Shown here piece by piece: positions 1 through 64,000 of a stretch of DNA of 64,000 nucleotides; the stretch's first letter is position 1, and each line of letters opens with the position of its first letter. The position numbers were made by a program, and so were the translations under genes. Source of the stretch: an uncultured Methanomicrobiales archaeon (GTDB taxonomy: Archaea > Halobacteriota > Methanomicrobia > Methanomicrobiales > Methanospirillaceae). Under the pieces are notes generated by a model. That model had not been told where the DNA came from and made no database searches. It worked only from the letters and a program-made list of their open reading frames with translations. The DNA lies in assembly GCA_963758915.1 (NCBI GenBank), contig CAVWXH010000006.1:1-64000 (forward strand). The letters are read 5' to 3'.

Positions 1-1303
1 GTGCCGAGATCGAGAGAGTTGTACCGGTATTTAGCGCACCCTGCTGTGAGGATCACCGTATCCTTTGGTAGTGCCTGGGCAAAATTCGTGTAATAGTCCC
101 GCTCTTTTTGCCTGCCATCGCATCCGGCCATGACAATGAAGCGTTTGATATCCCCGCTCTTTACCGCTGCAACAACCTTGTCTGCAATCGCGAGTACCGC
201 ACCATGGGCACAACCGGTTATGAGGTCGTTCCTGCTTCCCGGGAGGGCGTTGGGTGGCTGGCTGGTCTTTGCATACGCTATGATCGGTGAGAAGTCCTTC
301 TTCCCGTCTTTGGAAGCGGTGATGTGTTTGGTGCCTGAAAATCCGACCAGTCCGGTCGTAAAGACCCGGTCCTTGTAGGTATCCTTCGGTGGAACAAGGC
401 AGTTGGTCGTGAACAGGACCGGGCCGTTGAACTGCTCGAACTCCTCCTTCTGGTGCCACCACGAACTTCCGTAATTGCCATACAGGTGAGTATATTTTTT
501 GAACGCAGGATACGCGTGTGCCGGGAGCATCTCCCCGTGGGTATATACATCAACACCGGCATTTTTTGACTGTTCAAGCAGCATCTCAAGGTCTTTTAAG
601 TCATGGCCGGTGATAAGGATTCCCGGCCGTGATCCTACCGTTGTTTTAACGCTCGTGATCTGCGGATTTCCATATGCAGAGGTATTGGCTGAATCGAGAA
701 GGGCGAGGACCTTTACCCCGTTTTCCCCGCATTCCATTACGAGAGCAATCATGTCGGGGACCGTCAGATCGTCCAAGGTGGATGCAAGCCCTTTCTGGAG
801 AAATGCTGTGATGGAATCATCAGTTTTACCAAGCACCGCTGCATGGGTGTAGTAGGCTGCAATACCTTTGAGCCCGAAGAGCAGGGTAGAGCGGAGCGAG
901 CGGACATCTTCATTGTGTTGTCGCCAGAATCCCCACGGTTTTTGCCTTCTCCAGTATGTCGCTGTCACTTTTCGGTTTCCAGGTACAGGCATCCGGTTCA
1001 GCATTACCAGTTGCCGGGAGGGCATCCCGGAGCGCAACAGCATGGTTAATCATGTCAAAGAATCGTGCTTTGTCAAAATTTACATTGGTCAGCGTGGAAA
1101 AGAGTGCGTCAGCGATGAACAATCCCATCGGTAGGATCTCCTTTGCCCTTCTCCATTGCCGCAAGGTTCCTGACCGAGATCCCCTTGCAGACGTAGATAA
1201 GCACATCCTGGTATGCAGCGATCTCGTCTTCCTTACCGCAGACACCTTTTACCGTACATCCCGTCCCCTTAACGGTCTCTTCGCATTGGTAGCAGAACAT
1301 CAT
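1..1303 (-). CDS. hcp: Hydroxylamine reductase / hybrid cluster protein (runs off the left edge; two apparent +1 frameshifts at ~1130 and ~916)
   Basis: N-terminal [17 protein letters not shown] motif. Continues in shifted frames with [73 protein letters not shown]. Confidence 0.93.
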
Positions 1304-1325
1304 CGAACTCCATTATTTCTTTTTG

Positions 1326-1345
1326 ATACAAGATATCAATTGTAT
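1326..1345. promoter_or_regulatory. Candidate operator, inverted repeat ATACAA-N8-TTGTAT between divergent hcp and the HxlR-family gene
   Basis: Perfect 6-bp arms at 1326-1331 and 1340-1345 within an 81-bp divergent intergenic region. Confidence 0.35.
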
Positions 1346-1384
1346 ACCTTATTATAAATACTCGGGAGTTTCCAAATACATACT

Positions 1385-1744
1385 ATGCAGGATGCGTGCA
1401 CGGTCAACCAGACCGTGAAATATCTGACAAAGAAATGGACATTGCTGATCATCCTTGAGCTCTACAAAGGCCAGGGGTATACCCGCAGGTTTTCCGAGCT
1501 CCGTGATGCTCTCGATGGTATTACCCCAAAAATCCTCTCGGAACGGCTGAAGGAACTTGAAGAAGAAAGAATTCTCACCCGGAATGTGGACGCAACCGCA
1601 TTCCCGGTCAAGACAGAATATACCCTGACGGAAAGCGGTCTTGAATTGGTGAATGTGATCCGGGGCATCAAGCAGTGGGCGTTGAAATGGAAGATCGACA
1701 ATATTCCCTGCGGTCAACAGGACTGCAAGGTGTGCGTGCTGTAA
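1385..1744 (+). CDS. HxlR-family winged-helix transcriptional regulator with a Cys-rich tail
   Basis: C..V......L.KKWTLLII.EL, RRFSELR..L.GITPK.LS.RLKELE, P.K.EY.LTE.G. C-terminal CGQQDCKVC. Confidence 0.9.
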   Translation: MQDACTVNQTVKYLTKKWTLLIILELYKGQGYTRRFSELRDALDGITPKILSERLKELEEERILTRNVDATAFPVKTEYTLTESGLELVNVIRGIKQWALKWKIDNIPCGQQDCKVCVL

Positions 1745-1832
1745 GGGATAATTCTGTGATAAAAGGAAAGCCGGATGGTATTCTCGAAAAACCAGTCATC
1801 GGCAACTTCCTGTGCATCTTTTCTGGCTTTTC

Positions 1833-2069
1833 TCATCCCTCTTTCTTCTCAACAAGTTTCTGGTACATCTCCTCACCTACGCATTCTTTCGCATACTTGC
1901 ACCACTGGACACACGATATAATATCGTTATAGATAACAAAACCGCAGTTGCTGCATGCCACCTTGATGTCATTTGAGAAAATTTCAATTTCCTCACCGCA
2001 TTCCGGGCACTTTTTTATTGAAAGTGTTGGGGTCCTGAGGTTCGCAGAACCGGGACAATGGTCAAGCAC
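1833..2069 (-). CDS. Small Cys-rich zinc-ribbon/Fe-S-like protein
   Basis: 78 aa with 8 Cys (HCPG, CPECG, CSNCG, CVQWC, EC). Overlaps the upstream gene, as in an operon. Confidence 0.8.
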   Translation of the reverse strand: MLDHCPGSANLRTPTLSIKKCPECGEEIEIFSNDIKVACSNCGFVIYNDIISCVQWCKYAKECVGEEMYQKLVEKKEG

Positions 2070-2352
2070 CCGTTACAACCCCGGATTTTTTATATTCCAT
2101 CAGCAATGCCACGCCGTAATCATTTGTCTTTTTGGTGGGAACGTAGTTGAGCGCCTTCGTTCGTTTTAAGAGCTCTTCGGTGATAACTATGTCATCGGAA
2201 AGATTCAGTCTCCTAACCTCTGCGATAATCCAATCCAGTTTATCGATCCCGGTCTCTTTACCGTCAACAAGAATCAGCCTGATGTTAATTTTATCCGGAG
2301 GGATACCTCCACAGATTGTGCAATAGTAGCCGTCCTGATCATTCCCGCCCAT
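2062..2352 (-). CDS. Small conserved methanogen protein with CxxC (usually annotated 'NAC family transcription factor')
   Basis: YYCTICGG...I.VDGKETGIDKLD...NYVP..K...Y..ALL.EY pattern. Operonic spacing. Confidence 0.7.
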   Translation of the reverse strand: MGGNDQDGYYCTICGGIPPDKINIRLILVDGKETGIDKLDWIIAEVRRLNLSDDIVITEELLKRTKALNYVPTKKTNDYGVALLMEYKKSGVVTGA

Positions 2353-2356
2353 CTGG

Positions 2357-2722
2357 TTACCCCCGGATCATAGTCAGTGTCATCTTGAATTTAGTGATGG
2401 CACTGAGTGCGTGAGGTGCGTTTGCCGGAAAGATAATAGTCTGCCCCTCTTTCATCTGGAGGGTCTGGCCTGCAACCCATACTTCACACTCACCATCAAG
2501 GATCGTAACCACAGCGTCATAGGGTGCTGTATGCTCGGAAAGCCCCTCGTTCTCGTCAAAAGAAAAGATCGTGATACTCCCGGCCTTGTTGTTGACGATC
2601 ATCCGGCTCGCAACTGTCCCGTCCTGATAGGAGACAAGATTTTTGAGATCGAGGACTTTTGCACCAAGTTCCTCCCGTTTTTTGTCGTGCTTATCCGGAT
2701 TTTCCAGTTTAAATTCCACCAT
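2357..2722 (-). CDS. Cupin domain protein
   Basis: FSFDENEGLSEHTAPYDAVVTILDGE...IIFPANAPHAL. GGAGG RBS upstream of the ATG at 2722. Confidence 0.9.
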   Translation of the reverse strand: MVEFKLENPDKHDKKREELGAKVLDLKNLVSYQDGTVASRMIVNNKAGSITIFSFDENEGLSEHTAPYDAVVTILDGECEVWVAGQTLQMKEGQTIIFPANAPHALSAITKFKMTLTMIRG

Positions 2723-2778
2723 ACAATCCTCCATGAGTGTGTGTTTTGAATCCAATTATGATTTTATTCATTCGCCAC

Positions 2779-2886
2779 TCACCGTTGATATCCCAGGGCC
2801 CCTGTAACCGGACAAACATCCGTGCATCTTCCACAGAGACAACATTCCGCTTTTTCATCATCACGTTTTGCTTTATCCGTTGGGCA
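2779..2886 (-). pseudogene. Remnant C-terminus of a 4Fe-4S dicluster (ferredoxin-type) protein
   Basis: Manual translation gives CPTDKAKRDDEKAECCLCGRCTDVCPVTGALGYQR* (CxxCxxCxxxCP). In-frame stop ~30 nt upstream and no start codon. Confidence 0.65.
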
Positions 2887-3110
2887 AGGGACAATATAAT
2901 TAGGTGATTGCTTAATTTAAGCCACTGCTATAAACTAACTGAGTGATGGCGAGCAGTGGATTGCGCACAGCGGCTATCTGAGTATTACCGGAGCCATGCA
3001 AAAAAGCATGAACGTACCGCACGGTTTATGGAACGAATTGGCATCGATACGCTGAAATCGGAATTACTTACATTAATTCCGTATATTCCAATAGAAAAGG
3101 TGAATTAAAT

Positions 3111-3450
3111 ATGAAAATTACTGAAGTTGCAAAGGTGGTATCGGGACCCAATCCCCACCATGTAGACGCACGAAAGATATACGACTCAACACATGCAATA
3201 GCCGTGGTAATAACACTTCAGCCCGGGGAATCGCTGAAAAAGCATTCAACTCCGGTTGATGTCTTCTTCTATGTGCTCGAAGGCACAGGAATTGTTGAGA
3301 TCGGTGACGAACGAAATACCGTTGGCAAAGATATGCTGGTGGAGAGTCCTGCACGGATCCCACACCGGTGGCTGAATGAGAGTAAGGTCTGTGTTCCGGG
3401 TGCTGGTGGTCAAGGTACCTAAACCCACGGAAGAAACAAAACTGCTTTGA
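3111..3450 (+). CDS. Cupin domain protein (apparent +1 frameshift at ~3386)
   Basis: TLQPGESLKKHSTPVDVFFYVLEGTG...ESPARIPHRW.N. The shifted frame gives the typical end SVFRVLVVKVPKPTEETKLL*. Confidence 0.85.
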
Positions 3451-3502
3451 TTTACCAGGCAGAGGATTAGATTATTCAACTGCCAGAAACACGCGAAAAG
3501 TT

Positions 3503-4138
3503 TCACCCATTAAAATTATGGTAGTCGTAACAGTTCTGTATAAACTCCTGTTTCCGGTGCTTACTCGCGTTTCGCGGTGGTTTCAGGTATCCGATCTCCG
3601 GTGTCTGCAGGGCCGGGCAGAATGGACAGAGGGCCGCATCGACATCGTTTGCCTTCTCCCGGACCGGGCAGTAGTATACCCCTTCAATGACCTCGACCTT
3701 GTCCCCACCCGGGAATGGCATCCCGACCGGGTGGCCTGGGAGTCCCTGCACGAACATGCAGAAACCTGCGAGCAGGAATTTCAAAAACCTCAGCCGGACC
3801 TGTTCATCCCCCCCCGAAGTGCACTGTGCTGCGACCATCTTCCAGTAATCACCCGCATTCATTGCAAGAGATTCCCTCATCTGGACAAAATTTTTTAGCT
3901 CGTGCATTCGCCTGATGGCCTGGTAAGTTCCGTGAAGGTGGCCGGTGATCGTCTCCTCCAGTTTTTCCCGGTAATCCGGGTTGAAGTCCTGGACCGTATC
4001 AGAGAAATTCCCCCGCATCTGCTGCAGGTCACGGGGCGAGTACATCAGGACGATAACTGCAATGGCCTGGCCGAGTTCTCCCGTGGTCTTCTTTGACCAG
4101 AGTGTTGAGCAGTCACCTGCGATATGTGTGCAATCCAT
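3503..4138 (-). CDS. DUF2115 / UPF0305 family protein
   Basis: PGHPVGMPFPGG.KV....YYCPVREK......ALCPFCPA.Q signature. Confidence 0.85.
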   Translation of the reverse strand: MDCTHIAGDCSTLWSKKTTGELGQAIAVIVLMYSPRDLQQMRGNFSDTVQDFNPDYREKLEETITGHLHGTYQAIRRMHELKNFVQMRESLAMNAGDYWKMVAAQCTSGGDEQVRLRFLKFLLAGFCMFVQGLPGHPVGMPFPGGDKVEVIEGVYYCPVREKANDVDAALCPFCPALQTPEIGYLKPPRNASKHRKQEFIQNCYDYHNFNG

Positions 4139-4547
4139 AGTCAGGGGCTCCCTTTGGGGGGAAGAGGTTTGATTCTATATGTTTTATCTGCCAGCCAGAT
4201 ATTTAACAATTGAACCTGAAAGGTTTTTCTCGATGAAGTAAACTGCTTCAATACAGATGGGGTGCAGGAAAAAATAGTAGTGATTTGAACATCGGTGTTA
4301 TGAATCCCTGCTGGATGATTGATAACCCCCCCATATCATAATCGGTGTGGGCGATCGACGATGCAGCCTCGTGATTTACCCTTGAAAAAGACTAAAAAGG
4401 CGGGGTGTCGAAAATAACCAACCATTAAAGGATTTGTTATGCAAAGGCATTGAACCATGAATGACTAAAATCCGGAATAAGGCACTTTATTAATTAGGTG
4501 ATTATTAGGTATTATTTTATTATATAATACGTAATTTTGGCATATTT

Positions 4548-4805
4548 CGCTCTGTTGAAAAGTTATATTAGCCACCCGGAATCCTGATTATTCTGAAATT
4601 TATCTACGCTCTCGGGGCTCCGCCCCGCCGCTGTGGCGCCCCGGTTGGGATAGAGATATCCCCCAATACTCTGAATTTAATGAGCCTTCTGGAAACCCTG
4701 CCCGAAGAATATCTTAATGGGGATGGGGCAGGGGGGGTGAAACCCCCTCCTGTCTTCGTATTTCCCTCTTATTTTTTTATATCACCTAAGGATTTCAACG
4801 GAGCC
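4548..4805. mobile_element. MITE (~258 bp) with IS5-like TIRs and an 8-bp TSD
   Basis: Ends cGCTCTGTTGAAA / TTTCAACGGAGCC. Direct repeat GCATATTT at 4540-4547 and 4806-4813. Body homologous to 21524-21735 and 52768-53029. Confidence 0.88.
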
Positions 4806-5289
4806 GCATATTTTTTAATTATTTCTCGTACGTTCAGCGAAGGAGTGAAACCGGCACGACTATGAATTTCCCTCTTCACGAGCTTGGGTTTTATTCGTTC
4901 TCCGAATTTTTCAAGTAACTTGTCTATCCTCCGGTTGCTCGAATTTCAGGGACTGGGTCTAATCCGCCCGCTTATCACATCCTGGACGGGGTTAAACCTT
5001 GCTCCCAGATGCCAGACAGTGTGATGGAAGAATAGTTCCACACTATATAGAATTATCTAAATCAACAATGCAAAGACCGCGGATATTCACTCCTTACGAT
5101 TCATGGAGGTATTTCTGCTGTAATAATAAAAAATTAAAGCCGAATCAATTGTAATATCAGGATATCTCAAACCTGTGTGAAGGAAAAGAATGCCAGCGAC
5201 CAACTAGCATATATACAATAACCCGGACACGCTGTATTGGATACTTCCCCCTGCAGACCAGCATTGGTTCGTACCCGAGGTTTGGGAAT

Positions 5290-7717
5290 ATGCAACCTGG
5301 ATCAGTCCCGTCAGTATTCAGGACACAAATAAGACCCGCATTAATTATTTTCCTCCTTGTAACTGTAGTGACCGGCCTGCTCTATCCAATACTGATTACC
5401 GGCATTGCACAAGTTGCGTTCCCTGATCAGGCAAACGGGAACCTGATAACACACAACGGAAGTGTTGTCGGTTCCGCTTTAATCGGTCAGCCCTTTTCTT
5501 CACCCGGTTATTTCTGGGGGCGGCCATCAGCAACAACGCCCTACCCTTACAACCCGGAACCTTCGACAGGATCGAACCTTGGCCCTACAAATCCCGAATT
5601 AATCAACGCCGTGTCTGCCCGGGTTACGGCCTTGCGGGCAGCAGATCCCGGTAATAATCTCCCGGTACCGGTTGATCTGGTCACTTCCTCGGCAAGTGGT
5701 CTTGATCCAGACATCAGCATCGCTGCAGCGCAATACCAAATCAGCAGGGTCGCGAAGACCAGGAATATGAGTGAAACTGATATCGCCTGGCTTATCGATC
5801 AGAATACACAAAAACCTCAGTTCTGGCTTTTTGGTGAAGCACGGGTGAATGTGTTATCATTGAACCTTGCTCTGGATGACCTTGCGGCTCACCGTATTTC
5901 CGTTCCAGCCTATAAAACAAGCCTCATCGAACAGGAAATAAACTCCCCCGTTCCTGGTATCAGTGAAAAAGACGGGTTCCAGTTTATCCTTTACGCGGTT
6001 CTCCTTATTCTGTTCCTTGTCCCCTTCGGCCGGTTCATGGCAAAGGTGTATACAGGTGAGCATACCATTCTGTCCCCGGTTACAGCACCTGTTGAACGCT
6101 GGATGTACCGTGTCATCGGGACCAGCCCCGATGAAGAGATGGACTGGAAAACATTTGGAATTGCCCTTATAATCTTTAATATTCTCGGAATTATTGCTGT
6201 TTTCCTGGTGCAGCAGGTCCAGCACCTCCTCCCCCTGAACCCCGCCGGGCTCGGAACGGTACCATGGGACCTTTCCCTTAATACCGCAATCAGTTTCGCT
6301 ACCAATACAAACTGGCAGGCATATGCAGGGGAAACAACCCTGAGTTACCTTACCCAGATGATCGGACTGACCGTGCAGAATTTTGTTTCCGCTGCGACCG
6401 GCATGGCAGTCCTGATCGCTCTTATCTATGGACTTTCGCGAAAATCCACTGATAAGATTGGTAATTTCTGGGTGCTCCTGACCCGGAGCATCATTCATTC
6501 TCCTGCCAATCTGTCTTATCATTTCAGTCATCCTCGTCTCCCAGGGTACCATTCAGACCTTCAATGGACCTGTGACCGTTCCACTCCTTGATCCGGTCAA
6601 AGACAGTAACGGGGCCCTTATCACAACACAGATCATCCCACTCGGGCCGGCAGCCTCACAGGTTGCAATCAAGTTGCTGGGGACTAATGGTGGAGGGTTC
6701 TTTAATACAAACTCCGCTCACCCGTTCGAAAATCCCACACCATTTTCAAATTTCGTTGAAATCCTCGCTATCCTGTTAATCCCTGTCTGTCTCTGCTACA
6801 CATATGGGAAGATGGTTGGCTCAGCGAGAAAGGGAATTGCCATCCTTATCGCCATGACCATTATTTTTGTCCCACTGCTTGGTCTTGCCATCTGGTCGGA
6901 AACCGGGGGAAATCCGGCATTTACTCCGCTTGGAGTTGATCAGACTGCCGGAGCTCTCCAGCCGGGGGGTAACATGGAAGGAAAAGAGGTGCGTTTCGGC
7001 GTTCCCTTCGCATCAATGTTCTCAATAGTTACGACGGCAACGTCATGTGGTGCCGTAAATTCCATGCATGATTCCTTCATGCCACCGGGCGGCTTTGCCC
7101 AGATGCTGACGATGCAGTTCGGGGAGGTGGTCTTTGGGGGTGTCGGATCAGGGCTCTACGGGATGCTCGTCTTTATCATTATTGCTATGTTTATTGCCGG
7201 GCTCATGGTGGGAAGGACGCCTGAATATCTTGGTAAGAAAATCGAACCCCGTGAGATGAAAATTGCGACGATCATCATCATTATCCCCATTGTCCTGATC
7301 CTATCCGGCACTGCTGTCGCGGTCCTCACTGACGTTGGAAAATCCGCCGTATTAAACCCGGGGGCCCATGGGTTTTCTGAAATCCTCTATGCATTCACAT
7401 CGGTGTCCCAGAACAACGGAAGTGCATTTGCGGGGCTCTCAGTAAACAGCCTGTTTTATAATATCATCACGTCGGTCATGATGGTGATCGGCCGTTATGC
7501 GCCGGCAATCCTCACCCTCGCGCTGGCCGGTGCGTTTGCGCTGAAAAAGATCGTCCCGGTCAGCGAAGGAACCCTTCATGACCACCGTCCGCTCTTCATC
7601 ATCTGGCTGGTATTCGTAATAGTCATTGTCGGCGCACTGAGTTTTCTCCCCGTCCTCGCACTCGGGCCTGTCGCTGAATATCTCCAAATAATTTCCGGGG
7701 GTTTGTTCCATGTCTGA
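5290..7717 (+). CDS. kdpA: Fused KdpC-KdpA potassium-transporting ATPase subunit (apparent +1 frameshift at ~6493)
   Basis: Residues 1-200 are KdpC ([53 protein letters not shown]). These read in frame into KdpA (TNTNWQ). After the shift come LGTNGGG, TSCGAVN and NNGSAFAG. Confidence 0.92.
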
Positions 7718-9801
7718 TCCTGACGCCCGGAAGAACCAGGTCTCCCTCTATAAACGGGCAATGATTGATGCATTCCTGAAACTTGACCCCCGGTTAATGG
7801 CAAAAAACGTCGTGATGTTCGTCGTGGAAATTGGATCGATCATAACCACCCTCCTCTGGTTGCAGGCGCTATCCGGCCAGGGTGAGGCCCCGGCAGCATT
7901 TATCGGGGCGATAAGTATCTGGCTCTGGTTCACGGTAATCTTTGCAAATTTTGCGGAAGCGCTTGCAGAAGGCAGGGGTAAAGCACAGGCTGAATCTCTC
8001 CGGAAGATGCGACAGGACACTGAAGCAAAGAAACTGAGGGATAACTACAGGATTGTCAAAAACAGGATGCCTGAAAATTCAGATTATGCTACTATCCCTT
8101 CGTCGACTCTCCGCAAGTCCGACCTCTACTACGTCAATTCAGGGGATACGATCCCACTCGATGGTGAAATTGTCGAGGGCGTCGCGTCGGTGAACGAGAG
8201 TGCTATAACCGGTGAAAGTGCACCGGTCATCCGGGAGTCAGGTGGTGACCGGAGTGCCGTTACCGGAGGGACCGTGATCCTTTCAGACTGGCTTATCATC
8301 AGGGTGACGGCGAACCCTGGTGAAGGGTTCCTCGACCACATGATCTCGCTTATCGAAGGAGCAAAGCGGCAGAAGACACCTAATGAAATAGCCCTTAATG
8401 TCCTTCTTATTGGCCTCACTGCCATTTTCATTGTCGTATGTGCGACGCTCTGGGCTTTTTCCTATTATTCGGTGGAGACCGCAGGGTTTGGACAAGTCAT
8501 CACGGTCACAACACTCATCGCTCTCCTGGTATGCCTTGCACCGACGACTATCGGGGGATTGCTCAGTGCTATTGGCATCGCAGGAATGGACCGGTTAATC
8601 CGTCGTAATGTCATTACGACCTCGGGCAGGGCAATAGAGGCAGCAGGAGATGTGGATGTCCTCCTCCTCGACAAGACAGGGACGATCACCCTGGGAAACC
8701 GCCAGGCGGTGGAACTGATCCCGGTAGACGGGAATGACATAAACCAGCTCGCGGAAACGGCCCAACTTGCCTCCCTGGCCGACGAGACACCTGAAGGAAG
8801 AAGTATTGTTGTGCTCGTCAAGGAACGCTACGGGCTGCGGGGCCGGAATGTGGGTGCCAACGAGCAGGACCCGGAAATGCAGTTTATCCCATTCTCAAGC
8901 CATACACGGATGAGTGGCGTTAACATTGGGCACGTTTCCATCAGGAAAGGTGCAGCCGATGCAATTGCTCACTACATGGAAGAGGAAGGAAACAGTGTTT
9001 CCCCGGACCTGAAGGTGAAGGTGGAGGCGATTTCCGGCTCGGGAGGTACGCCCCTGGTCGTTGCGAAGAACGGGAAAGCGCTCGGGGTAATTCACCTGAA
9101 AGATGTGGTAAAGGGTGGGATCAAGGAGAGGTTTTCCCAGCTAAGACGTATGGGGATTAAAACAGTGATGATCACCGGCGATAACAGGCTTACCGCAGCG
9201 ACCATTGCAGCTGAGGCAGGAGTTGACGATTTCCTCGCGGAGGCAACCCCCGAAAGCAGAGCTCCGTATGATCAGGGATTACCAGGCAGGGGGCCGAATG
9301 GTCGCTATGACCGGTGATGGTACGAATGATGCACCAGCCCTCGCCCAGGCCGATGTCGCCGTGGCTATGAATACCGGGACACAGCCGGCCCGCGAAGCGG
9401 CAAATATGATCGACCTGGATAGCAACCCCACCAAGCTGATCGAAATCGTGGAGATCGGGAAACAATTGCTGATGACGAGAGGGGCATTGACCACGTTTTC
9501 AATCGCAAATGACCTGGCCAAGTATTTCGCCATTATTCCGGCGGCCTTCATTACCACCTACCCGGCATTGGCAGCCCTCAATTTCCTCGGCCTCCATAAT
9601 GCCATCCTCTCTGCGGTGATTTTTAACGCAATAATTATTGTGCTACTTATCCCTCTCGCCCTTCGCGGAGTGAAGTACAAGCCGATGACTGCGGAAGAAG
9701 CACTACGAAATAACATAATTATGTACGGAATCGGGGGAATAATTGCCCCGTTTATCGGGATCAAAATAATAGATCTCCTCCTTGTTCTCATGGGGGTGTA
9801 A
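7710..9801 (+). CDS. kdpB: Potassium-transporting P-type ATPase subunit B (apparent +1 frameshift at ~9258)
   Basis: TGES, DKTGT, MITGDN in the first frame. [12 protein letters not shown] and [16 protein letters not shown] in the shifted frame. Confidence 0.95.
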
Positions 9802-9806
9802 ATGCT

Positions 9807-11814
9807 ATGGTGCTGAATAGCGAAATAAGACCTGACCCGGATCTCCTCCTCGCCCGCGTCCTCAATGAAGAGCGGCAAAAGAAGAGGGGCAGGCTCAAGA
9901 TCTTTCTTGGTTACGTGGCCGGGGTTGGCAAGACCTACGAAATGCTGAATGCAGCACACCTCAGGAAAAAAGAGGGGGTCAATGTCCAGATCGGGTATAT
10001 TGAGACGCATGGAAGGGTCGAAACTGAAGCACTCCTTGCTGGCCTGACCCTTATTCCCAGAAAAATAGTCGAGTACCGGGATGTAAGACTGGAAGAGATG
10101 GACCTCGATGCAATCATTGCTGCCCGGCCAGACCTCGTGCTCGTTGACGAACTGGCACACACCAATGCACCCGGTTCACGTCACCTCAAGCGTTACCAGG
10201 ATGTGGAAGAGCTGCTCGATGCCGGGATAGATGTGTATACCACCCTCAATGTGCAGCACCTCGAGAGCCTTAATGATGTCATCGCCCAGATAACCAACAT
10301 AGTCGTCAGGGAAACAATACCTGACGGGGTAATCGATGAAGCGGCCGAGATCGAACTTGTCGATCTTGCACCACCCGAACTCTTACAACGGCTGCGTGAA
10401 GGGAAAGTCTATGTCCCGGAAATGGCTGCCCGGGCCATTGAGCAGTTCTTCAACGAGGGAAACCTGTATGCTCTCCGTGAAATCGCCCTCCGCCGTGCTG
10501 CAGAGCGGGTTGATGACCAGATGCTCTCATATATGCAGACCCGTTCTATCCCCGGCCCATGGCATGCCGGGGAGAGGATACTGGTCTGTGTGGGCCCGAG
10601 CCCGCTTTCAGAACGTCTAGTCCGGACAGCAAGGAGGCAGGCAGACCGGATTAATGCGAACTGGGACGCAATCTATGTCGAGACCCCGTCCCATCACCGG
10701 CTCTCAAAAAATGCGAAGGAGCAGGTCTGGCGTAACCTCCAGCTCGCTGAAAAACTTGGTGCAACGACTGCAACTATATTCGGGATAAGTGTAGCCGATA
10801 CCGCGATCGAGTATGCCAAAAAGCATAACATCACGCGAATTATCATCGGGAAAACACTTCGCCCCCGGTGGCAGGAATTTGTTTTCGGTTCAGTCGTGGA
10901 CACGCTTATCCACAACAGCGGGACGATCGATGTCTACGTAATCAGCGGCCAGGATAAAGGGCCGGAAAAGCCCGTTGAAATGGAACCCCTGTTGCCGACG
11001 AATCCGCCGAAAGGATATGCGGGGTGTATAGGGCTTATTATTTTGACCACCCTCGTAGGATGGCTGCTCAAGCCGTACATATCCCAGACAAACCTCCTGA
11101 TGTTCTACCTGCTTGGTTGTTGTCCTGACGGCGTACCTCTGGGGGCTCCGCCCTGCGATAGTGAGTGCAATTCTCGGGGTACTTGCTTTTGACTTCTTCT
11201 TTGTATCTCCCTATCTGAGTTTTCGGATCTCTGATACAGAGTATATCATCACGTTTATCGGTTTGATAGTGGTCGCAGGGGTGATCAGCCTGCTCGTTGC
11301 CCGGGCACGGGAACATGCATTTGCAGCACAGGTCCGCGAAAAAGAGACAAGCACCCTTTTTGCATTATCACAGGATCTTACTATTGCTCCGGATATCAGC
11401 ACGGTAATCAACACCGTCACAAAACATATCGGTGAGATATTCAACTGGGAATGTATTTTCCTCATCTTTGAAAACGGCTCACTTGTCCAGAATCCTGGGA
11501 GTCCGGGGCTTATGCTTGATGCTGACGAAATTGCGGTGGCAACATGGGCATTTTCACACGATACCGTTACGGGCTACGATACCGATACCCTCCACTCATC
11601 CCGGTTGAGATATATTCCGCTTCGTACAAACCGGGGAATACTTGGGATTCTCGGGGTAAAACCTGACGAGCCGGACGGTGTAATAAACCCCGAGCAGTCA
11701 AGACTCCTGGCAGCATTCGCCAATCAGGTAGCCCTTGCAATCGAACGTGTGAATGTCACTAATGTCGATGATGACACGACAGAACGAAATAAAATGCGGG
11801 AATTCTCATCATGA
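9807..11814 (+). CDS. kdpD: KdpD-type sensor lacking a histidine kinase domain (KdpD-N, Usp, DUF4118 TMs, GAF; apparent +1 frameshift at ~11116)
   Basis: RGRLKIFLGYVAGVGKTYEML, VDELAHTN, TLNVQHLESLND, a Usp-like region, LAFDFFFV.PY, and a GAF ending AFANQVALAIER, then a stop. Confidence 0.9.
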
Positions 11815-12061
11815 GAACAATAAATTTTCCACACATCTATAATTAGGGCGCCCCTGGTTATGCTGTGTAGAGGCATTGAACCAGACATGTCACCAATCCG
11901 GGCTGAGGCACTTTGCCTTGCAGGTTGTAATTTCTGTCTTTTTATCAGCGGGCCTTCGTAAACGGATGTGAGATAGAATTACTTTTTTACTGCCAGATAG
12001 TAACCGACGCTGATTAATGTTTAATACCTGACCGACACAGGTGGTTTAAGGAGAAAAACGC

Positions 12062-12631
12062 ATGAAAAGGCCAGCACTTCTGATTATCGATATGCAGAAT
12101 GATTTTGTCCGGGCTGGTGCACCCATGCAGATGCCGGGTGCCCAAAGTATTATTGCCAACGTAAAAGTGGTGCTGGAGGCGTTCCGAGATCAGGGACTCC
12201 CTGTGTTCCATGTGGTGCGTGTTCACCGGGGCGATGGCTCCGATGTGGAACTATTCCGGCGGGAGATTTTTAAAAAAGTTCCTTTTGCCGTCGAGGGGGC
12301 GCCCGGATCAGAGATTATTGATGAACTCAGGCCTTTGCAAGGGGAGTACCATATAAGGAAAAACCGTATGAGTGCCTTCATGAACACCGATCTCGACCTG
12401 TTATTACGATCGCTGGGAATTGATTCGTTGTTTGTCACCGGTATCCAGACACCGAATTGCATCCGGACTACCGTTTTCGATGCAGCTGCATTCGGGTATC
12501 ATACCTTCCTGGTTGAGGATGCTGTAGCCGCCCGTAACTCAGCGGTTCACCAGGCCAACCTTTTTGACATGGCAAACATAGGGACTGTTATCGTTAAAAA
12601 AGACCGTGTGGCGGACTTGATCCGTTGTTGA
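12062..12631 (+). CDS. Isochorismatase-family cysteine hydrolase
   Basis: ALLIIDMQNDF, K.R.SAF..TDL, GIQTPNCIRTT..DA. Confidence 0.92.
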   Translation: MKRPALLIIDMQNDFVRAGAPMQMPGAQSIIANVKVVLEAFRDQGLPVFHVVRVHRGDGSDVELFRREIFKKVPFAVEGAPGSEIIDELRPLQGEYHIRKNRMSAFMNTDLDLLLRSLGIDSLFVTGIQTPNCIRTTVFDAAAFGYHTFLVEDAVAARNSAVHQANLFDMANIGTVIVKKDRVADLIRC

Positions 12632-12752
12632 TGCCAGGATTGCCCTGCGATTAAAAAAAGAGTTCCTGTTACTAATGCAGGTCTGGTAAAAAAATGTACA
12701 GCCCCTGGGACTGCCCGGGAAACCGCAGGTATTCTGTTGGGATGCATGTCTG

Positions 12753-13277
12753 TTATGAATCCTTTTTTTCACGGGCGTTCCAACGGGCCCGCAATGCCTC
12801 ATCATACATAATAACGAGGGACAGACTGATTAGGTTCAGTGTGGTCGCTGTATACCAGAGAAAGGATTCAAGCGGGGTTAGCCTGGTTATCCAGCCGGAC
12901 CAGAGCATAATGCAGATAATTGAAAAGGAGAGCAGGGTGTCAAGCGCGAGAAATGTTCCCGGTGCATGAAAATACCTGCCTATCTGCGCGATAGTGCAGT
13001 ATTCAATAGCATTACTCCGTCCGAAATGGTCAAGGACTGCCCTTGCCACGTTCATAGCGAGGTCAAGTGCCGCCCAGACGATAATCAGCGCTCCCAGCAA
13101 AAAAAGGGCCTTTTCCCCCTCAATGCCATTCCTGAGGGCAAGAGATCCGAATATGAATTTGTAGATACAAAACGGTATACCGATGGTACTACTCAAAAAT
13201 AATGGTGAATGAAAGAACCTTGAAATCCTGTCATCAGGTGCCGGATGGGTTGATGTACTGGGCTCTCTCGGGGACAT
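12753..13277 (-). CDS. Hypothetical membrane protein (about 4 TM segments)
   Basis: Several hydrophobic segments. The ATG at 13277 was chosen as the start. Confidence 0.7.
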   Translation of the reverse strand: MSPREPSTSTHPAPDDRISRFFHSPLFLSSTIGIPFCIYKFIFGSLALRNGIEGEKALFLLGALIIVWAALDLAMNVARAVLDHFGRSNAIEYCTIAQIGRYFHAPGTFLALDTLLSFSIICIMLWSGWITRLTPLESFLWYTATTLNLISLSLVIMYDEALRARWNAREKKDS

Positions 13278-13536
13278 GGGTTCTCTACACGGTTGATCGG
13301 GTTCAATAATGAATAACTCGTTAGCAGGTAGTGTATAAAATCTTGCGAAGAGCACTTCGCCAGAATTTTTCCGTGGACAGGTGAGTGACTGGTAACAATT
13401 TCAGCACGCCGTAGGTATCAGTCGGTGATAAACGGTCAAATTCGTTATGTCTTTCATATCAACGATTGTACCAATTTCCCGGGTTTTAGAGATGATCCTC
13501 AAAATAATCTAATACAACGATATCGAACAGATATAT

Positions 13537-14229
13537 ATGCGCCCACATGTGACCGTCAATTTTGCCATGAGTGCAGATGGCAAACTCTCGACAAAAGAGC
13601 GGCGACAGGTAAAAATTTCAGGGAACGCTGATTTTGCCCGGGTGGACCAGCTGAAGGCCGGGAGTGATGCGGTCATGGTTGGTATTGGTACCGTTATGGC
13701 AGACGATCCTTCACTTACGGTGAAATCTGAAGAACTGAAACAGGCAAGGGTCTCCCGCGGACTCGATGAAAACCCCCTCCGGGTGGTCGTGGATAGCAGG
13801 GGGCGCATTCCCGTCGATGCAGCAGTTTTATGCAAGGGTCCTGGAAAGCGGGTGATTGGTTGTGCAGAAGCAATTGATCCCGCGACCCACCGATCCCTTA
13901 AATCACATGCAACAGTGGTTATTGCTGGAAAAGAGGAAGTAGACCTCAAAGAATTACTCTGCCGGCTGTACGACATGGGGGTCCGGAACCTCATGGTTGA
14001 AGGAGGCGGGACCCTGCTCTGGTCTATGTTCGAGCTGGGACTTGTGGATGAGGTATTCCAGTATATCGGTAACATGGTCATCGGCGGCAGGGATTCTCCC
14101 ACTCCCGCCGATGGCAGGGGATTTGGCATTACTGATCCATTTGTAAGAATGGATCTTATCGGGTGCACCCGGGTTGATGAAGGGGTACTTCTACACTGGT
14201 GTATCAGACCGCCGAAGCAGGCTGTTTAA
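13537..14229 (+). CDS. 2,5-diamino-6-(ribosylamino)-4(3H)-pyrimidinone 5'-phosphate reductase (RibD C-terminal type)
   Basis: RPHVTVNFAMSADGKL, DAVMVGIGTV.ADDPSLT, LMVEGGGTL. Confidence 0.92.
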   Translation: MRPHVTVNFAMSADGKLSTKERRQVKISGNADFARVDQLKAGSDAVMVGIGTVMADDPSLTVKSEELKQARVSRGLDENPLRVVVDSRGRIPVDAAVLCKGPGKRVIGCAEAIDPATHRSLKSHATVVIAGKEEVDLKELLCRLYDMGVRNLMVEGGGTLLWSMFELGLVDEVFQYIGNMVIGGRDSPTPADGRGFGITDPFVRMDLIGCTRVDEGVLLHWCIRPPKQAV

Positions 14230-14350
14230 ATTTCCCTCCCGATGGGCCTCATGGTTCCTTGAAATCGCAAAGGCTGTTCCCGGACACATCACAATTACCC
14301 CGTGTTGCAGTGGTTGAAAGGCGCTGACTAAAAAAATCCCGGTCTAAACA

Positions 14351-15589
14351 ATGGAACTTGCACTAATTATTCTCCTGGCTGTGTTTTTACTGATAGCAGT
14401 CCGCCAGGTAGGGCGTTTCCGGTTCCGTATCTGGCAGGTAATGTGTGCAGGTGCGTTGGCTGTACTTATTACAGGCCAGATATCATTACCTGATGCGGTC
14501 CGGTCCATCAACATCGATGTAATGGTCTTCCTGCTCGGGATGTTTATTGTTGGCGAAGCACTTTCAGAAAGTGGCTGCCTGCTTACCATTTCAAAGCGCC
14601 TGGTGTCGTATTGCAGTAATTCCTGGCAATTCGTTGCTCTCTTTATTTTCTCGATGGCACTTCTCTCTGCATTCATTATGAATGATACCATGGCGATTAT
14701 CGGGACGCCTCTTGCACTGTATCTCGGTCGTCGTCTTGGCTTAAGCATTAAAATGCTCCTGATCTCTCTCTGTTTTGCTATTACCACCGGGAGCGTGATG
14801 AGCCCGATTGGCAACCCTCAGAACCTTCTTATTGCGACAGAATGCGGGTATACAAATCCATTTGGTACATTTTTATTGTATCTTGGAATCCCAACGATAA
14901 TTTCACTTGTGTTGCTTGTTTTCTTTATCCGTTTATTCTACCCACCGGATTCCGGGGAAAAAATCTGCATTGTGGAAGATGTGCAGCTTGCCGACCCGGA
15001 GCTTGCCCGGATCCTTATAATTTCTCTCACCCTCGTTACATCCTGTATAATTCTGCAGGTCCTGCTCACCCTTCATCCATTCGGGGTAGAATACTCCGTA
15101 CCATTACCTGTGATTGCAATTGCGGGAGCTGCCCCGGTTATTCTCCTTTCCCGGAAGAGGGTTGAAATAATCCGGAAAATTGACTGGCCAACTCTGGTTT
15201 TCTTTATATCTATGTTCGTCCTGATGGCCGCAGTGTTCACAACGGGTTTTTTCCAGGCTGCAGTCCCTGCCGCAGCAGCATCGTCCGTGTTTCTCCTGTA
15301 CACAACAAGTCTGATAATCAGCCAGTTCATCTCCAATGTCCCGTTTGTTGCCCTTTTTACCCCCCTGCTGCAACAGGCCGGAATGTCTGTCAACGAGACA
15401 ATGGCACTCGCAGCCGGGAGCACCCTCGCTGGTAACCTGACAATCCTCGGGGCTGCAAGTAATATTATTGTAATCCAGAATGCGGAACGGCAGGGTGAGA
15501 CAATAACCTTCATGGAATTCATCAGGTTCGGTATACCCTTTTCACTTGTAACCGGTGTAGTATTTGTCGTGTGGCTCACGTTCGTGTGA
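14351..15589 (+). CDS. ArsB/NhaD/SLC13-family anion transporter
   Basis: SAFIMNDT, GSVMSPIGNPQNLLIA, SQFISNVP, GSTLAGNLTILGAASN. Multiple TM segments. Confidence 0.88.
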   Translation: MELALIILLAVFLLIAVRQVGRFRFRIWQVMCAGALAVLITGQISLPDAVRSINIDVMVFLLGMFIVGEALSESGCLLTISKRLVSYCSNSWQFVALFIFSMALLSAFIMNDTMAIIGTPLALYLGRRLGLSIKMLLISLCFAITTGSVMSPIGNPQNLLIATECGYTNPFGTFLLYLGIPTIISLVLLVFFIRLFYPPDSGEKICIVEDVQLADPELARILIISLTLVTSCIILQVLLTLHPFGVEYSVPLPVIAIAGAAPVILLSRKRVEIIRKIDWPTLVFFISMFVLMAAVFTTGFFQAAVPAAAASSVFLLYTTSLIISQFISNVPFVALFTPLLQQAGMSVNETMALAAGSTLAGNLTILGAASNIIVIQNAERQGETITFMEFIRFGIPFSLVTGVVFVVWLTFV

Positions 15590-15692
15590 GTATCCGGATA
15601 GCCCGGGGTTCGCCGCAACGGGAAAAATAGCATAAAAACCGGGATAGAATGAAGGAGCAATTTATATAACCGGGATGTTTTACTTCTACCAT

Positions 15693-18140
15693 ATGCCCGG
15701 GGAACAAAAGAAAAAAGCAGAACTGAAGATTTCGGGGATGCATTGCGCGACCTGTGCAATCAATATAGAAGAGTCCCTTTCAAAGGTGGAAAGTGTTTCA
15801 AATGCCCAGGTAAACTTTGGGACCGATACTGCGCATGTCGAGTTTGACCCTGCAAAAGTCTCGATAAAAGACCTTGAAAAGGCGGTTACCGATGCCGGGT
15901 ACGAAGTAGTGAACCGTGAGGCGGTTATCAGGGTAGGGGGAATGGTCTGTGCCACCTGTGTCCAGACTATAGAGGCGGCATTACGGGCACTTCCGGGTGT
16001 GGCATCGGCAACGGTCAACCTTGGTACTGAAAAGGCATACGTCATCTATAACCCGTCAGTAACCGGGGTTCCCGAAATGAAATTCGCGATCGAGGATGCA
16101 GGTTACCAGTATCTTGGGCTGGCCGGGGAAATCAGTGAAGAGGCTGAAAAAAAGGCACGGGAAAAGGACCTTCACGATAAACTCGTACGCTTCTCAATTG
16201 GTTTTGCTGTAAGCATCCCCCTGATGCTCATGATGTGGGTCCCCCTGCCTGTTACCATGCAGACGATGGCGTATATCATGTTCATCATCGCAACACCGGT
16301 GTTCGTATACGTTGCCTACCCGATCTTCAGGGCAGCGCATATGGCACTCCGGAACCGTTCGCTTAACATGGACGTGATGTATGCCATGGGTACCGGGATC
16401 GCCTACGGTTCAAGTGTCCTCGGGACTTTCAATATCGTTCTTGACCCGGGGTTCATGTTTTACGATGCTGCAATAATGCTGGCGTCGTTCCTGATACTTG
16501 GCCGTTACCTTGAGGCAAAAGCAAAGGGAAGGACGTCCGAAGCAATAAAAAAACTCGCCGGGCTTGGGGCAAAAAACGCGATTGTCCTTCGTAACGGCGT
16601 TGAGGAGGAGATCCCTGTCGAAGACGTGGTGCCCGGGGATATTGTTGTTGTCAAACCCGGGGCGAAAGTACCTGTGGATGGCGAAGTGGCTGCAGGTGAG
16701 AGCTACGTCAATGAGGCGATGATCACGGGAGAGCCGGTTCCACCGCTTAAACGTACGGGGGACCGGGTTGTCGGGGGCACGATAAACCAGAACAGTGTCC
16801 TAAATGTGAAGGTGCTGAAGGTGGGAAAAGAGACGGTCCTCGCACAGATTATCCAGCTGGTCGAGGATGCACAGGCGTCGAAACCACCGGTGCAGAGAAT
16901 TGCCGACACTGCGGTAACCTACTTCATCCCGGTAGTATTGATTATCGCCGCTGTTACATTCGTTGCATGGTATTATCTCCTCGGGGGCAGCCTGCTTTTC
17001 GCACTTACGGCGATGATCTCCGTGCTTGTGGTTGCCTGTCCGTGTGCACTGGGCCTGGCAACACCAACTGCGGTGACCGTAGGTGTGGGACGGGGTGCAG
17101 AACTTGGGATTTTAATAAAAAATGGTGAAGCCCTTGAAGTTGCCGAAAAAATTACCACCATGGTGTTCGACAAGACCGGCACCCTCACAAAAGGACAGCC
17201 TGAGGTAACCGATATCATCCGGTTTGGAATTCCGGAAGCGACGTTACTTTCCATTGCTGCGGCACTCGAGACCGGATCGCAACACCCTCTTGCACAGGCA
17301 ATAGTCAGGGAAGCGAAGAGAAAGGGACTTTTACAGGAAACGGCGGAAAAATTTGACACGATAAATGGAAAAGGTGTCGTCGGCGTGGTACTCGGGGAAG
17401 AAGTCCTGGCAGGTAACAGGGCATTGATGCAGGACAAGAGTGTACCCGTGGATAACGAGACCGAATCCAGGATTACCCTGATCGAACAGGAAGGGAAGAC
17501 TGCCGTCCTTGTTGCTGCCGGAGGAAGAATGGCGGGAGTAATCGGAATAGCAGACACCTTAAAAGAGTCTGCGTACCGGGCGGTTTCGAGCCTCGGCGAG
17601 ATGGGGGTGAAGGTGGTGATGATAACCGGTGATAACCGTCGCACCGCCGAAGCAATCGCGAGAAAGGTTGGAATATCGAATGTAGTGGCGGAAGTACTCC
17701 CCCAGGACAAGGCGTCCCGGGTACAGGCGTTGCAGGAATTGGGAGAAATTGTGGCATTTGTAGGTGACGGGATAAACGATGCCCCGGCGCTTGCACGTGC
17801 TGATGTGGGAATCGCCATTGGCAGCGGCACAGATATAGCAATCGAGAGCGGGGACATTGTATTGATTCGGGATGACCTGGCAGATTCAGTTGCTTCAATC
17901 CAGCTCTCAAAGAAAGTAATGGGCAGAATCCGGGGCAACATATTCTGGGCCTTTGCATACAATGCGGCGCTTATCCCGGTAGCCGCAGGGGTGCTCTATC
18001 CTTCTTTCGGCATTATGTTCAGGCCGGAACTCGCTGCATTAGCCATGGCACTGAGTTCCGTCACCGTCGTGAGCCTCTCACTCCTGTTAAAAACATATAT
18101 TCCTGAAGTGGAAAAAGGAAAGGTAACTGCACTACAATGA
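15693..18140 (+). CDS. copA: Copper-translocating P1B-type ATPase
   Basis: Two GMxCxxC HMA domains, [25 protein letters not shown] and MALSS Cu(+) motifs. Confidence 0.95.
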
Positions 18141-18448
18141 ATAGCTGGGGGCATGGGTGTGATTCCCGATGAATTAAGGCGGAATAGTGGAAGCGGTACG
18201 AATGTGATGCAATTGTACCGCTATATCCCGGGCCTTTTTTTTTATTCAGGGAGAGTCTTTGGTAGAGAGTATCCTCCTCGTAGAAACTGCAGATAAGAAT
18301 GAAATACTTATGATGAGCTATGCAGCCTGCCGGGTCTCCCGTTCTTTTTCCATTTGGAATATGTTTTTATCTCTCTTCCGGGTTATAATTCAATTAATAC
18401 CCGGCTCCCGGGATCAACAGAAACCAGTTTTCTTAATGGAGCACTACC

Positions 18449-19561
18449 ATGTCAAAACAAAAAGTCTATTTCGCAAATATGAGGGCGAGGGATCCGCGGG
18501 ATAACACGGTCTCGAAGATTAATCGCCTGTTCGAATCAGCCGGGTTTGGGGAGACAATACGTAAAAACGGGCTGACTGCGATAAAATTACATTTTGGTGA
18601 ACTCGGGAATGATTCCTATATTAACCCGGTATTCGTCCGCCAGGTCGTCGATAAAGTCAGGATATACGGGGGAAAGCCCTTTGTCACTGATTCCAATACC
18701 CTGTACCTTGGGAGCAGGTCAAATGCAGCAGACCATATTGAAACTGCGATCCTCCACGGGTTTGATTATTCGGTAGTTGGTGCCCCGGTAATCATCGCAG
18801 ACGGGCTTTCCGGTGGTAACACAAAATCAGTTGAGATTCAGAAAAAACACTTTAAAAAAGTAATAATTTCGGGAGATATCGCTGCAGCGGAGAGTATGGT
18901 CGTCCTTTCACACTTCAAAGGGCATGAAGTTGCGGGATTTGGCGGGGCGATAAAAAACCTCGGTATGGGCTGTGCATCTGCGTCAGGAAAACAGGCACAG
19001 CACTCTGCCCGGCCGCTTAGTATCGAAGATGCCTGCACCGGCTGTGGTAAATGTGTACAGGTCTGCCCGAAAACTGCAATCACGCTCAGAAATGAGAAAT
19101 CATCAATTGACAGGTCAAAATGCATCGGGTGCTTTGAATGTATGACTATCTGCCCCGAACGGGCAATCGATATTGACTGGGAGACCGAGATCCCGCAATT
19201 TATTGAGCGCATTGTCGAATATGCTGCCGGGGCCGTCCAGGGCAAGGAGTCGCGTATTGGATATATGAATTTCCTGACCCATATTACGCCGGACTGTGAC
19301 TGTGTCCCATGGAGTGATGCCCCGGTGGTCCCTGACATCGGGATCCTCGCATCGAAAGACCCGGTGGCGATCGATGCCGCAAGCTTCGATCTTGTCAACA
19401 GTCAACCTGGAAATCCCGGGTCATTGCTTCTGAATAATCATCACAGGGGAGCGGATAAATTCAAAGGACTCAGGGAAAATACCGATGCATACCTGCAGAT
19501 CCGGTATGGAGTTGAGATTGGTCTCGGTTCATCTGAATACGAACTGGTCCCATTGAAATGA
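18449..19561 (+). CDS. DUF362 family iron-sulfur protein
   Basis: AIKLHFGE.GN, SHFKGH..AGFGGAIKNLGMGCAS, two CxxCxxCxxxCP motifs, PDCDC. Confidence 0.9.
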   Translation: MSKQKVYFANMRARDPRDNTVSKINRLFESAGFGETIRKNGLTAIKLHFGELGNDSYINPVFVRQVVDKVRIYGGKPFVTDSNTLYLGSRSNAADHIETAILHGFDYSVVGAPVIIADGLSGGNTKSVEIQKKHFKKVIISGDIAAAESMVVLSHFKGHEVAGFGGAIKNLGMGCASASGKQAQHSARPLSIEDACTGCGKCVQVCPKTAITLRNEKSSIDRSKCIGCFECMTICPERAIDIDWETEIPQFIERIVEYAAGAVQGKESRIGYMNFLTHITPDCDCVPWSDAPVVPDIGILASKDPVAIDAASFDLVNSQPGNPGSLLLNNHHRGADKFKGLRENTDAYLQIRYGVEIGLGSSEYELVPLK

Positions 19562-19837
19562 TCTACCTGCATAGAGCTTCCACCGGTGGTATCACGAATC
19601 CGTTTTTTTAATTATGATCGATCAGGTTATCAGAGAAAAGTAGAAATTTCTCTGCTATTTTATTCAAATTTCCTCTATCCTTCAGTTTCATAGCCAAATA
19701 ACCATTAACTATATATGTGCAGCAGAAGGCAAGTGCTTATATCGGTATAAAAACTAAACTCTTTTGTTTGAGCCTTGTCGCTCGGACCCCCCTTGATTTT
19801 TTCAAGGCTATAGCAAGAGAGCATCAGGAGAGAGTTA

Positions 19838-21427
19838 ATGAATCTTAGACAACCGAACGCAAACGAAGCGACCGGAACGGTAAACCGCTCCCGGGACGTA
19901 TCGCCCATGTCAGGGATCTGTACCCGTTGCATCGACGGATGTAAAGGAGGCTGCGAGACCTGGTTATCATCATTCCGCGGACGTGAAGTCCTGTACCCCG
20001 GACCTTTTGGAGAGATCACCGCGGGTGCGGATAAAAACTACCCTGTTGATTATTCACACCTGAATATCCAGGGATACGCGGTTGGCGCAAAAGGCCTGCC
20101 AGAAGGGACTGAAATCGGCCCAGATAGTGCCGTTTTCTCATCAGTCGACACCGAAACCGAGTACGGGTGGGATAAGAAGGTAAAGATGCGCCTGCCGATT
20201 TTTACCGGAGCACTGGGGTCCACAGATATAGCACGGATCAACTGGGAACATTTTGCCATTGGTGCGGCAATTTCGGGTATAACCATTGTCTGCGGTGAGA
20301 ATGTTTGTGGGATTGACCCGGGCCTAAAACTCGACAGTAAAGGCAAAGTGTCAGAGTCCCCTGAAATGGACCGCAGGATCGGTATTTACAAGAAGTTCTA
20401 CGACGGGTACGGAGAGATGCTCGTCCAGATGAATGTCGAGGACACACGTCTCGGGACAGCCGAATATGTTTCTTCAAAGCATAACCTCGACACCATCGAG
20501 CTGAAATGGGGTCAGGGTGCCAAGTGCATAGGGGGAGAAATCAAGGTAAGCTCCCTGGAACGGGCAATTGAACTGAAAAAGCGTGGGTATATTGTTCTCC
20601 CTGACCCGACACTCCCAGAGATCCAGAAGGCCTTTAAGGCGGGAGCAATCAAGGAGTTCGAGCGACATTCCCGTCTTGGTTTTGTTACAAAAGAAGGCTT
20701 CCTCGAAGAGGTAGACCGTCTCCGTGACATCGGGTTCAAACGGGTCACGTTAAAGACCGGGGCATATTCCGCAGTAGAACTTGCAATGGCAATTCGCTTC
20801 TCGGCAGATGCAAAGATCGACCTCCTGACCATTGATGGTGCTTCCGGAGGTACCGGTATGAGCCCATGGCCAATGATGAACGAATGGGGTATCCCAACGT
20901 TCTACCTGCAGGCACTGGCCAACCAGTACTGCGAGAAGCTGAAAAAGAGAGGTATCAGGGTACCTGATATAGCGATGGCCGGCGGGTTCTCTGATGAACC
21001 AAATGTCTTCAAGTCACTCGCGATGGGCAGTCCCAATGTGAAGGCAGTCTGCATGGGCCGTGCTCTCATGATCCCCGGGATGGCAGGAAAGAACATTGAA
21101 AAGTGGATAAAAGATGGCGATCTCCCGAAGTCGGTTTCGAAGTACGGGACAAAGGCTGAGGAAATATTCGTCTCATATGAAGAACTGAAAGACAAGTACG
21201 GGTCACGGTTTAAAGAGATCCCGATGGGTGCAATCGGTATCTACACATACGCACAGAAATTCAGGACCGGTCTCCAGCAGCTGATGGCAGGGAGCAGGAA
21301 TTTCAATCTCAAGACAATATCCAGAAATGACGTGATGGCCTTAACAGAGGAATCGAGCCGCATATCTGGCATCCCGTATGTCATGGATGCATACAAGGAC
21401 AAAGCAAACAGCATCCTCCTTGACTAA
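19838..21427 (+). CDS. FMN-binding glutamate synthase family protein (stand-alone)
   Basis: ELKWGQGAK..GG, LKTG, DGASGGTGM, AGG..., MGRA. N-terminal CTRCIDGCKGGC. Confidence 0.88.
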   Translation: MNLRQPNANEATGTVNRSRDVSPMSGICTRCIDGCKGGCETWLSSFRGREVLYPGPFGEITAGADKNYPVDYSHLNIQGYAVGAKGLPEGTEIGPDSAVFSSVDTETEYGWDKKVKMRLPIFTGALGSTDIARINWEHFAIGAAISGITIVCGENVCGIDPGLKLDSKGKVSESPEMDRRIGIYKKFYDGYGEMLVQMNVEDTRLGTAEYVSSKHNLDTIELKWGQGAKCIGGEIKVSSLERAIELKKRGYIVLPDPTLPEIQKAFKAGAIKEFERHSRLGFVTKEGFLEEVDRLRDIGFKRVTLKTGAYSAVELAMAIRFSADAKIDLLTIDGASGGTGMSPWPMMNEWGIPTFYLQALANQYCEKLKKRGIRVPDIAMAGGFSDEPNVFKSLAMGSPNVKAVCMGRALMIPGMAGKNIEKWIKDGDLPKSVSKYGTKAEEIFVSYEELKDKYGSRFKEIPMGAIGIYTYAQKFRTGLQQLMAGSRNFNLKTISRNDVMALTEESSRISGIPYVMDAYKDKANSILLD

Positions 21428-21523
21428 TTGGGGGCCCGAATCACTGTACCGTAAGGTCAGTGGTCTCTTTTTTTTGATTCATCAGAAATGCACTAATACG
21501 TTCTCATCGATTTGGAACTATTC

Positions 21524-21735
21524 CGAAATTTACCCACGTTCCTCTGGCTCTGCCATGCTGCTGTGGCGACCCCGGTTGGGATAGAGAATTCTCTGGAATA
21601 TTCTAATGACCTTCAGAAAACCATTTGACCAGAGAATATCTTCTGGTGATGGGGCAAGGGAGGGGGTGAAACCCCCCTCCTGTCTTCGTATTGCCCTCCT
21701 ATATTTTATGAAACCTAAGGGTTTCAAACAAAGCC
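21524..21735. mobile_element. Degenerate MITE copy (same family; left TIR not recognisable)
   Basis: Shares CTGTGGCG.CCCGGTTGGGATAGAGA and GGGGGTGAAACCCCC(C)TCCTGTCTTCGTATT with 4548-4805. Right end GGGTTTCAAACAAAGCC. Confidence 0.8.
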
Positions 21736-21813
21736 AAAAAATTCAGAAAGACCTCAGCCTGCCAGTATGATTTTTAAAAAGAAATTCCCGGTACCCCGTT
21801 ATACCTGGAAGCT

Positions 21814-22362
21814 TCAGACAGGTGTTTCCGGGATTATCACCCAGGATGCTTCCTCGTTGCCGAACCTGTAATGAAATACAAGGCCTGGAAGTGCCTGGTC
21901 CGGGACATTTGATATTTCAACGGTGCCGCTCCGTATCTCTCCGGGTTTAAGCCCCATCAGGGCGACATGCGTGGGTACACTGTATTGCCTTCCTGATCGA
22001 TCGGTCGCATATAATTCTGATAATTTTTTCTGGAGTTCCGCGACAGTTATATTACCCACATTTTTTACTGTCAGTTCAAAACTTACCGTCTGCTTTAAAG
22101 GATCACGGCTCTTGTCCCTGACAGAAAAGACAAGCGACAAATTTCCTGCATGCAGTTCGGCGCTTTCCTGCACCGAAAGGTTAAGTGGCTGTTTGGTGAA
22201 CTGCATGACACTGGGTGTAACAATAGTCACCGGTGTATCCGGGATAACCGGTGTTGCCGGGCCCGCCTTTCCCTGACCCGATACGCACCCTGCAACCAGG
22301 CATGTAGAGACAATAATAATTGTGCATAAAAAGCAGGATAAGAGTGCCTTATCTGACGTCAT
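21814..22362 (-). CDS. Predicted lipoprotein with an Ig-like (DUF4352-like) domain
   Basis: Hydrophobic signal with LVAGC lipobox. Motifs ELTVKNVGN, TD..GRQY, LKPGE..SG.V. Confidence 0.7.
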   Translation of the reverse strand: MTSDKALLSCFLCTIIIVSTCLVAGCVSGQGKAGPATPVIPDTPVTIVTPSVMQFTKQPLNLSVQESAELHAGNLSLVFSVRDKSRDPLKQTVSFELTVKNVGNITVAELQKKLSELYATDRSGRQYSVPTHVALMGLKPGEIRSGTVEISNVPDQALPGLVFHYRFGNEEASWVIIPETPV

Positions 22363-22485
22363 AGTTCCCCGGTAGTAATCCACTCCCCATTCTGGGTGTT
22401 CTACCTTTGGTTTATTATACCTTTTGAAAGAGGAAGAATCCGAAGAATGGCCTGAATAATGCTGTCCCGGTGCCTGAAAAGAGTG

Positions 22486-23676
22486 TTAATTCTGCCGGTT
22501 CATGATATCCGGTGCTGGTTTGCCCCGATTTCCATTCACCGGGGAAAATGATTCAAGGATCTGGTGGGTGATCCTCGATCCAAGCGTGGGAGTAAGGGAC
22601 TCGAGCCAGAGAAAGAACCCTACTTTAGGGGGCGTCCGGCGTTCATACTTGAAATTTCCCTCCTTATCCTGAACCATTTTCAGGTATTCCCGTTTTTGCC
22701 TGGGGCGGAGATACACGAGAGGATCATACCCGGGAAGATCAGTCGCAAGAATTACCTTTGAAAAATTTCTCATCAGGTCATCGAATTCAAGTTTCTCACC
22801 CCTGATACGAATTTCATGTTCTTTACAGAGTGATTTTATTGCAGAAGGATATAGTCCGCCATAAAGAATTTTTTTAACAAGCACGGTAGTCTCCCCGGGA
22901 TTGACGGTGCTCCTGGCATTGACATAGTTGCTGACCTGTGAAAAGACTTTGTTTCTCTCCCAGTCATGATACTGAAGGTATTCAAATGGCTTTTTCTTGA
23001 CCAGGTCGGTTGCCAGGAAGGTTTTTCTATGTTCCCGGGCCTGTTTCTGGTATTTCTCCTCACCTTTCCGGTTTACCAGGGCTTTTATCTGCTCACAGGT
23101 AATTGTCTGGATATTGATATTATCCCTTGATTTCATCAACCGGCGTACTACGGAAAAATGTGAAATATCAAATGATGAAATCAGCAGGAATGGCACGCTC
23201 GGCTGGGCAAATAAATATCCAAGAAGCCTTTTTTTATATTCTACCTCTATTTCGAACTCTTTTAAATCAGATGGTGAAGTAACGACCTCCCCAAAAGCGA
23301 TCCGGTTTTCATTGTCAAGCAGGAGCAGGTCAAATTCTGCGAGGTCCTGGCCATTGCCCCGGATAGTAATATCCCCGTTTCTTGAATAAAAAAACCCATT
23401 CTGGCCAAGGTGAATATTTCTTCTCGCCCTTGGGGCATCTGCACCCTTAACTGCCACCCCGCCAATTTCATCAGTAGTCTCTGCTGCATCCAGGAACATC
23501 TCGTAAACGATCGCTTCAAACCATCTCCCTTCTGCAGTCCGCATATGCTCAATATCAAGTGAAAACAGCTTGTTTTTTTCGACATTACTAATATGGCGTA
23601 TTGCACGGGCAGAGAACGATTCGTCAGGCTGAAAAAAGGAACGATTTTTATTAAGCCAGCGAATCAGGTCTGTCAT
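22486..23676 (-). CDS. Hypothetical protein with a PD-(D/E)XK-like N-terminal fold
   Basis: 396-aa ORF with GRWFEAIVYE...AEFDLLL...IAFGEVVT spacing. Confidence 0.7.
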   Translation of the reverse strand: MTDLIRWLNKNRSFFQPDESFSARAIRHISNVEKNKLFSLDIEHMRTAEGRWFEAIVYEMFLDAAETTDEIGGVAVKGADAPRARRNIHLGQNGFFYSRNGDITIRGNGQDLAEFDLLLLDNENRIAFGEVVTSPSDLKEFEIEVEYKKRLLGYLFAQPSVPFLLISSFDISHFSVVRRLMKSRDNINIQTITCEQIKALVNRKGEEKYQKQAREHRKTFLATDLVKKKPFEYLQYHDWERNKVFSQVSNYVNARSTVNPGETTVLVKKILYGGLYPSAIKSLCKEHEIRIRGEKLEFDDLMRNFSKVILATDLPGYDPLVYLRPRQKREYLKMVQDKEGNFKYERRTPPKVGFFLWLESLTPTLGSRITHQILESFSPVNGNRGKPAPDIMNRQN

Positions 23677-24051
23677 TACTTATCTATTATTTATTATTTG
23701 TGGTTTAAAAATACTCTCTTTAACAGGAGGATCCCGTAATTGCCGGGCACATTCACAAGGACTAAAATTAGCAGGAAAAATTTACTATGCTTTTTTGCAA
23801 TGCTGCTCAGGGTATCATAGAAACAATCAGGCCTCGCGCTCTCCGGTTACAGTATGAACGGGGTGATGAAAAGAACGCGCACATTTCAGCACCATACCCT
23901 ATTTTAAATCTAAATCCATCTGCAGGAAATGGTTTCCTTTTCAGCGAATGAGCAAATAGAACAGAATTCGTCTGTGCGAACTAGTTATATTTTGTGGGAA
24001 TGTTTATATAGTTTTCTTACCTTGTTTTAATGCTGTGTGGCATGTACCCGT

Positions 24052-24125
24052 GGGTTCGTAGCTCAGTTAGGTAGAGCGCCTGGCTTTTAACCAGGTGGTC
24101 GGGGGTTCAAATCCCTCCGGGCCCG
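24052..24125 (+). tRNA. tRNA-Lys (TTT)
   Basis: Cloverleaf GGGTTCG...CGGGCCC, anticodon arm CCTGG-CTTTTAA-CCAGG, T-loop GGTTCAAATCC. TATA-like TTTATATA at ~24003. Confidence 0.95.
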
Positions 24126-24204
24126 CTGCCACGGTACAGCCTGTGGGTTTTTATTTGGTGATGCATCTGGAGGAGACGCAATTTATGAAAGAGGGGGTTT
24201 TTAG

Positions 24205-24456
24205 TTGAGCACCAAGCTGAATGTGCTTGAACATGTAATGGTGCCGGACCATAAGATCATGAGTGAGGAGGAGGTTAGCACATTATTCTCCACCTACAAT
24301 ATAACGAGCGAGCACCTGCCGAAAATATATCATGACGAACCAGCGGTAAAAATTATCGGATCAAAAGTAGGGGACGTGGTACGGACCATCAGGACAAGCC
24401 ACACCGCCGGTATAGCTGAGTCATACCGGCTTGTCGTAAAAAGACCCAAAAAATAA
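24205..24456 (+). CDS. rpoH: RNA polymerase subunit H (Rpo5)
   Basis: [13 protein letters not shown]...EPAV, S.TAG....YRLVV. Confidence 0.96.
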
Positions 24457-24471
24457 AGGGAGCTGATATTT

Positions 24472-26031
24472 CTGATCGACAGAAGCATTTTATCAAGGGC
24501 ATATTTTTCACGGGAGCATGTGGCGCGCCACCAACTTGACTCCTACAACAATTTTCTTCTTCGCAACCTCCAGAAAGTTGTGAACGAGCAGCGTGTCATC
24601 GAGACTGACATCGAAATCCGTGGTAAAAGTAATATACCCGTATGGGTTGAATTAGGCAAAATTGCGGTGCGTAAACCGCTTGTCCGCGAAGCAGACGGAT
24701 CGCAGGGAGACTTGTTTCCAAGCGAAGCCAGGCTCCGCAATCTGACGTATGCCGCACCGATTCAACTTGAACTCACCCTTGTCCAGGGGGAGGACCGCCA
24801 GGAACCGATTATGACCACGATCGGGCAGTTACCGATTATGATCGGATCTACGTCCTGTAACCTGTTCGGTATGAGTGATGATGAACGTGTAATTCATGGT
24901 GAAGATCCCTATGACCCGGGTGGCTTTTTCATTGTCAACGGGACTGAAAGGGTCCTCATGACCCTTGAAGACCTTGCGTCAAACAAGATCATGACGGAAT
25001 TCACCGAGCGTTATAATGAGAGGATCTATGTGGCAAAGGTATTCTCACAGTACCGCGGGTACCGTGCACTCGTAGTCGTTGAACGGAACAGGAAGAACCT
25101 GCTTGAAGTATCGTTCCCGTCAGTTGCCGGGCACCTGAAATTCGTTGACCTGATCAGGGCACTCGGGATGGTAAGTGACCACGATGTCGTAAACGCGGTA
25201 TCGACGGATGAGGACATCCTGACCTTCATGATGCAGAACCTTGAGGAAAGTGAGTGCGACAGCGTTGAGAGTGGTGTAATGTATGTCGGTAAAAAACTTG
25301 CACCGAACCAGACGAGAGATTACCAGCGGAAACGTGCTGAATTCGTGCTGGACAATTACCTGCTCCCACACCTCAATTACCTTATGCCATTTGGCATGAA
25401 GGAAGAAGACGAGGGGTATCGGGAAACTGTTGAGAGTGTACGCCTTGCCAAGGGACATTTCCTCGGCCGGATGGCCGAAGCCTGTTTTGACCTTGTGCTC
25501 AACAAGCGCAGGATTGATGATAAGGACCATTACTCAAATAAACGCCTGAAACTTGCAGGGGACCTGATGGAGGACCTTTTCCGAATTTCCCTCAACCGCC
25601 TAACAAGGGATATCAAGTATCAACTTGAACGGGCGAGTATGAGGCACCGTGACCTATCCATTGGTACAGCAGTGCGAGCTGATGTTCTTACTGAACGCCT
25701 GTTACATCCCCTTGCAACAGGAAACTGGGTCGGCGGCCGGACTGGTGTGTCCCAGCTGCTTGACCGTGTCGATCACATGAGCGTGCTTTCTCACCTTCGT
25801 CGTGTCATCTCCCCGCTTTCCCGTTCACAGCCCCATTTCGAGGCACGTGACCTTCACCCGACACAATGGGGCAGGATCTGTCCGAGCGAGACCCCGGAAG
25901 GGCCGAATTGTGGGCTTGTCAAGAATTTTGCCCAGATGGTTGAAGTAAGCAAAGGGGTCACGGATGAGGAAGAAGTAATTAGAATACTCTACAGCCTTGG
26001 TGTGGACCAGATCAAGGGGGATGCCAGATGA
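24472..26031 (+). CDS. rpoB2: RNA polymerase subunit B'' (probable CTG start at 24472)
   Basis: [56 protein letters not shown]. Confidence 0.96.
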
Positions 26032-27842
26032 AAAAATCAAGAGTATTCGTTGATGGGGCACTAATCGGGCTTTCCGATGACCCAAAGGTGCTGGTCGCCC
26101 AGACCCGGGCAATGCGGCGGCAGGGTGCGTTGTCAACCGAAGTGAATGTATCCTACAAGGAATTTAATAATGACGTGGTAATCCATACAGACAGGGGCAG
26201 GGCGCGAAGGCCACTGATTGTCCTGCATAATGGAAAACCATTAATAACTCCGGATGATATCGAAAAACTACGTAAAAACGAGATAAATTTTAATTATTTC
26301 GTCCAGAAAGGGTTTATCGAACTGATCGATGCAGAAGAAGAGGAGGACCTTTTCATCGCGATCAATCCGGAAGATATCACGGTCGAGCATACCCATCTTG
26401 AAATCGACCCCTCCCTGATCCTCGGTATCGGTGCAGCACATGTCCCTTTCCCGGAGCACAACGCAAGTCCGCGTGTCACCATGGGTGCAGGGATGGTCAA
26501 GCAGGCACTCGGGTTCGCCGATGCAAATATGAAGTTACGGCCTGATACCCGGGGCCATCTTCTCCATTACACCCAGAAACCTCTCACGCACACCCAGGCA
26601 TCTGAACTGATTGGTTCCGATGATCGCCCGGCCGGGCAGAACTTCGTCGTTGCCATCCTCAGTTATGAAGGTTTCAATATTGAAGATGCGTTGATCTTCA
26701 ACCAGGCGTCGATTGACCGGGGCCTTGGAAGATCTCATTTCTTCAGGACTTATGAAGGCGAAGAACGCCGTTATCCCGGTGGGCAGATTGATCGGATCGA
26801 GGTACCTGATGAGGAAGTGACCGGTGCCCATGGGGCGGAATCCTACAAGAATCTTGATGAAGACGGAGTGATCAACCCGGAGACTGTCGTCGCTGAAAAG
26901 GATGTCCTGATTGGGAAGACTTCTCCGCCGAGGTTCCTGGAAGAGCCTACCAGTGACCTGATCACCGTTGAAAAACGGCGTGATACTTCAGTTACCATGC
27001 GGAGCAACGAGCATGGAATTGTTGACACGGTTATAATAACCGAAGGTGAGAACAGCTCACGTCTTGTTAAAGTACGCACGAGGGATTTGAGGGTCCCCGA
27101 GGTAGGAGATAAGTTTGCATCCAGGCATGGACAGAAGGGAGTTATCGGACTTATTGCATCCCAGGAAGACATGCCATTCACAGAGGCAGGAGTAGCACCC
27201 GACCTGGTCATCAACCCGCATGCCATCCCGAGCCGTATGACGGTCGGTCACATGCTGGAGATGATTGGAGGAAAAGTCGGTGCACTTGAAGGGCGCCGCA
27301 TTAACGGAACCGCCTTTAGTGGCGAACTCGAGGCAGACATTCGTGGTTCACTTAAAAACCTCGGTTTCTCTCATAATGGTCGTGAGATAATGCATGATGG
27401 TATCACCGGGAAGCAGTTCAATGCTGATATCTATGTTGGTGTGATCTATTACCAGAAGCTCTACCACATGGTCTCTTCAAAGATGCATGCCCGTTCCCGC
27501 GGGCCGGTACAGGTCCTTACGCGCCAGCCTACTGAAGGAAGGGCTCGTGAAGGGGGTCTCCGGTTTGGTGAGATGGAACGTGATGTGATGATTGGACACG
27601 GTGCTGCGATGGCATTAAAAGAGCGCCTTCTTGACGAGTCCGATAAAGTAACAGAATACGTCTGTGCCCATTGTGGTATGATTGCGATGCTCGACCGAAA
27701 ATCCAATTCCACGCGATGCCTGGCCTGCGGGAGCGAGACCGATATATACCCTGTCGAGATGAGTTACGCGTTTAAGCTACTCCTCGATGAGATGAAGAGC
27801 ATGGGTATTGCACCCAGACTGAAACTAGAGGACGTGGTGTAG
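26028..27842 (+). CDS. rpoB1: RNA polymerase subunit B'
   Basis: [43 protein letters not shown]. Confidence 0.98.
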
Positions 27843-27852
27843 GAGGGGAATC

Positions 27853-30492
27853 ATGCCAAGCCCAAAAAGGATAGGAAAAATTGAATTTGGCCTGCTCTCC
27901 CCTAAAGAGTTCAGGACGATGAGTGTACGGAAAATCATCTGGGCAGATACCTACGATGATGATGGTTTCCCGTATCCGCAGGGACTTATGGACTTAAACC
28001 TCGGGGTTATTGACCCTGGACTGAGGTGCAAGACCTGCGACCAGAAGGCAAGCGAATGTCCCGGTCATTTCGGACATATTGAACTCGCAAAACCCGTCAT
28101 TCATGTCGGGTACACGCGCCTGATCAGGAAGCTCCTCCGTGTGACATGTAAGAGCTGTTCACGGCTCCTTCTCTCCCCCGAGGAGATTGAAAAAGTTGTC
28201 GGGACTGAGGAAGATGCGACAGGCGACGTGTTGTCGGAAAAAGATATCAAGAAAGAAAGGGTCTGCCCGCACTGCGGGGAACAGCAGCTGAAGATCAACT
28301 TCGAGAAACCTACGACGTTTTCAGAAGTCCAGGTCGAGGAAGGAAAAAAGATCGAGCACAAACTGACACCTGCTGATATCAGGTCACGCCTTGAGAAGAT
28401 CCCCGATGAGGACCTCCGGCACCTCGGTATCAATCCCGACGTGGCACGACCTGAATGGACAATTCTTACCGTGCTGCCTGTGCCGCCCGTGACGATGCGA
28501 CCGTCGATCATCCTAGAGAACGGTCAGAGGTCAGAAGATGACCTGACCCATAAACTGGTCGATATTATCAGGATCAACCAGAGGTTCAAGGAAAACCAGG
28601 ATGCAGGAGCACCCCAGTTGATCATTGAAGACCTCTGGGAACTGCTGCAGTACCATGTAACGACTTACATGGACAATGAAGTGGCTGGGTGCCCCCCGGC
28701 GCGTCACCGTAGTGGCAGGCCATTAAAGACTCTTTCTCAAAGACTCAAAGGGAAAGACGGCCGTTTCCGAGGATCACTTTCCGGTAAGAGGGTGAATTTT
28801 TCCGCACGTACCGTGATCTCCCCTGACCCGAACCTCAGCGTGGTGCAGGTCGGGATACCGCTGGCAATTGCGAATGAGATGTCGATCCCGGTGCATGCAG
28901 CGCCGAATAACATTGATGAACTCAAAGCAATGGCCAGGAACGGCCCTGACCGGCCCACTCTTAACCATCCCTGCGGGGCCAACTATGTTATCCGGCCGGA
29001 CAAACGCAGGCTTCGTCTTGCGGAAGGAAATCTGGACACTGTCGCCGATATGATTGAGCCGGGATGGACCGTGGAACGACAGCTCCGGGACGGAGATATT
29101 GTCCTGTTCAACCGGCAGCCATCCCTTCACCGTATGAGCATCATGTCCCACCGTGTGAAGGTAATGGATGGGAAGACATTTCGGTTAAACCCAGCCGTAT
29201 GCCCCCCATACAATGCTGATTTTGACGGGGATGAAATGAACCTCCATATCCCCCAGACACAGGAGGCGAGGGCAGAAGCCGCAATTCTTGTTGCAGTACA
29301 GGAAAATATCCTCTCCCCCCGGTTCGGTGGACCGATTATTGGCGGTATTCATGACCATATATCGGGGGTATTCATGCTCACGAACCAGGTCCGCTGGTTC
29401 ACACGTGAAGATATCCTCTACCTGCTGAAGTCTACAGACCTCGAGCACCTTCCACCTCCGGTAAAAGAAGAGGACGGTGTGCCGATGTGGACCAACAAGC
29501 AGGCATTCTCTGTCATTTTACCCGATGGGCTCAACATGGTCTTCAAAGCAAGTTCATGTGCAAATTGTGATACCTGCAAGCGGGACCTGTGCGAACGTGA
29601 CGCATATGTGCAGATAATCGATGGACAACTGAAATCCGGTACAATTGACAAAAAGGCTATCGGTGCATTTGATGGCCAGATCGTCCAGCGGATCATCCGG
29701 CAGAACGGGATGAAACGTGCAGCAGATTTCATCGACGATATGACGAAACTCTCTATCCGCTCGATCATGCTGGACGGGTTCTCGTTTGGTATCGATGATG
29801 AAGACCTCTCGAAGACCGAATACGGGCAGATTGCCGAGGTCCTTGACGGTGCTGTAATGGATGTACAAAAGCGGATACGCATCTACGAAGACGGACAACT
29901 CGAACCGATGCCCGGTCGTACTCCAGAAGAGACCCTTGAGATGCAGATCATGCAGGTCCTTGGGAAAGCCCGTGACCGTACTGGTGAGATTGCAGGCCGT
30001 CACCTCGGGCTTGGAAACAGCGCCGTGGTGATGGCAGTGAGTGGCGCAAGAGGTTCGATGCTTAACCTGACCCAGATGGCAGGTTGTGTCGGCCAGCAGT
30101 CTGTCCGTGGAGAGCGTATTATGCGTGGGTACGATGACCGGACGCTCCCCCATTTCAAGAAGGGGGACCGGGGATCGGATGCCCACGGATTTATCAAACA
30201 CAGCTACAAGGGAGGGCTCAATCCAACTGAGTTCTTCTTCCACGCAATTGGCGGTCGTGAAGGTCTTGTGGACACTGCAGTCAGGACATCCCAGAGCGGA
30301 TACCTGCAGCGGCGTATGATCAACGCGTTACAGGACCTGAAAGTAGCGTATGACGGGACTGTCAGGACGACCGGTGGTCGTATTATACAGTTTGTGTATG
30401 GTGAAGATGGTACTGACCCCATGAAGAGCTGCTTTGGTGACCCGGTAGACGTAAAAGGGATTGTAGAAAGTATTCTGAAGGAGGAGGTTTAA
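27853..30492 (+). CDS. rpoA1: RNA polymerase subunit A'
   Basis: CPGHFGHIEL, NRQPSLHR, YNADFDGDEMN, GGREGLVDTAVRT. Confidence 0.98.
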   Translation: MPSPKRIGKIEFGLLSPKEFRTMSVRKIIWADTYDDDGFPYPQGLMDLNLGVIDPGLRCKTCDQKASECPGHFGHIELAKPVIHVGYTRLIRKLLRVTCKSCSRLLLSPEEIEKVVGTEEDATGDVLSEKDIKKERVCPHCGEQQLKINFEKPTTFSEVQVEEGKKIEHKLTPADIRSRLEKIPDEDLRHLGINPDVARPEWTILTVLPVPPVTMRPSIILENGQRSEDDLTHKLVDIIRINQRFKENQDAGAPQLIIEDLWELLQYHVTTYMDNEVAGCPPARHRSGRPLKTLSQRLKGKDGRFRGSLSGKRVNFSARTVISPDPNLSVVQVGIPLAIANEMSIPVHAAPNNIDELKAMARNGPDRPTLNHPCGANYVIRPDKRRLRLAEGNLDTVADMIEPGWTVERQLRDGDIVLFNRQPSLHRMSIMSHRVKVMDGKTFRLNPAVCPPYNADFDGDEMNLHIPQTQEARAEAAILVAVQENILSPRFGGPIIGGIHDHISGVFMLTNQVRWFTREDILYLLKSTDLEHLPPPVKEEDGVPMWTNKQAFSVILPDGLNMVFKASSCANCDTCKRDLCERDAYVQIIDGQLKSGTIDKKAIGAFDGQIVQRIIRQNGMKRAADFIDDMTKLSIRSIMLDGFSFGIDDEDLSKTEYGQIAEVLDGAVMDVQKRIRIYEDGQLEPMPGRTPEETLEMQIMQVLGKARDRTGEIAGRHLGLGNSAVVMAVSGARGSMLNLTQMAGCVGQQSVRGERIMRGYDDRTLPHFKKGDRGSDAHGFIKHSYKGGLNPTEFFFHAIGGREGLVDTAVRTSQSGYLQRRMINALQDLKVAYDGTVRTTGGRIIQFVYGEDGTDPMKSCFGDPVDVKGIVESILKEEV

Positions 30493-31656
<1,164 letters not shown>

Positions 31657-31666
31657 GAGAATTGCA

Positions 31667-31957
31667 ATGGATTTTAATGCTTCATTAAGAAGGGCGATCA
31701 AGACTGGCGATGTCCTTCTCGGTCAGAATAAAACAGAAAAATGTATTGATGATGGAAAAGCGCAGATCGTTGTAGTGGCAACAAATTGCCCTGTTGCGTT
31801 CCTGCAGACCATAAAGACAAAAGAAGGTCTTTTTGTACATACATTTGAAGGTTCGAGCGTTGCGCTTGGCAAGGCCTGTGGAAAACCGTTCATGGTCAGC
31901 GCTCTTGCGGTAATTGATCCCGGCGAGTCAGATATTCTTTCCCTTAAGAGGGCATGA
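31667..31957 (+). CDS. rpl30e: 50S ribosomal protein L30e
   Basis: LG.ACGKPF.VSALAVID.GESDIL. Canonical position after rpoA''. Confidence 0.95.
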   Translation: MDFNASLRRAIKTGDVLLGQNKTEKCIDDGKAQIVVVATNCPVAFLQTIKTKEGLFVHTFEGSSVALGKACGKPFMVSALAVIDPGESDILSLKRA

Positions 31958-31958
31958 T

Positions 31959-32408
31959 ATGGTCGAAGTCAAACTGACTGAAGACTGCATGGGTCTGATC
32001 TCCCAGTTTGAACGCCTGACTGGTGCAGGGAGCCGTGACTGTATCATTGACGACCGGAATAACAGGATTATTTTTGTCGTGAACCCCGGGGAAATGGGCC
32101 TTGCAATAGGCAAAAAAGGGGCCAGCATTAAAAAGGCATCAGAAGTCATGGGGAAAAAGATCGAAGTCGTGGAGTACTCCACCGATCCGACACAGTTCCT
32201 GAAAAATTGTTTCCTCCCGGCACAGGTCACATCAGTCGAATTCGAAAATGATGAAACGGGTGAACCGGTTGCGCATATTGAGGTAAGGGACGAAGACCGC
32301 GGTATTGCAATTGGAAAGGAAGGAAAAAATATTTTCAAAGCGAAAAAACTCTCGCAAAGGCAGCATAATATCGGGGATGTCCAACTGGTTCCCCACGAGA
32401 ACGAATAA
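31959..32408 (+). CDS. nusA: Archaeal NusA (KH domains)
   Basis: GEMGLAIGKKG and GIAIGKEGKNI KH motifs. Canonical position. Confidence 0.95.
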   Translation: MVEVKLTEDCMGLISQFERLTGAGSRDCIIDDRNNRIIFVVNPGEMGLAIGKKGASIKKASEVMGKKIEVVEYSTDPTQFLKNCFLPAQVTSVEFENDETGEPVAHIEVRDEDRGIAIGKEGKNIFKAKKLSQRQHNIGDVQLVPHENE

Positions 32409-32533
32409 ATCCGTTCTTCGGTACCATATTTTTTTATCTGTTCCTTAAGGAATAGACCTTCCCGTTTTCACTAGCCCGTCCCGGTGAGTTAACCTCCCGG
32501 TGCACCGTGTGGGAAAACCTGTTGAAATAGTAG

Positions 32534-32608
32534 CGGGCCTGGGGGGATTCGAACCCCCGACATCCGGGTTAGAAGCCCGGCGCTATGTCCAAGCTAAGCC
32601 ACAAGCCC
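32534..32608 (-). tRNA. tRNA-Arg (TCT)
   Basis: Reverse complement GGGCTTGTGGCTTAGC...CCGGG-CTTCTAA-CCCGG...GGTTCGAATCC...AGGCCCG. Confidence 0.95.
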
Positions 32609-32727
32609 AATTGGCTCTCTAATATATGTCAGGCTCTTCCTATGTAACTATCGCCCTATCGTACAATGGTATCGCAGATTGCCACCCAGGTGATGAAAAA
32701 AAAGGGAATAAAAGAAGAGTTCAGCTG

Positions 32728-33120
32728 TTATCCTGCGTGGTAACTGCAGCACTTAACAACCTCAACGAAAACAGGTGCAAACATTGAGTCCTGCTTAACA
32801 GTTTTCACCGATGAGTTGCAGCAGAATTTAACTTTTACCCGTGCTGACATGCGCTCCCGCTCTTCATAAACAACTCCCGGTGAGTACTCGATCATTCGTT
32901 TCATCGTAATGGTGATCGCGACGACATCCGCGACAATCCCCTGATCTCCAATACCGAGGTCTTCCATGTTTATTGACGTCAGGAAGATGGGCGTACCGGG
33001 CTCAACAGTGTTGAGTGTGATGACATTTTGAGTACTATGGAGTTCAAGTGTCCGTGCCCTTCCCAGCCTGAGATCCTTGATCACATCGTGAGAAATTCCG
33101 GTTAATGCTGTGCATTCCAT
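32728..33120 (-). CDS. DUF473 family protein
   Basis: ALTGIS..VI.DL.....RTLELHS..N, IFLTS, EERE...ARVK. Confidence 0.8.
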   Translation of the reverse strand: MECTALTGISHDVIKDLRLGRARTLELHSTQNVITLNTVEPGTPIFLTSINMEDLGIGDQGIVADVVAITITMKRMIEYSPGVVYEERERMSARVKVKFCCNSSVKTVKQDSMFAPVFVEVVKCCSYHAG

Positions 33121-33125
33121 GTAAT

Positions 33126-33854
33126 TCACCCATACATCGGAAGGTTCTCTTTCTTCGGTATCGTTTCCTGGGATTGCACTTCCTCTGCAAGTTTATGCAT
33201 CGTGGCCTCAATTTCCTCAGCCTGTTCCAGCAGGGGCTTGACATCGAGGTTAATATCGTACATTTTATTGAGGACTTCGATCGTTGAAGCGGACGCCCGG
33301 GGATCGGGTGCGTTTATTGTCTCCCCCAGGAGGCCATAGGCCGAAATCCCCCTGATTTTACACTCCGTAAGAAGGCTGCTCGCAATGCCTGATATGCTCC
33401 CCATAGGGAGGATTATTGTACTTTCCTGGATACGCGGCAGGTCCTCCTCTTTGGTGGCAACACCGAATACGCGTTTTTCTGTTTCATTTGTGATTATCCC
33501 GGCAATGGTGACAATCTCCTTGATTTTGAATGGCATCAGCCAGTCCATGATCCCATTTGAGACCTCGTAGCAGATCATGGGGTGAATTGGAATATCAGCG
33601 ACGATGACCACAAGTTGTTCTTTTTCATATATCCGGACCGGGACATTAATGACGCCCTTGTTCATCATGGCTAGCGGAGGGAAGAATTTGCTTGTCATGC
33701 TGCCGATCTGTTGGAATTCCAGTTGATCAACCATGTACTGAAGGGCGATGCTTCCCACAAGTCCGCTCCCGGGAAATCCCATGAGTACAGACACCCCTTC
33801 GGTGTTCAGGGGTTTTGAAAAAATCTTTATATCAAAGCCAGCTTCTGGTGACAT
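33126..33854 (-). CDS. Proteasome assembly chaperone (PAC2 family)
   Basis: GFPGSGLVGSIA, G.ISG, PDPRASA. C-terminal MYG. Confidence 0.9.
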   Translation of the reverse strand: MSPEAGFDIKIFSKPLNTEGVSVLMGFPGSGLVGSIALQYMVDQLEFQQIGSMTSKFFPPLAMMNKGVINVPVRIYEKEQLVVIVADIPIHPMICYEVSNGIMDWLMPFKIKEIVTIAGIITNETEKRVFGVATKEEDLPRIQESTIILPMGSISGIASSLLTECKIRGISAYGLLGETINAPDPRASASTIEVLNKMYDINLDVKPLLEQAEEIEATMHKLAEEVQSQETIPKKENLPMYG

Positions 33855-33888
33855 TAGATTAACATATACGACCTTACTAAAAAGTATT

Positions 33889-34200
33889 ATGCAAGAGTAC
33901 CCGGTGAAGAGGGGTTTTTCCAAGAATTTACCTGCAACAATGGTTGAACAACTGAAGGAATGCTTCGGTATAGAGCCAAAGACTAAGGAGGGGCATTATC
34001 AGATCAGTTATGGGGCATTAAAAATCCTCGACGCCTCCCTTGGGGCTGATGGGAAATCCGTTATTATCCGGACCGAGTCAGACCTCGCGGTTTCTGATGA
34101 GATAATCCTTGATACGAACCGGCGGTTCAGGAAATATCTTGAAGCGGTAACTGGCTATACAACAAAAGAAAGAGCTAAAAAGGCAAAAACTGTTGAATAA
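33889..34200 (+). CDS. Conserved small archaeal protein (DUF5611-like)
   Basis: MQEYPVKRG...SYGAL...FRKYLE.VTGYTTKER.KK. Confidence 0.8.
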   Translation: MQEYPVKRGFSKNLPATMVEQLKECFGIEPKTKEGHYQISYGALKILDASLGADGKSVIIRTESDLAVSDEIILDTNRRFRKYLEAVTGYTTKERAKKAKTVE

Positions 34201-34523
34201 CCGCCGTTACCTTTTTTTTAGATTACCGTATCACCTCCCGGCAATGCAGACTTAACACTTACTTTGTGTCGCAACCCCCTTGTTTGAACCCCGATCAATG
34301 AGGGGTATGGTACTACACCCGTACTATCAAACTCCTGGATAATCATTTGGTGGATGATTGTGCTATGAGTGCAGAACATTGAATGCATGGAACGCTACGC
34401 TGCGCAATCCTTCATTTTTTCAGGAGGGGATGTATCCACCGTTGCTGCAGGGTATTGATTAAAAAAACCGGGGTAATTAAAAAAGTGAAATAGAAGGCGG
34501 GGAAAAATTTCGGAGAGGCAATT

Positions 34524-37316
34524 TTACTCGATAATTATCGCGGGTTTGAAAGGCAATGCCGCCGCTGCCTTTGCATAGGTCTGGGGGTCTGCCGGGACTA
34601 CCGTTACCGGTATACCGAATTCCTTTTCAAGGAATGACTTGGCCTTGTTAAAAATATTCTCCTCGTCCAAGCCTTCTTTGGAAATGGCCTCCACGATCTG
34701 GGGTGGAAGGCGGTGGATCAGGGTGGTGCACTGCTTTACGGCATCGGTGGCATCCTTGCCATGCATCCGCATCGTCTCATCCTTCATAATCTCCTTGATT
34801 ACCTGGCTGCGGTCATCCGAGCGGGCAATCGTTTTGAATATATCATGTTTCCAGCCTGGAGCAATGCAGAGCGTGAGCGAGGACGGGGTTATCTGGATCA
34901 GTTTCATGATCGTCTCTATATCTTCCACCGTCCGCGACAGCAATTCTTCAGCCAGCTCAATTTTTGGATACACACGGGAATCGTCCACCTCCGGCCATGA
35001 TGCAAAGGATGCAAGACCCATTTCACCTGTTTCAGACCAAAGTTGTTCGGATGTGAACGGGATGATGGGGGCCATCAACCTGATCCATACGGAACAGAGT
35101 TCTTTTAATGATGCGTGACCCTTCGATCCATCAGTCAGCCTGCGGCGGTACCATTTCAGGTCAGCCTCGACACCAAAGAATGCCTCCTGTAAGGCCTGCC
35201 GGGTCTGGAATTTCATCAGAGACTCCGTTGTTCTGCCGATATGGTGCTGGAGCCTTGAGACCAGCCACGTGTCAATTTCGCAATCCGGCCCGTCAGCCTG
35301 GGAAGCTTCAATAGTAGTATTCCAGAACCTCTCGATCTGTTTTTTGGTCGAACTTACGAGTTCATTTCTCCAGTCAAAATCCTGCCAGGGTTCAGCGCTT
35401 CCTACAAGGAACATCCTCACCGTGTCAGCACCGAACTCCAAAACCGCATCCTCGAGCAGGAAGACATTTCCTTTGCTTGAGGACATCTTTGCCCCGTTCA
35501 GGAGTCCCATACCAAAGACTACCATCCCTTTTGGAAGTAATTGTTTAGGGAATATTGCCACATGGTGGAATATCTGGAAGGTCAGGTGGTTGGAAATTAA
35601 GTCTTTCGCCGAGAACCGGTAGTTGTAGGGGTACCAGTAAAGGAATTCTCCCCTAATCTTCGCAAGTTTTTCCCGTTCAGGGAGATTTGGAGATTCTTTT
35701 CCAAGGAAAATATATTCGAAAACTTCAGGGGTGAGGGCTTCGGGAGCAAATTCACGGATCCGGTGGGCAATTGTGTAATAGGCCATGTATATAGTCGAAT
35801 CTGAGAGCGGCTCAATAAGCCATGCCGGGTCCCATGGGAGACGTGTGCCAAGACCAACCCGTCGCGTGCATGCCCAGTCTTTTAGCCAGTCAACAGTCCG
35901 ATCAAACTCCATCCTTACTTCCGGGGGTACGAGGGACATATCTTTCAGGTGTCCGGATACCTGTGCCTTCCATGCTGGATCGCTATACTGGAGGAACCAC
36001 TGGTCGTGCAGGATCTTCACGTATACACGACTCCCGCACCGGCAGACCACCGAGCGGTTGTCAAACTCATACATAACGGTAGACCCGTATTGTTCGACCA
36101 TCAGGGCAGCAACATCATCCCGGGCAATCCGGACGGGTTTACCCCCAAAGGTATCATAGAGCTTACCCGACGAGAATTCGGCAGCATAGACCTCCTGGGT
36201 CAGGGTCTCCATCCTCGAATCCAGTTGATTTTCAATCCCTTCACGTTCTACCGCGTCTTTTGCAGGGATCTTCCCGTACCCGGGGACGGTGATGAGCGGG
36301 ACCGGCCGGATATCAGGATATTTTCCGGCCTTCTGCAGGTCCCTTAATGCAATATAATCGAAGGGTGCATGTGCCGGGACACTCATCACTACTCCGCTTG
36401 CCATATCGGGATCGACAAATTCTGCAGGAAGTACTGGCACTTTTCCGCATAACGGGTGAAAGACTTTCTGATCAATGAGGGTGGTCCCTGGAATCCGCTC
36501 CAGAACCTCAACCGTGTGGTCCTGCAGGAGTATCTTATCTGCAGCCTCCTGGCTGACGATCCAGGTATGGCCGTCCACGTTGACCTTAACATACGTAACG
36601 GCTGGATTGACCCAGAGGTTGGTGACCCCGTAGATCGTTTCAGGCCGTAGTGTTGCGGTAGGGATTAGCGAGTCACCGTACTGGAACATAACAAGGGTGA
36701 ACTTCAGTATCTCTGCCTTGTCTCCTTCGAGGAGGTCATGGTCTCCTACCGGGTTCTCGCACTGAGGGCAATATCTGACCGGGTGGGCACCTTTTACGAC
36801 ATGGTCTCCTTCCCCGAGATGCTTCCATTGCCATTCAATAAATTTGCTGTAGGTGGGATCCACCGTGGTGAACTTCCGCCGCCAGTCAATGGAGAGTCCG
36901 CAACTCTTCATCACACGCATGTACTCCTCACTGAAATGCCGGACGATCTCAAGAGGATTGGTGAATTGTGCCAGCACTTCAGGAGGTACCTTGTAAAGGT
37001 CACGGTACAGGTGGATTGCTTTCTCATCCCCGCGCGCTATCCGTTTTGAAATGCCAATCACTGGTGCACCCGTAACGTGGAAAGCCATCGGGTACAGCAC
37101 TTCAAACCCTCGCATTCTCCAGAAACGTGCAATTACATCGGGAACGATGTAGGTCCTCCCGTGGCCGACGTGCATTGCACCGCTTGGATAGGGGTAAGCT
37201 ACCGTAATGTAAAACTTTGGGCGGTCTGAAGGGTTCGCCTCAAATACCTGCTCCCATTTTTCTCCCGCCGTGGCCTCGAACTGTCGCATATCGAATTCGC
37301 TCACAATATCACCCAA
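34524..37316 (-). CDS. leuS: Leucine--tRNA ligase
   Basis: YPYPSGAMHVGH, ATLRPET, MSVPAHAP.D editing motif, KMSSSKGN. Confidence 0.97.
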   Translation of the reverse strand: MGDIVSEFDMRQFEATAGEKWEQVFEANPSDRPKFYITVAYPYPSGAMHVGHGRTYIVPDVIARFWRMRGFEVLYPMAFHVTGAPVIGISKRIARGDEKAIHLYRDLYKVPPEVLAQFTNPLEIVRHFSEEYMRVMKSCGLSIDWRRKFTTVDPTYSKFIEWQWKHLGEGDHVVKGAHPVRYCPQCENPVGDHDLLEGDKAEILKFTLVMFQYGDSLIPTATLRPETIYGVTNLWVNPAVTYVKVNVDGHTWIVSQEAADKILLQDHTVEVLERIPGTTLIDQKVFHPLCGKVPVLPAEFVDPDMASGVVMSVPAHAPFDYIALRDLQKAGKYPDIRPVPLITVPGYGKIPAKDAVEREGIENQLDSRMETLTQEVYAAEFSSGKLYDTFGGKPVRIARDDVAALMVEQYGSTVMYEFDNRSVVCRCGSRVYVKILHDQWFLQYSDPAWKAQVSGHLKDMSLVPPEVRMEFDRTVDWLKDWACTRRVGLGTRLPWDPAWLIEPLSDSTIYMAYYTIAHRIREFAPEALTPEVFEYIFLGKESPNLPEREKLAKIRGEFLYWYPYNYRFSAKDLISNHLTFQIFHHVAIFPKQLLPKGMVVFGMGLLNGAKMSSSKGNVFLLEDAVLEFGADTVRMFLVGSAEPWQDFDWRNELVSSTKKQIERFWNTTIEASQADGPDCEIDTWLVSRLQHHIGRTTESLMKFQTRQALQEAFFGVEADLKWYRRRLTDGSKGHASLKELCSVWIRLMAPIIPFTSEQLWSETGEMGLASFASWPEVDDSRVYPKIELAEELLSRTVEDIETIMKLIQITPSSLTLCIAPGWKHDIFKTIARSDDRSQVIKEIMKDETMRMHGKDATDAVKQCTTLIHRLPPQIVEAISKEGLDEENIFNKAKSFLEKEFGIPVTVVPADPQTYAKAAAALPFKPAIIIE

Positions 37317-37349
37317 TTTCTTTTAGAATTTTCCCGGTGTATTATCCGG

Positions 37350-39236
37350 TTATACGGGCCTCAGTTTAATTATATCCCCCTGGTTGTACCGTTTCAGCAT
37401 CTCCTGCGCAATGGTACTGTTCTTTCCAAGGTGGATCTCCCCTGTCTCATTTACCGTCGCCGTGAAAAGGTACTCTTTTCCCGCGAATACGTCAACAATT
37501 TTACCGGCCTGCTCGGGAGAAATGATTGCCAGCTGCTTTTTATCGACACGGATTTTTATCCCTCCGCCCAGCTGGAGTTCCTCTTCCACTGGTGCCTGTG
37601 CAGGCTGGGGTTTCTCGGCCTCGCTTCTTGGCCTGATATCTATCCCGATACCTACCTTGTTTACAATTGCCGCAATATTTTTCCCACCTTTTCCGATCGC
37701 GGCAGGGACGTCCTTATCATCGATATAGACGACTGCTTTCGTATCTGAAAGCATCCTTACATCGACGGTACCATCAGAGTACCGTCCTATTTCCCTCTGT
37801 ATTTCCCGTTCCGTGATCTTCCAGCCAGAGTTCTCCTCCTCCTTCACCTCTTCCTGCACTTTCAACGATGGTTCCGCCATGGCCTGCTGGGAAGGTGCCG
37901 AAATAACGATGGTCTCTCCCTCATATTTGAATATCTCAAATGCAAGATCTCCGGTTTCGTAGTTGCGGACAATTGTGACCGGACGGAGGTGCGTCTCGCC
38001 AGCCATTCCTTCAGGCACTTTTATGGTAAATTCAACATCGTAGACCTTCAGGATTTCACCCTCATCTACAAAGATAATGGTATTGACTATTTGTGGAAGG
38101 ACGCCAAAATCCACCCTGTCTGAAAAGCGCTGTAGTGCATCTTGTGCGCCGATTGCATGGACGACCCCGACCATGCCGATACCTGCCAGGCGCATATCGG
38201 CGAACACCCGGAAGTCCTCATGCTTCCTGAGTTCGTCAAACACGACATAATCAGGCCGTACAAGCATCAGAATATCCGCAGTGTTTTCCATGCTCCCTTC
38301 AAGCAGGGTATATTGCGTAATATGGTCAGGAACCTGTAATTCTCTTGGTGCCTCCATTGTTTTCACAACAAAGCCGTTATCTGCAAGATATGTTGCCACA
38401 CTCTGGGCCAGTGTAGTCTTTCCTGCTCCGGGAGGCCCGGCGATTAAAAGGCCTCTCTTCTTTCCCGTGATCCTGTTTTTGATTACATTTGATTTCCGGT
38501 AATTATCAAGGACCATATCCACGATTGGCCGGACTGCCGTAATCTCCATCCCGTCACTAAACGGTCTCCGGGCGATCGCAATCCTCATGGAGCCAATCTG
38601 TACAACCGTAATCCCGCGCTTTTCAACCTCGATAAATCCGTCCGGGTCCCGTTTTGCCCGTTCAAGTATCTCCTGTGCAAGCGATTTTAGCTCATAATCA
38701 GAGGAAGGCTGATCCCGGATCCTGACGAGTTTCATCTCGTTGATTGTTCCTTTCTTTGCTACCGGAGGTACGCGCTCCTTCAGGTACACCGCAATGGTAT
38801 GCTCATCAAAGAACTGATCAATTCCAAGGGGTGTAAAATCCCCTATCTGGGGTTTTAAGTAGATAACATCAAGGCCTTTAGCCTTGGCTACTTCAGCCTG
38901 GACAATATCGCTCGTAATGAACCGTGCCGTATGTTCTATTGCAACATTCCGTATGAGTGCATCAATCTCGCCTCCGCTGGCGAGCTTGACCTGTTCAAGA
39001 GTAGGTCGCACACCGACGAATTTAAGTTCAATTGTCCCTTCTTCAGCCAGTTTGCAAAGCGCCTGAAGTTCCGTGAGGCCTGAAAATCCTATCTCCCGTC
39101 CCTGGTTTGCCTGTGCCTCAAGTTCTGCGATTACTGCTTCTGGTATAATTATTGTCGCGCCATTATATTCACCGGTTTTTATCATTGAGGTGATGCGACC
39201 ATCTATGACAACACTAGTATCTGGTACTAATTTCAA
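37350..39236 (-). CDS. PIN-domain ATPase (PINA; PIN + ATPase + KH)
   Basis: VPDTSVVIDG PIN start, GPPGAGKTT, DELR, KH motif AAIGKGGKNI. Confidence 0.92.
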   Translation of the reverse strand: MKLVPDTSVVIDGRITSMIKTGEYNGATIIIPEAVIAELEAQANQGREIGFSGLTELQALCKLAEEGTIELKFVGVRPTLEQVKLASGGEIDALIRNVAIEHTARFITSDIVQAEVAKAKGLDVIYLKPQIGDFTPLGIDQFFDEHTIAVYLKERVPPVAKKGTINEMKLVRIRDQPSSDYELKSLAQEILERAKRDPDGFIEVEKRGITVVQIGSMRIAIARRPFSDGMEITAVRPIVDMVLDNYRKSNVIKNRITGKKRGLLIAGPPGAGKTTLAQSVATYLADNGFVVKTMEAPRELQVPDHITQYTLLEGSMENTADILMLVRPDYVVFDELRKHEDFRVFADMRLAGIGMVGVVHAIGAQDALQRFSDRVDFGVLPQIVNTIIFVDEGEILKVYDVEFTIKVPEGMAGETHLRPVTIVRNYETGDLAFEIFKYEGETIVISAPSQQAMAEPSLKVQEEVKEEENSGWKITEREIQREIGRYSDGTVDVRMLSDTKAVVYIDDKDVPAAIGKGGKNIAAIVNKVGIGIDIRPRSEAEKPQPAQAPVEEELQLGGGIKIRVDKKQLAIISPEQAGKIVDVFAGKEYLFTATVNETGEIHLGKNSTIAQEMLKRYNQGDIIKLRPV

Positions 39237-39261
39237 AAAATATCACCGGTTATATATTTGA

Positions 39262-39630
39262 TCATTGATCTTTATTAGCGTATACCTTAGCGGGATCAAA
39301 GACCTGGCGGGATATCTCGATTCCATCAATTGTTCTGAAAAAGCAGGTCATATGGCCTGTATGGCAGGCTGCCCCTTCCTGGATGACTTCGTAGAGGAGG
39401 CAGTCCTCATCACAATCTACAAGTATCCTCGACACCCGTTGTACATGTCCGCTCTCTTCCCCTTTTTTCCATATCTTTTTACGGCTCCTGCTATAGAAAT
39501 GCGAAAATCCGGTACTGGCCGTTAGTCCGACTGCCTCACTGTTGGCATAAGCGACCATCAACACTTCACGTGTGGTCTGGTCCTGGACGACGACGGGGAT
39601 AAGACCGTCCTGGTATTGTAATGGTAGCAT
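39262..39630 (-). CDS. hisI: Phosphoribosyl-AMP cyclohydrolase
   Basis: [27 protein letters not shown]. Confidence 0.96.
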
Positions 39631-39634
39631 AATG

Positions 39635-40738
39635 TTAGATACCTCCAAAGAAATTAAGGCATATAGTAAGGATATCTCCGATAAAAAGTCCAAATATTAA
39701 TCCAGCGGTAATGGGGACAATAAATGGGACGCCATAGGATATCCAGACCTTTCCTGCCTGTTTATACAATGAAATTTCATGGGAATATTGTTCCGGATGT
39801 AATCTGAGGTCTTTTGTATAAATCCGCTTCCCCCCCTTGACGAGAGATCCCAGGGCCTCCCCAAGTTTCAAAAATCTCCGTTCGATTGTGCCACCAGTCA
39901 CACTGATCTCTTCAATGATATATCCGAATGAATTCTGTACCTTGTCTCCATCAACCGGGTACCCAAGGAAAAGATAGAGTAAGGGCGCCCTGTTTCCCCG
40001 GTACAGGTTCACCATAAAGAGTGCAATCGGGGCAATGAGGTTGAATATCACTGCATTGACCAGAACGGTGAACGGAAAAAATGCAAGGGGCGGGTATCCG
40101 GCAAGTGGTGTGAAGGGAAAGAACGGGATCGTCAGCGATATGAACATCAGTGCCCATGCATCAGCCCCGCCAAAAAGATTGAGAAATGCAAATAAGTAAA
40201 AAAGGAGGCAGAAAAATGCGATCATCCCGAGGTACGCGTATGAAATCTGTGTCGCGACTGCTATGGCATAGTAAAACCATGAAAATGCAGCAATCAGGAA
40301 ATAGATTATCGGCCAGGTATCGGTGAAACGGTTCTCTCTACCCCGGAACTCGAGCAATGTCGCGCAGGAAAAAATCAACACTGCGGCCATGGACATAAAA
40401 AAAATGCTTATCATCTCATTATAGAGAAAATAAAAGCCTGTGCAGATCTGGAGGGCAATTACTATTATCGGCCACACCAGCTGTTTTGGAGTCCTGATAT
40501 CACAGTTATTAAAATATGCAAGTAAGAGGATGGCACTGGTGATTCCCGCGTATCCTGCGAGGAGAACAATTCCATTATTAAAAGAGATGAGTGCCAGTCC
40601 CGCCCCGGGTATACCGATTAGAAGGAGTGGCACCCAGGTAATAAACGGGACCCTCCGATCAATAATATCAAGATATGATGCATAGCAGAGTGTTATAATA
40701 ACTGCGATGGCACCGATAACAAGCGGAACTATGATCAT
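39635..40738 (-). CDS. Prepilin/preflagellin peptidase (A24, PibD/FlaK type)
   Basis: [11 protein letters not shown] and FGGADA catalytic Asp motifs. C-terminal [16 protein letters not shown]. Confidence 0.9.
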
Positions 40739-41065
40739 GGTCGTCACGTGCAATATCTGTATCAGGACTTTTTAATAATGGCGTTTTTAAGAAAATGACG
40801 GCCTCGGTCCTCTCCTCCTTGTTATGCTTGCATTACAAGGATTGCACTGCCTGGTATTGTGTTGCCCAATCCCCTATCATTTTCGTAAGCAGGCTACCTG
40901 ATTACATGATGACGGGGAGATAAATCAATATAATATGCTAATATAGTACGGAAATACAGAAAGGATCCTACACAAAGAACCGGTAACGGGTATCAGCAGT
41001 CCCATGTCACTGCCCGAATATTCTCTACCTAACAGCTATAACCATTATGAGGGAGTGAATTCTGA

Positions 41066-41680
41066 ATGGAAATCAATGAATTTCTCAACGAGCAGATGAA
41101 TGCGACCACATCAGAGTACTCTTCTAAATTAAACGATCTAAAAAAATATGTAACCGATGGAAAAAAAAGTGGGATCGGAGTTGCCGATATCGGATTTGGT
41201 AAGCTGTATTTACTGTTTAAAAAAGGCGAACCAGAAGGTGCAGTAGAGATAGAAAAAAATGGAATCCTTCTTGGAGATAAGGCCATATACCTTTTAAAAG
41301 GTAATGAGGTGTTCTCTTTTCATCCGGTTGAGCTGGATGTAATCGAATCCTATATTCTCTTGTGTCGTATCTTTGACCGGAGCCATCTTACCAGTAATAT
41401 GTCTATGGCAATGCCAACCATTGAAAGAAGAAATGAAGGCACAGGTTCGTTTACCGTAATAATCCTGAAAGGAAAGGTACCCCAGTCTGGTATTCATGTA
41501 TCCATCAGGAAACAGGGACGGGTGATCGGTAGCGATGTTACCACGCAAGAGGGGAAGGCATATTTCAAAGTAATCTTCGGTGAATATGACTGTGTGGTAA
41601 TGGACCGTGATCGGAAAATAAGGATATTTCCTGTCACGGTGCGTTCAGGTGGACGCGAAGAGACCATTGAGCTTGGTTAA
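41066..41680 (+). CDS. Hypothetical protein: DUF2226/PATAN-like N-domain plus beta-sandwich C-domain
   Basis: KKSGIG...LYLLFKKGEP.GAV......LLGDKAI resembles the 45201 and 47562 N-domains. The C-terminal T..EGKAYF....GEYD.VV is prealbumin-like. Confidence 0.65.
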   Translation: MEINEFLNEQMNATTSEYSSKLNDLKKYVTDGKKSGIGVADIGFGKLYLLFKKGEPEGAVEIEKNGILLGDKAIYLLKGNEVFSFHPVELDVIESYILLCRIFDRSHLTSNMSMAMPTIERRNEGTGSFTVIILKGKVPQSGIHVSIRKQGRVIGSDVTTQEGKAYFKVIFGEYDCVVMDRDRKIRIFPVTVRSGGREETIELG

Positions 41681-42026
41681 CCGATTGATATAAAATTGGG
41701 CAGGCTCTTCCTGCAAGGTGGCATAGGATTATCCGTTTCCAGATTGTCATTTGATATTTTCATTTAAAAAAGGTCTATCATCGTTTGATTGGAATTTCAA
41801 TATTAACCAATATCTGCCTTTATTTTTAAAATTCATCAATATTTCATCTATTATCTGCCGACCCCATATGGTATTGGTTAAATAAATGAAATCAAGACGT
41901 ATATCCCATGGTGCTGTATCTTGAAGGCAAAAAGGAGAAATTCGTGTCCTGCCTGATTGTCCGAGTGATTTTTCCATACTTATTTTAACAATCCCGGTTC
42001 AGGAGAACACACAGTATGGAACAACC

Positions 42027-43253
42027 ATGACTACAATATTAGAACATGCCAGAGAGGGAATCTGCAGCCCCCAGATGAATGCGGTCGCTTACAACGAAGG
42101 GGTAAACCCGGAAGTCCTTCGTGCTCAAATCATATCCGGAAAAGTTGTAATAATGCACAGGGGGGAAGTTGCGGTGGGAATCGGTAAGGGTTTGCGGACA
42201 AAAATAAACGTTAACCTTGGTTCATCGACAAACCGTGCCCGGTTGTCTGATGAGATAGAAAAAGCGCGAATCGCTGAAAAATATGGTGCAGATACAATCA
42301 GTGACCTCTCAATGGGTGGCAATATTAACAAGATCAGGAAAGAAATTTTTAACCAGACAAAACTTCCTGTCACCACAGTTCCAATTTATCAGGCCGTTGC
42401 GGAATCCGGTCTTAAGGACCTGACTACTGAAGATATTCTCACTACTGTCCGCATGCAGGCACGGCAGGGGATAAGTTCGATCGTGATCCATTGTGTAAAT
42501 GAACGGATGCTAAGTTCGCTACGGCAGAAAAAACGAATTCTTGGCATGGTCTCAAAAGGGGGAGCTATCACAAGTTCTTTTATGCAGATGAATAATTGTG
42601 AAAACCCGTTTATCGGACATTTTTCTGAAATACTAACAATAATGAAAGAATACGATATCGTCCTTTCGCTGGGGAATGCCGCTCGAAGCGGTTGCATCCA
42701 TGATCTCCAGGATGAGACGCAACGTGAGGAGTTTCGACAAAATCTCGAGCTTGCCAACCTCGCACATGCTGAAGGTGTACAGGTCATTATCGAGGGGGCG
42801 GGGGGACATATCCGGGCAGACAGGATTAAAGAGTACATTGAACAGTACAAAAATAACTCCCCATATCCCCTCTTTGTTGCAGGACCACTTCCCACGGACA
42901 TAGCATTCGGGTATGACCATATTGCGGGTTGTGTAGGTGCGAGTATTGCGAGTTCTGCGGGTGCGGATTATCTCTGTGCCATCACACCTGCAGAACATCT
43001 TGGGCTGCCAGGTCTGCAGGAGGTAAAAGAAGGTTTAATCGCATTCAGGATTGCAGCGCATATCGGGGATTCAATGAAGTATGGGAAAGATGAAAAAGAC
43101 CGGGTAATTGCAGAAAAAAGATCAGTACTCGACCTGGAAGGTCAGATGTGCCTTGCACTGGACCGTGAACGTGCGGAAATGTTGTCTTCACGTATTTCTG
43201 AATGTACAATGTGCGGGGATTTCTGTGCAATTAAACTGATGAAAATGTTTTGA
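42027..43253 (+). CDS. ThiC-family radical SAM enzyme (ThiC or a Bza-type paralogue)
   Basis: GLRTKINVNLGSS, GADTISDLSMGG, TDIAFGYDHI, ITPAEHLGLP, C-terminal CTMCGDFC. Confidence 0.88.
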   Translation: MTTILEHAREGICSPQMNAVAYNEGVNPEVLRAQIISGKVVIMHRGEVAVGIGKGLRTKINVNLGSSTNRARLSDEIEKARIAEKYGADTISDLSMGGNINKIRKEIFNQTKLPVTTVPIYQAVAESGLKDLTTEDILTTVRMQARQGISSIVIHCVNERMLSSLRQKKRILGMVSKGGAITSSFMQMNNCENPFIGHFSEILTIMKEYDIVLSLGNAARSGCIHDLQDETQREEFRQNLELANLAHAEGVQVIIEGAGGHIRADRIKEYIEQYKNNSPYPLFVAGPLPTDIAFGYDHIAGCVGASIASSAGADYLCAITPAEHLGLPGLQEVKEGLIAFRIAAHIGDSMKYGKDEKDRVIAEKRSVLDLEGQMCLALDRERAEMLSSRISECTMCGDFCAIKLMKMF

Positions 43254-43542
43254 AAAGAAGCCAAGCGCCGGATAATTTACATGCCGTCAGCTTTGTTGAA
43301 ACACACATGAACGTGGCATTTTCATGGTCCAGCTGTGAACTTCCTGTTCATGTGTGTTTCAACAGAGTCTTGCAGTTTAATTCATCCGAACTGAAAAAAA
43401 AGCATGGGGTTTTTAATAAAAAAAAGAATGCAAATATAAAACATCAAACCAGTAATATAAAATTATTACTATTTATTTTTAATATTTATCCTATTAAAAA
43501 GAAAGATATTTTGAGTGTTTCATGGAAATCCAAAAAAAAGAT

Positions 43543-43740
43543 TTACATCTGGTGTCTTTTATATTCTTCGGCAGTCCTTGAAATTTCATCAAGTTCGCTT
43601 TCAGAGAAGTCAATGGCAAACCCGGCTTTATCATGTTCGTCGAGAAGTTGCTGGATCCTCCTTGACATGACATACATGAAAAAACATTGTACTATAATAA
43701 TCAACCCGAACAGAATAATCAGAGTTTCCTCAATGCTCAT
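43543..43740 (-). CDS. Small single-pass membrane protein coupled to minD
   Basis: N-terminal TM and acidic helical tail. ATGA overlap with the minD stop. Confidence 0.7.
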   Translation of the reverse strand: MSIEETLIILFGLIIIVQCFFMYVMSRRIQQLLDEHDKAGFAIDFSESELDEISRTAEEYKRHQM

Positions 43741-44522
43741 CGTTTCCCTCTAAACAGGACCTTTGCAAAGCGGTCTACAAACCCGTCTTTTGCGGCCTGA
43801 GGGCTTTCCTTAAAAGGCATACCTGCCATATTTGCGGCGATTCTCCTTAAGGCGACGGATGCACCGGAGTCCGGGTATTTTATCACCACAGGTGTTTTAA
43901 ATGATGCGGCCTTCCTGATATTCGGGTCTTCCGGAATAGTTCCGATCACTTTTACTCCAAGGACTTTCTCCATCTTCTGGCTGACAAAATCAGTTTTTTC
44001 AACCCCCGCACGGTTAAGGATGGCTCCCATTACATGACCCCCTACAACTTCGGTCAGGATTTTTGTTTTCAGGGCATCCACAATTGAAGAAAGTTCCGGA
44101 TTAACTACAAGAATAACTTCATCCGCAATTGCAAGGGGGATAACCCCGTCCCTGCTTATACCCGCTGGTGCATCTATCAGCAGGTAATCACAAAGATTGA
44201 CCAACTCCTTAAGTGCGTCCTTCAGTTTTTCCGGGTCAGCCTGCTGGAATCCCTGCAGGGAAATCCCGCTGGGAACAACTTTCAAACCAGCAGGACCTTC
44301 GTAAATTGCATCTTTGATGTTTGCCTTACCAGCTAACACTTCGTGGAGTGTGATCGGAACATCCTCAAGGCCAAGGACAAGGCCAAGATTCGCCATTCCG
44401 ATATCAGCATCCATTATAAATGTCTCTTTCCCCAATTGGGCAAGGCATGTCCCGAGGTTCACAGTCACCGTGGTCTTTCCTGTTCCACCTTTTCCGGAAG
44501 CCAACGTGTAGACTCTGACCAT
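43737..44522 (-). CDS. minD: MinD/ParA-family ATPase
   Basis: SGKGGTGKTT, DADIGMANL, IDAPAG. C-terminal amphipathic GFVDRFAKVLF. Confidence 0.93.
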   Translation of the reverse strand: MVRVYTLASGKGGTGKTTVTVNLGTCLAQLGKETFIMDADIGMANLGLVLGLEDVPITLHEVLAGKANIKDAIYEGPAGLKVVPSGISLQGFQQADPEKLKDALKELVNLCDYLLIDAPAGISRDGVIPLAIADEVILVVNPELSSIVDALKTKILTEVVGGHVMGAILNRAGVEKTDFVSQKMEKVLGVKVIGTIPEDPNIRKAASFKTPVVIKYPDSGASVALRRIAANMAGMPFKESPQAAKDGFVDRFAKVLFRGKR

Positions 44523-44594
44523 TAAACACCTTCACAAGAGTTGCTTAATGTAAATTTATATGCTGGTAATTAAATCCTCTCCCTCTTAGGTACA

Positions 44595-45158
44595 TTATAT
44601 CCACCAGTTCATGATTTTTTCAGTATCCTTCTTGATACTTTCCAATGAACTGTCTGTTATCACATGGTCGGATCGTATGATTCCGATTATCGATGATCCC
44701 TTATGGGTGATATCAAATATTCTCATCCCCGGAACAGAAGGGACCTCATCTGGTTTTAAGGCCTGGCCATAGTGTGCTGCATCATCCTGCCCACTTTCCC
44801 CGGTTGTTGCAATCATCAGACCGTCTGTTGTTGACAAGGTTATTGCACCGAGATGGTATTTCGATGCAAGCGCATGGAGATTTCTTGAAATATCCCCGAG
44901 GTCCACAAGTTGTACCTTTTCATCCTGTTGTTTTTTTTCTGCAATGTCCCCATCTTTGATTTCTGCATTATCAGGAAACTGAGTAATAATCTCTGCTGGT
45001 GGTTTAATGTCCCAGATTTTAGCTGGCTCTTTTCTTCCCGCTCTGTGTTTTACCTGGTAAATCTTCATAAATAGCAGGATAATGATAATTGCTGCTATTG
45101 CTATGATCAGGATGATGACCGGAATGAATGATATCTGTCCTTGTAATATCGATTGCAT
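44595..45158 (-). CDS. Membrane-anchored protein with a C-terminal Roadblock/profilin-like domain
   Basis: N-terminal TM, linker, then LGAITLSTTDGLMIATT...DDAAHY (the Roadblock 'DG' beta-hairpin pattern). Confidence 0.6.
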   Translation of the reverse strand: MQSILQGQISFIPVIILIIAIAAIIIILLFMKIYQVKHRAGRKEPAKIWDIKPPAEIITQFPDNAEIKDGDIAEKKQQDEKVQLVDLGDISRNLHALASKYHLGAITLSTTDGLMIATTGESGQDDAAHYGQALKPDEVPSVPGMRIFDITHKGSSIIGIIRSDHVITDSSLESIKKDTEKIMNWWI

Positions 45159-45200
45159 GGTGTCTTCCTGCTTTAGCGCTTGTTTTTCTGGAATTTATTC

Positions 45201-45890
45201 TTAATCTTCTCTCTTATCTATCAGGTGATCAAGGTCCAGGTGCTCGATGGTGACCTTACAGTTCTCCCGGATTTTTTTGGTCATTTCATCAATGTCCATA
45301 TTATCGAGAGCCTCCAGGTCTCGGCCAATACTCGTCCCATCTTCTGCATGCCCATTTTCATTTGCCGGTTGCTCACCGGGAGATTGTGCAGTCCCGGAGG
45401 TTGAGACCTGCTCTGCAGCAGGTTTTTCGTTTAATACAGTTTCTGTTCCGTCGTGAAGACCTTTGTTTCCCTGTGGCTCAAAACGTACTTCAGGGACTTG
45501 ATCTCCGGGAATGCCTTCCTTTTTCCTGATATCCGGGGTGGTCACCCCCGTTCTGACCTGCCTGGCAGGGCCCCTCCTGACAAAGCTCGGGAGTGCTGCA
45601 TGCGGGTTAAATTCCCGCGCAAGATCGAGTTGAACTGGGTTTAATGTTGTAAGTCCCGCATCGACCTTCATGTCCAGCATCTTTTGCATTTTCTGCCAGG
45701 CATGCTCCCCTTCAAGTTTGCCGTAATCTGCAATGATATAAATCCCGGAATTGAGTACCAGGGTGCAGGTCTCTATCCCGGAAGTGATCGTGCAATAGCC
45801 GGTGAACCTGGTTTTTTCTATCTCATCAAGGAGTGAACGAAATAGTATTCCTTTCTTTATGGAATGGAATGTGCCCCTTGGGAGTTTCAT
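45201..45890 (-). CDS. DUF2226/PATAN-like protein with a disordered linker and acidic C-terminal helices
   Basis: MKLPRG...LLDEIEKTRFTGYC.I......LVLNSG.YI.ADY..LEGEHA...QLDLAREFN. Confidence 0.75.
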   Translation of the reverse strand: MKLPRGTFHSIKKGILFRSLLDEIEKTRFTGYCTITSGIETCTLVLNSGIYIIADYGKLEGEHAWQKMQKMLDMKVDAGLTTLNPVQLDLAREFNPHAALPSFVRRGPARQVRTGVTTPDIRKKEGIPGDQVPEVRFEPQGNKGLHDGTETVLNEKPAAEQVSTSGTAQSPGEQPANENGHAEDGTSIGRDLEALDNMDIDEMTKKIRENCKVTIEHLDLDHLIDKRED

Positions 45891-46018
45891 CAATAAGAGA
45901 TATACAACGGCATATTACATAGTCCTTTTTAACACAAGGTGTTTTAGGGGTTTTAATCACGGTGAAAAGAAAGAATTATCCAAGTACCCTTTTATCCCCA
46001 GATTGATGATTAAATAAC

Positions 46019-47110
46019 GGCTGGTATGAAAAACTCCGGCAAAACAATCTGAAAGACCACCTTTTTCATGCCCATCTATGAGCCAGAGGCTCATAGCACG
46101 CTCTGTAGAAATCATATCTTTGAGCAAAAATTGACCTGATCGACCGAAAAAGCTAAGATACAGTGCCTCCTTACCTTGTTATGCTACTAACCCATAAGGA
46201 GGTAAAATAATGTCATCAAACCGGTGTATTCAGGTTTGTTGAATTATCGTCAGGTTTGATCAAAGATACGAGGATTCCACTTTATTCCTCAAAATATTCA
46301 AAACGGACTTACAATCAGCATCAATTGCTCATCCTCCTGCTTTTAAAAGTATATCTCTCTGAAAATTATCGGGATTCTGTCGAACTCCTGGAAACCATGG
46401 AGACATTAAAAGAGACAATCAACCTTAAAGAAATACCTCATTTTACGACGCTTCAGAAGTTCTGCCAAAGTATACGATCAATTACCTTCACCGTTTTAAT
46501 GAACCGGCTTATCAAAATGTTTTACGACTGGGGAGAACGAATTGCCTGCACCGCTATCGATTCATCCGGGTTCACAAGCTCATATGCCAGCCATTACTAC
46601 TCCATCAGAACAGGAAATATCAGGAAAAGATTTCTTAAAACCTCAATCTCTATTGATAGCGACCGACAGATAATCACCGGTCTGAAAATAACCCAACATC
46701 ACGTACACGATGTCCTCCACGCTGAAAAACTCCTGAAACAATGCCATAGAACCAGAAAATCTGAACTCTATGTTATGGACAAGGGATACGATTCAGAGGA
46801 GGTTCATCACCAGATCCGGGATACTATGGACTCAATCTCTCTTATCCCGATACGTGAAAGAAAAAGAAAGCGGATTTCCGGTCATTACAGAAGAAAAATA
46901 ATGATTTCATTCGAGTCTGATCTATACCATCAACGAAACAAGGTTGAAACCGTGTTCTCCGTATTGAAAAGAAAGTTCGCTGAAGCCCTTAAGGCGCGGA
47001 AATACCGACTTCAGGTTAAGGAAATAAAAATCAAAGCGATCCTCTATAACATCCCAAGAGCGATGACCTATTTTTTTATTCTTATTGTAATTGAGGAATT
47101 CTACAGAGCC
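46019..47110 (+). mobile_element. IS5-like insertion sequence including an 80-bp cap; 8-bp TSD TAAATAAC
   Basis: Inner TIRs cGCTCTGTAGAAATC (46099) and GAATTCTACAGAGCC (47110). TAAATAAC at 46011-46018 and 47111-47118. Confidence 0.9.
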
Positions 47111-47113
47111 TAA
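46210..47113 (+). CDS. IS5-like DDE transposase (apparent +1 frameshift at ~46230)
   Basis: [53 protein letters not shown] before the ATG at 46210. Confidence 0.92.
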
Positions 47114-47209
47114 ATAACCTTGAATTAAAATAATGTTAGGAAACATATTTATCATCGTATACCAGAAATTCAGTTTAAATAGAGATGGTTTATATCGGGG
47201 AGATTCGGA

Positions 47210-47557
47210 ATGTTAAAGCAGATACTGGGTGAGTTCCTTAAGGTGGAGGGTGTTTCCGCAGCAGTCGTCGTTGGAAGAGATGGATTTGTGATAGAGAGTG
47301 CAATATCCGGAAAAATCGATATTGATGCATTAGGTGCAATGGCATCCACCGGCATGGGTACTTCGGAAGCCATGGGGAATGAGCTTGGTAAAGGGAACCT
47401 CGATCAGATGCTTGTAGAGCTTGAAAAAGGACCAATCATTTTATCACCTCTTTCCTCAGATGAATTAATCGCAATAGTGGCAGATTCTACTGCCAATGTA
47501 GGAAGGATCAGGTACGAGTTGAAGAAGAACAAAGAACGACTGATGGCTGCCCTATAA
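47210..47557 (+). CDS. Roadblock/LC7 (MglB-like) protein
   Basis: L..F.KVEGV.AAVVVGRDGFVIE...LGAMAS...LG.G.L.QMLVELEKG.I...ANVGRIR. Confidence 0.92.
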   Translation: MLKQILGEFLKVEGVSAAVVVGRDGFVIESAISGKIDIDALGAMASTGMGTSEAMGNELGKGNLDQMLVELEKGPIILSPLSSDELIAIVADSTANVGRIRYELKKNKERLMAAL

Positions 47558-47561
47558 TAAC

Positions 47562-48230
47562 ATGAATCTGCCGGAAGGGACCCATCTCGGGTATATCAAT
47601 AATCCGCTTCAGGATACGGATGTGCAGCGGATAATAGGCCATATAGGGCTGATAAAAACTACTGCTCAACAGGGTGAAGGGATCATCCTGATTGACAAGG
47701 GTAAAATAATTGCCGCTTCATTTACGTCAGGGGATAAACTCTATTATGGTAACGGAGCGCTTGAAGTTATCAATGCGACCTCCCCGGAGAAGATGGAGCT
47801 TAACAGTTATACTGCAGATGAATACCAGGTTGCAGTGGAAATATGCCGGAATGAAAATCTTCTGCTCCAGGATGAAACCCATATACCCACAATCCCCGAT
47901 CTTCTCGATGAGAGCGTACTGAGAAAAATTCTGGTCCAGCCGGGAGTGATCGCCGTATCGGCATTTTCAGAGGGGTTTTCAGTCCAGTCCCTTGGTAAAG
48001 CAGACTTTGACCAGGTTGCAGCGATGGCTGAAGACCTGCTCAGGGCAGGAATAAAAATTGCAAAGGATATGAAAATTGGCCTGATCGACCAGATCATACT
48101 TGAAACAAATTCCGGGAAAATAATTATTGCTCCGTATGGTGACCTGTTCCTCTGTGTTTTTACCGGGCCTGATGCAAACATAGGCCTGATACGGGTGGTC
48201 CTGAAGAGTATCCAGAGCGATGTCAGGTGA
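47562..48230 (+). CDS. DUF2226/PATAN-like plus Roadblock/LC7 fusion protein
   Basis: N-domain MNLPEG...GIILIDKGKIIAA......YYGNGAL. C-domain PGVIAVSAFSEGF...VAAMAEDL...DQIILET..GKIIIAP...ANIGLIR. Confidence 0.85.
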   Translation: MNLPEGTHLGYINNPLQDTDVQRIIGHIGLIKTTAQQGEGIILIDKGKIIAASFTSGDKLYYGNGALEVINATSPEKMELNSYTADEYQVAVEICRNENLLLQDETHIPTIPDLLDESVLRKILVQPGVIAVSAFSEGFSVQSLGKADFDQVAAMAEDLLRAGIKIAKDMKIGLIDQIILETNSGKIIIAPYGDLFLCVFTGPDANIGLIRVVLKSIQSDVR

Positions 48231-48347
48231 GATGGTGTGCTTTTGGTGGATCGGTTCTTCTTCTCCGGAGGGGTAATTATTTGAAGGTAGTGAAGGAAGA
48301 TCCTTTTAATAATATAGCTCAGCGAATATCATCAATGCTACACAACA

Positions 48348-50636
48348 ATGAATGATGATGAACTTGAGGAACAGGGGTTCCTGAAAAAAATTCTGGCGGC
48401 GAAGAAAGGTACTGGTAAGGCAGACCCCCCTTTAAAACCCGATGCAGAGACGAAGACGAATGATGTGACAGACATCGATGCTTTAATGAAACGTATCGGG
48501 GTCCAGAATGTCATTACTCCCCCCTCAGTGCCATCACCCCCGGCACCATCCGGTCAGGTGGGTGCGGGAAAGGAAATCCCAGATGCAACAAGAATAGCTG
48601 TACCAGTATCCTCCCCTCCCAAACAACCCCCCTCGTCCGATTCCCCGCCCATTATGCAGTCTCCTCCCGCAGAACAACCTATTACGCACCTCGTAAACAG
48701 TGGACCTGCCCCGGTGACACGAGCTGCTGCAGCCAGGCCCGCGACTCCGGATACCCCGGTACCGGCTGTGAACGCTGCAAAGACGATGTGGTCTGATGAT
48801 ATTTCCGAACAGGATGAAAAAATTGTCAGCTTCGACCAGATCAAGGGAATTAGTGGACTAATTCTCCCGAAAGGTGTGACGTTTGAGATAGACGAGGTAC
48901 AGCTGAAGGGCCGCGCCTCGCGATTTACCATGGCAGACGGTAGTGTTCCCGAGGAGATCGATAAGATATGGCAGGCCGGACTCCCGTCAGGTGGCCTCTC
49001 CAGCATACAAATTGACCATGATGGGGATGGTTCTGCAGCTGCTGAAAAGGGTGGTTTCCGTAATAAATTCAACCTGTTCAAACTCATCAGGCATGAGACC
49101 GTGGAATACAACCCGAAAATCCACGGCCCGCTCATAGATCTTGTAATGAAGCCAAGAGCTGGTGTTGAGGAGCTGGAGTTTTATCCTGTCAATGAGCCTT
49201 ACGCCTATATCCGGGTCGTATATGACAATTCCACGCATGAGTACACCTATACCGTGCTTGAACCTGTCCTTTCGCCAGCGGAACTGGACCTTTTCTCAGA
49301 ATTAAAAGAACGGATCTTTGAAAGACTTGATGTTAATTCAAGGGATATTGTTCCCGAATTTGCAAGAAATACGCTTAAAAAAGTGACGGATGACATCATT
49401 GCAGATTATGGTCTTACCCTGACTCCAGTGCAGAGGGCAAAAATTCTCTATAATATGGAGAAGGAATTCCTCGGCCAGGGCCTGATTGACCCCATTATGC
49501 ATGACAAATATATTGAGGATATCTCATGTGATGGTGTAAATTCGTCAATATTTGTCTACCATGCCCGCTATGAGTCAATGAAATCCAACGTGATATTCAC
49601 TAACGCAGAAGACCTTGACTCATTTGTGACAAAACTCGCCCAGAGGGCAGGGAAATATATCTCGATTGCTGAACCTATGCTCGATGCAACAATGAGCGAC
49701 GGCTCCCGTATTCAGATGACGCTGGGCCAGGAAGTAACGGCACATGGGTCTACCTTCACTATCCGTAAATTCAGGGAAGAACCAATCACCCCTACAGACC
49801 TGATCGAATGGCATACTTTTTCTCCCCTTTCAATCGCCTTTCTCTGGCTTGCGGTGGAAACGGGGAAATCCCTGCTCCTCGCCGGTGGGACTGCATCTGG
49901 AAAGACAACAGCGCTGAACGCGATTGCGTTGTTCATCCCTCCACTTGCCAAGATTGTCACCCTTGAGGATACAAGGGAATTAAAACTCCCGCATCCGAAC
50001 TGGATCCCAAGTATTACAAGGGCATCGTTCGACTCTGAAGGCAAGGGGGAGATCGATATGTATGAACTCCTTCGGGCCGCACTCCGTCAGCGACCGGAGT
50101 ACATCCTCGTTGGTGAAGTACGTGGAAAAGAGGCCCAGACCCTCTTCCAGGCGATGAGTACCGGGCACGTGACCTATTCAACAATACATGCAGATTCGGT
50201 TGCGAGTGTAGTCCACAGGATTGAAAACCCCCCGCTTGATGTCCCGAGAAATATGCTGTCCGCTCTCGACCTTGTCTGTGTCCAGGTTCAGGCACGGGTT
50301 GGTGGCCAGAGGATACGGCGCAATAAACAGATCATCGAGATCCTCGATATTGATCCACGCACGAATGAGTTGATCACGAACGAAGTGTTCAAATGGAGAC
50401 AGTCAACAGATGAAATTACCTATTCAGGTAAATCCTTCATATTAGAAGAGATCATGGAAGAGAGGGGATGGAATGAGGAGCGGATCAGGGAAGAACTCAA
50501 GAGAAGGCAGGAAGTCCTCGAGTGGATGCGCATCAAGAAAATCCGGCATTTCAGGGATGTCTCCAATATCCTTGTTTCGTATTTCAGGGATTCGGAAGCT
50601 GTGATACAAAAAGTAAGGGCTGAGCTGTATGAATAG
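48348..50636 (+). CDS. Type II/IV secretion (type IV pilus assembly) ATPase with a long Pro-rich N-terminal extension
   Basis: IEDISCDG, TFTIRKF, GGTASGKTT, LEDTREL, ALRQRPEYILVGEVRG, TGH...STIHA. Confidence 0.95.
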   Translation: MNDDELEEQGFLKKILAAKKGTGKADPPLKPDAETKTNDVTDIDALMKRIGVQNVITPPSVPSPPAPSGQVGAGKEIPDATRIAVPVSSPPKQPPSSDSPPIMQSPPAEQPITHLVNSGPAPVTRAAAARPATPDTPVPAVNAAKTMWSDDISEQDEKIVSFDQIKGISGLILPKGVTFEIDEVQLKGRASRFTMADGSVPEEIDKIWQAGLPSGGLSSIQIDHDGDGSAAAEKGGFRNKFNLFKLIRHETVEYNPKIHGPLIDLVMKPRAGVEELEFYPVNEPYAYIRVVYDNSTHEYTYTVLEPVLSPAELDLFSELKERIFERLDVNSRDIVPEFARNTLKKVTDDIIADYGLTLTPVQRAKILYNMEKEFLGQGLIDPIMHDKYIEDISCDGVNSSIFVYHARYESMKSNVIFTNAEDLDSFVTKLAQRAGKYISIAEPMLDATMSDGSRIQMTLGQEVTAHGSTFTIRKFREEPITPTDLIEWHTFSPLSIAFLWLAVETGKSLLLAGGTASGKTTALNAIALFIPPLAKIVTLEDTRELKLPHPNWIPSITRASFDSEGKGEIDMYELLRAALRQRPEYILVGEVRGKEAQTLFQAMSTGHVTYSTIHADSVASVVHRIENPPLDVPRNMLSALDLVCVQVQARVGGQRIRRNKQIIEILDIDPRTNELITNEVFKWRQSTDEITYSGKSFILEEIMEERGWNEERIREELKRRQEVLEWMRIKKIRHFRDVSNILVSYFRDSEAVIQKVRAELYE

Positions 50637-51552
50637 TTACGAACGCTTCTGCTTCAACCTTCTCGGAAAAAGAGTAAAAACCAGGCGTGAAAAATATTCG
50701 GAATTACGAAAAGATCTGCTTTCCGCCCGAATACAAAATCCCTTCGAGGTATATCTCTCAACAGCTATTGTGACCTCAGTCCTTGTAGGGCTTCTTGCAG
50801 CAGTTGGCATCGGAACGATCACCTATTTTTTTCAATTGACAAAACTCGTCACCTATCGTGGAGCTGTCCCGGATGCACTCGTACCTGTTGCGAATTATAG
50901 TCTTTTCCTCGGGACCGTTGCGGTAACTATTATATCTCTCCTGGTTTTTGGAGGGCTGACATATCTGATCTACAACCTCTATCCTGCAATGATCGCCGGA
51001 AACAGGCGAAGGAATATCGACGCAACCCTTCCATACGCGATTAATTACATCACAGCGATGTCTACAGCGGGTATTCCCCCAGCTGAGATTTTCCGCCAGC
51101 TGGCAGACAGTAAAATATACGGCGAAAGCTCTGTAGAAGCCCGGTATATTGTGCGGGAAATTGACATGTTCGGAAAAGACCTCATTGATGCCCTTAGAAT
51201 TACTTCTGTTTCCACGCCAAGCATGAGGATGAAGGAATTTATTCAGGGTGCGATGGGAAGCATCTCGAGTGGCAGTAACCTTACCGTTTATTTCCGGACA
51301 AAAGCCGAGCAGTATTCGGTCGAAAACCGCCAGACCCAGAAACTCTTCCTTGATACCCTTGGTCTTATTGCGGAGTCGTATGTGACGGCGATGGTCGCAG
51401 GGCCTCTTTTCCTGATTATTCTCCAGTCAATTATGTCGGTCATCGGAAACAATGCGAATCCTATCTTTCTCTTTGTGATCATCTACATGATGATCCCGTT
51501 GGGGAGTATCATGTTCGTCATTATGATCAGTGCGATGACTCCGGAGGGTTGA
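50629..51552 (+). CDS. Type II secretion F-family (TadB/TadC-like) pilus platform protein
   Basis: IDATLPYAINYITAMSTAG, YGE.S.E, GKDLIDAL...TPS. TM segments. Confidence 0.9.
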   Translation: MNSYERFCFNLLGKRVKTRREKYSELRKDLLSARIQNPFEVYLSTAIVTSVLVGLLAAVGIGTITYFFQLTKLVTYRGAVPDALVPVANYSLFLGTVAVTIISLLVFGGLTYLIYNLYPAMIAGNRRRNIDATLPYAINYITAMSTAGIPPAEIFRQLADSKIYGESSVEARYIVREIDMFGKDLIDALRITSVSTPSMRMKEFIQGAMGSISSGSNLTVYFRTKAEQYSVENRQTQKLFLDTLGLIAESYVTAMVAGPLFLIILQSIMSVIGNNANPIFLFVIIYMMIPLGSIMFVIMISAMTPEG

Positions 51553-51553
51553 A

Positions 51554-52582
51554 ATGAGCTGGAAAGATAAAATTCCGGGGTTTGGAGGAAAAAAAGGCCT
51601 TTCTGAAGATATACCTGGAAAACGTGTCAGTTATTCTGCTGATGCGGAACGTGAAATTGAAGAAAAGCTCGAATATGATCGCGCTCACAGGATGGGGTTT
51701 GGCCGGTTCATCAGGCATCCCCTGAAGGTGCTTATTGAAAAGCCGATTAATATTCTCATCGTGTGCTTACCCGTTTCCCTGCTGTTCTTCCTCATCGGTA
51801 CCGCGACCATGATCCGGCAGTATGGCCTGCCAGTGATGTTCACGACAACAATTATTGATGATATCGCGGTCATTTCAATCCTTATTGCCATCGGACCCCT
51901 GGCAATTCTCTACACAAGGGAATCAAAACGAATTAACAATCTCGAGGAAGCGCTCCCCAATTTCTTCCGTGATCTCGCTGGTATGAACGACAGCGGTATG
52001 ACGCTCCCCAACGCGGTCCACCTCGTTTCTGCTGGTGAATATAGTACGCTTACACCCTACATTCGTAAGATGGACAGCGAAATGTCCTGGAATGTGCCAT
52101 TTGTCGACGCAATGTACCGTTTCGGCCAACGACTGCGTACCCCCCTTGCAGACAGGAGTGTCGACCTGATTGCGAAGGCCAGCAGGGCGGGAGGAGATGC
52201 CAGCGAAGTGCTCCGGGCCGCGGCAAATGACACCTATGAATTTGTGAAGCTGAAAACCGAACGGAACAACAACATGATGATCTATGTCGTTATTGTGCTT
52301 GTATCGTTCCTGGTGTTCCTGTTTGTTATTTTTATACTGGTCACGACATTTCTTACCACGATGGCAACCGCAGCCCAGGCAGGGGGGCCAGGCGGCCCAC
52401 AGTTTATAAAAAACCTGAATCTTTTCTTTTACAAGAGGTTATTTGCCCATGCCGCCATGATCCAGGGAATATTTTCAGGGCTCGTCGCCGGGCAGATGGG
52501 TGAAGGCAGCGCAATTGCAGGCCTCAAATATTCGGCAATCATGTTGCTGATTGCATGGATTGCGTTCCGGTTCTTTGTATAA
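51554..52582 (+). CDS. Type II secretion F-family (TadC-like) pilus platform protein
   Basis: LEEALPNFFRDLA....SGMTL, GGD..EVL, QGIFSGLVAGQMGEG...AGLKY. Confidence 0.9.
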   Translation: MSWKDKIPGFGGKKGLSEDIPGKRVSYSADAEREIEEKLEYDRAHRMGFGRFIRHPLKVLIEKPINILIVCLPVSLLFFLIGTATMIRQYGLPVMFTTTIIDDIAVISILIAIGPLAILYTRESKRINNLEEALPNFFRDLAGMNDSGMTLPNAVHLVSAGEYSTLTPYIRKMDSEMSWNVPFVDAMYRFGQRLRTPLADRSVDLIAKASRAGGDASEVLRAAANDTYEFVKLKTERNNNMMIYVVIVLVSFLVFLFVIFILVTTFLTTMATAAQAGGPGGPQFIKNLNLFFYKRLFAHAAMIQGIFSGLVAGQMGEGSAIAGLKYSAIMLLIAWIAFRFFV

Positions 52583-52688
52583 CCGGAACATTTCCTGCAG
52601 GATAACACATGGGAAATAAATCCCGTGTGAGATTCAACCCCTGGGATCAATTTTATACAGGGAAATATCGTGAAGAGTTGGTTTTTCC

Positions 52689-53029
52689 GGCTGGTATGAA
52701 AAACTACGGCAAAACTATCAAAATGCCAATTTTTTCATGTGAATCTATGAGCCAGAGGCTCGTAGCACGCTCTGTTGAAACCCTTCGGTGTCAAAAAAAA
52801 TAAGAGGGAAATACGAAGACAGGAGGGGGTTTCACCCCCTCCCTGCCCCACCCCCATTAAGATATTCTTCGGGCAGGGTTTCCCGAAGGCTCATTAAATT
52901 CAGAGTATTGGGGGATAGTCTCTATCCCAACCAGGGTCGCATAAGCACCGGGCCATGAACCCCGGGAGCGTAACGAAATTTAGGAATTCCCAATCTGCAA
53001 GATATATTTGAGAGGGTTTCAACAGAGCC
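52689..53029. mobile_element. MITE (core 52768-53029) carrying the same ~79-bp cap as the IS; 8-bp TSD GTTTTTCC
   Basis: Core ends cGCTCTGTTGAAACCC / GGGTTTCAACAGAGCC. GTTTTTCC at 52681-52688 and 53030-53037. The core is a reverse-oriented homologue of 4548-4805. Confidence 0.9.
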
Positions 53030-53044
53030 GTTTTTCCTTACCTT

Positions 53045-54133
53045 TCATACGATTCCCATATCCGAAAGCCTTTTTGGGAGATATTCCTTTGTTACAAAAT
53101 CAAGCCCGCGGGCTGCAAATGCCTGTTGTTCAGATTTCATCCCCATCTTGAGCTGTAAATTTATCTGTTCCCTCCAGTAGTCTGTTGCGAAACGTGGGTC
53201 GGTAAGTTCACTGTTGAGCGCTGCAATATCGCGTTCATTGAGATGGTCTGAAGGGAGGTTATAGTCCCTGATATCGCTTGGCTGCACACCTATGAACCTG
53301 GCCTGCGGGGTGGCAAGGATTTCTGACATATGGGCACTTTTAATTGCCCCATAGGCAACACTTGCATAAATCCGGTAAGACCAGGGGTCGCCATCGGTGA
53401 AAACGACCACGGGGAGCTTGAACTGATCATTTATCCTGTTCAGGACACGACGGGTTGAACGGGCAGGCTGCCCCTTCAAATGAACAAGGATAGCCTTATA
53501 GTCCTCGTCAAACCCGTTCTCGATGAGCCGTGCATACATACCCCCGGTCTCGATTGCGATAACAAATCTGGCATCGTGGTCAAGGAAATCGATGGTATCG
53601 ACATTGGTTGGTATCTGGTAACCTGCCTCTCCTACATCGTCCCGGCAATGGATCTTACGCTCTCCCCTCCGTGTGACTTCCTTCAATTCAATCGGACCAA
53701 ATATTGTTGCCCCATCTTCTTCAGGCCGTAAATGGAAAGCTTCCCGTTGCATATCGGTCAGAATTTCAAGGTCTTCGATCAGGAAATTGCTTTCATCCTG
53801 TGCGCCGAATTTTGCTTTTTTCCAGCCTTCCGAGATATAATACAACTCTCTTAACGTCGATGAACGGTTTTCGCCTATCTGTTTTTTCAAAAACCAGATA
53901 ACCCACGCCATTTTCAGGATGTGCATCGCACTTTTTGCCGAACCTGCAGAGCGCGTACTCTCCTTTTCGCCGTATTTCCAGACTTCGCTCTCGTCATCAA
54001 ATTCAATATTGTGTTTTGTCCGGGTTGGAAGGTTAATTGAGGGGATGATCCCGCTCTTAATCTGGTCATACCAGTTTTGTGCAATTGTCTGCAGGCTTTC
54101 AATTGCCTTTATATTGAGGTCTGATTTAGACAT
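53045..54133 (-). CDS. top6A: DNA topoisomerase VI subunit A
   Basis: [35 protein letters not shown]. Confidence 0.96.
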
Positions 54134-55916
54134 TAAGGTCCACCACCACGAGTTTTCCCTCATCTATCCCTCTGATATCAAGGTTACCACCACCCCTTCC
54201 TTTCCAGGTAACCTTCCAGCTGGCACCCGGTGTCAGGGGCACCTGCCAGACCTTGGTAAATTCGGTATCGAGTGATGTAATAAAATCCGCCTTTGGTTCG
54301 GCATCATCTGCATTGTCAGGGGATGTCTCGTACACCGATACCGTGCCATTAAATTCAGTATAATTGTTCAGTTCGATTGTAACTGTGCCACCTGATGACC
54401 GTTTCTTAACAACCATCTTTCTCATGATGCGTCCTTCTATGGGGCTTATATCCGGGACAGGCAGTTCTACAATCTCGCTTACTTTCTCTGCGATCTCAGG
54501 AATTATTGCACACACCGCACGGGCACGGTCATCTGCCAGCCGGTTCCTGTCCCTCCGTGAAAGGAACTGTTTTAAGTCGCGCCCCAGCTCCTGGAGGGCG
54601 AGGGTGATCTCCTTCTCAATTTCAGGGATCGATGCAATCGCATCTTTGCTTTCACTGGTGAAGGGTACATTTGTCGAGGCAACATGGACGAGAATGAGTA
54701 ATGGGCCTGTAGGAAGGCCCTGCTGTGAAATGGAGTAACTTTTCCAGTTTATTTGGGTAATGCAGCCGGTGATTGCACAGGCCCCCTGCTGGTACATCAG
54801 TGGCACCCGGTTTGCAAACCTGAGGATCTGTGCGTTTCCTTCAGGTGGAAGTTTTCCTCCATATCCGAGTGCAGCCTCGACCATGAACGGATGTCCGGAG
54901 AATACAGAGCTTGGGCGTGTCCTTGACCTGATAAAGTCCATCGGGAACTCTTTACGAAGGCCTCTGATAATAAGGTCCTCCCCGATCGGCGATAGGCAGA
55001 GTGACGCAGACGGTGCAGGGACATTTACCTGCTGCATCGCAGCAATCAACCGTTGCTGCTCATCTTTGGTCAGTTTCCTTGCGGATTTTTCCGGGGATAT
55101 TCCGGCAATCTGGCTCATTTCAAGAGCGGTTTTCTTTCCGACACGGGAGAAACCGGATACAAGGAATTGTTCAACCGGGTTATCACTTGATGCAAGCATC
55201 CGTTGCAGCTGCCCAATCTCGATGCCGTGCGGGTGCGGCTGGATAGCCTTCGGGCAAATAATGATGTCAGCGCTCACCCGCTCGAATATTTCAGTTTCAT
55301 CGTCCAGGTCGACACGGATCCTTGCGTGGGGGTTTACTATAGCCGTGTAGCGCAGGTATTCGAGGAGCCTTTTTTTAGCTGCCAGGCTGCTTTTAAATTC
55401 AATCTGGACACGCGTCCCATGGGCCCTGTCCCATTCGATCTCCTGTGTGCTGATGATATCCGGTTCGTTAGTCTCTATTTTTATCTGGAGATGCACCTGG
55501 CATGCAGGTGTCGCAGCACTTGTCCGGGAAATGACAAGGGTTGGCATCCCGGTGGTAAGCTGTGCATACAGCACAGCAGCACTGATACCTATACCCTGCT
55601 GGCCCCTGCTTTGTTTAATCTGGTGGAATCGGGAGCCATAGAGGAGTTTTCCAAAGACATAAGGAATTTGTGCGGGTACAATACCGGGGCCGTTGTCCTC
55701 GACAATAATACGGAATACATCCCCTGATACCCGTTTTATGCCCACATAGATATCGGGGAGGACTTCCGCCTCTTCACAGGCATCAAGGGCATTATCGACA
55801 GCCTCCTTGACAGTTGTGATAATCCCCCTCGTGGGGGAGTCAAACCCCAGCAGGTGCTTATTTTTCTCGAAGAATTCTGCGACACTGATACTTCTCTGGG
55901 ACTTGGCAAGACTCAT
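54126..55916 (-). CDS. top6B: DNA topoisomerase VI subunit B
   Basis: [47 protein letters not shown]. Confidence 0.97.
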
Positions 55917-57148
55917 CCGCGAGGACCACTCATTACCACCTCGTGGATCGCAGATGGGAGGTCCAGTTCACGCTGTTCCCCATTGATCAGGTCTTTTAAT
56001 GTGACGGTCCCTGACTCTTGTTCACGCCTGCCGATAATTGCGACGAATTGCGCAGATTTCGATGCATGGGTGATCTGGGCCCCGATGCTACGTCCCATTA
56101 TGTCAGTTTCAGTCCGGAGCCCTGCTTCCCGGAATGCCCTTGCAACCCTGAGCGCGTGAGCCCTTCCTTCAGGGGTGTAGACGATACCTACGACACGTTC
56201 TGGTTCTCCTGCAGAATCCCCCAGTGAGACCATTACGCGGTCGAAACCAATTGCAAACCCTGATGATGGCACATCATCCCCGCCAAAGAGATGAGCAAGG
56301 CGGTAAGCGCCCCCTCCCATGATCTGGTTCTCAGCACCGAGGTTATCAGCAAATGCCTCGAATACCATGCCGGTATAATAGTCGAGTCCCCGGGCAATGC
56401 CCGGGTCAATCGAATAATGTATCTCCATTTCATCAAGCAGGCCGAATGTCTCTTCTATTCTTTCATATTCAGGGATCTTTCCGGTAATTTCTTTTATTTC
56501 GTCAAGTGATCTGCATTCGAGAAGTGTCGTAAGGGAACCATAGAGGTCTGACCTGCCCGAAACACCAAGATGACCCTTCAGGCCATCATAGTCTTTTTTA
56601 TCGAGATATCGCATTAAAATGCGCTGTTGTTTTAAATCCAGGTCTGAAAGGAGTGCTTTCATGAAACCCAGATGACCGATATGCAGGGAGAATGACACCC
56701 CGGAAGCTTCAAGGAGGTCACGGGCGAGCATGATCACCTCTGCATCTGCAACCGACGTATCTGCACCAATCAGCTCAACGCCAAACTGCCAGAACTGGCG
56801 ATAACGTCCTTTCTGCGGGCGTTCGTACCGGAAACAATCTGCGAAGTAGCACCATCGTAATGGTTTTGGGGTAACCCGTGCCTCGTTTAGGTACATCCTC
56901 TGGACTGCTGCAGTGATCTCCGGCCTGAGCGCCATCATGCGGCCCCCTTTATCCTCGAATACATACATTTCTTCGATTATCCCATCGCCAGACCGCGCGG
57001 TGAACAGTTCAAGTTCTTCAAATTCCGGGGTGCATACTTCGCGATATCCCCAGCAACGGGCAACATCGCGCAAACGTTTTTCTACTGCTCTCCGTTGCTC
57101 CATCTCATCAGGGAGGAAGTCCCTGGTCCCCCGTGGCCTCTGTATCAT
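55913..57148 (-). CDS. hisS: Histidine--tRNA ligase
   Basis: [42 protein letters not shown]. Confidence 0.97.
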
Positions 57149-57177
57149 TCTTCTCTCACCATTTCCAGTCATCTATC

Positions 57178-57489
57178 CTATTTTTTCCCATATCGTACCG
57201 AGCCTAAGAAACGCTCTGCGGTACTTTCGTCCGTCCATACCTTCTCCCGCGTACCTCTGTCCCTTAGGAAAAGTGCGGCCATCACTATGCCGATTCCGAT
57301 CACCTCTGCTGAAGAACCGAGCAGCACGATTAGAAACCCCAGGGTTGCAAGTGCACCATACAGCACACCATACCGGGCTGCTTTCCGGTACCCCGGCAGA
57401 CCCGTGCGGTAATATATACGGACATCGCGTAACCACAGGAATATGACGGCGACTGCCCCGAATAGTGCGACATATAAAAGATAGCTCAT
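57178..57489 (-). CDS. Small conserved membrane protein
   Basis: Three hydrophobic segments, WLRDVRIYYRTGLPGYRKAA. Operonic with hisS. Confidence 0.75.
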   Translation of the reverse strand: MSYLLYVALFGAVAVIFLWLRDVRIYYRTGLPGYRKAARYGVLYGALATLGFLIVLLGSSAEVIGIGIVMAALFLRDRGTREKVWTDESTAERFLGSVRYGKK

Positions 57490-57537
57490 ATGATGAACGT
57501 ATAATTATACTTCAGACCATATCTTTATTATCAAACC

Positions 57538-58823
<1,286 letters not shown>

Positions 58824-58903
58824 GCCGGGTAGCACGTTTCGGCAGTTCTCCATGGGTATGTTATCAGAAAGGATGTCTTCTTGCAGGGCAAACTGGTGTA
58901 TTC

Positions 58904-60172
58904 ATGTTTCGGCAGTTAAAGGAAATGTTCCGGAAAGAGGAAGAACCCTCCCTGACCCTGGCATCAGTTGAGGTCCCCGGGTGGTTGGCAGGTGAGTATT
59001 CAAAGGTTGAGAAAAATGAGAAAGACCATGTTAACTTGTCACGAAAAAACATTCTTGGGAACATTGATAAGTTAAGGGAACTTGTCGGACTTCTCGGTTC
59101 GGCTGAACACGAGGGGGTAGTGCATCCAAAACTCGGGAATGTAGTGGAAAAATCACTGCCCCTCTTTAAAAAAGCCATAATATCTGCACTTAACCGGCAG
59201 TACCCGGAAAACCCTGATGATTTTTATAACGCTGTTACCGAATGTCTCAAGGGGTGTATTAAAAGTACGGCAGGACCCGGACGGTACCTTATGGGAGTTT
59301 TTCCCGAGGAGATGAAAGCTATCCGGATAGCGATTGACCTGGTTGGGCGGGAAATTAACTCCCTGAATCCTGTTATTGCAGAAACAAGGAAAAAAGAAGA
59401 AGAACTTAACAGAATCAGGCAGCTGCATGATTCTTACCTTCATTCCTGCGAAGAATTACGCCGGGCAGAAGACCAGTACCCCCTGCTTACAAAACGGTCA
59501 CTTATCCTGGAGGGGGAAATTAAGGTCATTAATGAAGAAATCAGCCGCTTAAGCCATGACCCCCGCACGATACAGCTCGATGATTTACATACAGAAGAGA
59601 AACAGCTGGACGAGGAACACAAGAGAACATGTGGTGAGTTCTCCGCATCCGTTAATATGATTGTTCATGTACTGAAGCGGGCTGAAAAAGTCGCCCAGAA
59701 AGACCATAACCCGGCTCTTGCCAAAAAGACCCATGCCCTGGCAGAACACCTCTCAAAAAGTGAAATTCATGAAATTCCTGTTCTTTGCCAGGAATTGAAC
59801 TCCGTGCTTCCTGAAATCATTGTCATGGTTACTCACGGGGATATTTCCCTTAAGAATAAGGAGGAACACCAGTTTTTTTCCAATCCTTCAGTTCTGCCCG
59901 CTAAAATGCAGGAAATTTACCGCAGGATTCAGGTCACCGATAATCAGCTGAAAGAGACCCGCAGGAAAATAGCAGGCAGCAGTTTCGTTCATGAGAAAGA
60001 ATCAATGGATCATCGCTACCATCTGAAAACGAGTGAACTGGAAGAGATAGAACGGAGTAAGGCTGCACTCGATGGGCGTCGTTCTACATTACAAGCGGAA
60101 ATTCCGTCGTTACTTCAACAGACTATGGACAGGATCTCTGCATATTCCGGAAAAAAGGTAATAATCAGCTAG
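58904..60172 (+). CDS. Hypothetical coiled-coil protein
   Basis: 422-aa ORF rich in E/K/L heptads. No recognised catalytic motif. Confidence 0.75.
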   Translation: MFRQLKEMFRKEEEPSLTLASVEVPGWLAGEYSKVEKNEKDHVNLSRKNILGNIDKLRELVGLLGSAEHEGVVHPKLGNVVEKSLPLFKKAIISALNRQYPENPDDFYNAVTECLKGCIKSTAGPGRYLMGVFPEEMKAIRIAIDLVGREINSLNPVIAETRKKEEELNRIRQLHDSYLHSCEELRRAEDQYPLLTKRSLILEGEIKVINEEISRLSHDPRTIQLDDLHTEEKQLDEEHKRTCGEFSASVNMIVHVLKRAEKVAQKDHNPALAKKTHALAEHLSKSEIHEIPVLCQELNSVLPEIIVMVTHGDISLKNKEEHQFFSNPSVLPAKMQEIYRRIQVTDNQLKETRRKIAGSSFVHEKESMDHRYHLKTSELEEIERSKAALDGRRSTLQAEIPSLLQQTMDRISAYSGKKVIIS

Positions 60173-60234
60173 AAAACGCAAAAAAAAGGCCCTGGGGATT
60201 CCCCTTCCCTGTTGTGGCGAACGGCACATTTTTT

Positions 60235-61683
60235 TTACGTTTCATTAAAGATTTCAATAACTTTTTTCATGTCCACATGCTCCTCAAAATGCATGGCGAG
60301 CTGGTCATAAGGGTCTGCAGATCCCCCCTCTTTCAGTTGTATAAACGGTTCGCCTTTCTTTTGATAAAGATATGAAAGGAGCGCGTTGATAACAGTGGAA
60401 TTGGAAAGAAGGCCGTGCATGTATGTACCAATGACGAGGCCATCGGCAGATACTGCCCCCTCATTGTTGAAAGCTTCCATGTCCTCACCTTTTTCTGTTA
60501 TTCCCATATGGATCTCATACCCGTTTACCTCCCCGATTCCTGACAGTATCGGGGGCACCGGGTTGGCACGATGCCGGACCTGCGTGGTATTCTTTTCATA
60601 ACTGATGAACCTCGTCACTCCCTTAAGAAATCCAAGTCCCTGATATACCCCTTCGCGGGACTCCACGCCCGAATCGTGCAGTTCGCGTCCCAGCATCTGG
60701 TAACCGCCGCATATTCCGATTATTGGTATCCCTGCATTTCGTGCCATGGTAATGTTCCCTGCCCCGCCACTCCGGTGCAGTTCCATTAGATCTTCGACGG
60801 TATTCTTTGTCCCTGGTATGATGATACAGTCATATCCTTCGAGTGAATCTCCCGGGGTGACATAGTTCACTGCGGCATGTTGTTCAAGGAGTTCGAAATC
60901 TGTAAAATTTGAGATATGTGGGTGGCGTATTATCGCTATCCTGACCGGATAGCGTCCTGCTTTTTTGTCCCCAAGTGAAAGCGAGTCCTCACTTGGGAGT
61001 GGGATATCACAATATGGTATCACACCAAGGACCGGTACCCCGGTCAGGTCCTCGATGATACTGATACCCGGGGAGAAAATCCCCTGGTCTCCCCTGAATT
61101 TATTGATAATAATCCCCATCACACGCTTCCTGACTTCAGGAGGGAGGAGTTGCAAGGTGCCATATATGGATGCAAAAACACCCCCCCGTTCAATATCCGC
61201 GACAAGTATGATAGGTATCTTCAGGGTTGTTGCAAGCCTGATATTTGCGATATCACGTGAATAGAGATTTACTTCGGCCGCCCCACCTGCCCCTTCCACG
61301 ACAATATGACCATATTTAGCCTTGAGTCTGTCCGCAGATTCAACGGCAATCCCGAGAAGGTAGTCGGTCTCCTGGTAATACGCTGAGATTGCAACATCCT
61401 TGTATGGATGACCAAGCAGGACCACCTGTGACACGGTCCCACCTTTTGGCTTCAACAGGACCGGGTTCATATCAGCATCCGGTTCCAGTTTCGCTGCAAT
61501 TGCCTGCATTGCCTGGGCAATACCGATCTCACAGCCGTCCTGTGTTACAAAGGAGTTCAGACTCATATTCTGCGATTTGAATGGTGCTACCCGGTACCCC
61601 CGGTTGACCAGGGACCTGCACAGGGCTGCGACAATTGTGCTTTTTCCTACATGTGATGCAGTACCCAGGATCATAACAGACAT
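60235..61683 (-). CDS. cobQ: Cobyric acid synthase
   Basis: GTASHVGKS, PFKSQNMSLNS, EGAGG.AE.N, GICGGYQMLG, GYEIH.G, GTYMHG. Confidence 0.97.
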   Translation of the reverse strand: MSVMILGTASHVGKSTIVAALCRSLVNRGYRVAPFKSQNMSLNSFVTQDGCEIGIAQAMQAIAAKLEPDADMNPVLLKPKGGTVSQVVLLGHPYKDVAISAYYQETDYLLGIAVESADRLKAKYGHIVVEGAGGAAEVNLYSRDIANIRLATTLKIPIILVADIERGGVFASIYGTLQLLPPEVRKRVMGIIINKFRGDQGIFSPGISIIEDLTGVPVLGVIPYCDIPLPSEDSLSLGDKKAGRYPVRIAIIRHPHISNFTDFELLEQHAAVNYVTPGDSLEGYDCIIIPGTKNTVEDLMELHRSGGAGNITMARNAGIPIIGICGGYQMLGRELHDSGVESREGVYQGLGFLKGVTRFISYEKNTTQVRHRANPVPPILSGIGEVNGYEIHMGITEKGEDMEAFNNEGAVSADGLVIGTYMHGLLSNSTVINALLSYLYQKKGEPFIQLKEGGSADPYDQLAMHFEEHVDMKKVIEIFNET

Positions 61684-61891
61684 TAGTACTGTACATTGCA
61701 TGCCTGAATTTTAAATACGATTGAGTTTCTTCACTCCCCTTTGTGCCGGGGGTACGAAAGCAATTCTGGGTGTGAATCAGATTAATTCTCAAAATATTGC
61801 CTGCAATTACCTTATATGAATGGAAATATTCCCGGAAAGAACCCCTTTTTCATGCCAACAAATAAATAACGTAACTTTAAAGGTACAGGTA

Positions 61892-62197
61892 ATGAACGGT
61901 GGGATTTGTCCAACCTGTGGACTACCTAAAGAACTATGTATTTGTGAGGAGGTAGCAAAGGAGCAGCAGAGGATTAATGTCAAGGTCAATAAGAGACGGT
62001 ATGGAAAAGAAGTCACCGTTATTGAGGGACTAGACCCGACTGATATTGATCTTGAAGACCTCTCGAAGTATATGAAAGGAAAGCTTGCCTGCGGTGGTAC
62101 GGTGAAAGGGAATTCAATTGAACTGCAGGGAAATCATCGTGAGCGTGTTAAAGAGCTGCTTGCCGACAAGGGATACAGTGTTGACAATATAAATTAA
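61892..62197 (+). CDS. yciH: Translation initiation factor aIF1 (SUI1/YciH)
   Basis: [34 protein letters not shown]. Confidence 0.95.
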
Positions 62198-62202
62198 TCC
62201 CG

Positions 62203-62235
62203 GGAATTTCAGTGGCATAAACGGACTGAAATTCC
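62203..62235. terminator. 11-bp stem inverted repeat after aIF1 (candidate terminator or stabiliser)
   Basis: GGAATTTCAGT (62203-62213) / ACTGAAATTCC (62225-62235). T-tract ~25 nt downstream. Confidence 0.45.
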
Positions 62236-62332
62236 ATTGCCCATACAGTCCTGAAGTTTCTTTTTTTATTGGGCACATACAAACCAGGATACCCGGGTTC
62301 TGGAACACCTGGAATATTTTAAAAAATCGATT

Positions 62333-62389
62333 GAAACCCTGCCCGGAATATCCTAATTGGGATGTGACAGGGAGGGGGTGAACCCCCTC
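62333..62389. repeat. Partial copy of the MITE internal core, no TIRs
   Basis: GAAACCCTGCCCG..AATATC.TAAT.GGGATG.G.CAGGGAGGGGGTGAACCCCCTC matches 4692-4749. Confidence 0.7.
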
Positions 62390-62446
62390 AGGTACAATCA
62401 GTCCTGTTATTTCTTCCGCATAGATCTGCAAGAGAATGAACTAAGA

Positions 62447-62836
62447 CTATTTGCGGATCTTTTTATCTTTTCCGGGTTTAATCATTGAGTGAAGGTCGAG
62501 CAGGTAATTACCCTCCGTCCCGATTCCGACGACGCGTTCATCAGAGTTTGCAAGCTTTTCGATATTCAGCTCGTAGGTACCGGGAGCGATGATCCTGATA
62601 CTTTCGACCCTGTCACGGGCCTCCTTCTTTTCATCCGCTCCTGTGCTCACTACCAGTACCTGGTCGGGGGTCTCTTTTGCAAGGGCTTCAGCGGATTTTT
62701 CCAGCATTATGTCTTTATTCCTGTCATTTTCCCCGACATAAAGGAATTTTCTGCCACCGCAACTTTCACACCCACGCAGGATTACGGGGGATGCATCCTT
62801 GTAGTCCCTCCCGCACTGCACACACTTGTGGGGCAT
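62447..62836 (-). CDS. oapC: OapC/ArvC zinc-ribbon protein (DUF2072)
   Basis: MPHKCVQCG...ILRGCESCGGRKFLY, VESIRI..PG.YELNI. Confidence 0.9.
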   Translation of the reverse strand: MPHKCVQCGRDYKDASPVILRGCESCGGRKFLYVGENDRNKDIMLEKSAEALAKETPDQVLVVSTGADEKKEARDRVESIRIIAPGTYELNIEKLANSDERVVGIGTEGNYLLDLHSMIKPGKDKKIRK

Positions 62837-62842
62837 TTATTT

Positions 62843-63205
62843 TCACCGTGTTGATATCCAGGCGCTAATCTGGTCTTTATCTTTTTTGATCATTTTCAAC
62901 TGGTTTGCGGGCCCGATCACAGTGAGTCTTGTTGAGGCTGAATGCCTGCCGATAAGCCTTGACAGGAATGAACTCTCCTCGCGCGACGGGTATGTTTCCA
63001 TCTCAATACCATTAAAATCATCAGGAAGGATCTCTTTCATGGTCATTTCAATGAGTTTGCTCTGTTCATCAGGTTCGAGCCCCTTTTCCAGAATTACAAT
63101 AGTTCCCTGCCTGACTTTATCAAGGATCAGGTGAATTTTCTCCATCGATGTCATATTTTCAAGACTTTCCTGCGAGATTAGGTCGATCTGAACCCCCTGT
63201 AACAT
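62843..63205 (-). CDS. oapB: OapB/ArvB protein (DUF2073)
   Basis: SMEKI.LILD.V..G.IVILE.GL.PDE.S.LIE.TM, LTVIGPAN. Confidence 0.9.
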   Translation of the reverse strand: MLQGVQIDLISQESLENMTSMEKIHLILDKVRQGTIVILEKGLEPDEQSKLIEMTMKEILPDDFNGIEMETYPSREESSFLSRLIGRHSASTRLTVIGPANQLKMIKKDKDQISAWISTR

Positions 63206-63212
63206 TTTTTGA

Positions 63213-63854
63213 TCACCTGAAGGAATGCACCATCTGTTCATAGAGTTCTTCAATATTCTTGCCCTCAAGGCAGGAAATCGGTACCACCGGGTGCTGGGGG
63301 AATGCGCTCCTGATCTTCTGCGGGGCTGCATCCGGAAGATCAATTTTATTGGCGGCAATAATGACGGGGAGTTTCCTGCTCTCGATGATCCCAATCATCA
63401 TTATGTTGACCTGCTGGAATGGGTCTGAAGTACTGTCAAGCATATAGACAACCCCGTCAATATCCTCCCGAAGCCAGTGCATTGCTTCAGCGACCCCCTC
63501 TGTTGCTTCCCTGGCCCTGGTGATTGCCTCATCCTTGTCAAGGCCATACTCGAGAAATTCCTTGTAATCAATTTTGGTGGTAACCCCCGGTGTATCAACG
63601 ATATCTATTGTTATCGAATGCCCGTTCGCACCAGAGATACAGATGTCCTGTTTCCGGAGCGCCCTTCGGGTTTCATGAGGGATTTCACTTACCGCTCCCA
63701 CCGCGTCCCCGGCCCAGTCACGGGCTATCCGGTTTGCCAGTGTTGTCTTACCTGCGTTAGGTGGCCCATAAATACCAATTCTTGAGCGCTTTTTCTTGAA
63801 AAACGCGGAGAGAAATCTTGAAAATCTATTTTTTGTCTGGACAAAAATATCCAT
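63213..63854 (-). CDS. oapA: OapA/ArvA Era-like small GTPase
   Basis: GIYGPPNAGKTTLAN, IPHETR, DTPG, ANKIDL. Confidence 0.92.
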   Translation of the reverse strand: MDIFVQTKNRFSRFLSAFFKKKRSRIGIYGPPNAGKTTLANRIARDWAGDAVGAVSEIPHETRRALRKQDICISGANGHSITIDIVDTPGVTTKIDYKEFLEYGLDKDEAITRAREATEGVAEAMHWLREDIDGVVYMLDSTSDPFQQVNIMMIGIIESRKLPVIIAANKIDLPDAAPQKIRSAFPQHPVVPISCLEGKNIEELYEQMVHSFR

Positions 63855-64000
63855 CAAACACCTCGCTCTGATGCTGCCGGTCGTGTCATCACAATAATCC
63901 TTATGAAGAGATCAATGGCGCTGCATATTATCATATGCAATACTTCCATTTTTATTTTTTTTATGGATTATAAAACCCGGGAATCCTCTTCAGGGAAGTA

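Follow-up and report, generated by a model that had tools for sequence, protein, structure and literature searches.

A MinD, Roadblock and PATAN-like gene set lodged within a PilB3-type pilus locus of Methanomicrobiales

MinD/ParA-type ATPases place Tad pili in the case of TadZ/CpaE and flagella in the case of FlhG/FleN. The haloarchaeal MinD4, which carries a membrane-targeting sequence, positions archaella and is described with its patterning partner unknown (10.1101/2020.04.03.021790). A PATAN domain on its own suffices in Synechocystis to bind PilB1 and the PilC N-terminus and to reverse the polarity of the pili (Han et al., 10.1101/2021.06.11.447907); in bacteria, PATAN and MglB genes are linked (PMC4316618). 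For archaea, FleN/MinD (arCOG00589) and roadblock (arCOG02603) have been linked to type IV pilus loci, with a FleN/MinD ATPase expected to serve clade-2 pili (Makarova et al., 2016, PMC4858521), which bears out the caveat of an earlier, sequence-only reading of the DNA considered here that surveys may have noted this linkage. Published work ties MinD and Roadblock to archaeal pilus loci at the level of genes only.

The window, 64,000 nucleotides of a contig from an uncultured Methanomicrobiales archaeon, includes a locus in which a separate, conserved cytoplasmic and membrane accessory module is set inside the assembly core of a PilB3-type archaeal type IV pilus (Table 1). The core consists of the prepilin peptidase, p204, the ATPase, and a split platform, with pilins encoded elsewhere. 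Besides an archaeal MinD, the locus codes for three Roadblock-fold domains (one membrane-anchored) and three proteins with a common N-terminal domain (N-domain) of ~100 residues. p230, TM187, MinD, and the microprotein make up the leftward operon; Robl115, NRobl222, the ATPase, and two T2SSF genes make up the rightward one. The MinD stop and the microprotein start overlap by 4 bases, the TadC1 start overlaps the ATPase gene end by 8 bases, and 4 bases separate the Robl115 and NRobl222 genes, all possible signs of co-translation. RNA-library contigs from two studies show 0-3 differences from the stretches of MinD, TM187, Robl115, NRobl222, and the ATPase that they match, a weak hint of expression.

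Table 1. Features of the pilus locus and its accessory module, with positions in the window.
Feature	Position	Strand	Basis
Prepilin/preflagellin-type A24 peptidase, 372 aa, polytopic	39635..40753	-	Pfam Arc_PepC_II
p204, cytoplasmic; DUF2226/PATAN-like N-domain (~1-115) and C-terminal beta-sandwich-like domain	41066..41680	+	hhalign
thiC, outside module	42027..43253	+	Pfam ThiC_Rad_SAM
65-aa single-pass membrane microprotein	43543..43740	-	ORF and hydrophobic stretch
Archaeal MinD ATPase, 261 aa	43737..44522	-	TIGR01969 minD_arch
TM187: N-terminal membrane helix, variable linker, predicted cytoplasmic Roadblock-fold domain (~85-187)	44595..45158	-	AF2 model
p230: N-domain (1-105), disordered variable linker, conserved C-terminal helix (~190-228)	45201..45893	-	Orthologue alignment, hhalign
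IS5-family insertion sequence, outside module	~46019..47110 (transposase ORF 46256-47113)	+	NCBIfam, comparison with relatives
Robl115, single-domain Roadblock/LC7 protein	47210..47557	+	Pfam Robl_LC7
NRobl222: DUF2226/PATAN-like N-domain (1-100) fused to Roadblock domain (112-222)	47562..48230	+	Pfam Robl_LC7, AF2
FlaI/PilB3-like secretion ATPase, 762 aa	48348..50636	+	T2SSE, PilB3_C
TadC/FlaJ-type platform, N-terminal half (TadC1)	50629..51552	+	T2SSF
TadC/FlaJ-type platform, C-terminal half (TadC2)	51554..52582	+	T2SSF

The genes that the sequence-only reading assigned to two divergent operons are all in place, but it overlooked an IS5-family element of 1.09 kb in the intergenic region between them; likewise, the third DUF2226-like gene (p204) does lie to the left, but thiC intervenes before the leftward operon. 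The transposase of the element scores 203 bits with NCBIfam transpos_IS5_2 (cut-off 140), and the 8-bp direct repeat TAAATAAC occurs on both sides. Near-identical relatives lack the element at the equivalent site, two of which (L002 and L003) served to draw its boundaries, and the genome holds one full copy; the element is a recent single insertion. The thiC gene (Pfam ThiC_Rad_SAM, E 7.2e-144) is found at this place in 1 of 80 related loci; genus relatives (L030-L032) have no copy in the interval from p204 to the microprotein gene, and relative to them it is inserted here.

The locus MinD scores 331.5 bits with TIGR01969 (cut-off 201.75). In an alignment of 18 sequences, K11 and GKGGTGKT of the deviant Walker A motif are invariant and the C-terminal amphipathic tail, GF[IV]DRFAKxLF, is kept, in agreement with the earlier description of a MinD with an amphipathic C-terminal helix. 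As a deviant Walker A ATPase with such a tail and with genes for a Tad/FlaI-type secretion ATPase and a TadC platform in its locus, it resembles TadZ/CpaE, FlhG/FleN, and MinD4. It differs in its Roadblock and DUF2226-like partners, which are not known from those systems. Assignment to the TadZ/CpaE type was rejected (CpaE model 34.3 bits, cut-off 154), the protein being a canonical archaeal MinD instead. Microprotein orthologues were detected by tblastn in 4 of 20 fetched loci and 14 of 80 further loci, and one lies behind MinD in a locus of a family outside the order (f14; E 7e-6).

Robl115 matches Pfam Robl_LC7 with 60.5 bits (cut-off 23) and is the best-conserved gene of the module, with 71-99% identity across the order and presence in 80/80 loci, these having been chosen by its neighbor NRobl222. 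NRobl222 scores 28.6 bits with the same family; in its AF2 model (pLDDT 83.5) the C-terminal domain aligns with 9jue_D over 110 residues (Z 16.9, rmsd 1.8). TM187 itself has no Pfam Roadblock match, only three of its 31 orthologues match Robl_LC7 (E 0.0027 at best), and hhalign against a Roadblock profile gives 2.5%. Its AF2 model (pLDDT 80.0) comprises a helix at residues 12-39 and a C-terminal domain of alpha-beta-beta-alpha-beta-beta-alpha topology, for which the best Foldseek match is MglB 6hjm (E 4.1e-4) and the best structural match (VIA) is 3kye_A (Z 11.4, rmsd 2.8, 98 residues aligned). This domain is predicted to have a Roadblock fold; the TM-Roadblock-like protein of the sequence-only reading stands in its membrane helix and modeled fold, but it has no family match of its own.

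The N-domains of p230 and NRobl222 (hhalign 95.9%, E 5.6e-9) and of p204 and NRobl222 (probability 93.4%, E 2.4e-7) match each other, with controls of N-domains against Roadblock below 3%. The likeness among the three is visible at profile level only, and none of these window proteins reaches Pfam DUF2226 or DUF4388 (PATAN). The shared N-domain profile used for retrieval, A5, yields 497 representatives at E<=1e-3. Two of its matches are true DUF2226 proteins (88.8 and 47.5 bits, cut-off 22), and 23 of the best 150 match DUF4388, many near threshold. The p230 architecture, whose N-domain starts MxLPxG, is the commonest (73 of the best 150); in 5 of 14 p230 orthologues DUF4388 is matched below threshold. 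The three N-domains are homologous to one another and to DUF2226 repeats, and since the profile retrieves true DUF2226 together with near-threshold DUF4388, the "DUF2226/PATAN-like" of the sequence-only reading is valid at the superfamily level. The small N-domain shares this neighborhood with PATAN (PatA-type) regulators such as PixE and PixG of Synechocystis and, as in that case, is encoded alongside the ATPase and platform of a pilus. Its fusion partners, a beta-sandwich in p204, a linker and helix in p230, and a Roadblock domain in NRobl222, differ from the CheY receiver of those regulators, and there is no chemosensory input in cis. The C-terminal domain of p204 has weak NOMO-like beta-sandwich matches (E 0.019 and E 0.026).

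Among the core proteins, the peptidase scores 73.5 bits with Arc_PepC_II (cut-off 29.9) and falls under the cut-off of NCBIfam FlaK_Arch (E 4.3e-10); its gene is divergent from p204, which it always adjoins in relatives. The ATPase matches T2SSE (120.7 bits) and PilB3_C (E 4.5e-8), and reaches 412.8 bits with the NCBIfam archaellum FlaI model (cut-off 550). Its long, proline-rich, disordered N-terminal tail contains a conserved short motif, DIDALMKRIG, at residues 44-53, found by regular expression in 36/45 orthologous tails. TadC1 (T2SSF, 54 bits) covers positions 35-249 and TadC2 (58.6 bits) positions 272-541 of the 555-position ArlJ profile. The two genes match the N- and C-halves of ArlJ/FlaJ profiles. 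The pilus ATPase of the sequence-only reading is upheld, and its two TadC-type platforms are one, split over two genes. No pilin gene occurs in cis; five Pilin_N matches over cut-off lie on other contigs of the genome. An ATPase/TadC locus with a PilB3_C match and pilins in trans resembles the clade-2/PilB3-C3 adhesion pilus machinery of Haloferax volcanii, from which it differs in the split platform and in the long ATPase tail with its conserved motif.

The gene set recurs across the order in two main arrangements. In arrangement A, that of the window, the peptidase gene (leftward) and p204 (rightward) are followed by the leftward genes for the microprotein (where present), MinD, TM187, and p230, and then by rightward Robl115, NRobl222, ATPase, TadC1, and TadC2 genes. 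In arrangement B, the peptidase gene is again leftward, and Robl115, NRobl222, p230, MinD, p204, ATPase, TadC1, and TadC2 genes all run in the same direction. Twenty fetched loci include eight of A and six of B; script binning of 80 further loci gave 48 A, 3 B, and 13 C, with the other 16 of insufficient length and one locus binned as C (L062) better read as A for its downstream TadC1/2. The set recurs in the 20 fetched loci and in 64 of these 80, the 64 long enough to be assigned, which is more than chance. p204 constantly accompanies the ATPase-TadC cluster: it is present in 85/101 genomes of the order and, in arrangements B and C as well as in genomes with no module, lies directly upstream of the ATPase gene. 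For 26 of the 33 families sampled in the phylum no N-domain module was found, a count that makes no statement on haloarchaea.

These features are best explained, with a probability of about one half, by an accessory module, centered on MinD, through which a PilB3-type pilus machine is placed or gated. It is possible, at odds well short of even, that the module serves positioning or signaling more generally, for other or several cargos, its place next to the pilus genes having been passed down as gene order or the pilus being one of many cargos. Three families of Methanomicrobiales (f1, f2, f3) show synteny of the MinD/Roadblock genes with ATPase-TadC, which bears out in part the linkage expected by the sequence-only reading, but in f4 and f5 the ATPase orthologue (74-79% identical) is located away from the module, together with the peptidase, p204, and TadC genes; two f5 genomes (L017, L027) have Robl115-NRobl222 alone of the module within a 20-kb region. 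In f14, a Roadblock, N-domain-Roadblock, N-domain, MinD, and microprotein series occurs without p204 (0/3 genomes), far from ATPase relatives of 51-53% identity. Five genomes (three g18, g8, g12) keep the peptidase, p204, ATPase, and TadC genes with no module found, and the core therefore does not need the module. The claim that the module is wired to a pilus machine thus applies to particular lineages. Consistent with wider roles, Robl115-NRobl222 lie directly downstream of NiFe-hydrogenase genes in arrangements B and C, paralogous Roadblock and N-domain-Roadblock pairs in the window's genome adjoin HAMP and receiver proteins, a further Roadblock gene there adjoins Cache/V4R and receiver proteins, and haloarchaeal MinD4 acts on archaella and chemoreceptor arrays, not pili (10.1101/2020.04.03.021790). 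Against this, two independent gene orders put the module between p204/peptidase and the ATPase, one as a single same-direction cluster; all 41 genomes of the order with the N-domain also have p204 (module without p204, 0/41); and an HMM of the ATPase tail motif is positive only in module-bearing genomes (14/19 versus 0/5 module-less, in a small sample of related genomes).

A Myxococcus-like MglA/MglB(/MglC) polarity switch, in which a Ras-like GTPase marks the active pole and has the Roadblock proteins as its GAP or GEF, is very improbable. The locus shares with that system and with archaeal and Streptomyces conservon Roadblock-GTPase pairs the Roadblock/LC7 dimer-type proteins near motility or pilus genes and the PATAN neighbors, a linkage known in bacteria as cited above, and MglB and MglC are among the structural matches. 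However, no Ras, Arf, or Roc family GTPase scores above cut-off in the 94%-complete genome, no small GTPase is encoded in any mapped locus, and Robl115 reaches 27.3 bits with the MglB equivalog model (cut-off 200). A further difference is that TM187 anchors its Roadblock domain in the membrane with a predicted TM helix. Since no Ras-like GTPase was found in the genome, a Myxococcus-type switch, the analogy drawn at first, is unsupported.

That the ATPase-TadC genes belong to a pilus for conjugation or DNA transfer carried by a mobile element, with the module regulating transfer, is scarcely credible: VirB11/TrbB-type models match the ATPase domain (under their cut-offs) and an IS element lies within the locus, but the best ATPase matches are of FlaI and PilB3 types, the insertion is recent and single, and the locus is part of the chromosome, with housekeeping genes on its flanks (topoisomerase VI, hisI, leuS, and RNA polymerase genes), kept in place across the order, and free of conjugation/transfer genes, relaxase, coupling protein, or excision boundaries in window region 30000-56000, so that the "conjugative" part of the earlier proposal is dropped.

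For placement or gating of the pilus machine by the MinD-centered module, the domain inventory, N-domain homology, Roadblock folds, and synteny patterns suggest a mechanism in which MinD, and not a Ras-like GTPase, would be the nucleotide switch. As an ATP dimer, MinD would bind the membrane through its C-terminal amphipathic tail, and the membrane-anchored TM187, Robl115, and NRobl222 may dimerize through their Roadblock domains into a platform at the membrane. By the cyanobacterial PATAN model, the DUF2226/PATAN-like domains of p230, NRobl222, and p204 would act as adaptor or output domains contacting the pilus motor, with the conserved short motif in the disordered ATPase tail a candidate docking site; the module would control where, or whether, the pilus machine assembles.

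Conserved, putatively regulatory and packed around pilus motor genes, the module is a good candidate where the partners of archaeal MinD are sought. The small set in this methanogen (MinD, three Roadblock-type proteins, and three PATAN-like proteins) offers candidate partners of archaeal MinD proteins.

The genes around MinD make up a real, conserved set that is read here as an accessory module. All of the genes that the sequence-only reading had placed at the locus are present in the ORF listing and in Pfam/NCBIfam scans (see the table below). Its picture of two divergent operons with a third gene to the left holds for these genes; it had missed the IS5 element between the operons and the thiC gene beside p204. 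Gene overlaps of 4 bases (MinD and microprotein) and 8 bases (ATPase and TadC1), together with a gap of 4 bases between Robl115 and NRobl222, suggest co-translation. Three proteins, p204, p230, and NRobl222, have in common a DUF2226/PATAN-like N-terminal domain (the N-domain); Robl115 is a single-domain Roadblock protein, and TM187 is a membrane-helix protein with a C-domain of predicted Roadblock fold.

Features at and near the locus, with positions in the window; leftward and rightward denote the two divergent operons
Feature	Position	Strand or operon	Match or remark
628-aa PIN + ATPase + KH-type protein	37350-39236		
Prepilin-type peptidase	39635-40753	-	Arc_PepC_II, 73.5 bits, above cut-off
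p204	41066-41680	+	ORF listing; DUF2226/PATAN-like N-domain by profile
thiC	42027-43253		Between p204 and the leftward operon
Membrane microprotein, 65 aa	43543-43740	leftward	
MinD	43737-44522	leftward	TIGR01969, 331.5 bits (cut-off 201.75)
TM187	44595-45158	leftward	
p230	45201-45893	leftward	
IS5 element	~46019-47110		Transposase: NF033579, 203 bits (cut-off 140)
Robl115	47210-47557	rightward	Robl_LC7, 60.5 bits (cut-off 23)
NRobl222	47562-48230	rightward	Robl_LC7, 28.6 bits (cut-off 23)
ATPase	48348-50636	rightward	T2SSE, 120.7 bits; PilB3_C
ATPase N-tail, first ~150 residues	48348-48800	rightward	Proline-rich, variable
TadC1	50629-51552	rightward	T2SSF, 54 bits
TadC2	51554-52582	rightward	T2SSF, 58.6 bits

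Gene order in relatives divides the locus into two units: a pilus core (peptidase, p204, ATPase, and TadC1/2) and the module (p230, TM187, MinD, microprotein, Robl115, and NRobl222). Three arrangements recur. In arrangement A (family f1), a leftward peptidase gene and rightward p204 are followed by leftward genes for the microprotein (bracketed in the scheme, as it is for C), MinD, TM187, and p230, and then by rightward Robl115, NRobl222, ATPase, TadC1, and TadC2. In arrangement B (families f2 and f3), the leftward peptidase gene is followed by three genes, including those for the small and large subunits of a NiFe-hydrogenase, and then by Robl115, NRobl222, p230, MinD, p204, ATPase, TadC1, and TadC2, all in one direction. 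In arrangement C (families f4 and f5), p230, TM187, MinD, the microprotein, the same hydrogenase genes as in B, Robl115, and NRobl222 run in one direction, and the leftward peptidase with rightward p204, ATPase, TadC1, and TadC2 lies elsewhere in the genome; this second cluster was found in all four genomes checked, with an ATPase 74-79% identical. Twenty loci fetched across the order comprise eight of A, one that is cut, six of B, three of C, and two with Robl115 and NRobl222 only. Binning by script of 80 loci, which were picked by similarity to NRobl222 and are therefore biased to f1, gives 48 of A, 3 of B, 13 of C, and 16 too short to judge; one of the 13 (locus L062) has TadC1/2 downstream and is better read as A. 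The module thus lies between p204 and the ATPase in A and between the peptidase and p204 in B, and a functional tie is best argued from these two different insertions of one module into one cluster. The linkage with pilus genes on which the sequence-only reading was built stands for A and B, where the module is inside the pilus cluster, and does not extend to C or to family f14, outside the order, where the two are apart. In B and C there is a conserved junction of hydrogenase and Roadblock genes: those for a 187-aa protein and the small and large NiFe-hydrogenase subunits share the strand of Robl115 and stop 4-14 bases ahead of its start (L018:6666-9556, L016:6334-9210).

In a sample of 301 genomes of the phylum, the N-domain occurs in 68. 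Within the order it is present in 17/19 genomes of f1, 2/2 of f2, 5/5 of f3, 6/7 of f4, 11/12 of f5, and 0/8 of f6; outside the order it is found in 9/10 genomes of f14, 15/52 of f8, 1/2 of f20, and 1/2 of f28, and in none of the other sampled families. Three f14 loci carry Robl115, NRobl222, a 370-aa N-domain protein, MinD, and (at one locus) the microprotein; no ATPase gene is near, its relatives (51-53% identical) lying ~1 megabase off, and p204 was not found in these three genomes. In the order, p204 is present in 85 of 101 genomes, including all 41 genomes with the N-domain and 6 of 12 without it. Five genomes of this last kind (genus g18, three genomes; g8 and g12, one genome each) retain the peptidase, p204, ATPase, and TadC1/2, and the module was not found in them. 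Together with the f14 loci, these genomes indicate that the core can exist without the module and the module without this core.

It is at this point that the main rival reading enters, in which the module would serve general positioning or signalling with other or several cargos. This reading is possible; it fits the f14 loci and arrangement C, and the two insertions into the pilus cluster count against it. Roadblock paralogues in the window's own genome point to signalling. A set on contig C16 (L117, 7203-9821) comprises a HAMP protein, a Roadblock protein (115 aa), an N-domain-Roadblock protein (323 aa), and a response regulator with receiver and MetOD2 domains; a set on contig C3 (L118, 3742-9240) comprises a third Roadblock gene, a 524-aa Cache/V4R protein, and a 965-aa receiver and coiled-coil protein. 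A weak Pilin_N match lies ~6 kb from the C16 set (C16:208913-209143), and the stretch LNNLLKKLGM in the Cache/V4R protein weakly matches the motif of the ATPase tail described below (E 0.16).

Two further elements at the locus are interlopers. The ends of the IS5 element, the sole full copy in the genome, are set by relatives with 94-96% identical flanks and an empty site, and the 8-bp direct repeat TAAATAAC is found at both ends as a target-site duplication. After the insertion, p230 retains 125 bp of upstream sequence and Robl115 retains 99 bp, with an A/T-rich box-like sequence in each, and the promoters on both sides are inferred to survive. The transposase may be cut at its N-terminus, since a short ATG-started frame that ends at a TGA at ~46241 precedes it and the family-model match begins at profile position 33. 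The genome of locus L083 has an IS5-type transposase match just upstream of its own Robl115 gene, in opposite orientation. Apart from this genome, thiC takes this position in just the nearest relative (1 of 80 loci). The second gene to the left of the peptidase, beyond hisI, encodes a PIN protein that by eye appears PINA-like and seemingly unrelated to the module.

The N-domain comprises ~100 residues and is visible only by profile comparison; pairwise BLASTP among p204, p230, and NRobl222 gives nothing significant. With profiles built from orthologues, hhalign relates p230 to NRobl222 (95.9%, E 5.6e-9) and NRobl222 to p204 (93.4%, E 2.4e-7); p230 against p204 directly reaches 13.5%, and control comparisons of N-domains with Roadblock profiles stay below 3%. 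In p230 and NRobl222 the domain opens with an invariant MxLPxG from the first residue, and its topology in the NRobl222 model is predicted to be beta, short alpha, four beta, alpha, beta, alpha. The window proteins have no match to DUF2226 (PF09987) at E<=0.1, the whole genome has none at E<=10, and a match is found in 1 of 19 NRobl222 orthologues (E 0.032). PATAN/DUF4388 (PF14332, cut-off 25 bits) likewise has no match on window proteins; sub-threshold matches occur in 5 of 14 p230 orthologues (best E 0.0023) and 2 of 19 NRobl222 orthologues.

A joint N-domain profile of 32 sequences, run on 1.84 billion representatives, retrieves 497 proteins at E<=1e-3 and 264 at E<=1e-10. Its best 150 matches consist of 73 p230-like proteins (N-domain and C-terminal helix), 15 with two N-domains and a helix, 29 with N-domain and Roadblock, 29 with the N-domain only, and 4 others; DUF4388 matches 23 of the 150 at E<=0.01, with a top score of 24.1 bits among 54 scanned singly. 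Two retrieved proteins, P0086 (E 9.2e-19, in three stretches) and P0143 (E 1.5e-16), are true DUF2226 proteins, with 88.8 and 47.5 bits on PF09987 (cut-off 22); the N-domain HMM finds three copies in P0086 and, in P0143, two copies plus one N-domain of the p204 type. At the superfamily level, the sequences thus show the N-domain to be the unit that DUF2226 proteins repeat, with PATAN close to it. The name DUF2226-like given by the sequence-only reading is valid at that level, because the profile finds true DUF2226 proteins and DUF4388 matches; Pfam membership of the window proteins is not borne out. Other searches add little: homologue searches with the N-domain return close relatives only, named roadblock/LC7 or 'regulator of Ras-like GTPase activity'; clusters of 10 profile matches are mostly metagenomic 'hypothetical protein' entries with no useful taxonomy; the p230 and p204 profiles have no significant match among sequences of solved structures; and match lists for the whole NRobl222 model in Foldseek and VIA are filled by its Roadblock domain. 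In metagenomic protein P0094, a DUF2226/PATAN-like N-domain is fused to a TIR domain (TIR_2, E 2.8e-9), a fusion suggesting that the N-domain also serves a defence-like or signalling context.

Robl115 and the C-terminal half of NRobl222 are Roadblock/LC7 domains (PF03259), and the NRobl222 model (pLDDT 83.5) matches a chain of an Asgard Roadblock homodimer (Z 16.9, rmsd 1.8, 110 residues). TM187 has no Pfam Roadblock match and reaches 2.5% against Roadblock in hhalign; 3 of 31 orthologues have a Robl_LC7 match, all at E>=0.0027. The TM187 model (pLDDT 80.0) has a membrane helix at residues 12-39, an unstructured linker, and a C-domain whose best matches are all Roadblock, MglB, or Ragulator proteins (Foldseek E 4.1e-4); in VIA the C-domain matches 3kye_A (Z 11.4, rmsd 2.8, 98 residues), and the top 37 rows are all of these three kinds. 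Basic residues after the helix suggest that this domain is cytoplasmic. A TM187 orthologue in a relative of the same genus (G004, L032:8162-8743) has three in-frame stops, either a decayed gene or assembly errors.

A Myxococcus-type switch, in which Roadblock proteins act with an MglA-like GTPase, was one precedent for the sequence-only reading and is unlikely here despite the Roadblock domains: models for Ras, Arf, and Roc have no matches above cut-offs in this 94%-complete genome, the same searches being positive in 13-14 of 14 control genomes, and the MglB equivalog model NF052242 gives the Roadblock protein 27.3 bits against a cut-off of 200. None of the mapped loci contains a GTPase gene, and no NTPases other than MinD and the pilus ATPase are within reach of the module.

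By its score above the curated cut-off of TIGR01969 (minD_arch), MinD belongs fully to the archaeal subfamily. Among 18 aligned orthologues, K11 and GKGGTGKT of the deviant Walker A motif are invariant and a C-terminal amphipathic tail, GF[IV]DRFAKxLF, is conserved and predicted to target the membrane. Assignment of MinD as a pilus-localising ATPase of the TadZ/CpaE type was rejected (TIGR03815, 34.3 bits against a cut-off of 154.45). The pilus ATPase is by sequence FlaI/PilB3-like (T2SSE, PilB3_C); as the archaellum motor FlaI it falls below the cut-off of the equivalog model NF058587 (412.8 against 550 bits). One T2SSF gene matches the N-half of ArlJ/FlaJ models and the other the C-half, so the platform is read as a split gene, and the type IV pilus set is complete for ATPase, platform, and class III signal peptidase, with T2SSE, both T2SSF, and Arc_PepC_II all above cut-offs. 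A conjugative pilus, the further option of the sequence-only reading beside an adhesive one, is unlikely. The window's contig has no Pilin_N match, and five above cut-off lie elsewhere in the genome, on contigs C3, C16, and C9. On C16, a second FlaI-like ATPase (45% identical) is encoded ~8 kb from two Pilin_N genes (G000:C16:349169-359959), in what looks like a separate pilus locus with pilins in cis.

Two short motifs, both basic and amphipathic, lie in the disordered N-tail of the window's ATPase: EEQGFLKKILAAKK (residues 7-20) and DIDALMKRIG (residues 44-53). By a loose pattern, at least one copy of the second type is present in 36 of 45 orthologous tails. A tail-motif HMM built on arrangement-A tails of other genomes is positive in 14 of 19 module-bearing genomes (A 7/9, B 3/6, C 4/4) and in none of five tails from module-less genomes, tails that are also shorter; with a small sample of related genomes, this tracking of the module counts as a lead rather than a result. 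MinE, ParB, and FliM/FliY address ATPases of the MinD/ParA type through short amphipathic peptides in disordered tails, and the dynein intermediate chain addresses LC7 dimers in this way too. The p230 C-terminal helix was rejected as the same ligand: the p230 C-helix HMM misses the ATPase, and p230 is not among the top 15 matches of the tail-motif HMM. A pattern found genome-wide in just p230 and the ATPase is circular, having been written after both were viewed.

The reading we prefer, at about an even chance (probability roughly 0.5), is that a MinD-centred module sets the place or timing of assembly of a PilB3-type pilus machine. The data show which components are present, how they are related, and that their order is conserved. 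MinD would bind the membrane as an ATP dimer, and Roadblock domains would pair, one of them held at the membrane. The DUF2226/PATAN-like domains would be contact surfaces towards the motor, by analogy with Synechocystis, in which a PATAN domain on its own binds PilB1 and PilC and causes the polarity of the pili to reverse (10.1101/2021.06.11.447907). As the ATPase's constant neighbour, p204 would be the motor-side adaptor, and the module would set where or when assembly takes place. A more specific mechanism, which is doubtful as a whole, is a GTPase-free Roadblock/PATAN-like switch on MinD: Roadblock dimers and p230 would be MinD partners (functional stand-ins for MinE or a landmark), the ATPase would be captured through its D[IL]DxL[ML]K[KR]IG tail motif, and assembly would be placed or licensed by the nucleotide state of MinD. 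The module is a variant of two known kinds of system: surface machines placed by MinD-type proteins and pilus motors controlled by PATAN-type ones.

To our knowledge, archaea have many MinD paralogues and no MinC or MinE. Haloferax MinD4 is described as having to couple to an unknown patterning system (10.1101/2020.04.03.021790). FleN/MinD ATPases of arCOG00589 accompany archaeal type IV pili and are expected for clade-2 pili (Makarova 2016, PMC4858521); a 2026 survey of archaeal T4F machineries restates the MinD point, and its main text contains neither 'roadblock' nor 'Methanomicrob'. Among the literature matches listed, Roadblock, MinD, and archaeal type IV pili come together in Makarova 2016 only; searches for PATAN and Roadblock in archaea gave nothing on this module, and no mention of DUF2226 was found. 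The Dip system was rejected as the module's identity, since its components as published (PMC13228585) are a different GTPase, a DUF2073 protein, and a zinc-ribbon protein. No published description or experiment was found for the N-domain in these loci, the membrane-anchored Roadblock, the p230/TM187/microprotein set, the nested arrangements, or the tail motif; some of these genes may be listed in the supplementary tables of Makarova 2016 and of the 2026 survey. Metatranscriptome contigs from two studies match short pieces of MinD, TM187, Robl115, NRobl222, and ATPase with 0-3 differences, pieces that do not show operon structure, and stretches with no match carry no information; the matches are a weak hint of transcription in sediments, as RNA libraries can carry DNA.

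Culture and genetic manipulation of these organisms are difficult, and the pilus linkage holds in part of the order only. The main value of the locus is as a candidate answer to the question of what archaeal MinD proteins work with: p230, TM187, Robl115, NRobl222, and the microprotein are candidate MinD partners, and gene order ties them to a PilB3-type motor with a candidate docking motif. If the proposed function is true, a MinD-class ATPase would be the partner of Roadblock proteins, in place of the small GTPases that they are usually taken to regulate, and methanogens would share with cyanobacteria a PATAN-like control of type IV pilus motors.

What the first reader, a model, noticed from the sequence alone, without database searches (positions are those of the whole stretch)
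46011..46113. The same ~80-bp double-hairpin cap sits inside the TSDs of both the IS and a MITE
Seen: 46019-46098 and 52689-52767 are homologous (GGCTGGTATGAAAAACT...TTTTTCATG...CTATGAGCCAGAGGCTC(A/G)TAGCA). Each directly abuts the inner TIR cGCTCTGT. In both cases the 8-bp TSD (TAAATAAC; GTTTTTCC) lies outside the cap. A sister MITE at 4548 has its TSD directly on the TIR with no cap. Two stems (ATGAAAAA/TTTTTCAT and CTATGAGCC/GGCTCATAG) are conserved while the first loop diverges. Inference: either a tiny site-specific parasite that inserts into the first bases of this TIR (analogous to IS4321/IS5075 targeting Tn21 TIRs) or an alternative transposon end that is co-mobilised.
Basis: partly seen in the sequence, partly recalled or inferred. 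Interest (0 to 1): 0.7.

Follow-up and report, generated by a model that had tools for sequence, protein, structure and literature searches.

The report
Mini IS110 element capping transposon ends
The 80-base "cap" is a stripped-down copy of an RNA-guided IS110-type jumping gene that plugs itself, always at the same spot and in the same direction, into the very tip of the end repeats of another transposon family in methane-producing archaea.

Summary

The cap is not a normal end of the IS5-family IS. None of 23 related IS loci carries it, and 11 of them have their duplication directly on the repeat.

It is a 79-80-bp, transposase-less derivative of a ~1.55-kb IS110-family element. Its two ends match the full element: 33-34 of 38 bases at the left end and 15 of 17 at the right.

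Intact copies with a 413-aa DEDD transposase sit at exactly this position on the same repeat tip in metagenome contigs. So do ~318-bp intermediate derivatives.

Five orthologous loci show the same MITE with and without the cap. Near-identical caps sit on unrelated MITE bodies, so the cap moves alone. The outer duplication is simply the host element's old one.

The full element's upstream non-coding region holds short segments that copy the repeat tip and its own right end, and they covary with both. In this genome the cap's end variant tracks the repeat variant (Fisher p = 7e-7). This fits bridge/seek-RNA guidance, which is inferred, not shown.

The genome itself has 51 caps but no IS110 transposase.

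Verdict: a new archaeal variant of a known kind.

The parts
46011..46018 (.). Left copy of the 8-bp target duplication (TAAATAAC) of the IS5-family IS
   Evidence: The site is empty in G006 and G010, where the flanks abut with an 8-bp overlap.
46019..46019 (+). First base (G) of the IS5-family IS left TIR, split from the rest of the TIR by the insert
   Evidence: Position 1 varies among caps as TIR base 1 does. An orthologous uncapped allele keeps the same base.
46020..46099 (-). Cap A: an 80-nt miniature IS110-family element made of left end plus right end, with no transposase and no guide-RNA region. Its boundary is ambiguous by 3 nt (GCT at 46020-22 equals 46100-02). Read on the minus strand it runs left end to right end.
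   Evidence: Ends match the full-length elements: 33-34 of 38 at the left end, 15 of 17 at the right. Five caps in this genome, this one included, cluster at about 96-100% identity and sit on five different bodies.
46100..47110 (+). Remainder of the IS5-family IS: inner left TIR GCTCTGTAGAAA and right TIR ending ACAGAGCC at 47110
   Evidence: The transposase ORF 46256-47113 scores as NCBIfam IS5 family (203 bits, cut-off 140) and Pfam DDE_Tnp_1.
47111..47118 (.). Right copy of the TAAATAAC duplication
52681..52688 (.). Left copy of the MITE's 8-bp duplication (GTTTTTCC)
52689..52689 (+). First base (G) of the MITE left TIR
   Evidence: Same reasoning as for 46019.
52690..52768 (-). Cap B: a 79-nt miniature IS110-family element
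   Evidence: 85% identical to cap A. 98.7% identical to a cap at G000:C9:96399, whose orthologous MITE in G010 has no cap.
52769..53029 (+). MITE body with inner left TIR and right TIR
   Evidence: more than 100 related copies in the genome.
53030..53037 (.). Right copy of the GTTTTTCC duplication
4540..4813 (.). Uncapped sister MITE (4548-4805) with its duplication GCATATTT directly on both TIRs

Best explanation
**What it is.** The cap is a non-autonomous miniature of a ~1.55-kb IS110-family (IS110-type, DEDD transposase) insertion sequence.
- It keeps about 38 nt of the element's left end. That stretch holds the 9-bp hairpin and the ATGAAAAA arm.
- It keeps about 17 nt of the right end, ending TTTTTCATAyCAGC.
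- About 25 nt of filler lies between the two ends.
- It has lost the transposase gene and the ~240-nt upstream non-coding region.

**Where it inserts.** The element family inserts without a duplication of its own, in one orientation. The site is the tip of the TIR of an IS5-family IS and its MITEs: after TIR base 1, within a 3-nt overlap (AGC on the transposase strand).
- Because the insert lands inside the host element, the host's old 8-bp duplication stays outside the cap.

**Inferred steps.**
- An RNA from the non-coding region guides the recombinase. One segment copies the TIR tip and acts as a left-target guide. Another copies the element's right end and acts as a left-donor guide.
- Caps are moved in trans by a full-length copy.
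- A capped TIR is probably dead for the IS5 transposase.
For: **1. Same ends and same site as a full-length element.**
- Intact elements of 1551-1555 bp carry a 413-aa ORF with DEDD_Tnp_IS110 and Transposase_20 domains.
- They begin G[CT]GCTATGAGCC..CTCATAGATGAGTATGAAAA directly after ..[AT]ACAGAGC, and end ..GTTTTTCATACCAGC followed by C.
- The left-end junction is seen in 11 of 17 metagenome loci, with 9 distinct left flanks.
- A frameshifted copy lies in G006.
- NCBIfam calls relatives 'IS110 family RNA-guided transposase'.

**2. Intermediates.**
- Transposase-less derivatives of ~318-319 bp with both cap-like ends lie at a TIR tip in G006 and in a Methanoregula MAG.
- A contig in one DNA run joins the non-coding region to the right end, skipping 1276 bp.
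- One orthologous TIR carries the 318-bp form in G006 and a 78-bp cap in G000.

**3. Capped and uncapped alleles.** Five orthologous pairs differ by exactly the ~80-bp insert.

**4. Empty-site allele of a full-length copy.** Contigs of one DNA run and one RNA-library run join across exactly 1555 bp with a 3-nt ambiguity.

**5. Independent movement.**
- There are 32 cap pairs at least 95% identical.
- Apart from one same-locus duplicate, their bodies are at most 78% identical (clusters).

**6. Specificity.**
- 51 caps lie in the genome.
- About 40 of 43 near-full caps abut the TIR in one orientation.
- The outer flank is not conserved.

**7. Guide-like covariation.**

| Element | Left flank | Segment 1 of the non-coding region | Right end | Segment 3 |
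|---|---|---|---|---|
| L052, L140 | ACAGAGC | ACAGAGC | ATACCAG (seen in L140; damaged in L052) | ATACCAG |
| L065 | ACAAAGC | ACAAAGC | ATATCAG | ATATCAG |
| L070 | AAAAAGTC | AAAAAGTC | ATATCAGA | ATATCAGA |

- In G000, the cap end variant (G or A) against the TIR variant (C or T) gives 22, 4, 0 and 12; Fisher p = 6.7e-7.
- Durrant 2024 (passages) states that left guides pair with the bottom strand, so they read like the top strand.
- Siddiquee 2024 (sections 4, 6, 12, 13) places the non-coding region upstream in the IS110 type. It also shows that a mini-IS with a 29-bp left end and a 16-bp right end moves in trans.
Against: **No enzyme in this genome.**
- G000 holds no IS110-family transposase and no non-coding-region copy. 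It is 94% complete.
- Its caps therefore have no visible enzyme, although four of them are identical.

**No direct evidence of the mechanism.**
- No circle junction, RNA end or transposition event was observed.
- RNA-library contigs cover the non-coding region and parts of the gene. Contigs cannot show transcription.
- No Rfam family matches.

**Loose ends in the guide model.**
- A third copied segment in the non-coding region (ATAGATGAGT) matches a site 22-31 nt inside the left end rather than its terminus. The simple four-guide model does not explain this.
- The target's right half is only 1-2 conserved bases, which is unusually one-sided.
- 4 of 26 G-type caps sit on the non-matching TIR variant.

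**Young capped insertions.**
- Several insertions specific to the G000 lineage are already capped: the IS at 46011, C9:101683, C16:314715 and C1:43763.
- That needs two events each. Alternatively it allows some co-mobilisation.
Confidence: 0.88

Rival explanations
1. The cap is an alternative, extended left end. The IS5-family transposase recognises it, and it is carried along when the IS or MITE transposes (co-mobilisation).
For: - 8-bp duplications lie outside the cap. They are perfect in 6 of 51 capped elements and have one mismatch in 6 more.
- The outer end keeps GGCT, like the TIR.
- Insertions specific to the G000 lineage that are absent from G006 and/or G010 are already capped.
Against: - Five orthologous loci differ only by the cap.
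- No pair of near-identical caps at different loci shares a body above 78% identity: 31 of 31 pairs.
- None of 23 related IS5-family loci has a cap, and 11 of 23 have their duplication directly on the TIR.
- The cap's ends belong to an IS110-family element.
- An insert inside the TIR leaves the old duplication outside whatever happens later.
Confidence: 0.06
2. The cap is a hairpin-ended derivative of an IS200/IS605-type single-strand transposon (a PATE). It would insert 3' of a short target word in the TIR.
For: - Two hairpins, no duplication of its own, and a fixed orientation.
Against: - No Y1 transposase is present in the genome, and only one borderline TnpB-type hit.
- The full-length elements carrying these ends encode a DEDD IS110-family transposase.
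Confidence: 0.02
3. Caps spread between MITE ends by homologous recombination or gene conversion at the shared TIR, not by transposition of the cap.
For: - Identical caps sit on different bodies that share only the TIR.
Against: - There is no homology on the outer side, which is unique flanking DNA. Conversion therefore has no second anchor.
- Insert boundaries are exact to 3 nt at unrelated loci.
- A dedicated recombinase element with the same ends exists.
- The end variant covaries with the target variant.
Confidence: 0.03

Closest known systems
IS4321 / IS5075 (IS1111 group), which target the 38-bp TIRs of Tn21-family transposons. Partridge and Hall 2003 was seen only as a title in a reference list. 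Siddiquee et al. 2024 mention the IS4321 target logo (section 13).
   Same: - A DEDD-transposase IS inserts at one position and in one orientation inside the terminal inverted repeat of another transposon.
- It makes no duplication of its own.
   Different: - The element here is IS110-type, not IS1111-type. Its long non-coding region lies upstream of the gene. Its left extension before the subterminal repeat is ~29 nt with a hairpin, not 7 nt (definitions).
- The host is an archaeon.
- The target is the first 1-4 bases of an IS5-family TIR.
- The common form is an 80-bp miniature, not the full IS.
ISEc21 (IS110 family) and its seekRNA (Siddiquee et al. 2024, PMC11187229; sections 4, 6, 12 and 13 read)
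   Same: - The non-coding region lies upstream and holds short matches to the target.
- The target lies inside another IS family.
- No duplication is made.
- An engineered mini-IS with a 29-bp left end and a 16-bp right end moves in trans. That is close to the natural cap's ~38 and ~17 nt.
   Different: - ISEc21 targets the coding region of IS3-family transposases, not a TIR tip.
- Its mini-IS is man-made, whereas here miniatures are natural and abundant (51 in one genome).
- Function here is inferred only.
IS621 bridge RNA (Durrant et al. 2024, PMC11208160; passages read)
   Same: - Left-target and left-donor guides read like the top strand of the target and of the right end, and include a short core.
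- A short donor (22 bp) suffices when the RNA is supplied in trans.
- Guide and target covary across orthologues.
   Different: - The transposase is a longer type: 413 aa here, against the 315-330 aa that Siddiquee et al. give for the IS621/IS492 branch (section 6).
- The overlap is AGC, where IS621 has a CT core.
- The right-target and right-donor guides could not be assigned.
- There is no Rfam match.
MITEPpu9, associated with ISPpu9 (PMC12288879; passages read)
   Same: - A MITE-like, transposase-less derivative carries the ends of an IS110-family IS and is thought to move in trans.
   Different: - MITEPpu9 carries an sRNA gene and sits in REP sequences.
- The caps carry no RNA region and sit in transposon TIR tips.
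- The ~318-bp derivatives here are the closer analogue.
IS1111 inserting into QMITE2 of Coxiella (PMC5896051; passages read), and IS1383 in the inverted repeats of IS1384 (title only)
   Same: - A DEDD IS uses a MITE or the inverted repeat of another IS as its specific target.
- Strain comparisons show filled and unfilled MITEs.
   Different: - Those insertions are full-length ISs in bacteria, into a REP-like palindrome or an inverted repeat.
- Those passages describe no 80-bp derivatives.

Membership tests
IS110 family (full-length parents of the cap) | DEDD (RuvC-like) N-terminal domain plus a Transposase_20 C-terminal domain | tested here: met
   - Three of three intact ORFs tested (L172, L166, L175) have PF01548 (95.6-97.8 bits) and PF02371 (82.4-85.8 bits).
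- Relatives score over the NCBIfam NF033542 cut-off.
IS110 family (full-length parents of the cap) | Site- and orientation-specific insertion without a target duplication | tested here: met
   - 11 of 17 metagenome loci have their left end directly after ..ACAGAGC.
- About 40 of 43 caps abut the TIR in one orientation.
- Only a 3-nt overlap is shared by the junctions.
IS110 type in the sense of Siddiquee et al. 2024 | A long non-coding region upstream of the transposase gene, holding short matches to the target | tested here: met
   - A ~240-nt region lies between the left end and the gene.
- An 8-nt match to the left flank covaries with it in L052, L140, L065 and L070.
IS110 family | Circular intermediate with abutted ends, and an RNA bound to the transposase | not testable with these tools
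   - No circle junction appeared among the joints of four runs.
- All four runs are contigs only, so absence means nothing.
IS1111 group | Subterminal inverted repeats of 11-13 bp, 7 bp from the left end and 3 bp from the right, with the long non-coding region downstream of the gene | tested here: not met
   - The repeat ATGAAAAA/TTTTTCAT is 8-11 bp.
- It lies ~29 nt from the left end and ~6 nt from the right.
- The non-coding region is upstream.
Non-autonomous derivative of that IS110-family element (the cap itself) | Both termini of the parent, internal deletion, and the same target position | tested here: met
   - 33-34 of 38 at the left end and 15 of 17 at the right.
- 318-319-bp intermediates exist.
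- One orthologous TIR carries the 318-bp form in one genome and the 78-bp form in the other.
Classical MITE of a DDE transposon (the cap itself) | Terminal inverted repeats of the parent DDE IS, and its own target duplication | tested here: not met
   - No duplication flanks the cap alone.
- The outer flank is unique DNA and the inner flank is the TIR.
IS5 family (the host IS at 46019-47110) | DDE transposase of the IS5 family, terminal inverted repeats and a target duplication | tested here: met
   - NF033579 scores 203 bits against a cut-off of 140.
- PF01609 is present.
- 11 of 23 relatives have perfect 8-bp duplications on GGCTCTGT-type TIRs.
- Assignment to the ISH1 subgroup (8-bp duplication) is recalled only.
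IS200/IS605 derivative (PATE) | A Y1 or TnpB partner whose ends match | tested here: not met
   - PF01797 gives 0 hits in G000.
- There is one borderline PF07282 hit, and it is unrelated to the caps.

The most novel reading that the evidence does not exclude
**A three-tier parasite system in Methanoregulaceae.**
- A full IS110-type element carries the recombinase and the guide RNA.
- Satellites of ~318 bp keep only the guide-RNA region and the ends.
- Guide-less minimal donors of 80 bp amplify to dozens of copies.

All three aim at the tip of another transposon's TIR.

**Two specificity types coexist.**
- One pairs right end ATACCAG with target ACAGAGC.
- The other pairs right end ATATCAG with target ACAAAGC.
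- They behave as naturally reprogrammed guide, donor and target sets.

**A possible effect on the host transposons.** By splitting TIR base 1 from the rest of the repeat, the caps may immobilise IS5-family elements. That would make them a hyperparasite acting as a brake on the host's main MITE family.
Probability: 0.4. Interest if true: 0.78.

Novelty: new variant of a known kind. Interest (0 to 1): 0.62.

Why it matters
**A natural counterpart of engineered mini-donors.**
- Guide-RNA recombinases of the IS110 family are now used as programmable insertion tools.
- Here nature seems to have made the mini-donor that experimenters build. It is an ~80-bp left end plus right end, moved in trans.
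- It comes with guide-only satellites and with two matched donor/target variants. That is a ready comparative data set for how donor and target guides co-evolve.

**A clean case of one transposon parasitising another.**
- It occurs in archaea.
- It has orthologous filled and unfilled sites.
- It gives a testable idea: capping a TIR switches the host transposon off.

**A point for annotation.** The ~80-bp double hairpin next to GCTCTGT repeats should not be read as part of the IS5-family element.

Tried and rejected
**Ideas rejected**
- *The cap as the normal IS end.* Rejected: none of 23 related IS loci has it.
- *An IS200/IS605 origin.* Rejected: no Y1 transposase in the genome.
- *A mini-MITE of the IS5 family built from degenerate TIR tips.* I had noted that the hairpin arm GGCTCATAG resembles the TIR tip. 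I dropped this once the IS110 parent was found. The resemblance remains unexplained.

**Searches that gave nothing**
- *A known RNA family.* Rfam gave no match in 45900-46300. In six IS110 loci it gave nothing apart from an unrelated tRNA and a weak snoRNA-like hit.
- *An autonomous partner inside G000.* Split-cap searches gave only chance-level short hits. There is no PF01548 hit.

**Comparisons that did not resolve**
- *The orthologue of the window MITE at 52681.* Not clean. G006 has a different composite at the same site and G010 has a degenerate copy.
- *L069.* It is the closest transposase in the order-wide search (69% identity), but its upstream region is not homologous and it has an in-frame TAG. 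It was not used.
- *Consensus fold of the non-coding region.* With only four sequences the covariation term was slightly unfavourable (+0.44 kcal/mol of -23.64 in all), and 4 of 29 predicted pairs kept pairing through changes on both sides. I draw no structural claim beyond the placement of the segments.
- *Right-target and right-donor guides.* They could not be assigned. A GGCT word in the 5' half of the loop is only a 4-mer.

**Evidence too weak to use**
- *RNA evidence.* Two metatranscriptome-library runs hold contigs over the non-coding region and parts of the gene. Contigs cannot show transcription, strand or ends. No circle junction was seen.
- *Gaps in depth in those runs.* They carry no meaning.

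- The first ends-and-duplication script had a faulty pattern (second part). It was redone.
- A first identity count was one base out of register. It was redone.
Full report
**The observation**

The two stretches 46019-46098 and 52689-52767 are 85% identical. Each is followed at once by CGCTCTGT and the rest of a terminal inverted repeat (TIR). That repeat recurs 9 times in the window, against 1.1 expected.

The first cap heads a 1.09-kb element ending ACAGAGCC at 47110. It is flanked by TAAATAAC on both sides. The second heads a 341-bp MITE flanked by GTTTTTCC. The MITE at 4548-4805 has its duplication GCATATTT directly on the TIR.

Both hairpins are predicted when the cap is folded as single-stranded DNA (z = -3.0 and -3.6). 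The window is archaeal: it holds archaellum genes and topoisomerase VI. The IS encodes an IS5-family DDE transposase.

**The cap in the whole genome**

The assembly has 18 contigs and 2.38 Mb. The window is C6:1-64000.

- It holds 51 cap copies.
- Of 43 near-full copies, about 40 are followed by CGCT[CT]TGT[AT]GAAA, always in the same orientation. The DNA on the outer side is AT-rich but not conserved.
- Of 157 strictly defined TIR ends, 32 are capped.
- Six capped elements have perfect 8-bp duplications outside the cap, and six more have one mismatch.

**Not the normal end of the IS**

Twenty-three loci with related IS5-family transposases (32-66% identity) were taken from other genomes of the order and from G000 itself. 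None contains the cap. In 11 of the 23, a perfect 8-bp duplication lies directly on a GGCTCTGT-type TIR.

The cap plus TIR is found in 7 of 31 related genomes, counting G000 itself. Four of the other six are of the same genus. An exact-pattern scan of one genome per species found 27 loci. All are in MAGs labelled Methanoregulaceae, Methanoregula or Methanomicrobiales, apart from one Methanoculleus MAG.

**The cap moves on its own**

Caps cluster into near-identical groups that sit on quite different partners.

- One group of seven caps sits on at least four kinds of MITE end. Four of the seven are identical apart from the outermost base.
- The group containing cap A sits on the IS, on a MITE-C end and on three other bodies.
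- Among 32 cap pairs at least 95% identical, only one pair has identical flanks, and that pair is a duplicated contig end. The other 31 pairs have bodies at most 78% identical.

**Orthologous sites**

G006 and G010 are close relatives, with flanks 87-97% identical. I examined 18 G000 cap loci.

Four have the same TIR at the same site in G010 without the ~80-bp insert:
- C9:96399
- C3:349946
- C16:59195
- C16:188374

In a fifth case the cap is in G006 and absent in G000.

The insert lies after TIR base 1. GCT is repeated at both junctions, so the crossover point is ambiguous by 3 nt.
- It varies among caps (G 34, A 3, T 3, C 3), as base 1 does at uncapped ends.
- At C16:59195 it is C in both alleles.

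Other loci fall into these classes:
- Shared and capped in both genomes: C16:318520, C5:34029, C1:28595, C9:104548.
- Empty in the relatives: the IS at 46011, C9:101683, C16:314715, C1:43763.
- Unresolved: the window MITE at 52681 and four others (C9:87598, C3:365182, C5:21320, C16:47872).

**The parent element**

G000 has no Y1 transposase and no IS110-family transposase. All four cap-bearing relatives tested have IS110-family genes.

*In G006.* One such gene is frameshifted but has both Pfam domains. It lies next to a MITE whose TIR runs straight into the cap's hairpin and ATGAAAAA arm.

*The 318-bp form.* A second G006 locus holds a transposase-less version with that left end, ~230 bp of upstream non-coding region, and a right end TTTTTCATATCAGC followed by C. 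That right end is the reverse complement of the cap's outer end. A 319-bp version lies in a Methanoregula MAG.

*Metagenome contigs.* They gave 18 related loci, of which 17 were analysed.
- Seven have uninterrupted 441-codon open frames.
- Three of three tested have both IS110 domains.
- Eleven show the left end directly after ..[AT]ACAGAGC, with 9 distinct left flanks. One of these flanks looks like the right end of the IS5-family IS itself.
- Four show both ends, giving elements of 1551-1555 bp that end ..CATACCAGC before a C.

Cap A matches these at 33-34 of 38 left-end positions and 15 of 17 right-end positions.

At G000:C16:183823 a 78-bp cap occupies the very TIR that in G006 carries the 318-bp form. 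This is either an in-place deletion or two separate hits on the same target.

In public runs, contigs of one DNA run and of one RNA-library run join across exactly 1555 bp with a 3-nt ambiguity. That is the unfilled allele of a full-length copy. Another contig shows a further ~316-bp deletion form.

**How it probably works**

*What is shown:*
- the ends are shared;
- the position and orientation are fixed;
- no duplication of the insert's own is made;
- filled and unfilled alleles exist.

*What is inferred:* guidance by an RNA from the upstream region. Three lines support it.

1. The family is the one now known to use bridge or seek RNAs (NCBIfam name; Siddiquee 2024 sections read; Durrant 2024 passages). 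The long non-coding region lies upstream, as in the IS110 type.

2. At homologous places in that region lie an 8-nt copy of the left flank and a 7-8-nt copy of the right end. Both change together with the flank and the end in four elements. The element's own right end can be read in three of the four, because the G006 full-length copy has a damaged right end.

| Left flank and its copy | Right end and its copy |
|---|---|
| ACAGAGC | ATACCAG |
| ACAAAGC | ATATCAG |
| AAAAAGTC | ATATCAGA |

Durrant et al. state that left-target and left-donor guides pair with the bottom strand, so they read like the top strand.

3. In G000 the cap's end variant tracks the TIR variant it sits on. The counts are G with C 22, G with T 4, A with C 0 and A with T 12, from 38 of 42 loci (Fisher p = 6.7e-7). 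Uncapped ends are 73 T to 52 C.

The 80-bp cap lacks the RNA region, so it would need recombinase and RNA in trans. Siddiquee et al. moved a mini-IS with a 29-bp left end and a 16-bp right end in that way.

Because base 1 of the TIR is split from the rest, a capped end is probably useless to the IS5 transposase. This was not tested.

**What does not fit**

- G000 has many very similar caps but no enzyme.
- A third copied segment of the non-coding region matches 22-31 nt inside the left end, which is unexplained.
- The right half of the target is only one or two conserved bases.
- Four G-type caps sit on the other TIR variant.
- No circle junction or RNA end was seen.
- Young, already capped insertions leave room for occasional transposition of the capped unit.

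**Comparison with the known**

The closest cases are:
- IS4321/IS5075 in Tn21 TIRs, and IS1383 in IS1384 repeats (titles only);
- ISEc21, which targets IS3-family genes and works as a mini-IS in trans;
- IS1111 in the QMITE2 of Coxiella;
- MITEPpu9.

The element here is IS110-type, not IS1111-type. It is archaeal, it targets the tip of an IS5-family TIR, and it exists mostly as 80-bp guide-less miniatures beside ~318-bp guide-only forms.

My searches did not turn up a description of such miniatures or of this target. The terms were IS110, MITE, non-autonomous and bridge RNA; seekRNA and IS1111; Methanoregula, MITEs and insertion sequences; and IS110, IS1111, inverted repeats, target site and archaea. 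Supplements of those papers were not read.

**Verdict**

It is a new variant of a known kind, of moderate to high interest.

Noticed in passing
window 46211-46256: The IS5-family transposase gene appears damaged at its start. Compared with a 66%-identical relative, a 1-nt insertion and a 1-nt deletion about 15 nt apart put a TGA in frame after the ATG at 46211. The longest ORF therefore starts at TTG 46256. The capped IS may be dead on two counts.
   Followed up: partly
G000:C9:104597-104767; loci L051, L053, L055, L056: A second IS110-family lineage has ends ATGAAAAy.. and ..ATTTTCAT and also lives inside MITEs. A 171-bp miniature of it interrupts a cap in G000 and is absent from the orthologous cap in G006. 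It has about 15 partial copies in G000.
   Followed up: partly
L065:1405-1722 (G006), L140 (Methanoregula MAG), and the joint 461 to 1738 in run X8: A ~316-319-bp form recurs. It keeps the left end, the whole upstream non-coding region and the right end, but has no transposase. It may be a satellite carrying only the guide RNA.
   Followed up: partly
L052:1380-1400 and homologous places in L065, L140 and L070: A segment of the non-coding region (ATAGATGAGT; ACATGCAAT in L070) copies a site 22-31 nt inside the element's own left end, and covaries with it. The simple target/donor guide scheme does not explain it.
   Followed up: no
window 43290-43368: A ~79-bp mini-MITE made of two facing TIRs of the MITE-C type lies within the open frame 43250-43753.
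   Followed up: no
window 46150-46215 and the same place in L012-L034: Upstream of the IS5-family transposase gene, relatives share a conserved stretch (GACCGAAAGATCTAAGGTACA..). It has an inverted repeat that includes the ribosome-binding site (..CTCCTT.. / ..AAGGAG..). It may be a translational control hairpin.
   Followed up: no
L107 (G006:C5) against window 52660-53040: At the same insertion point as the window's capped MITE, G006 carries a different composite. It has a MITE-C left end, a fragment of the second IS110 lineage and the MITE in the opposite orientation. This suggests an insertion hot spot or local rearrangement.
   Followed up: partly
L179 (metagenome contig): One full-length IS110-family copy sits on a TIR whose inner sequence (..ATTGAGGAATTCTACAGAGC) matches the right end of the IS5-family IS itself. 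So full ISs are hit at either end, not only MITEs.
   Followed up: no
L154 (MAG labelled Methanoculleus marisnigri); L006 and L007 (G022, G027, another family of the order): Hairpin-plus-TIR junctions occur outside the window's genus. In G022 the first loop is about twice as long. This points to an older or horizontally spread system, or to binning error in the Methanoculleus case.
   Followed up: no
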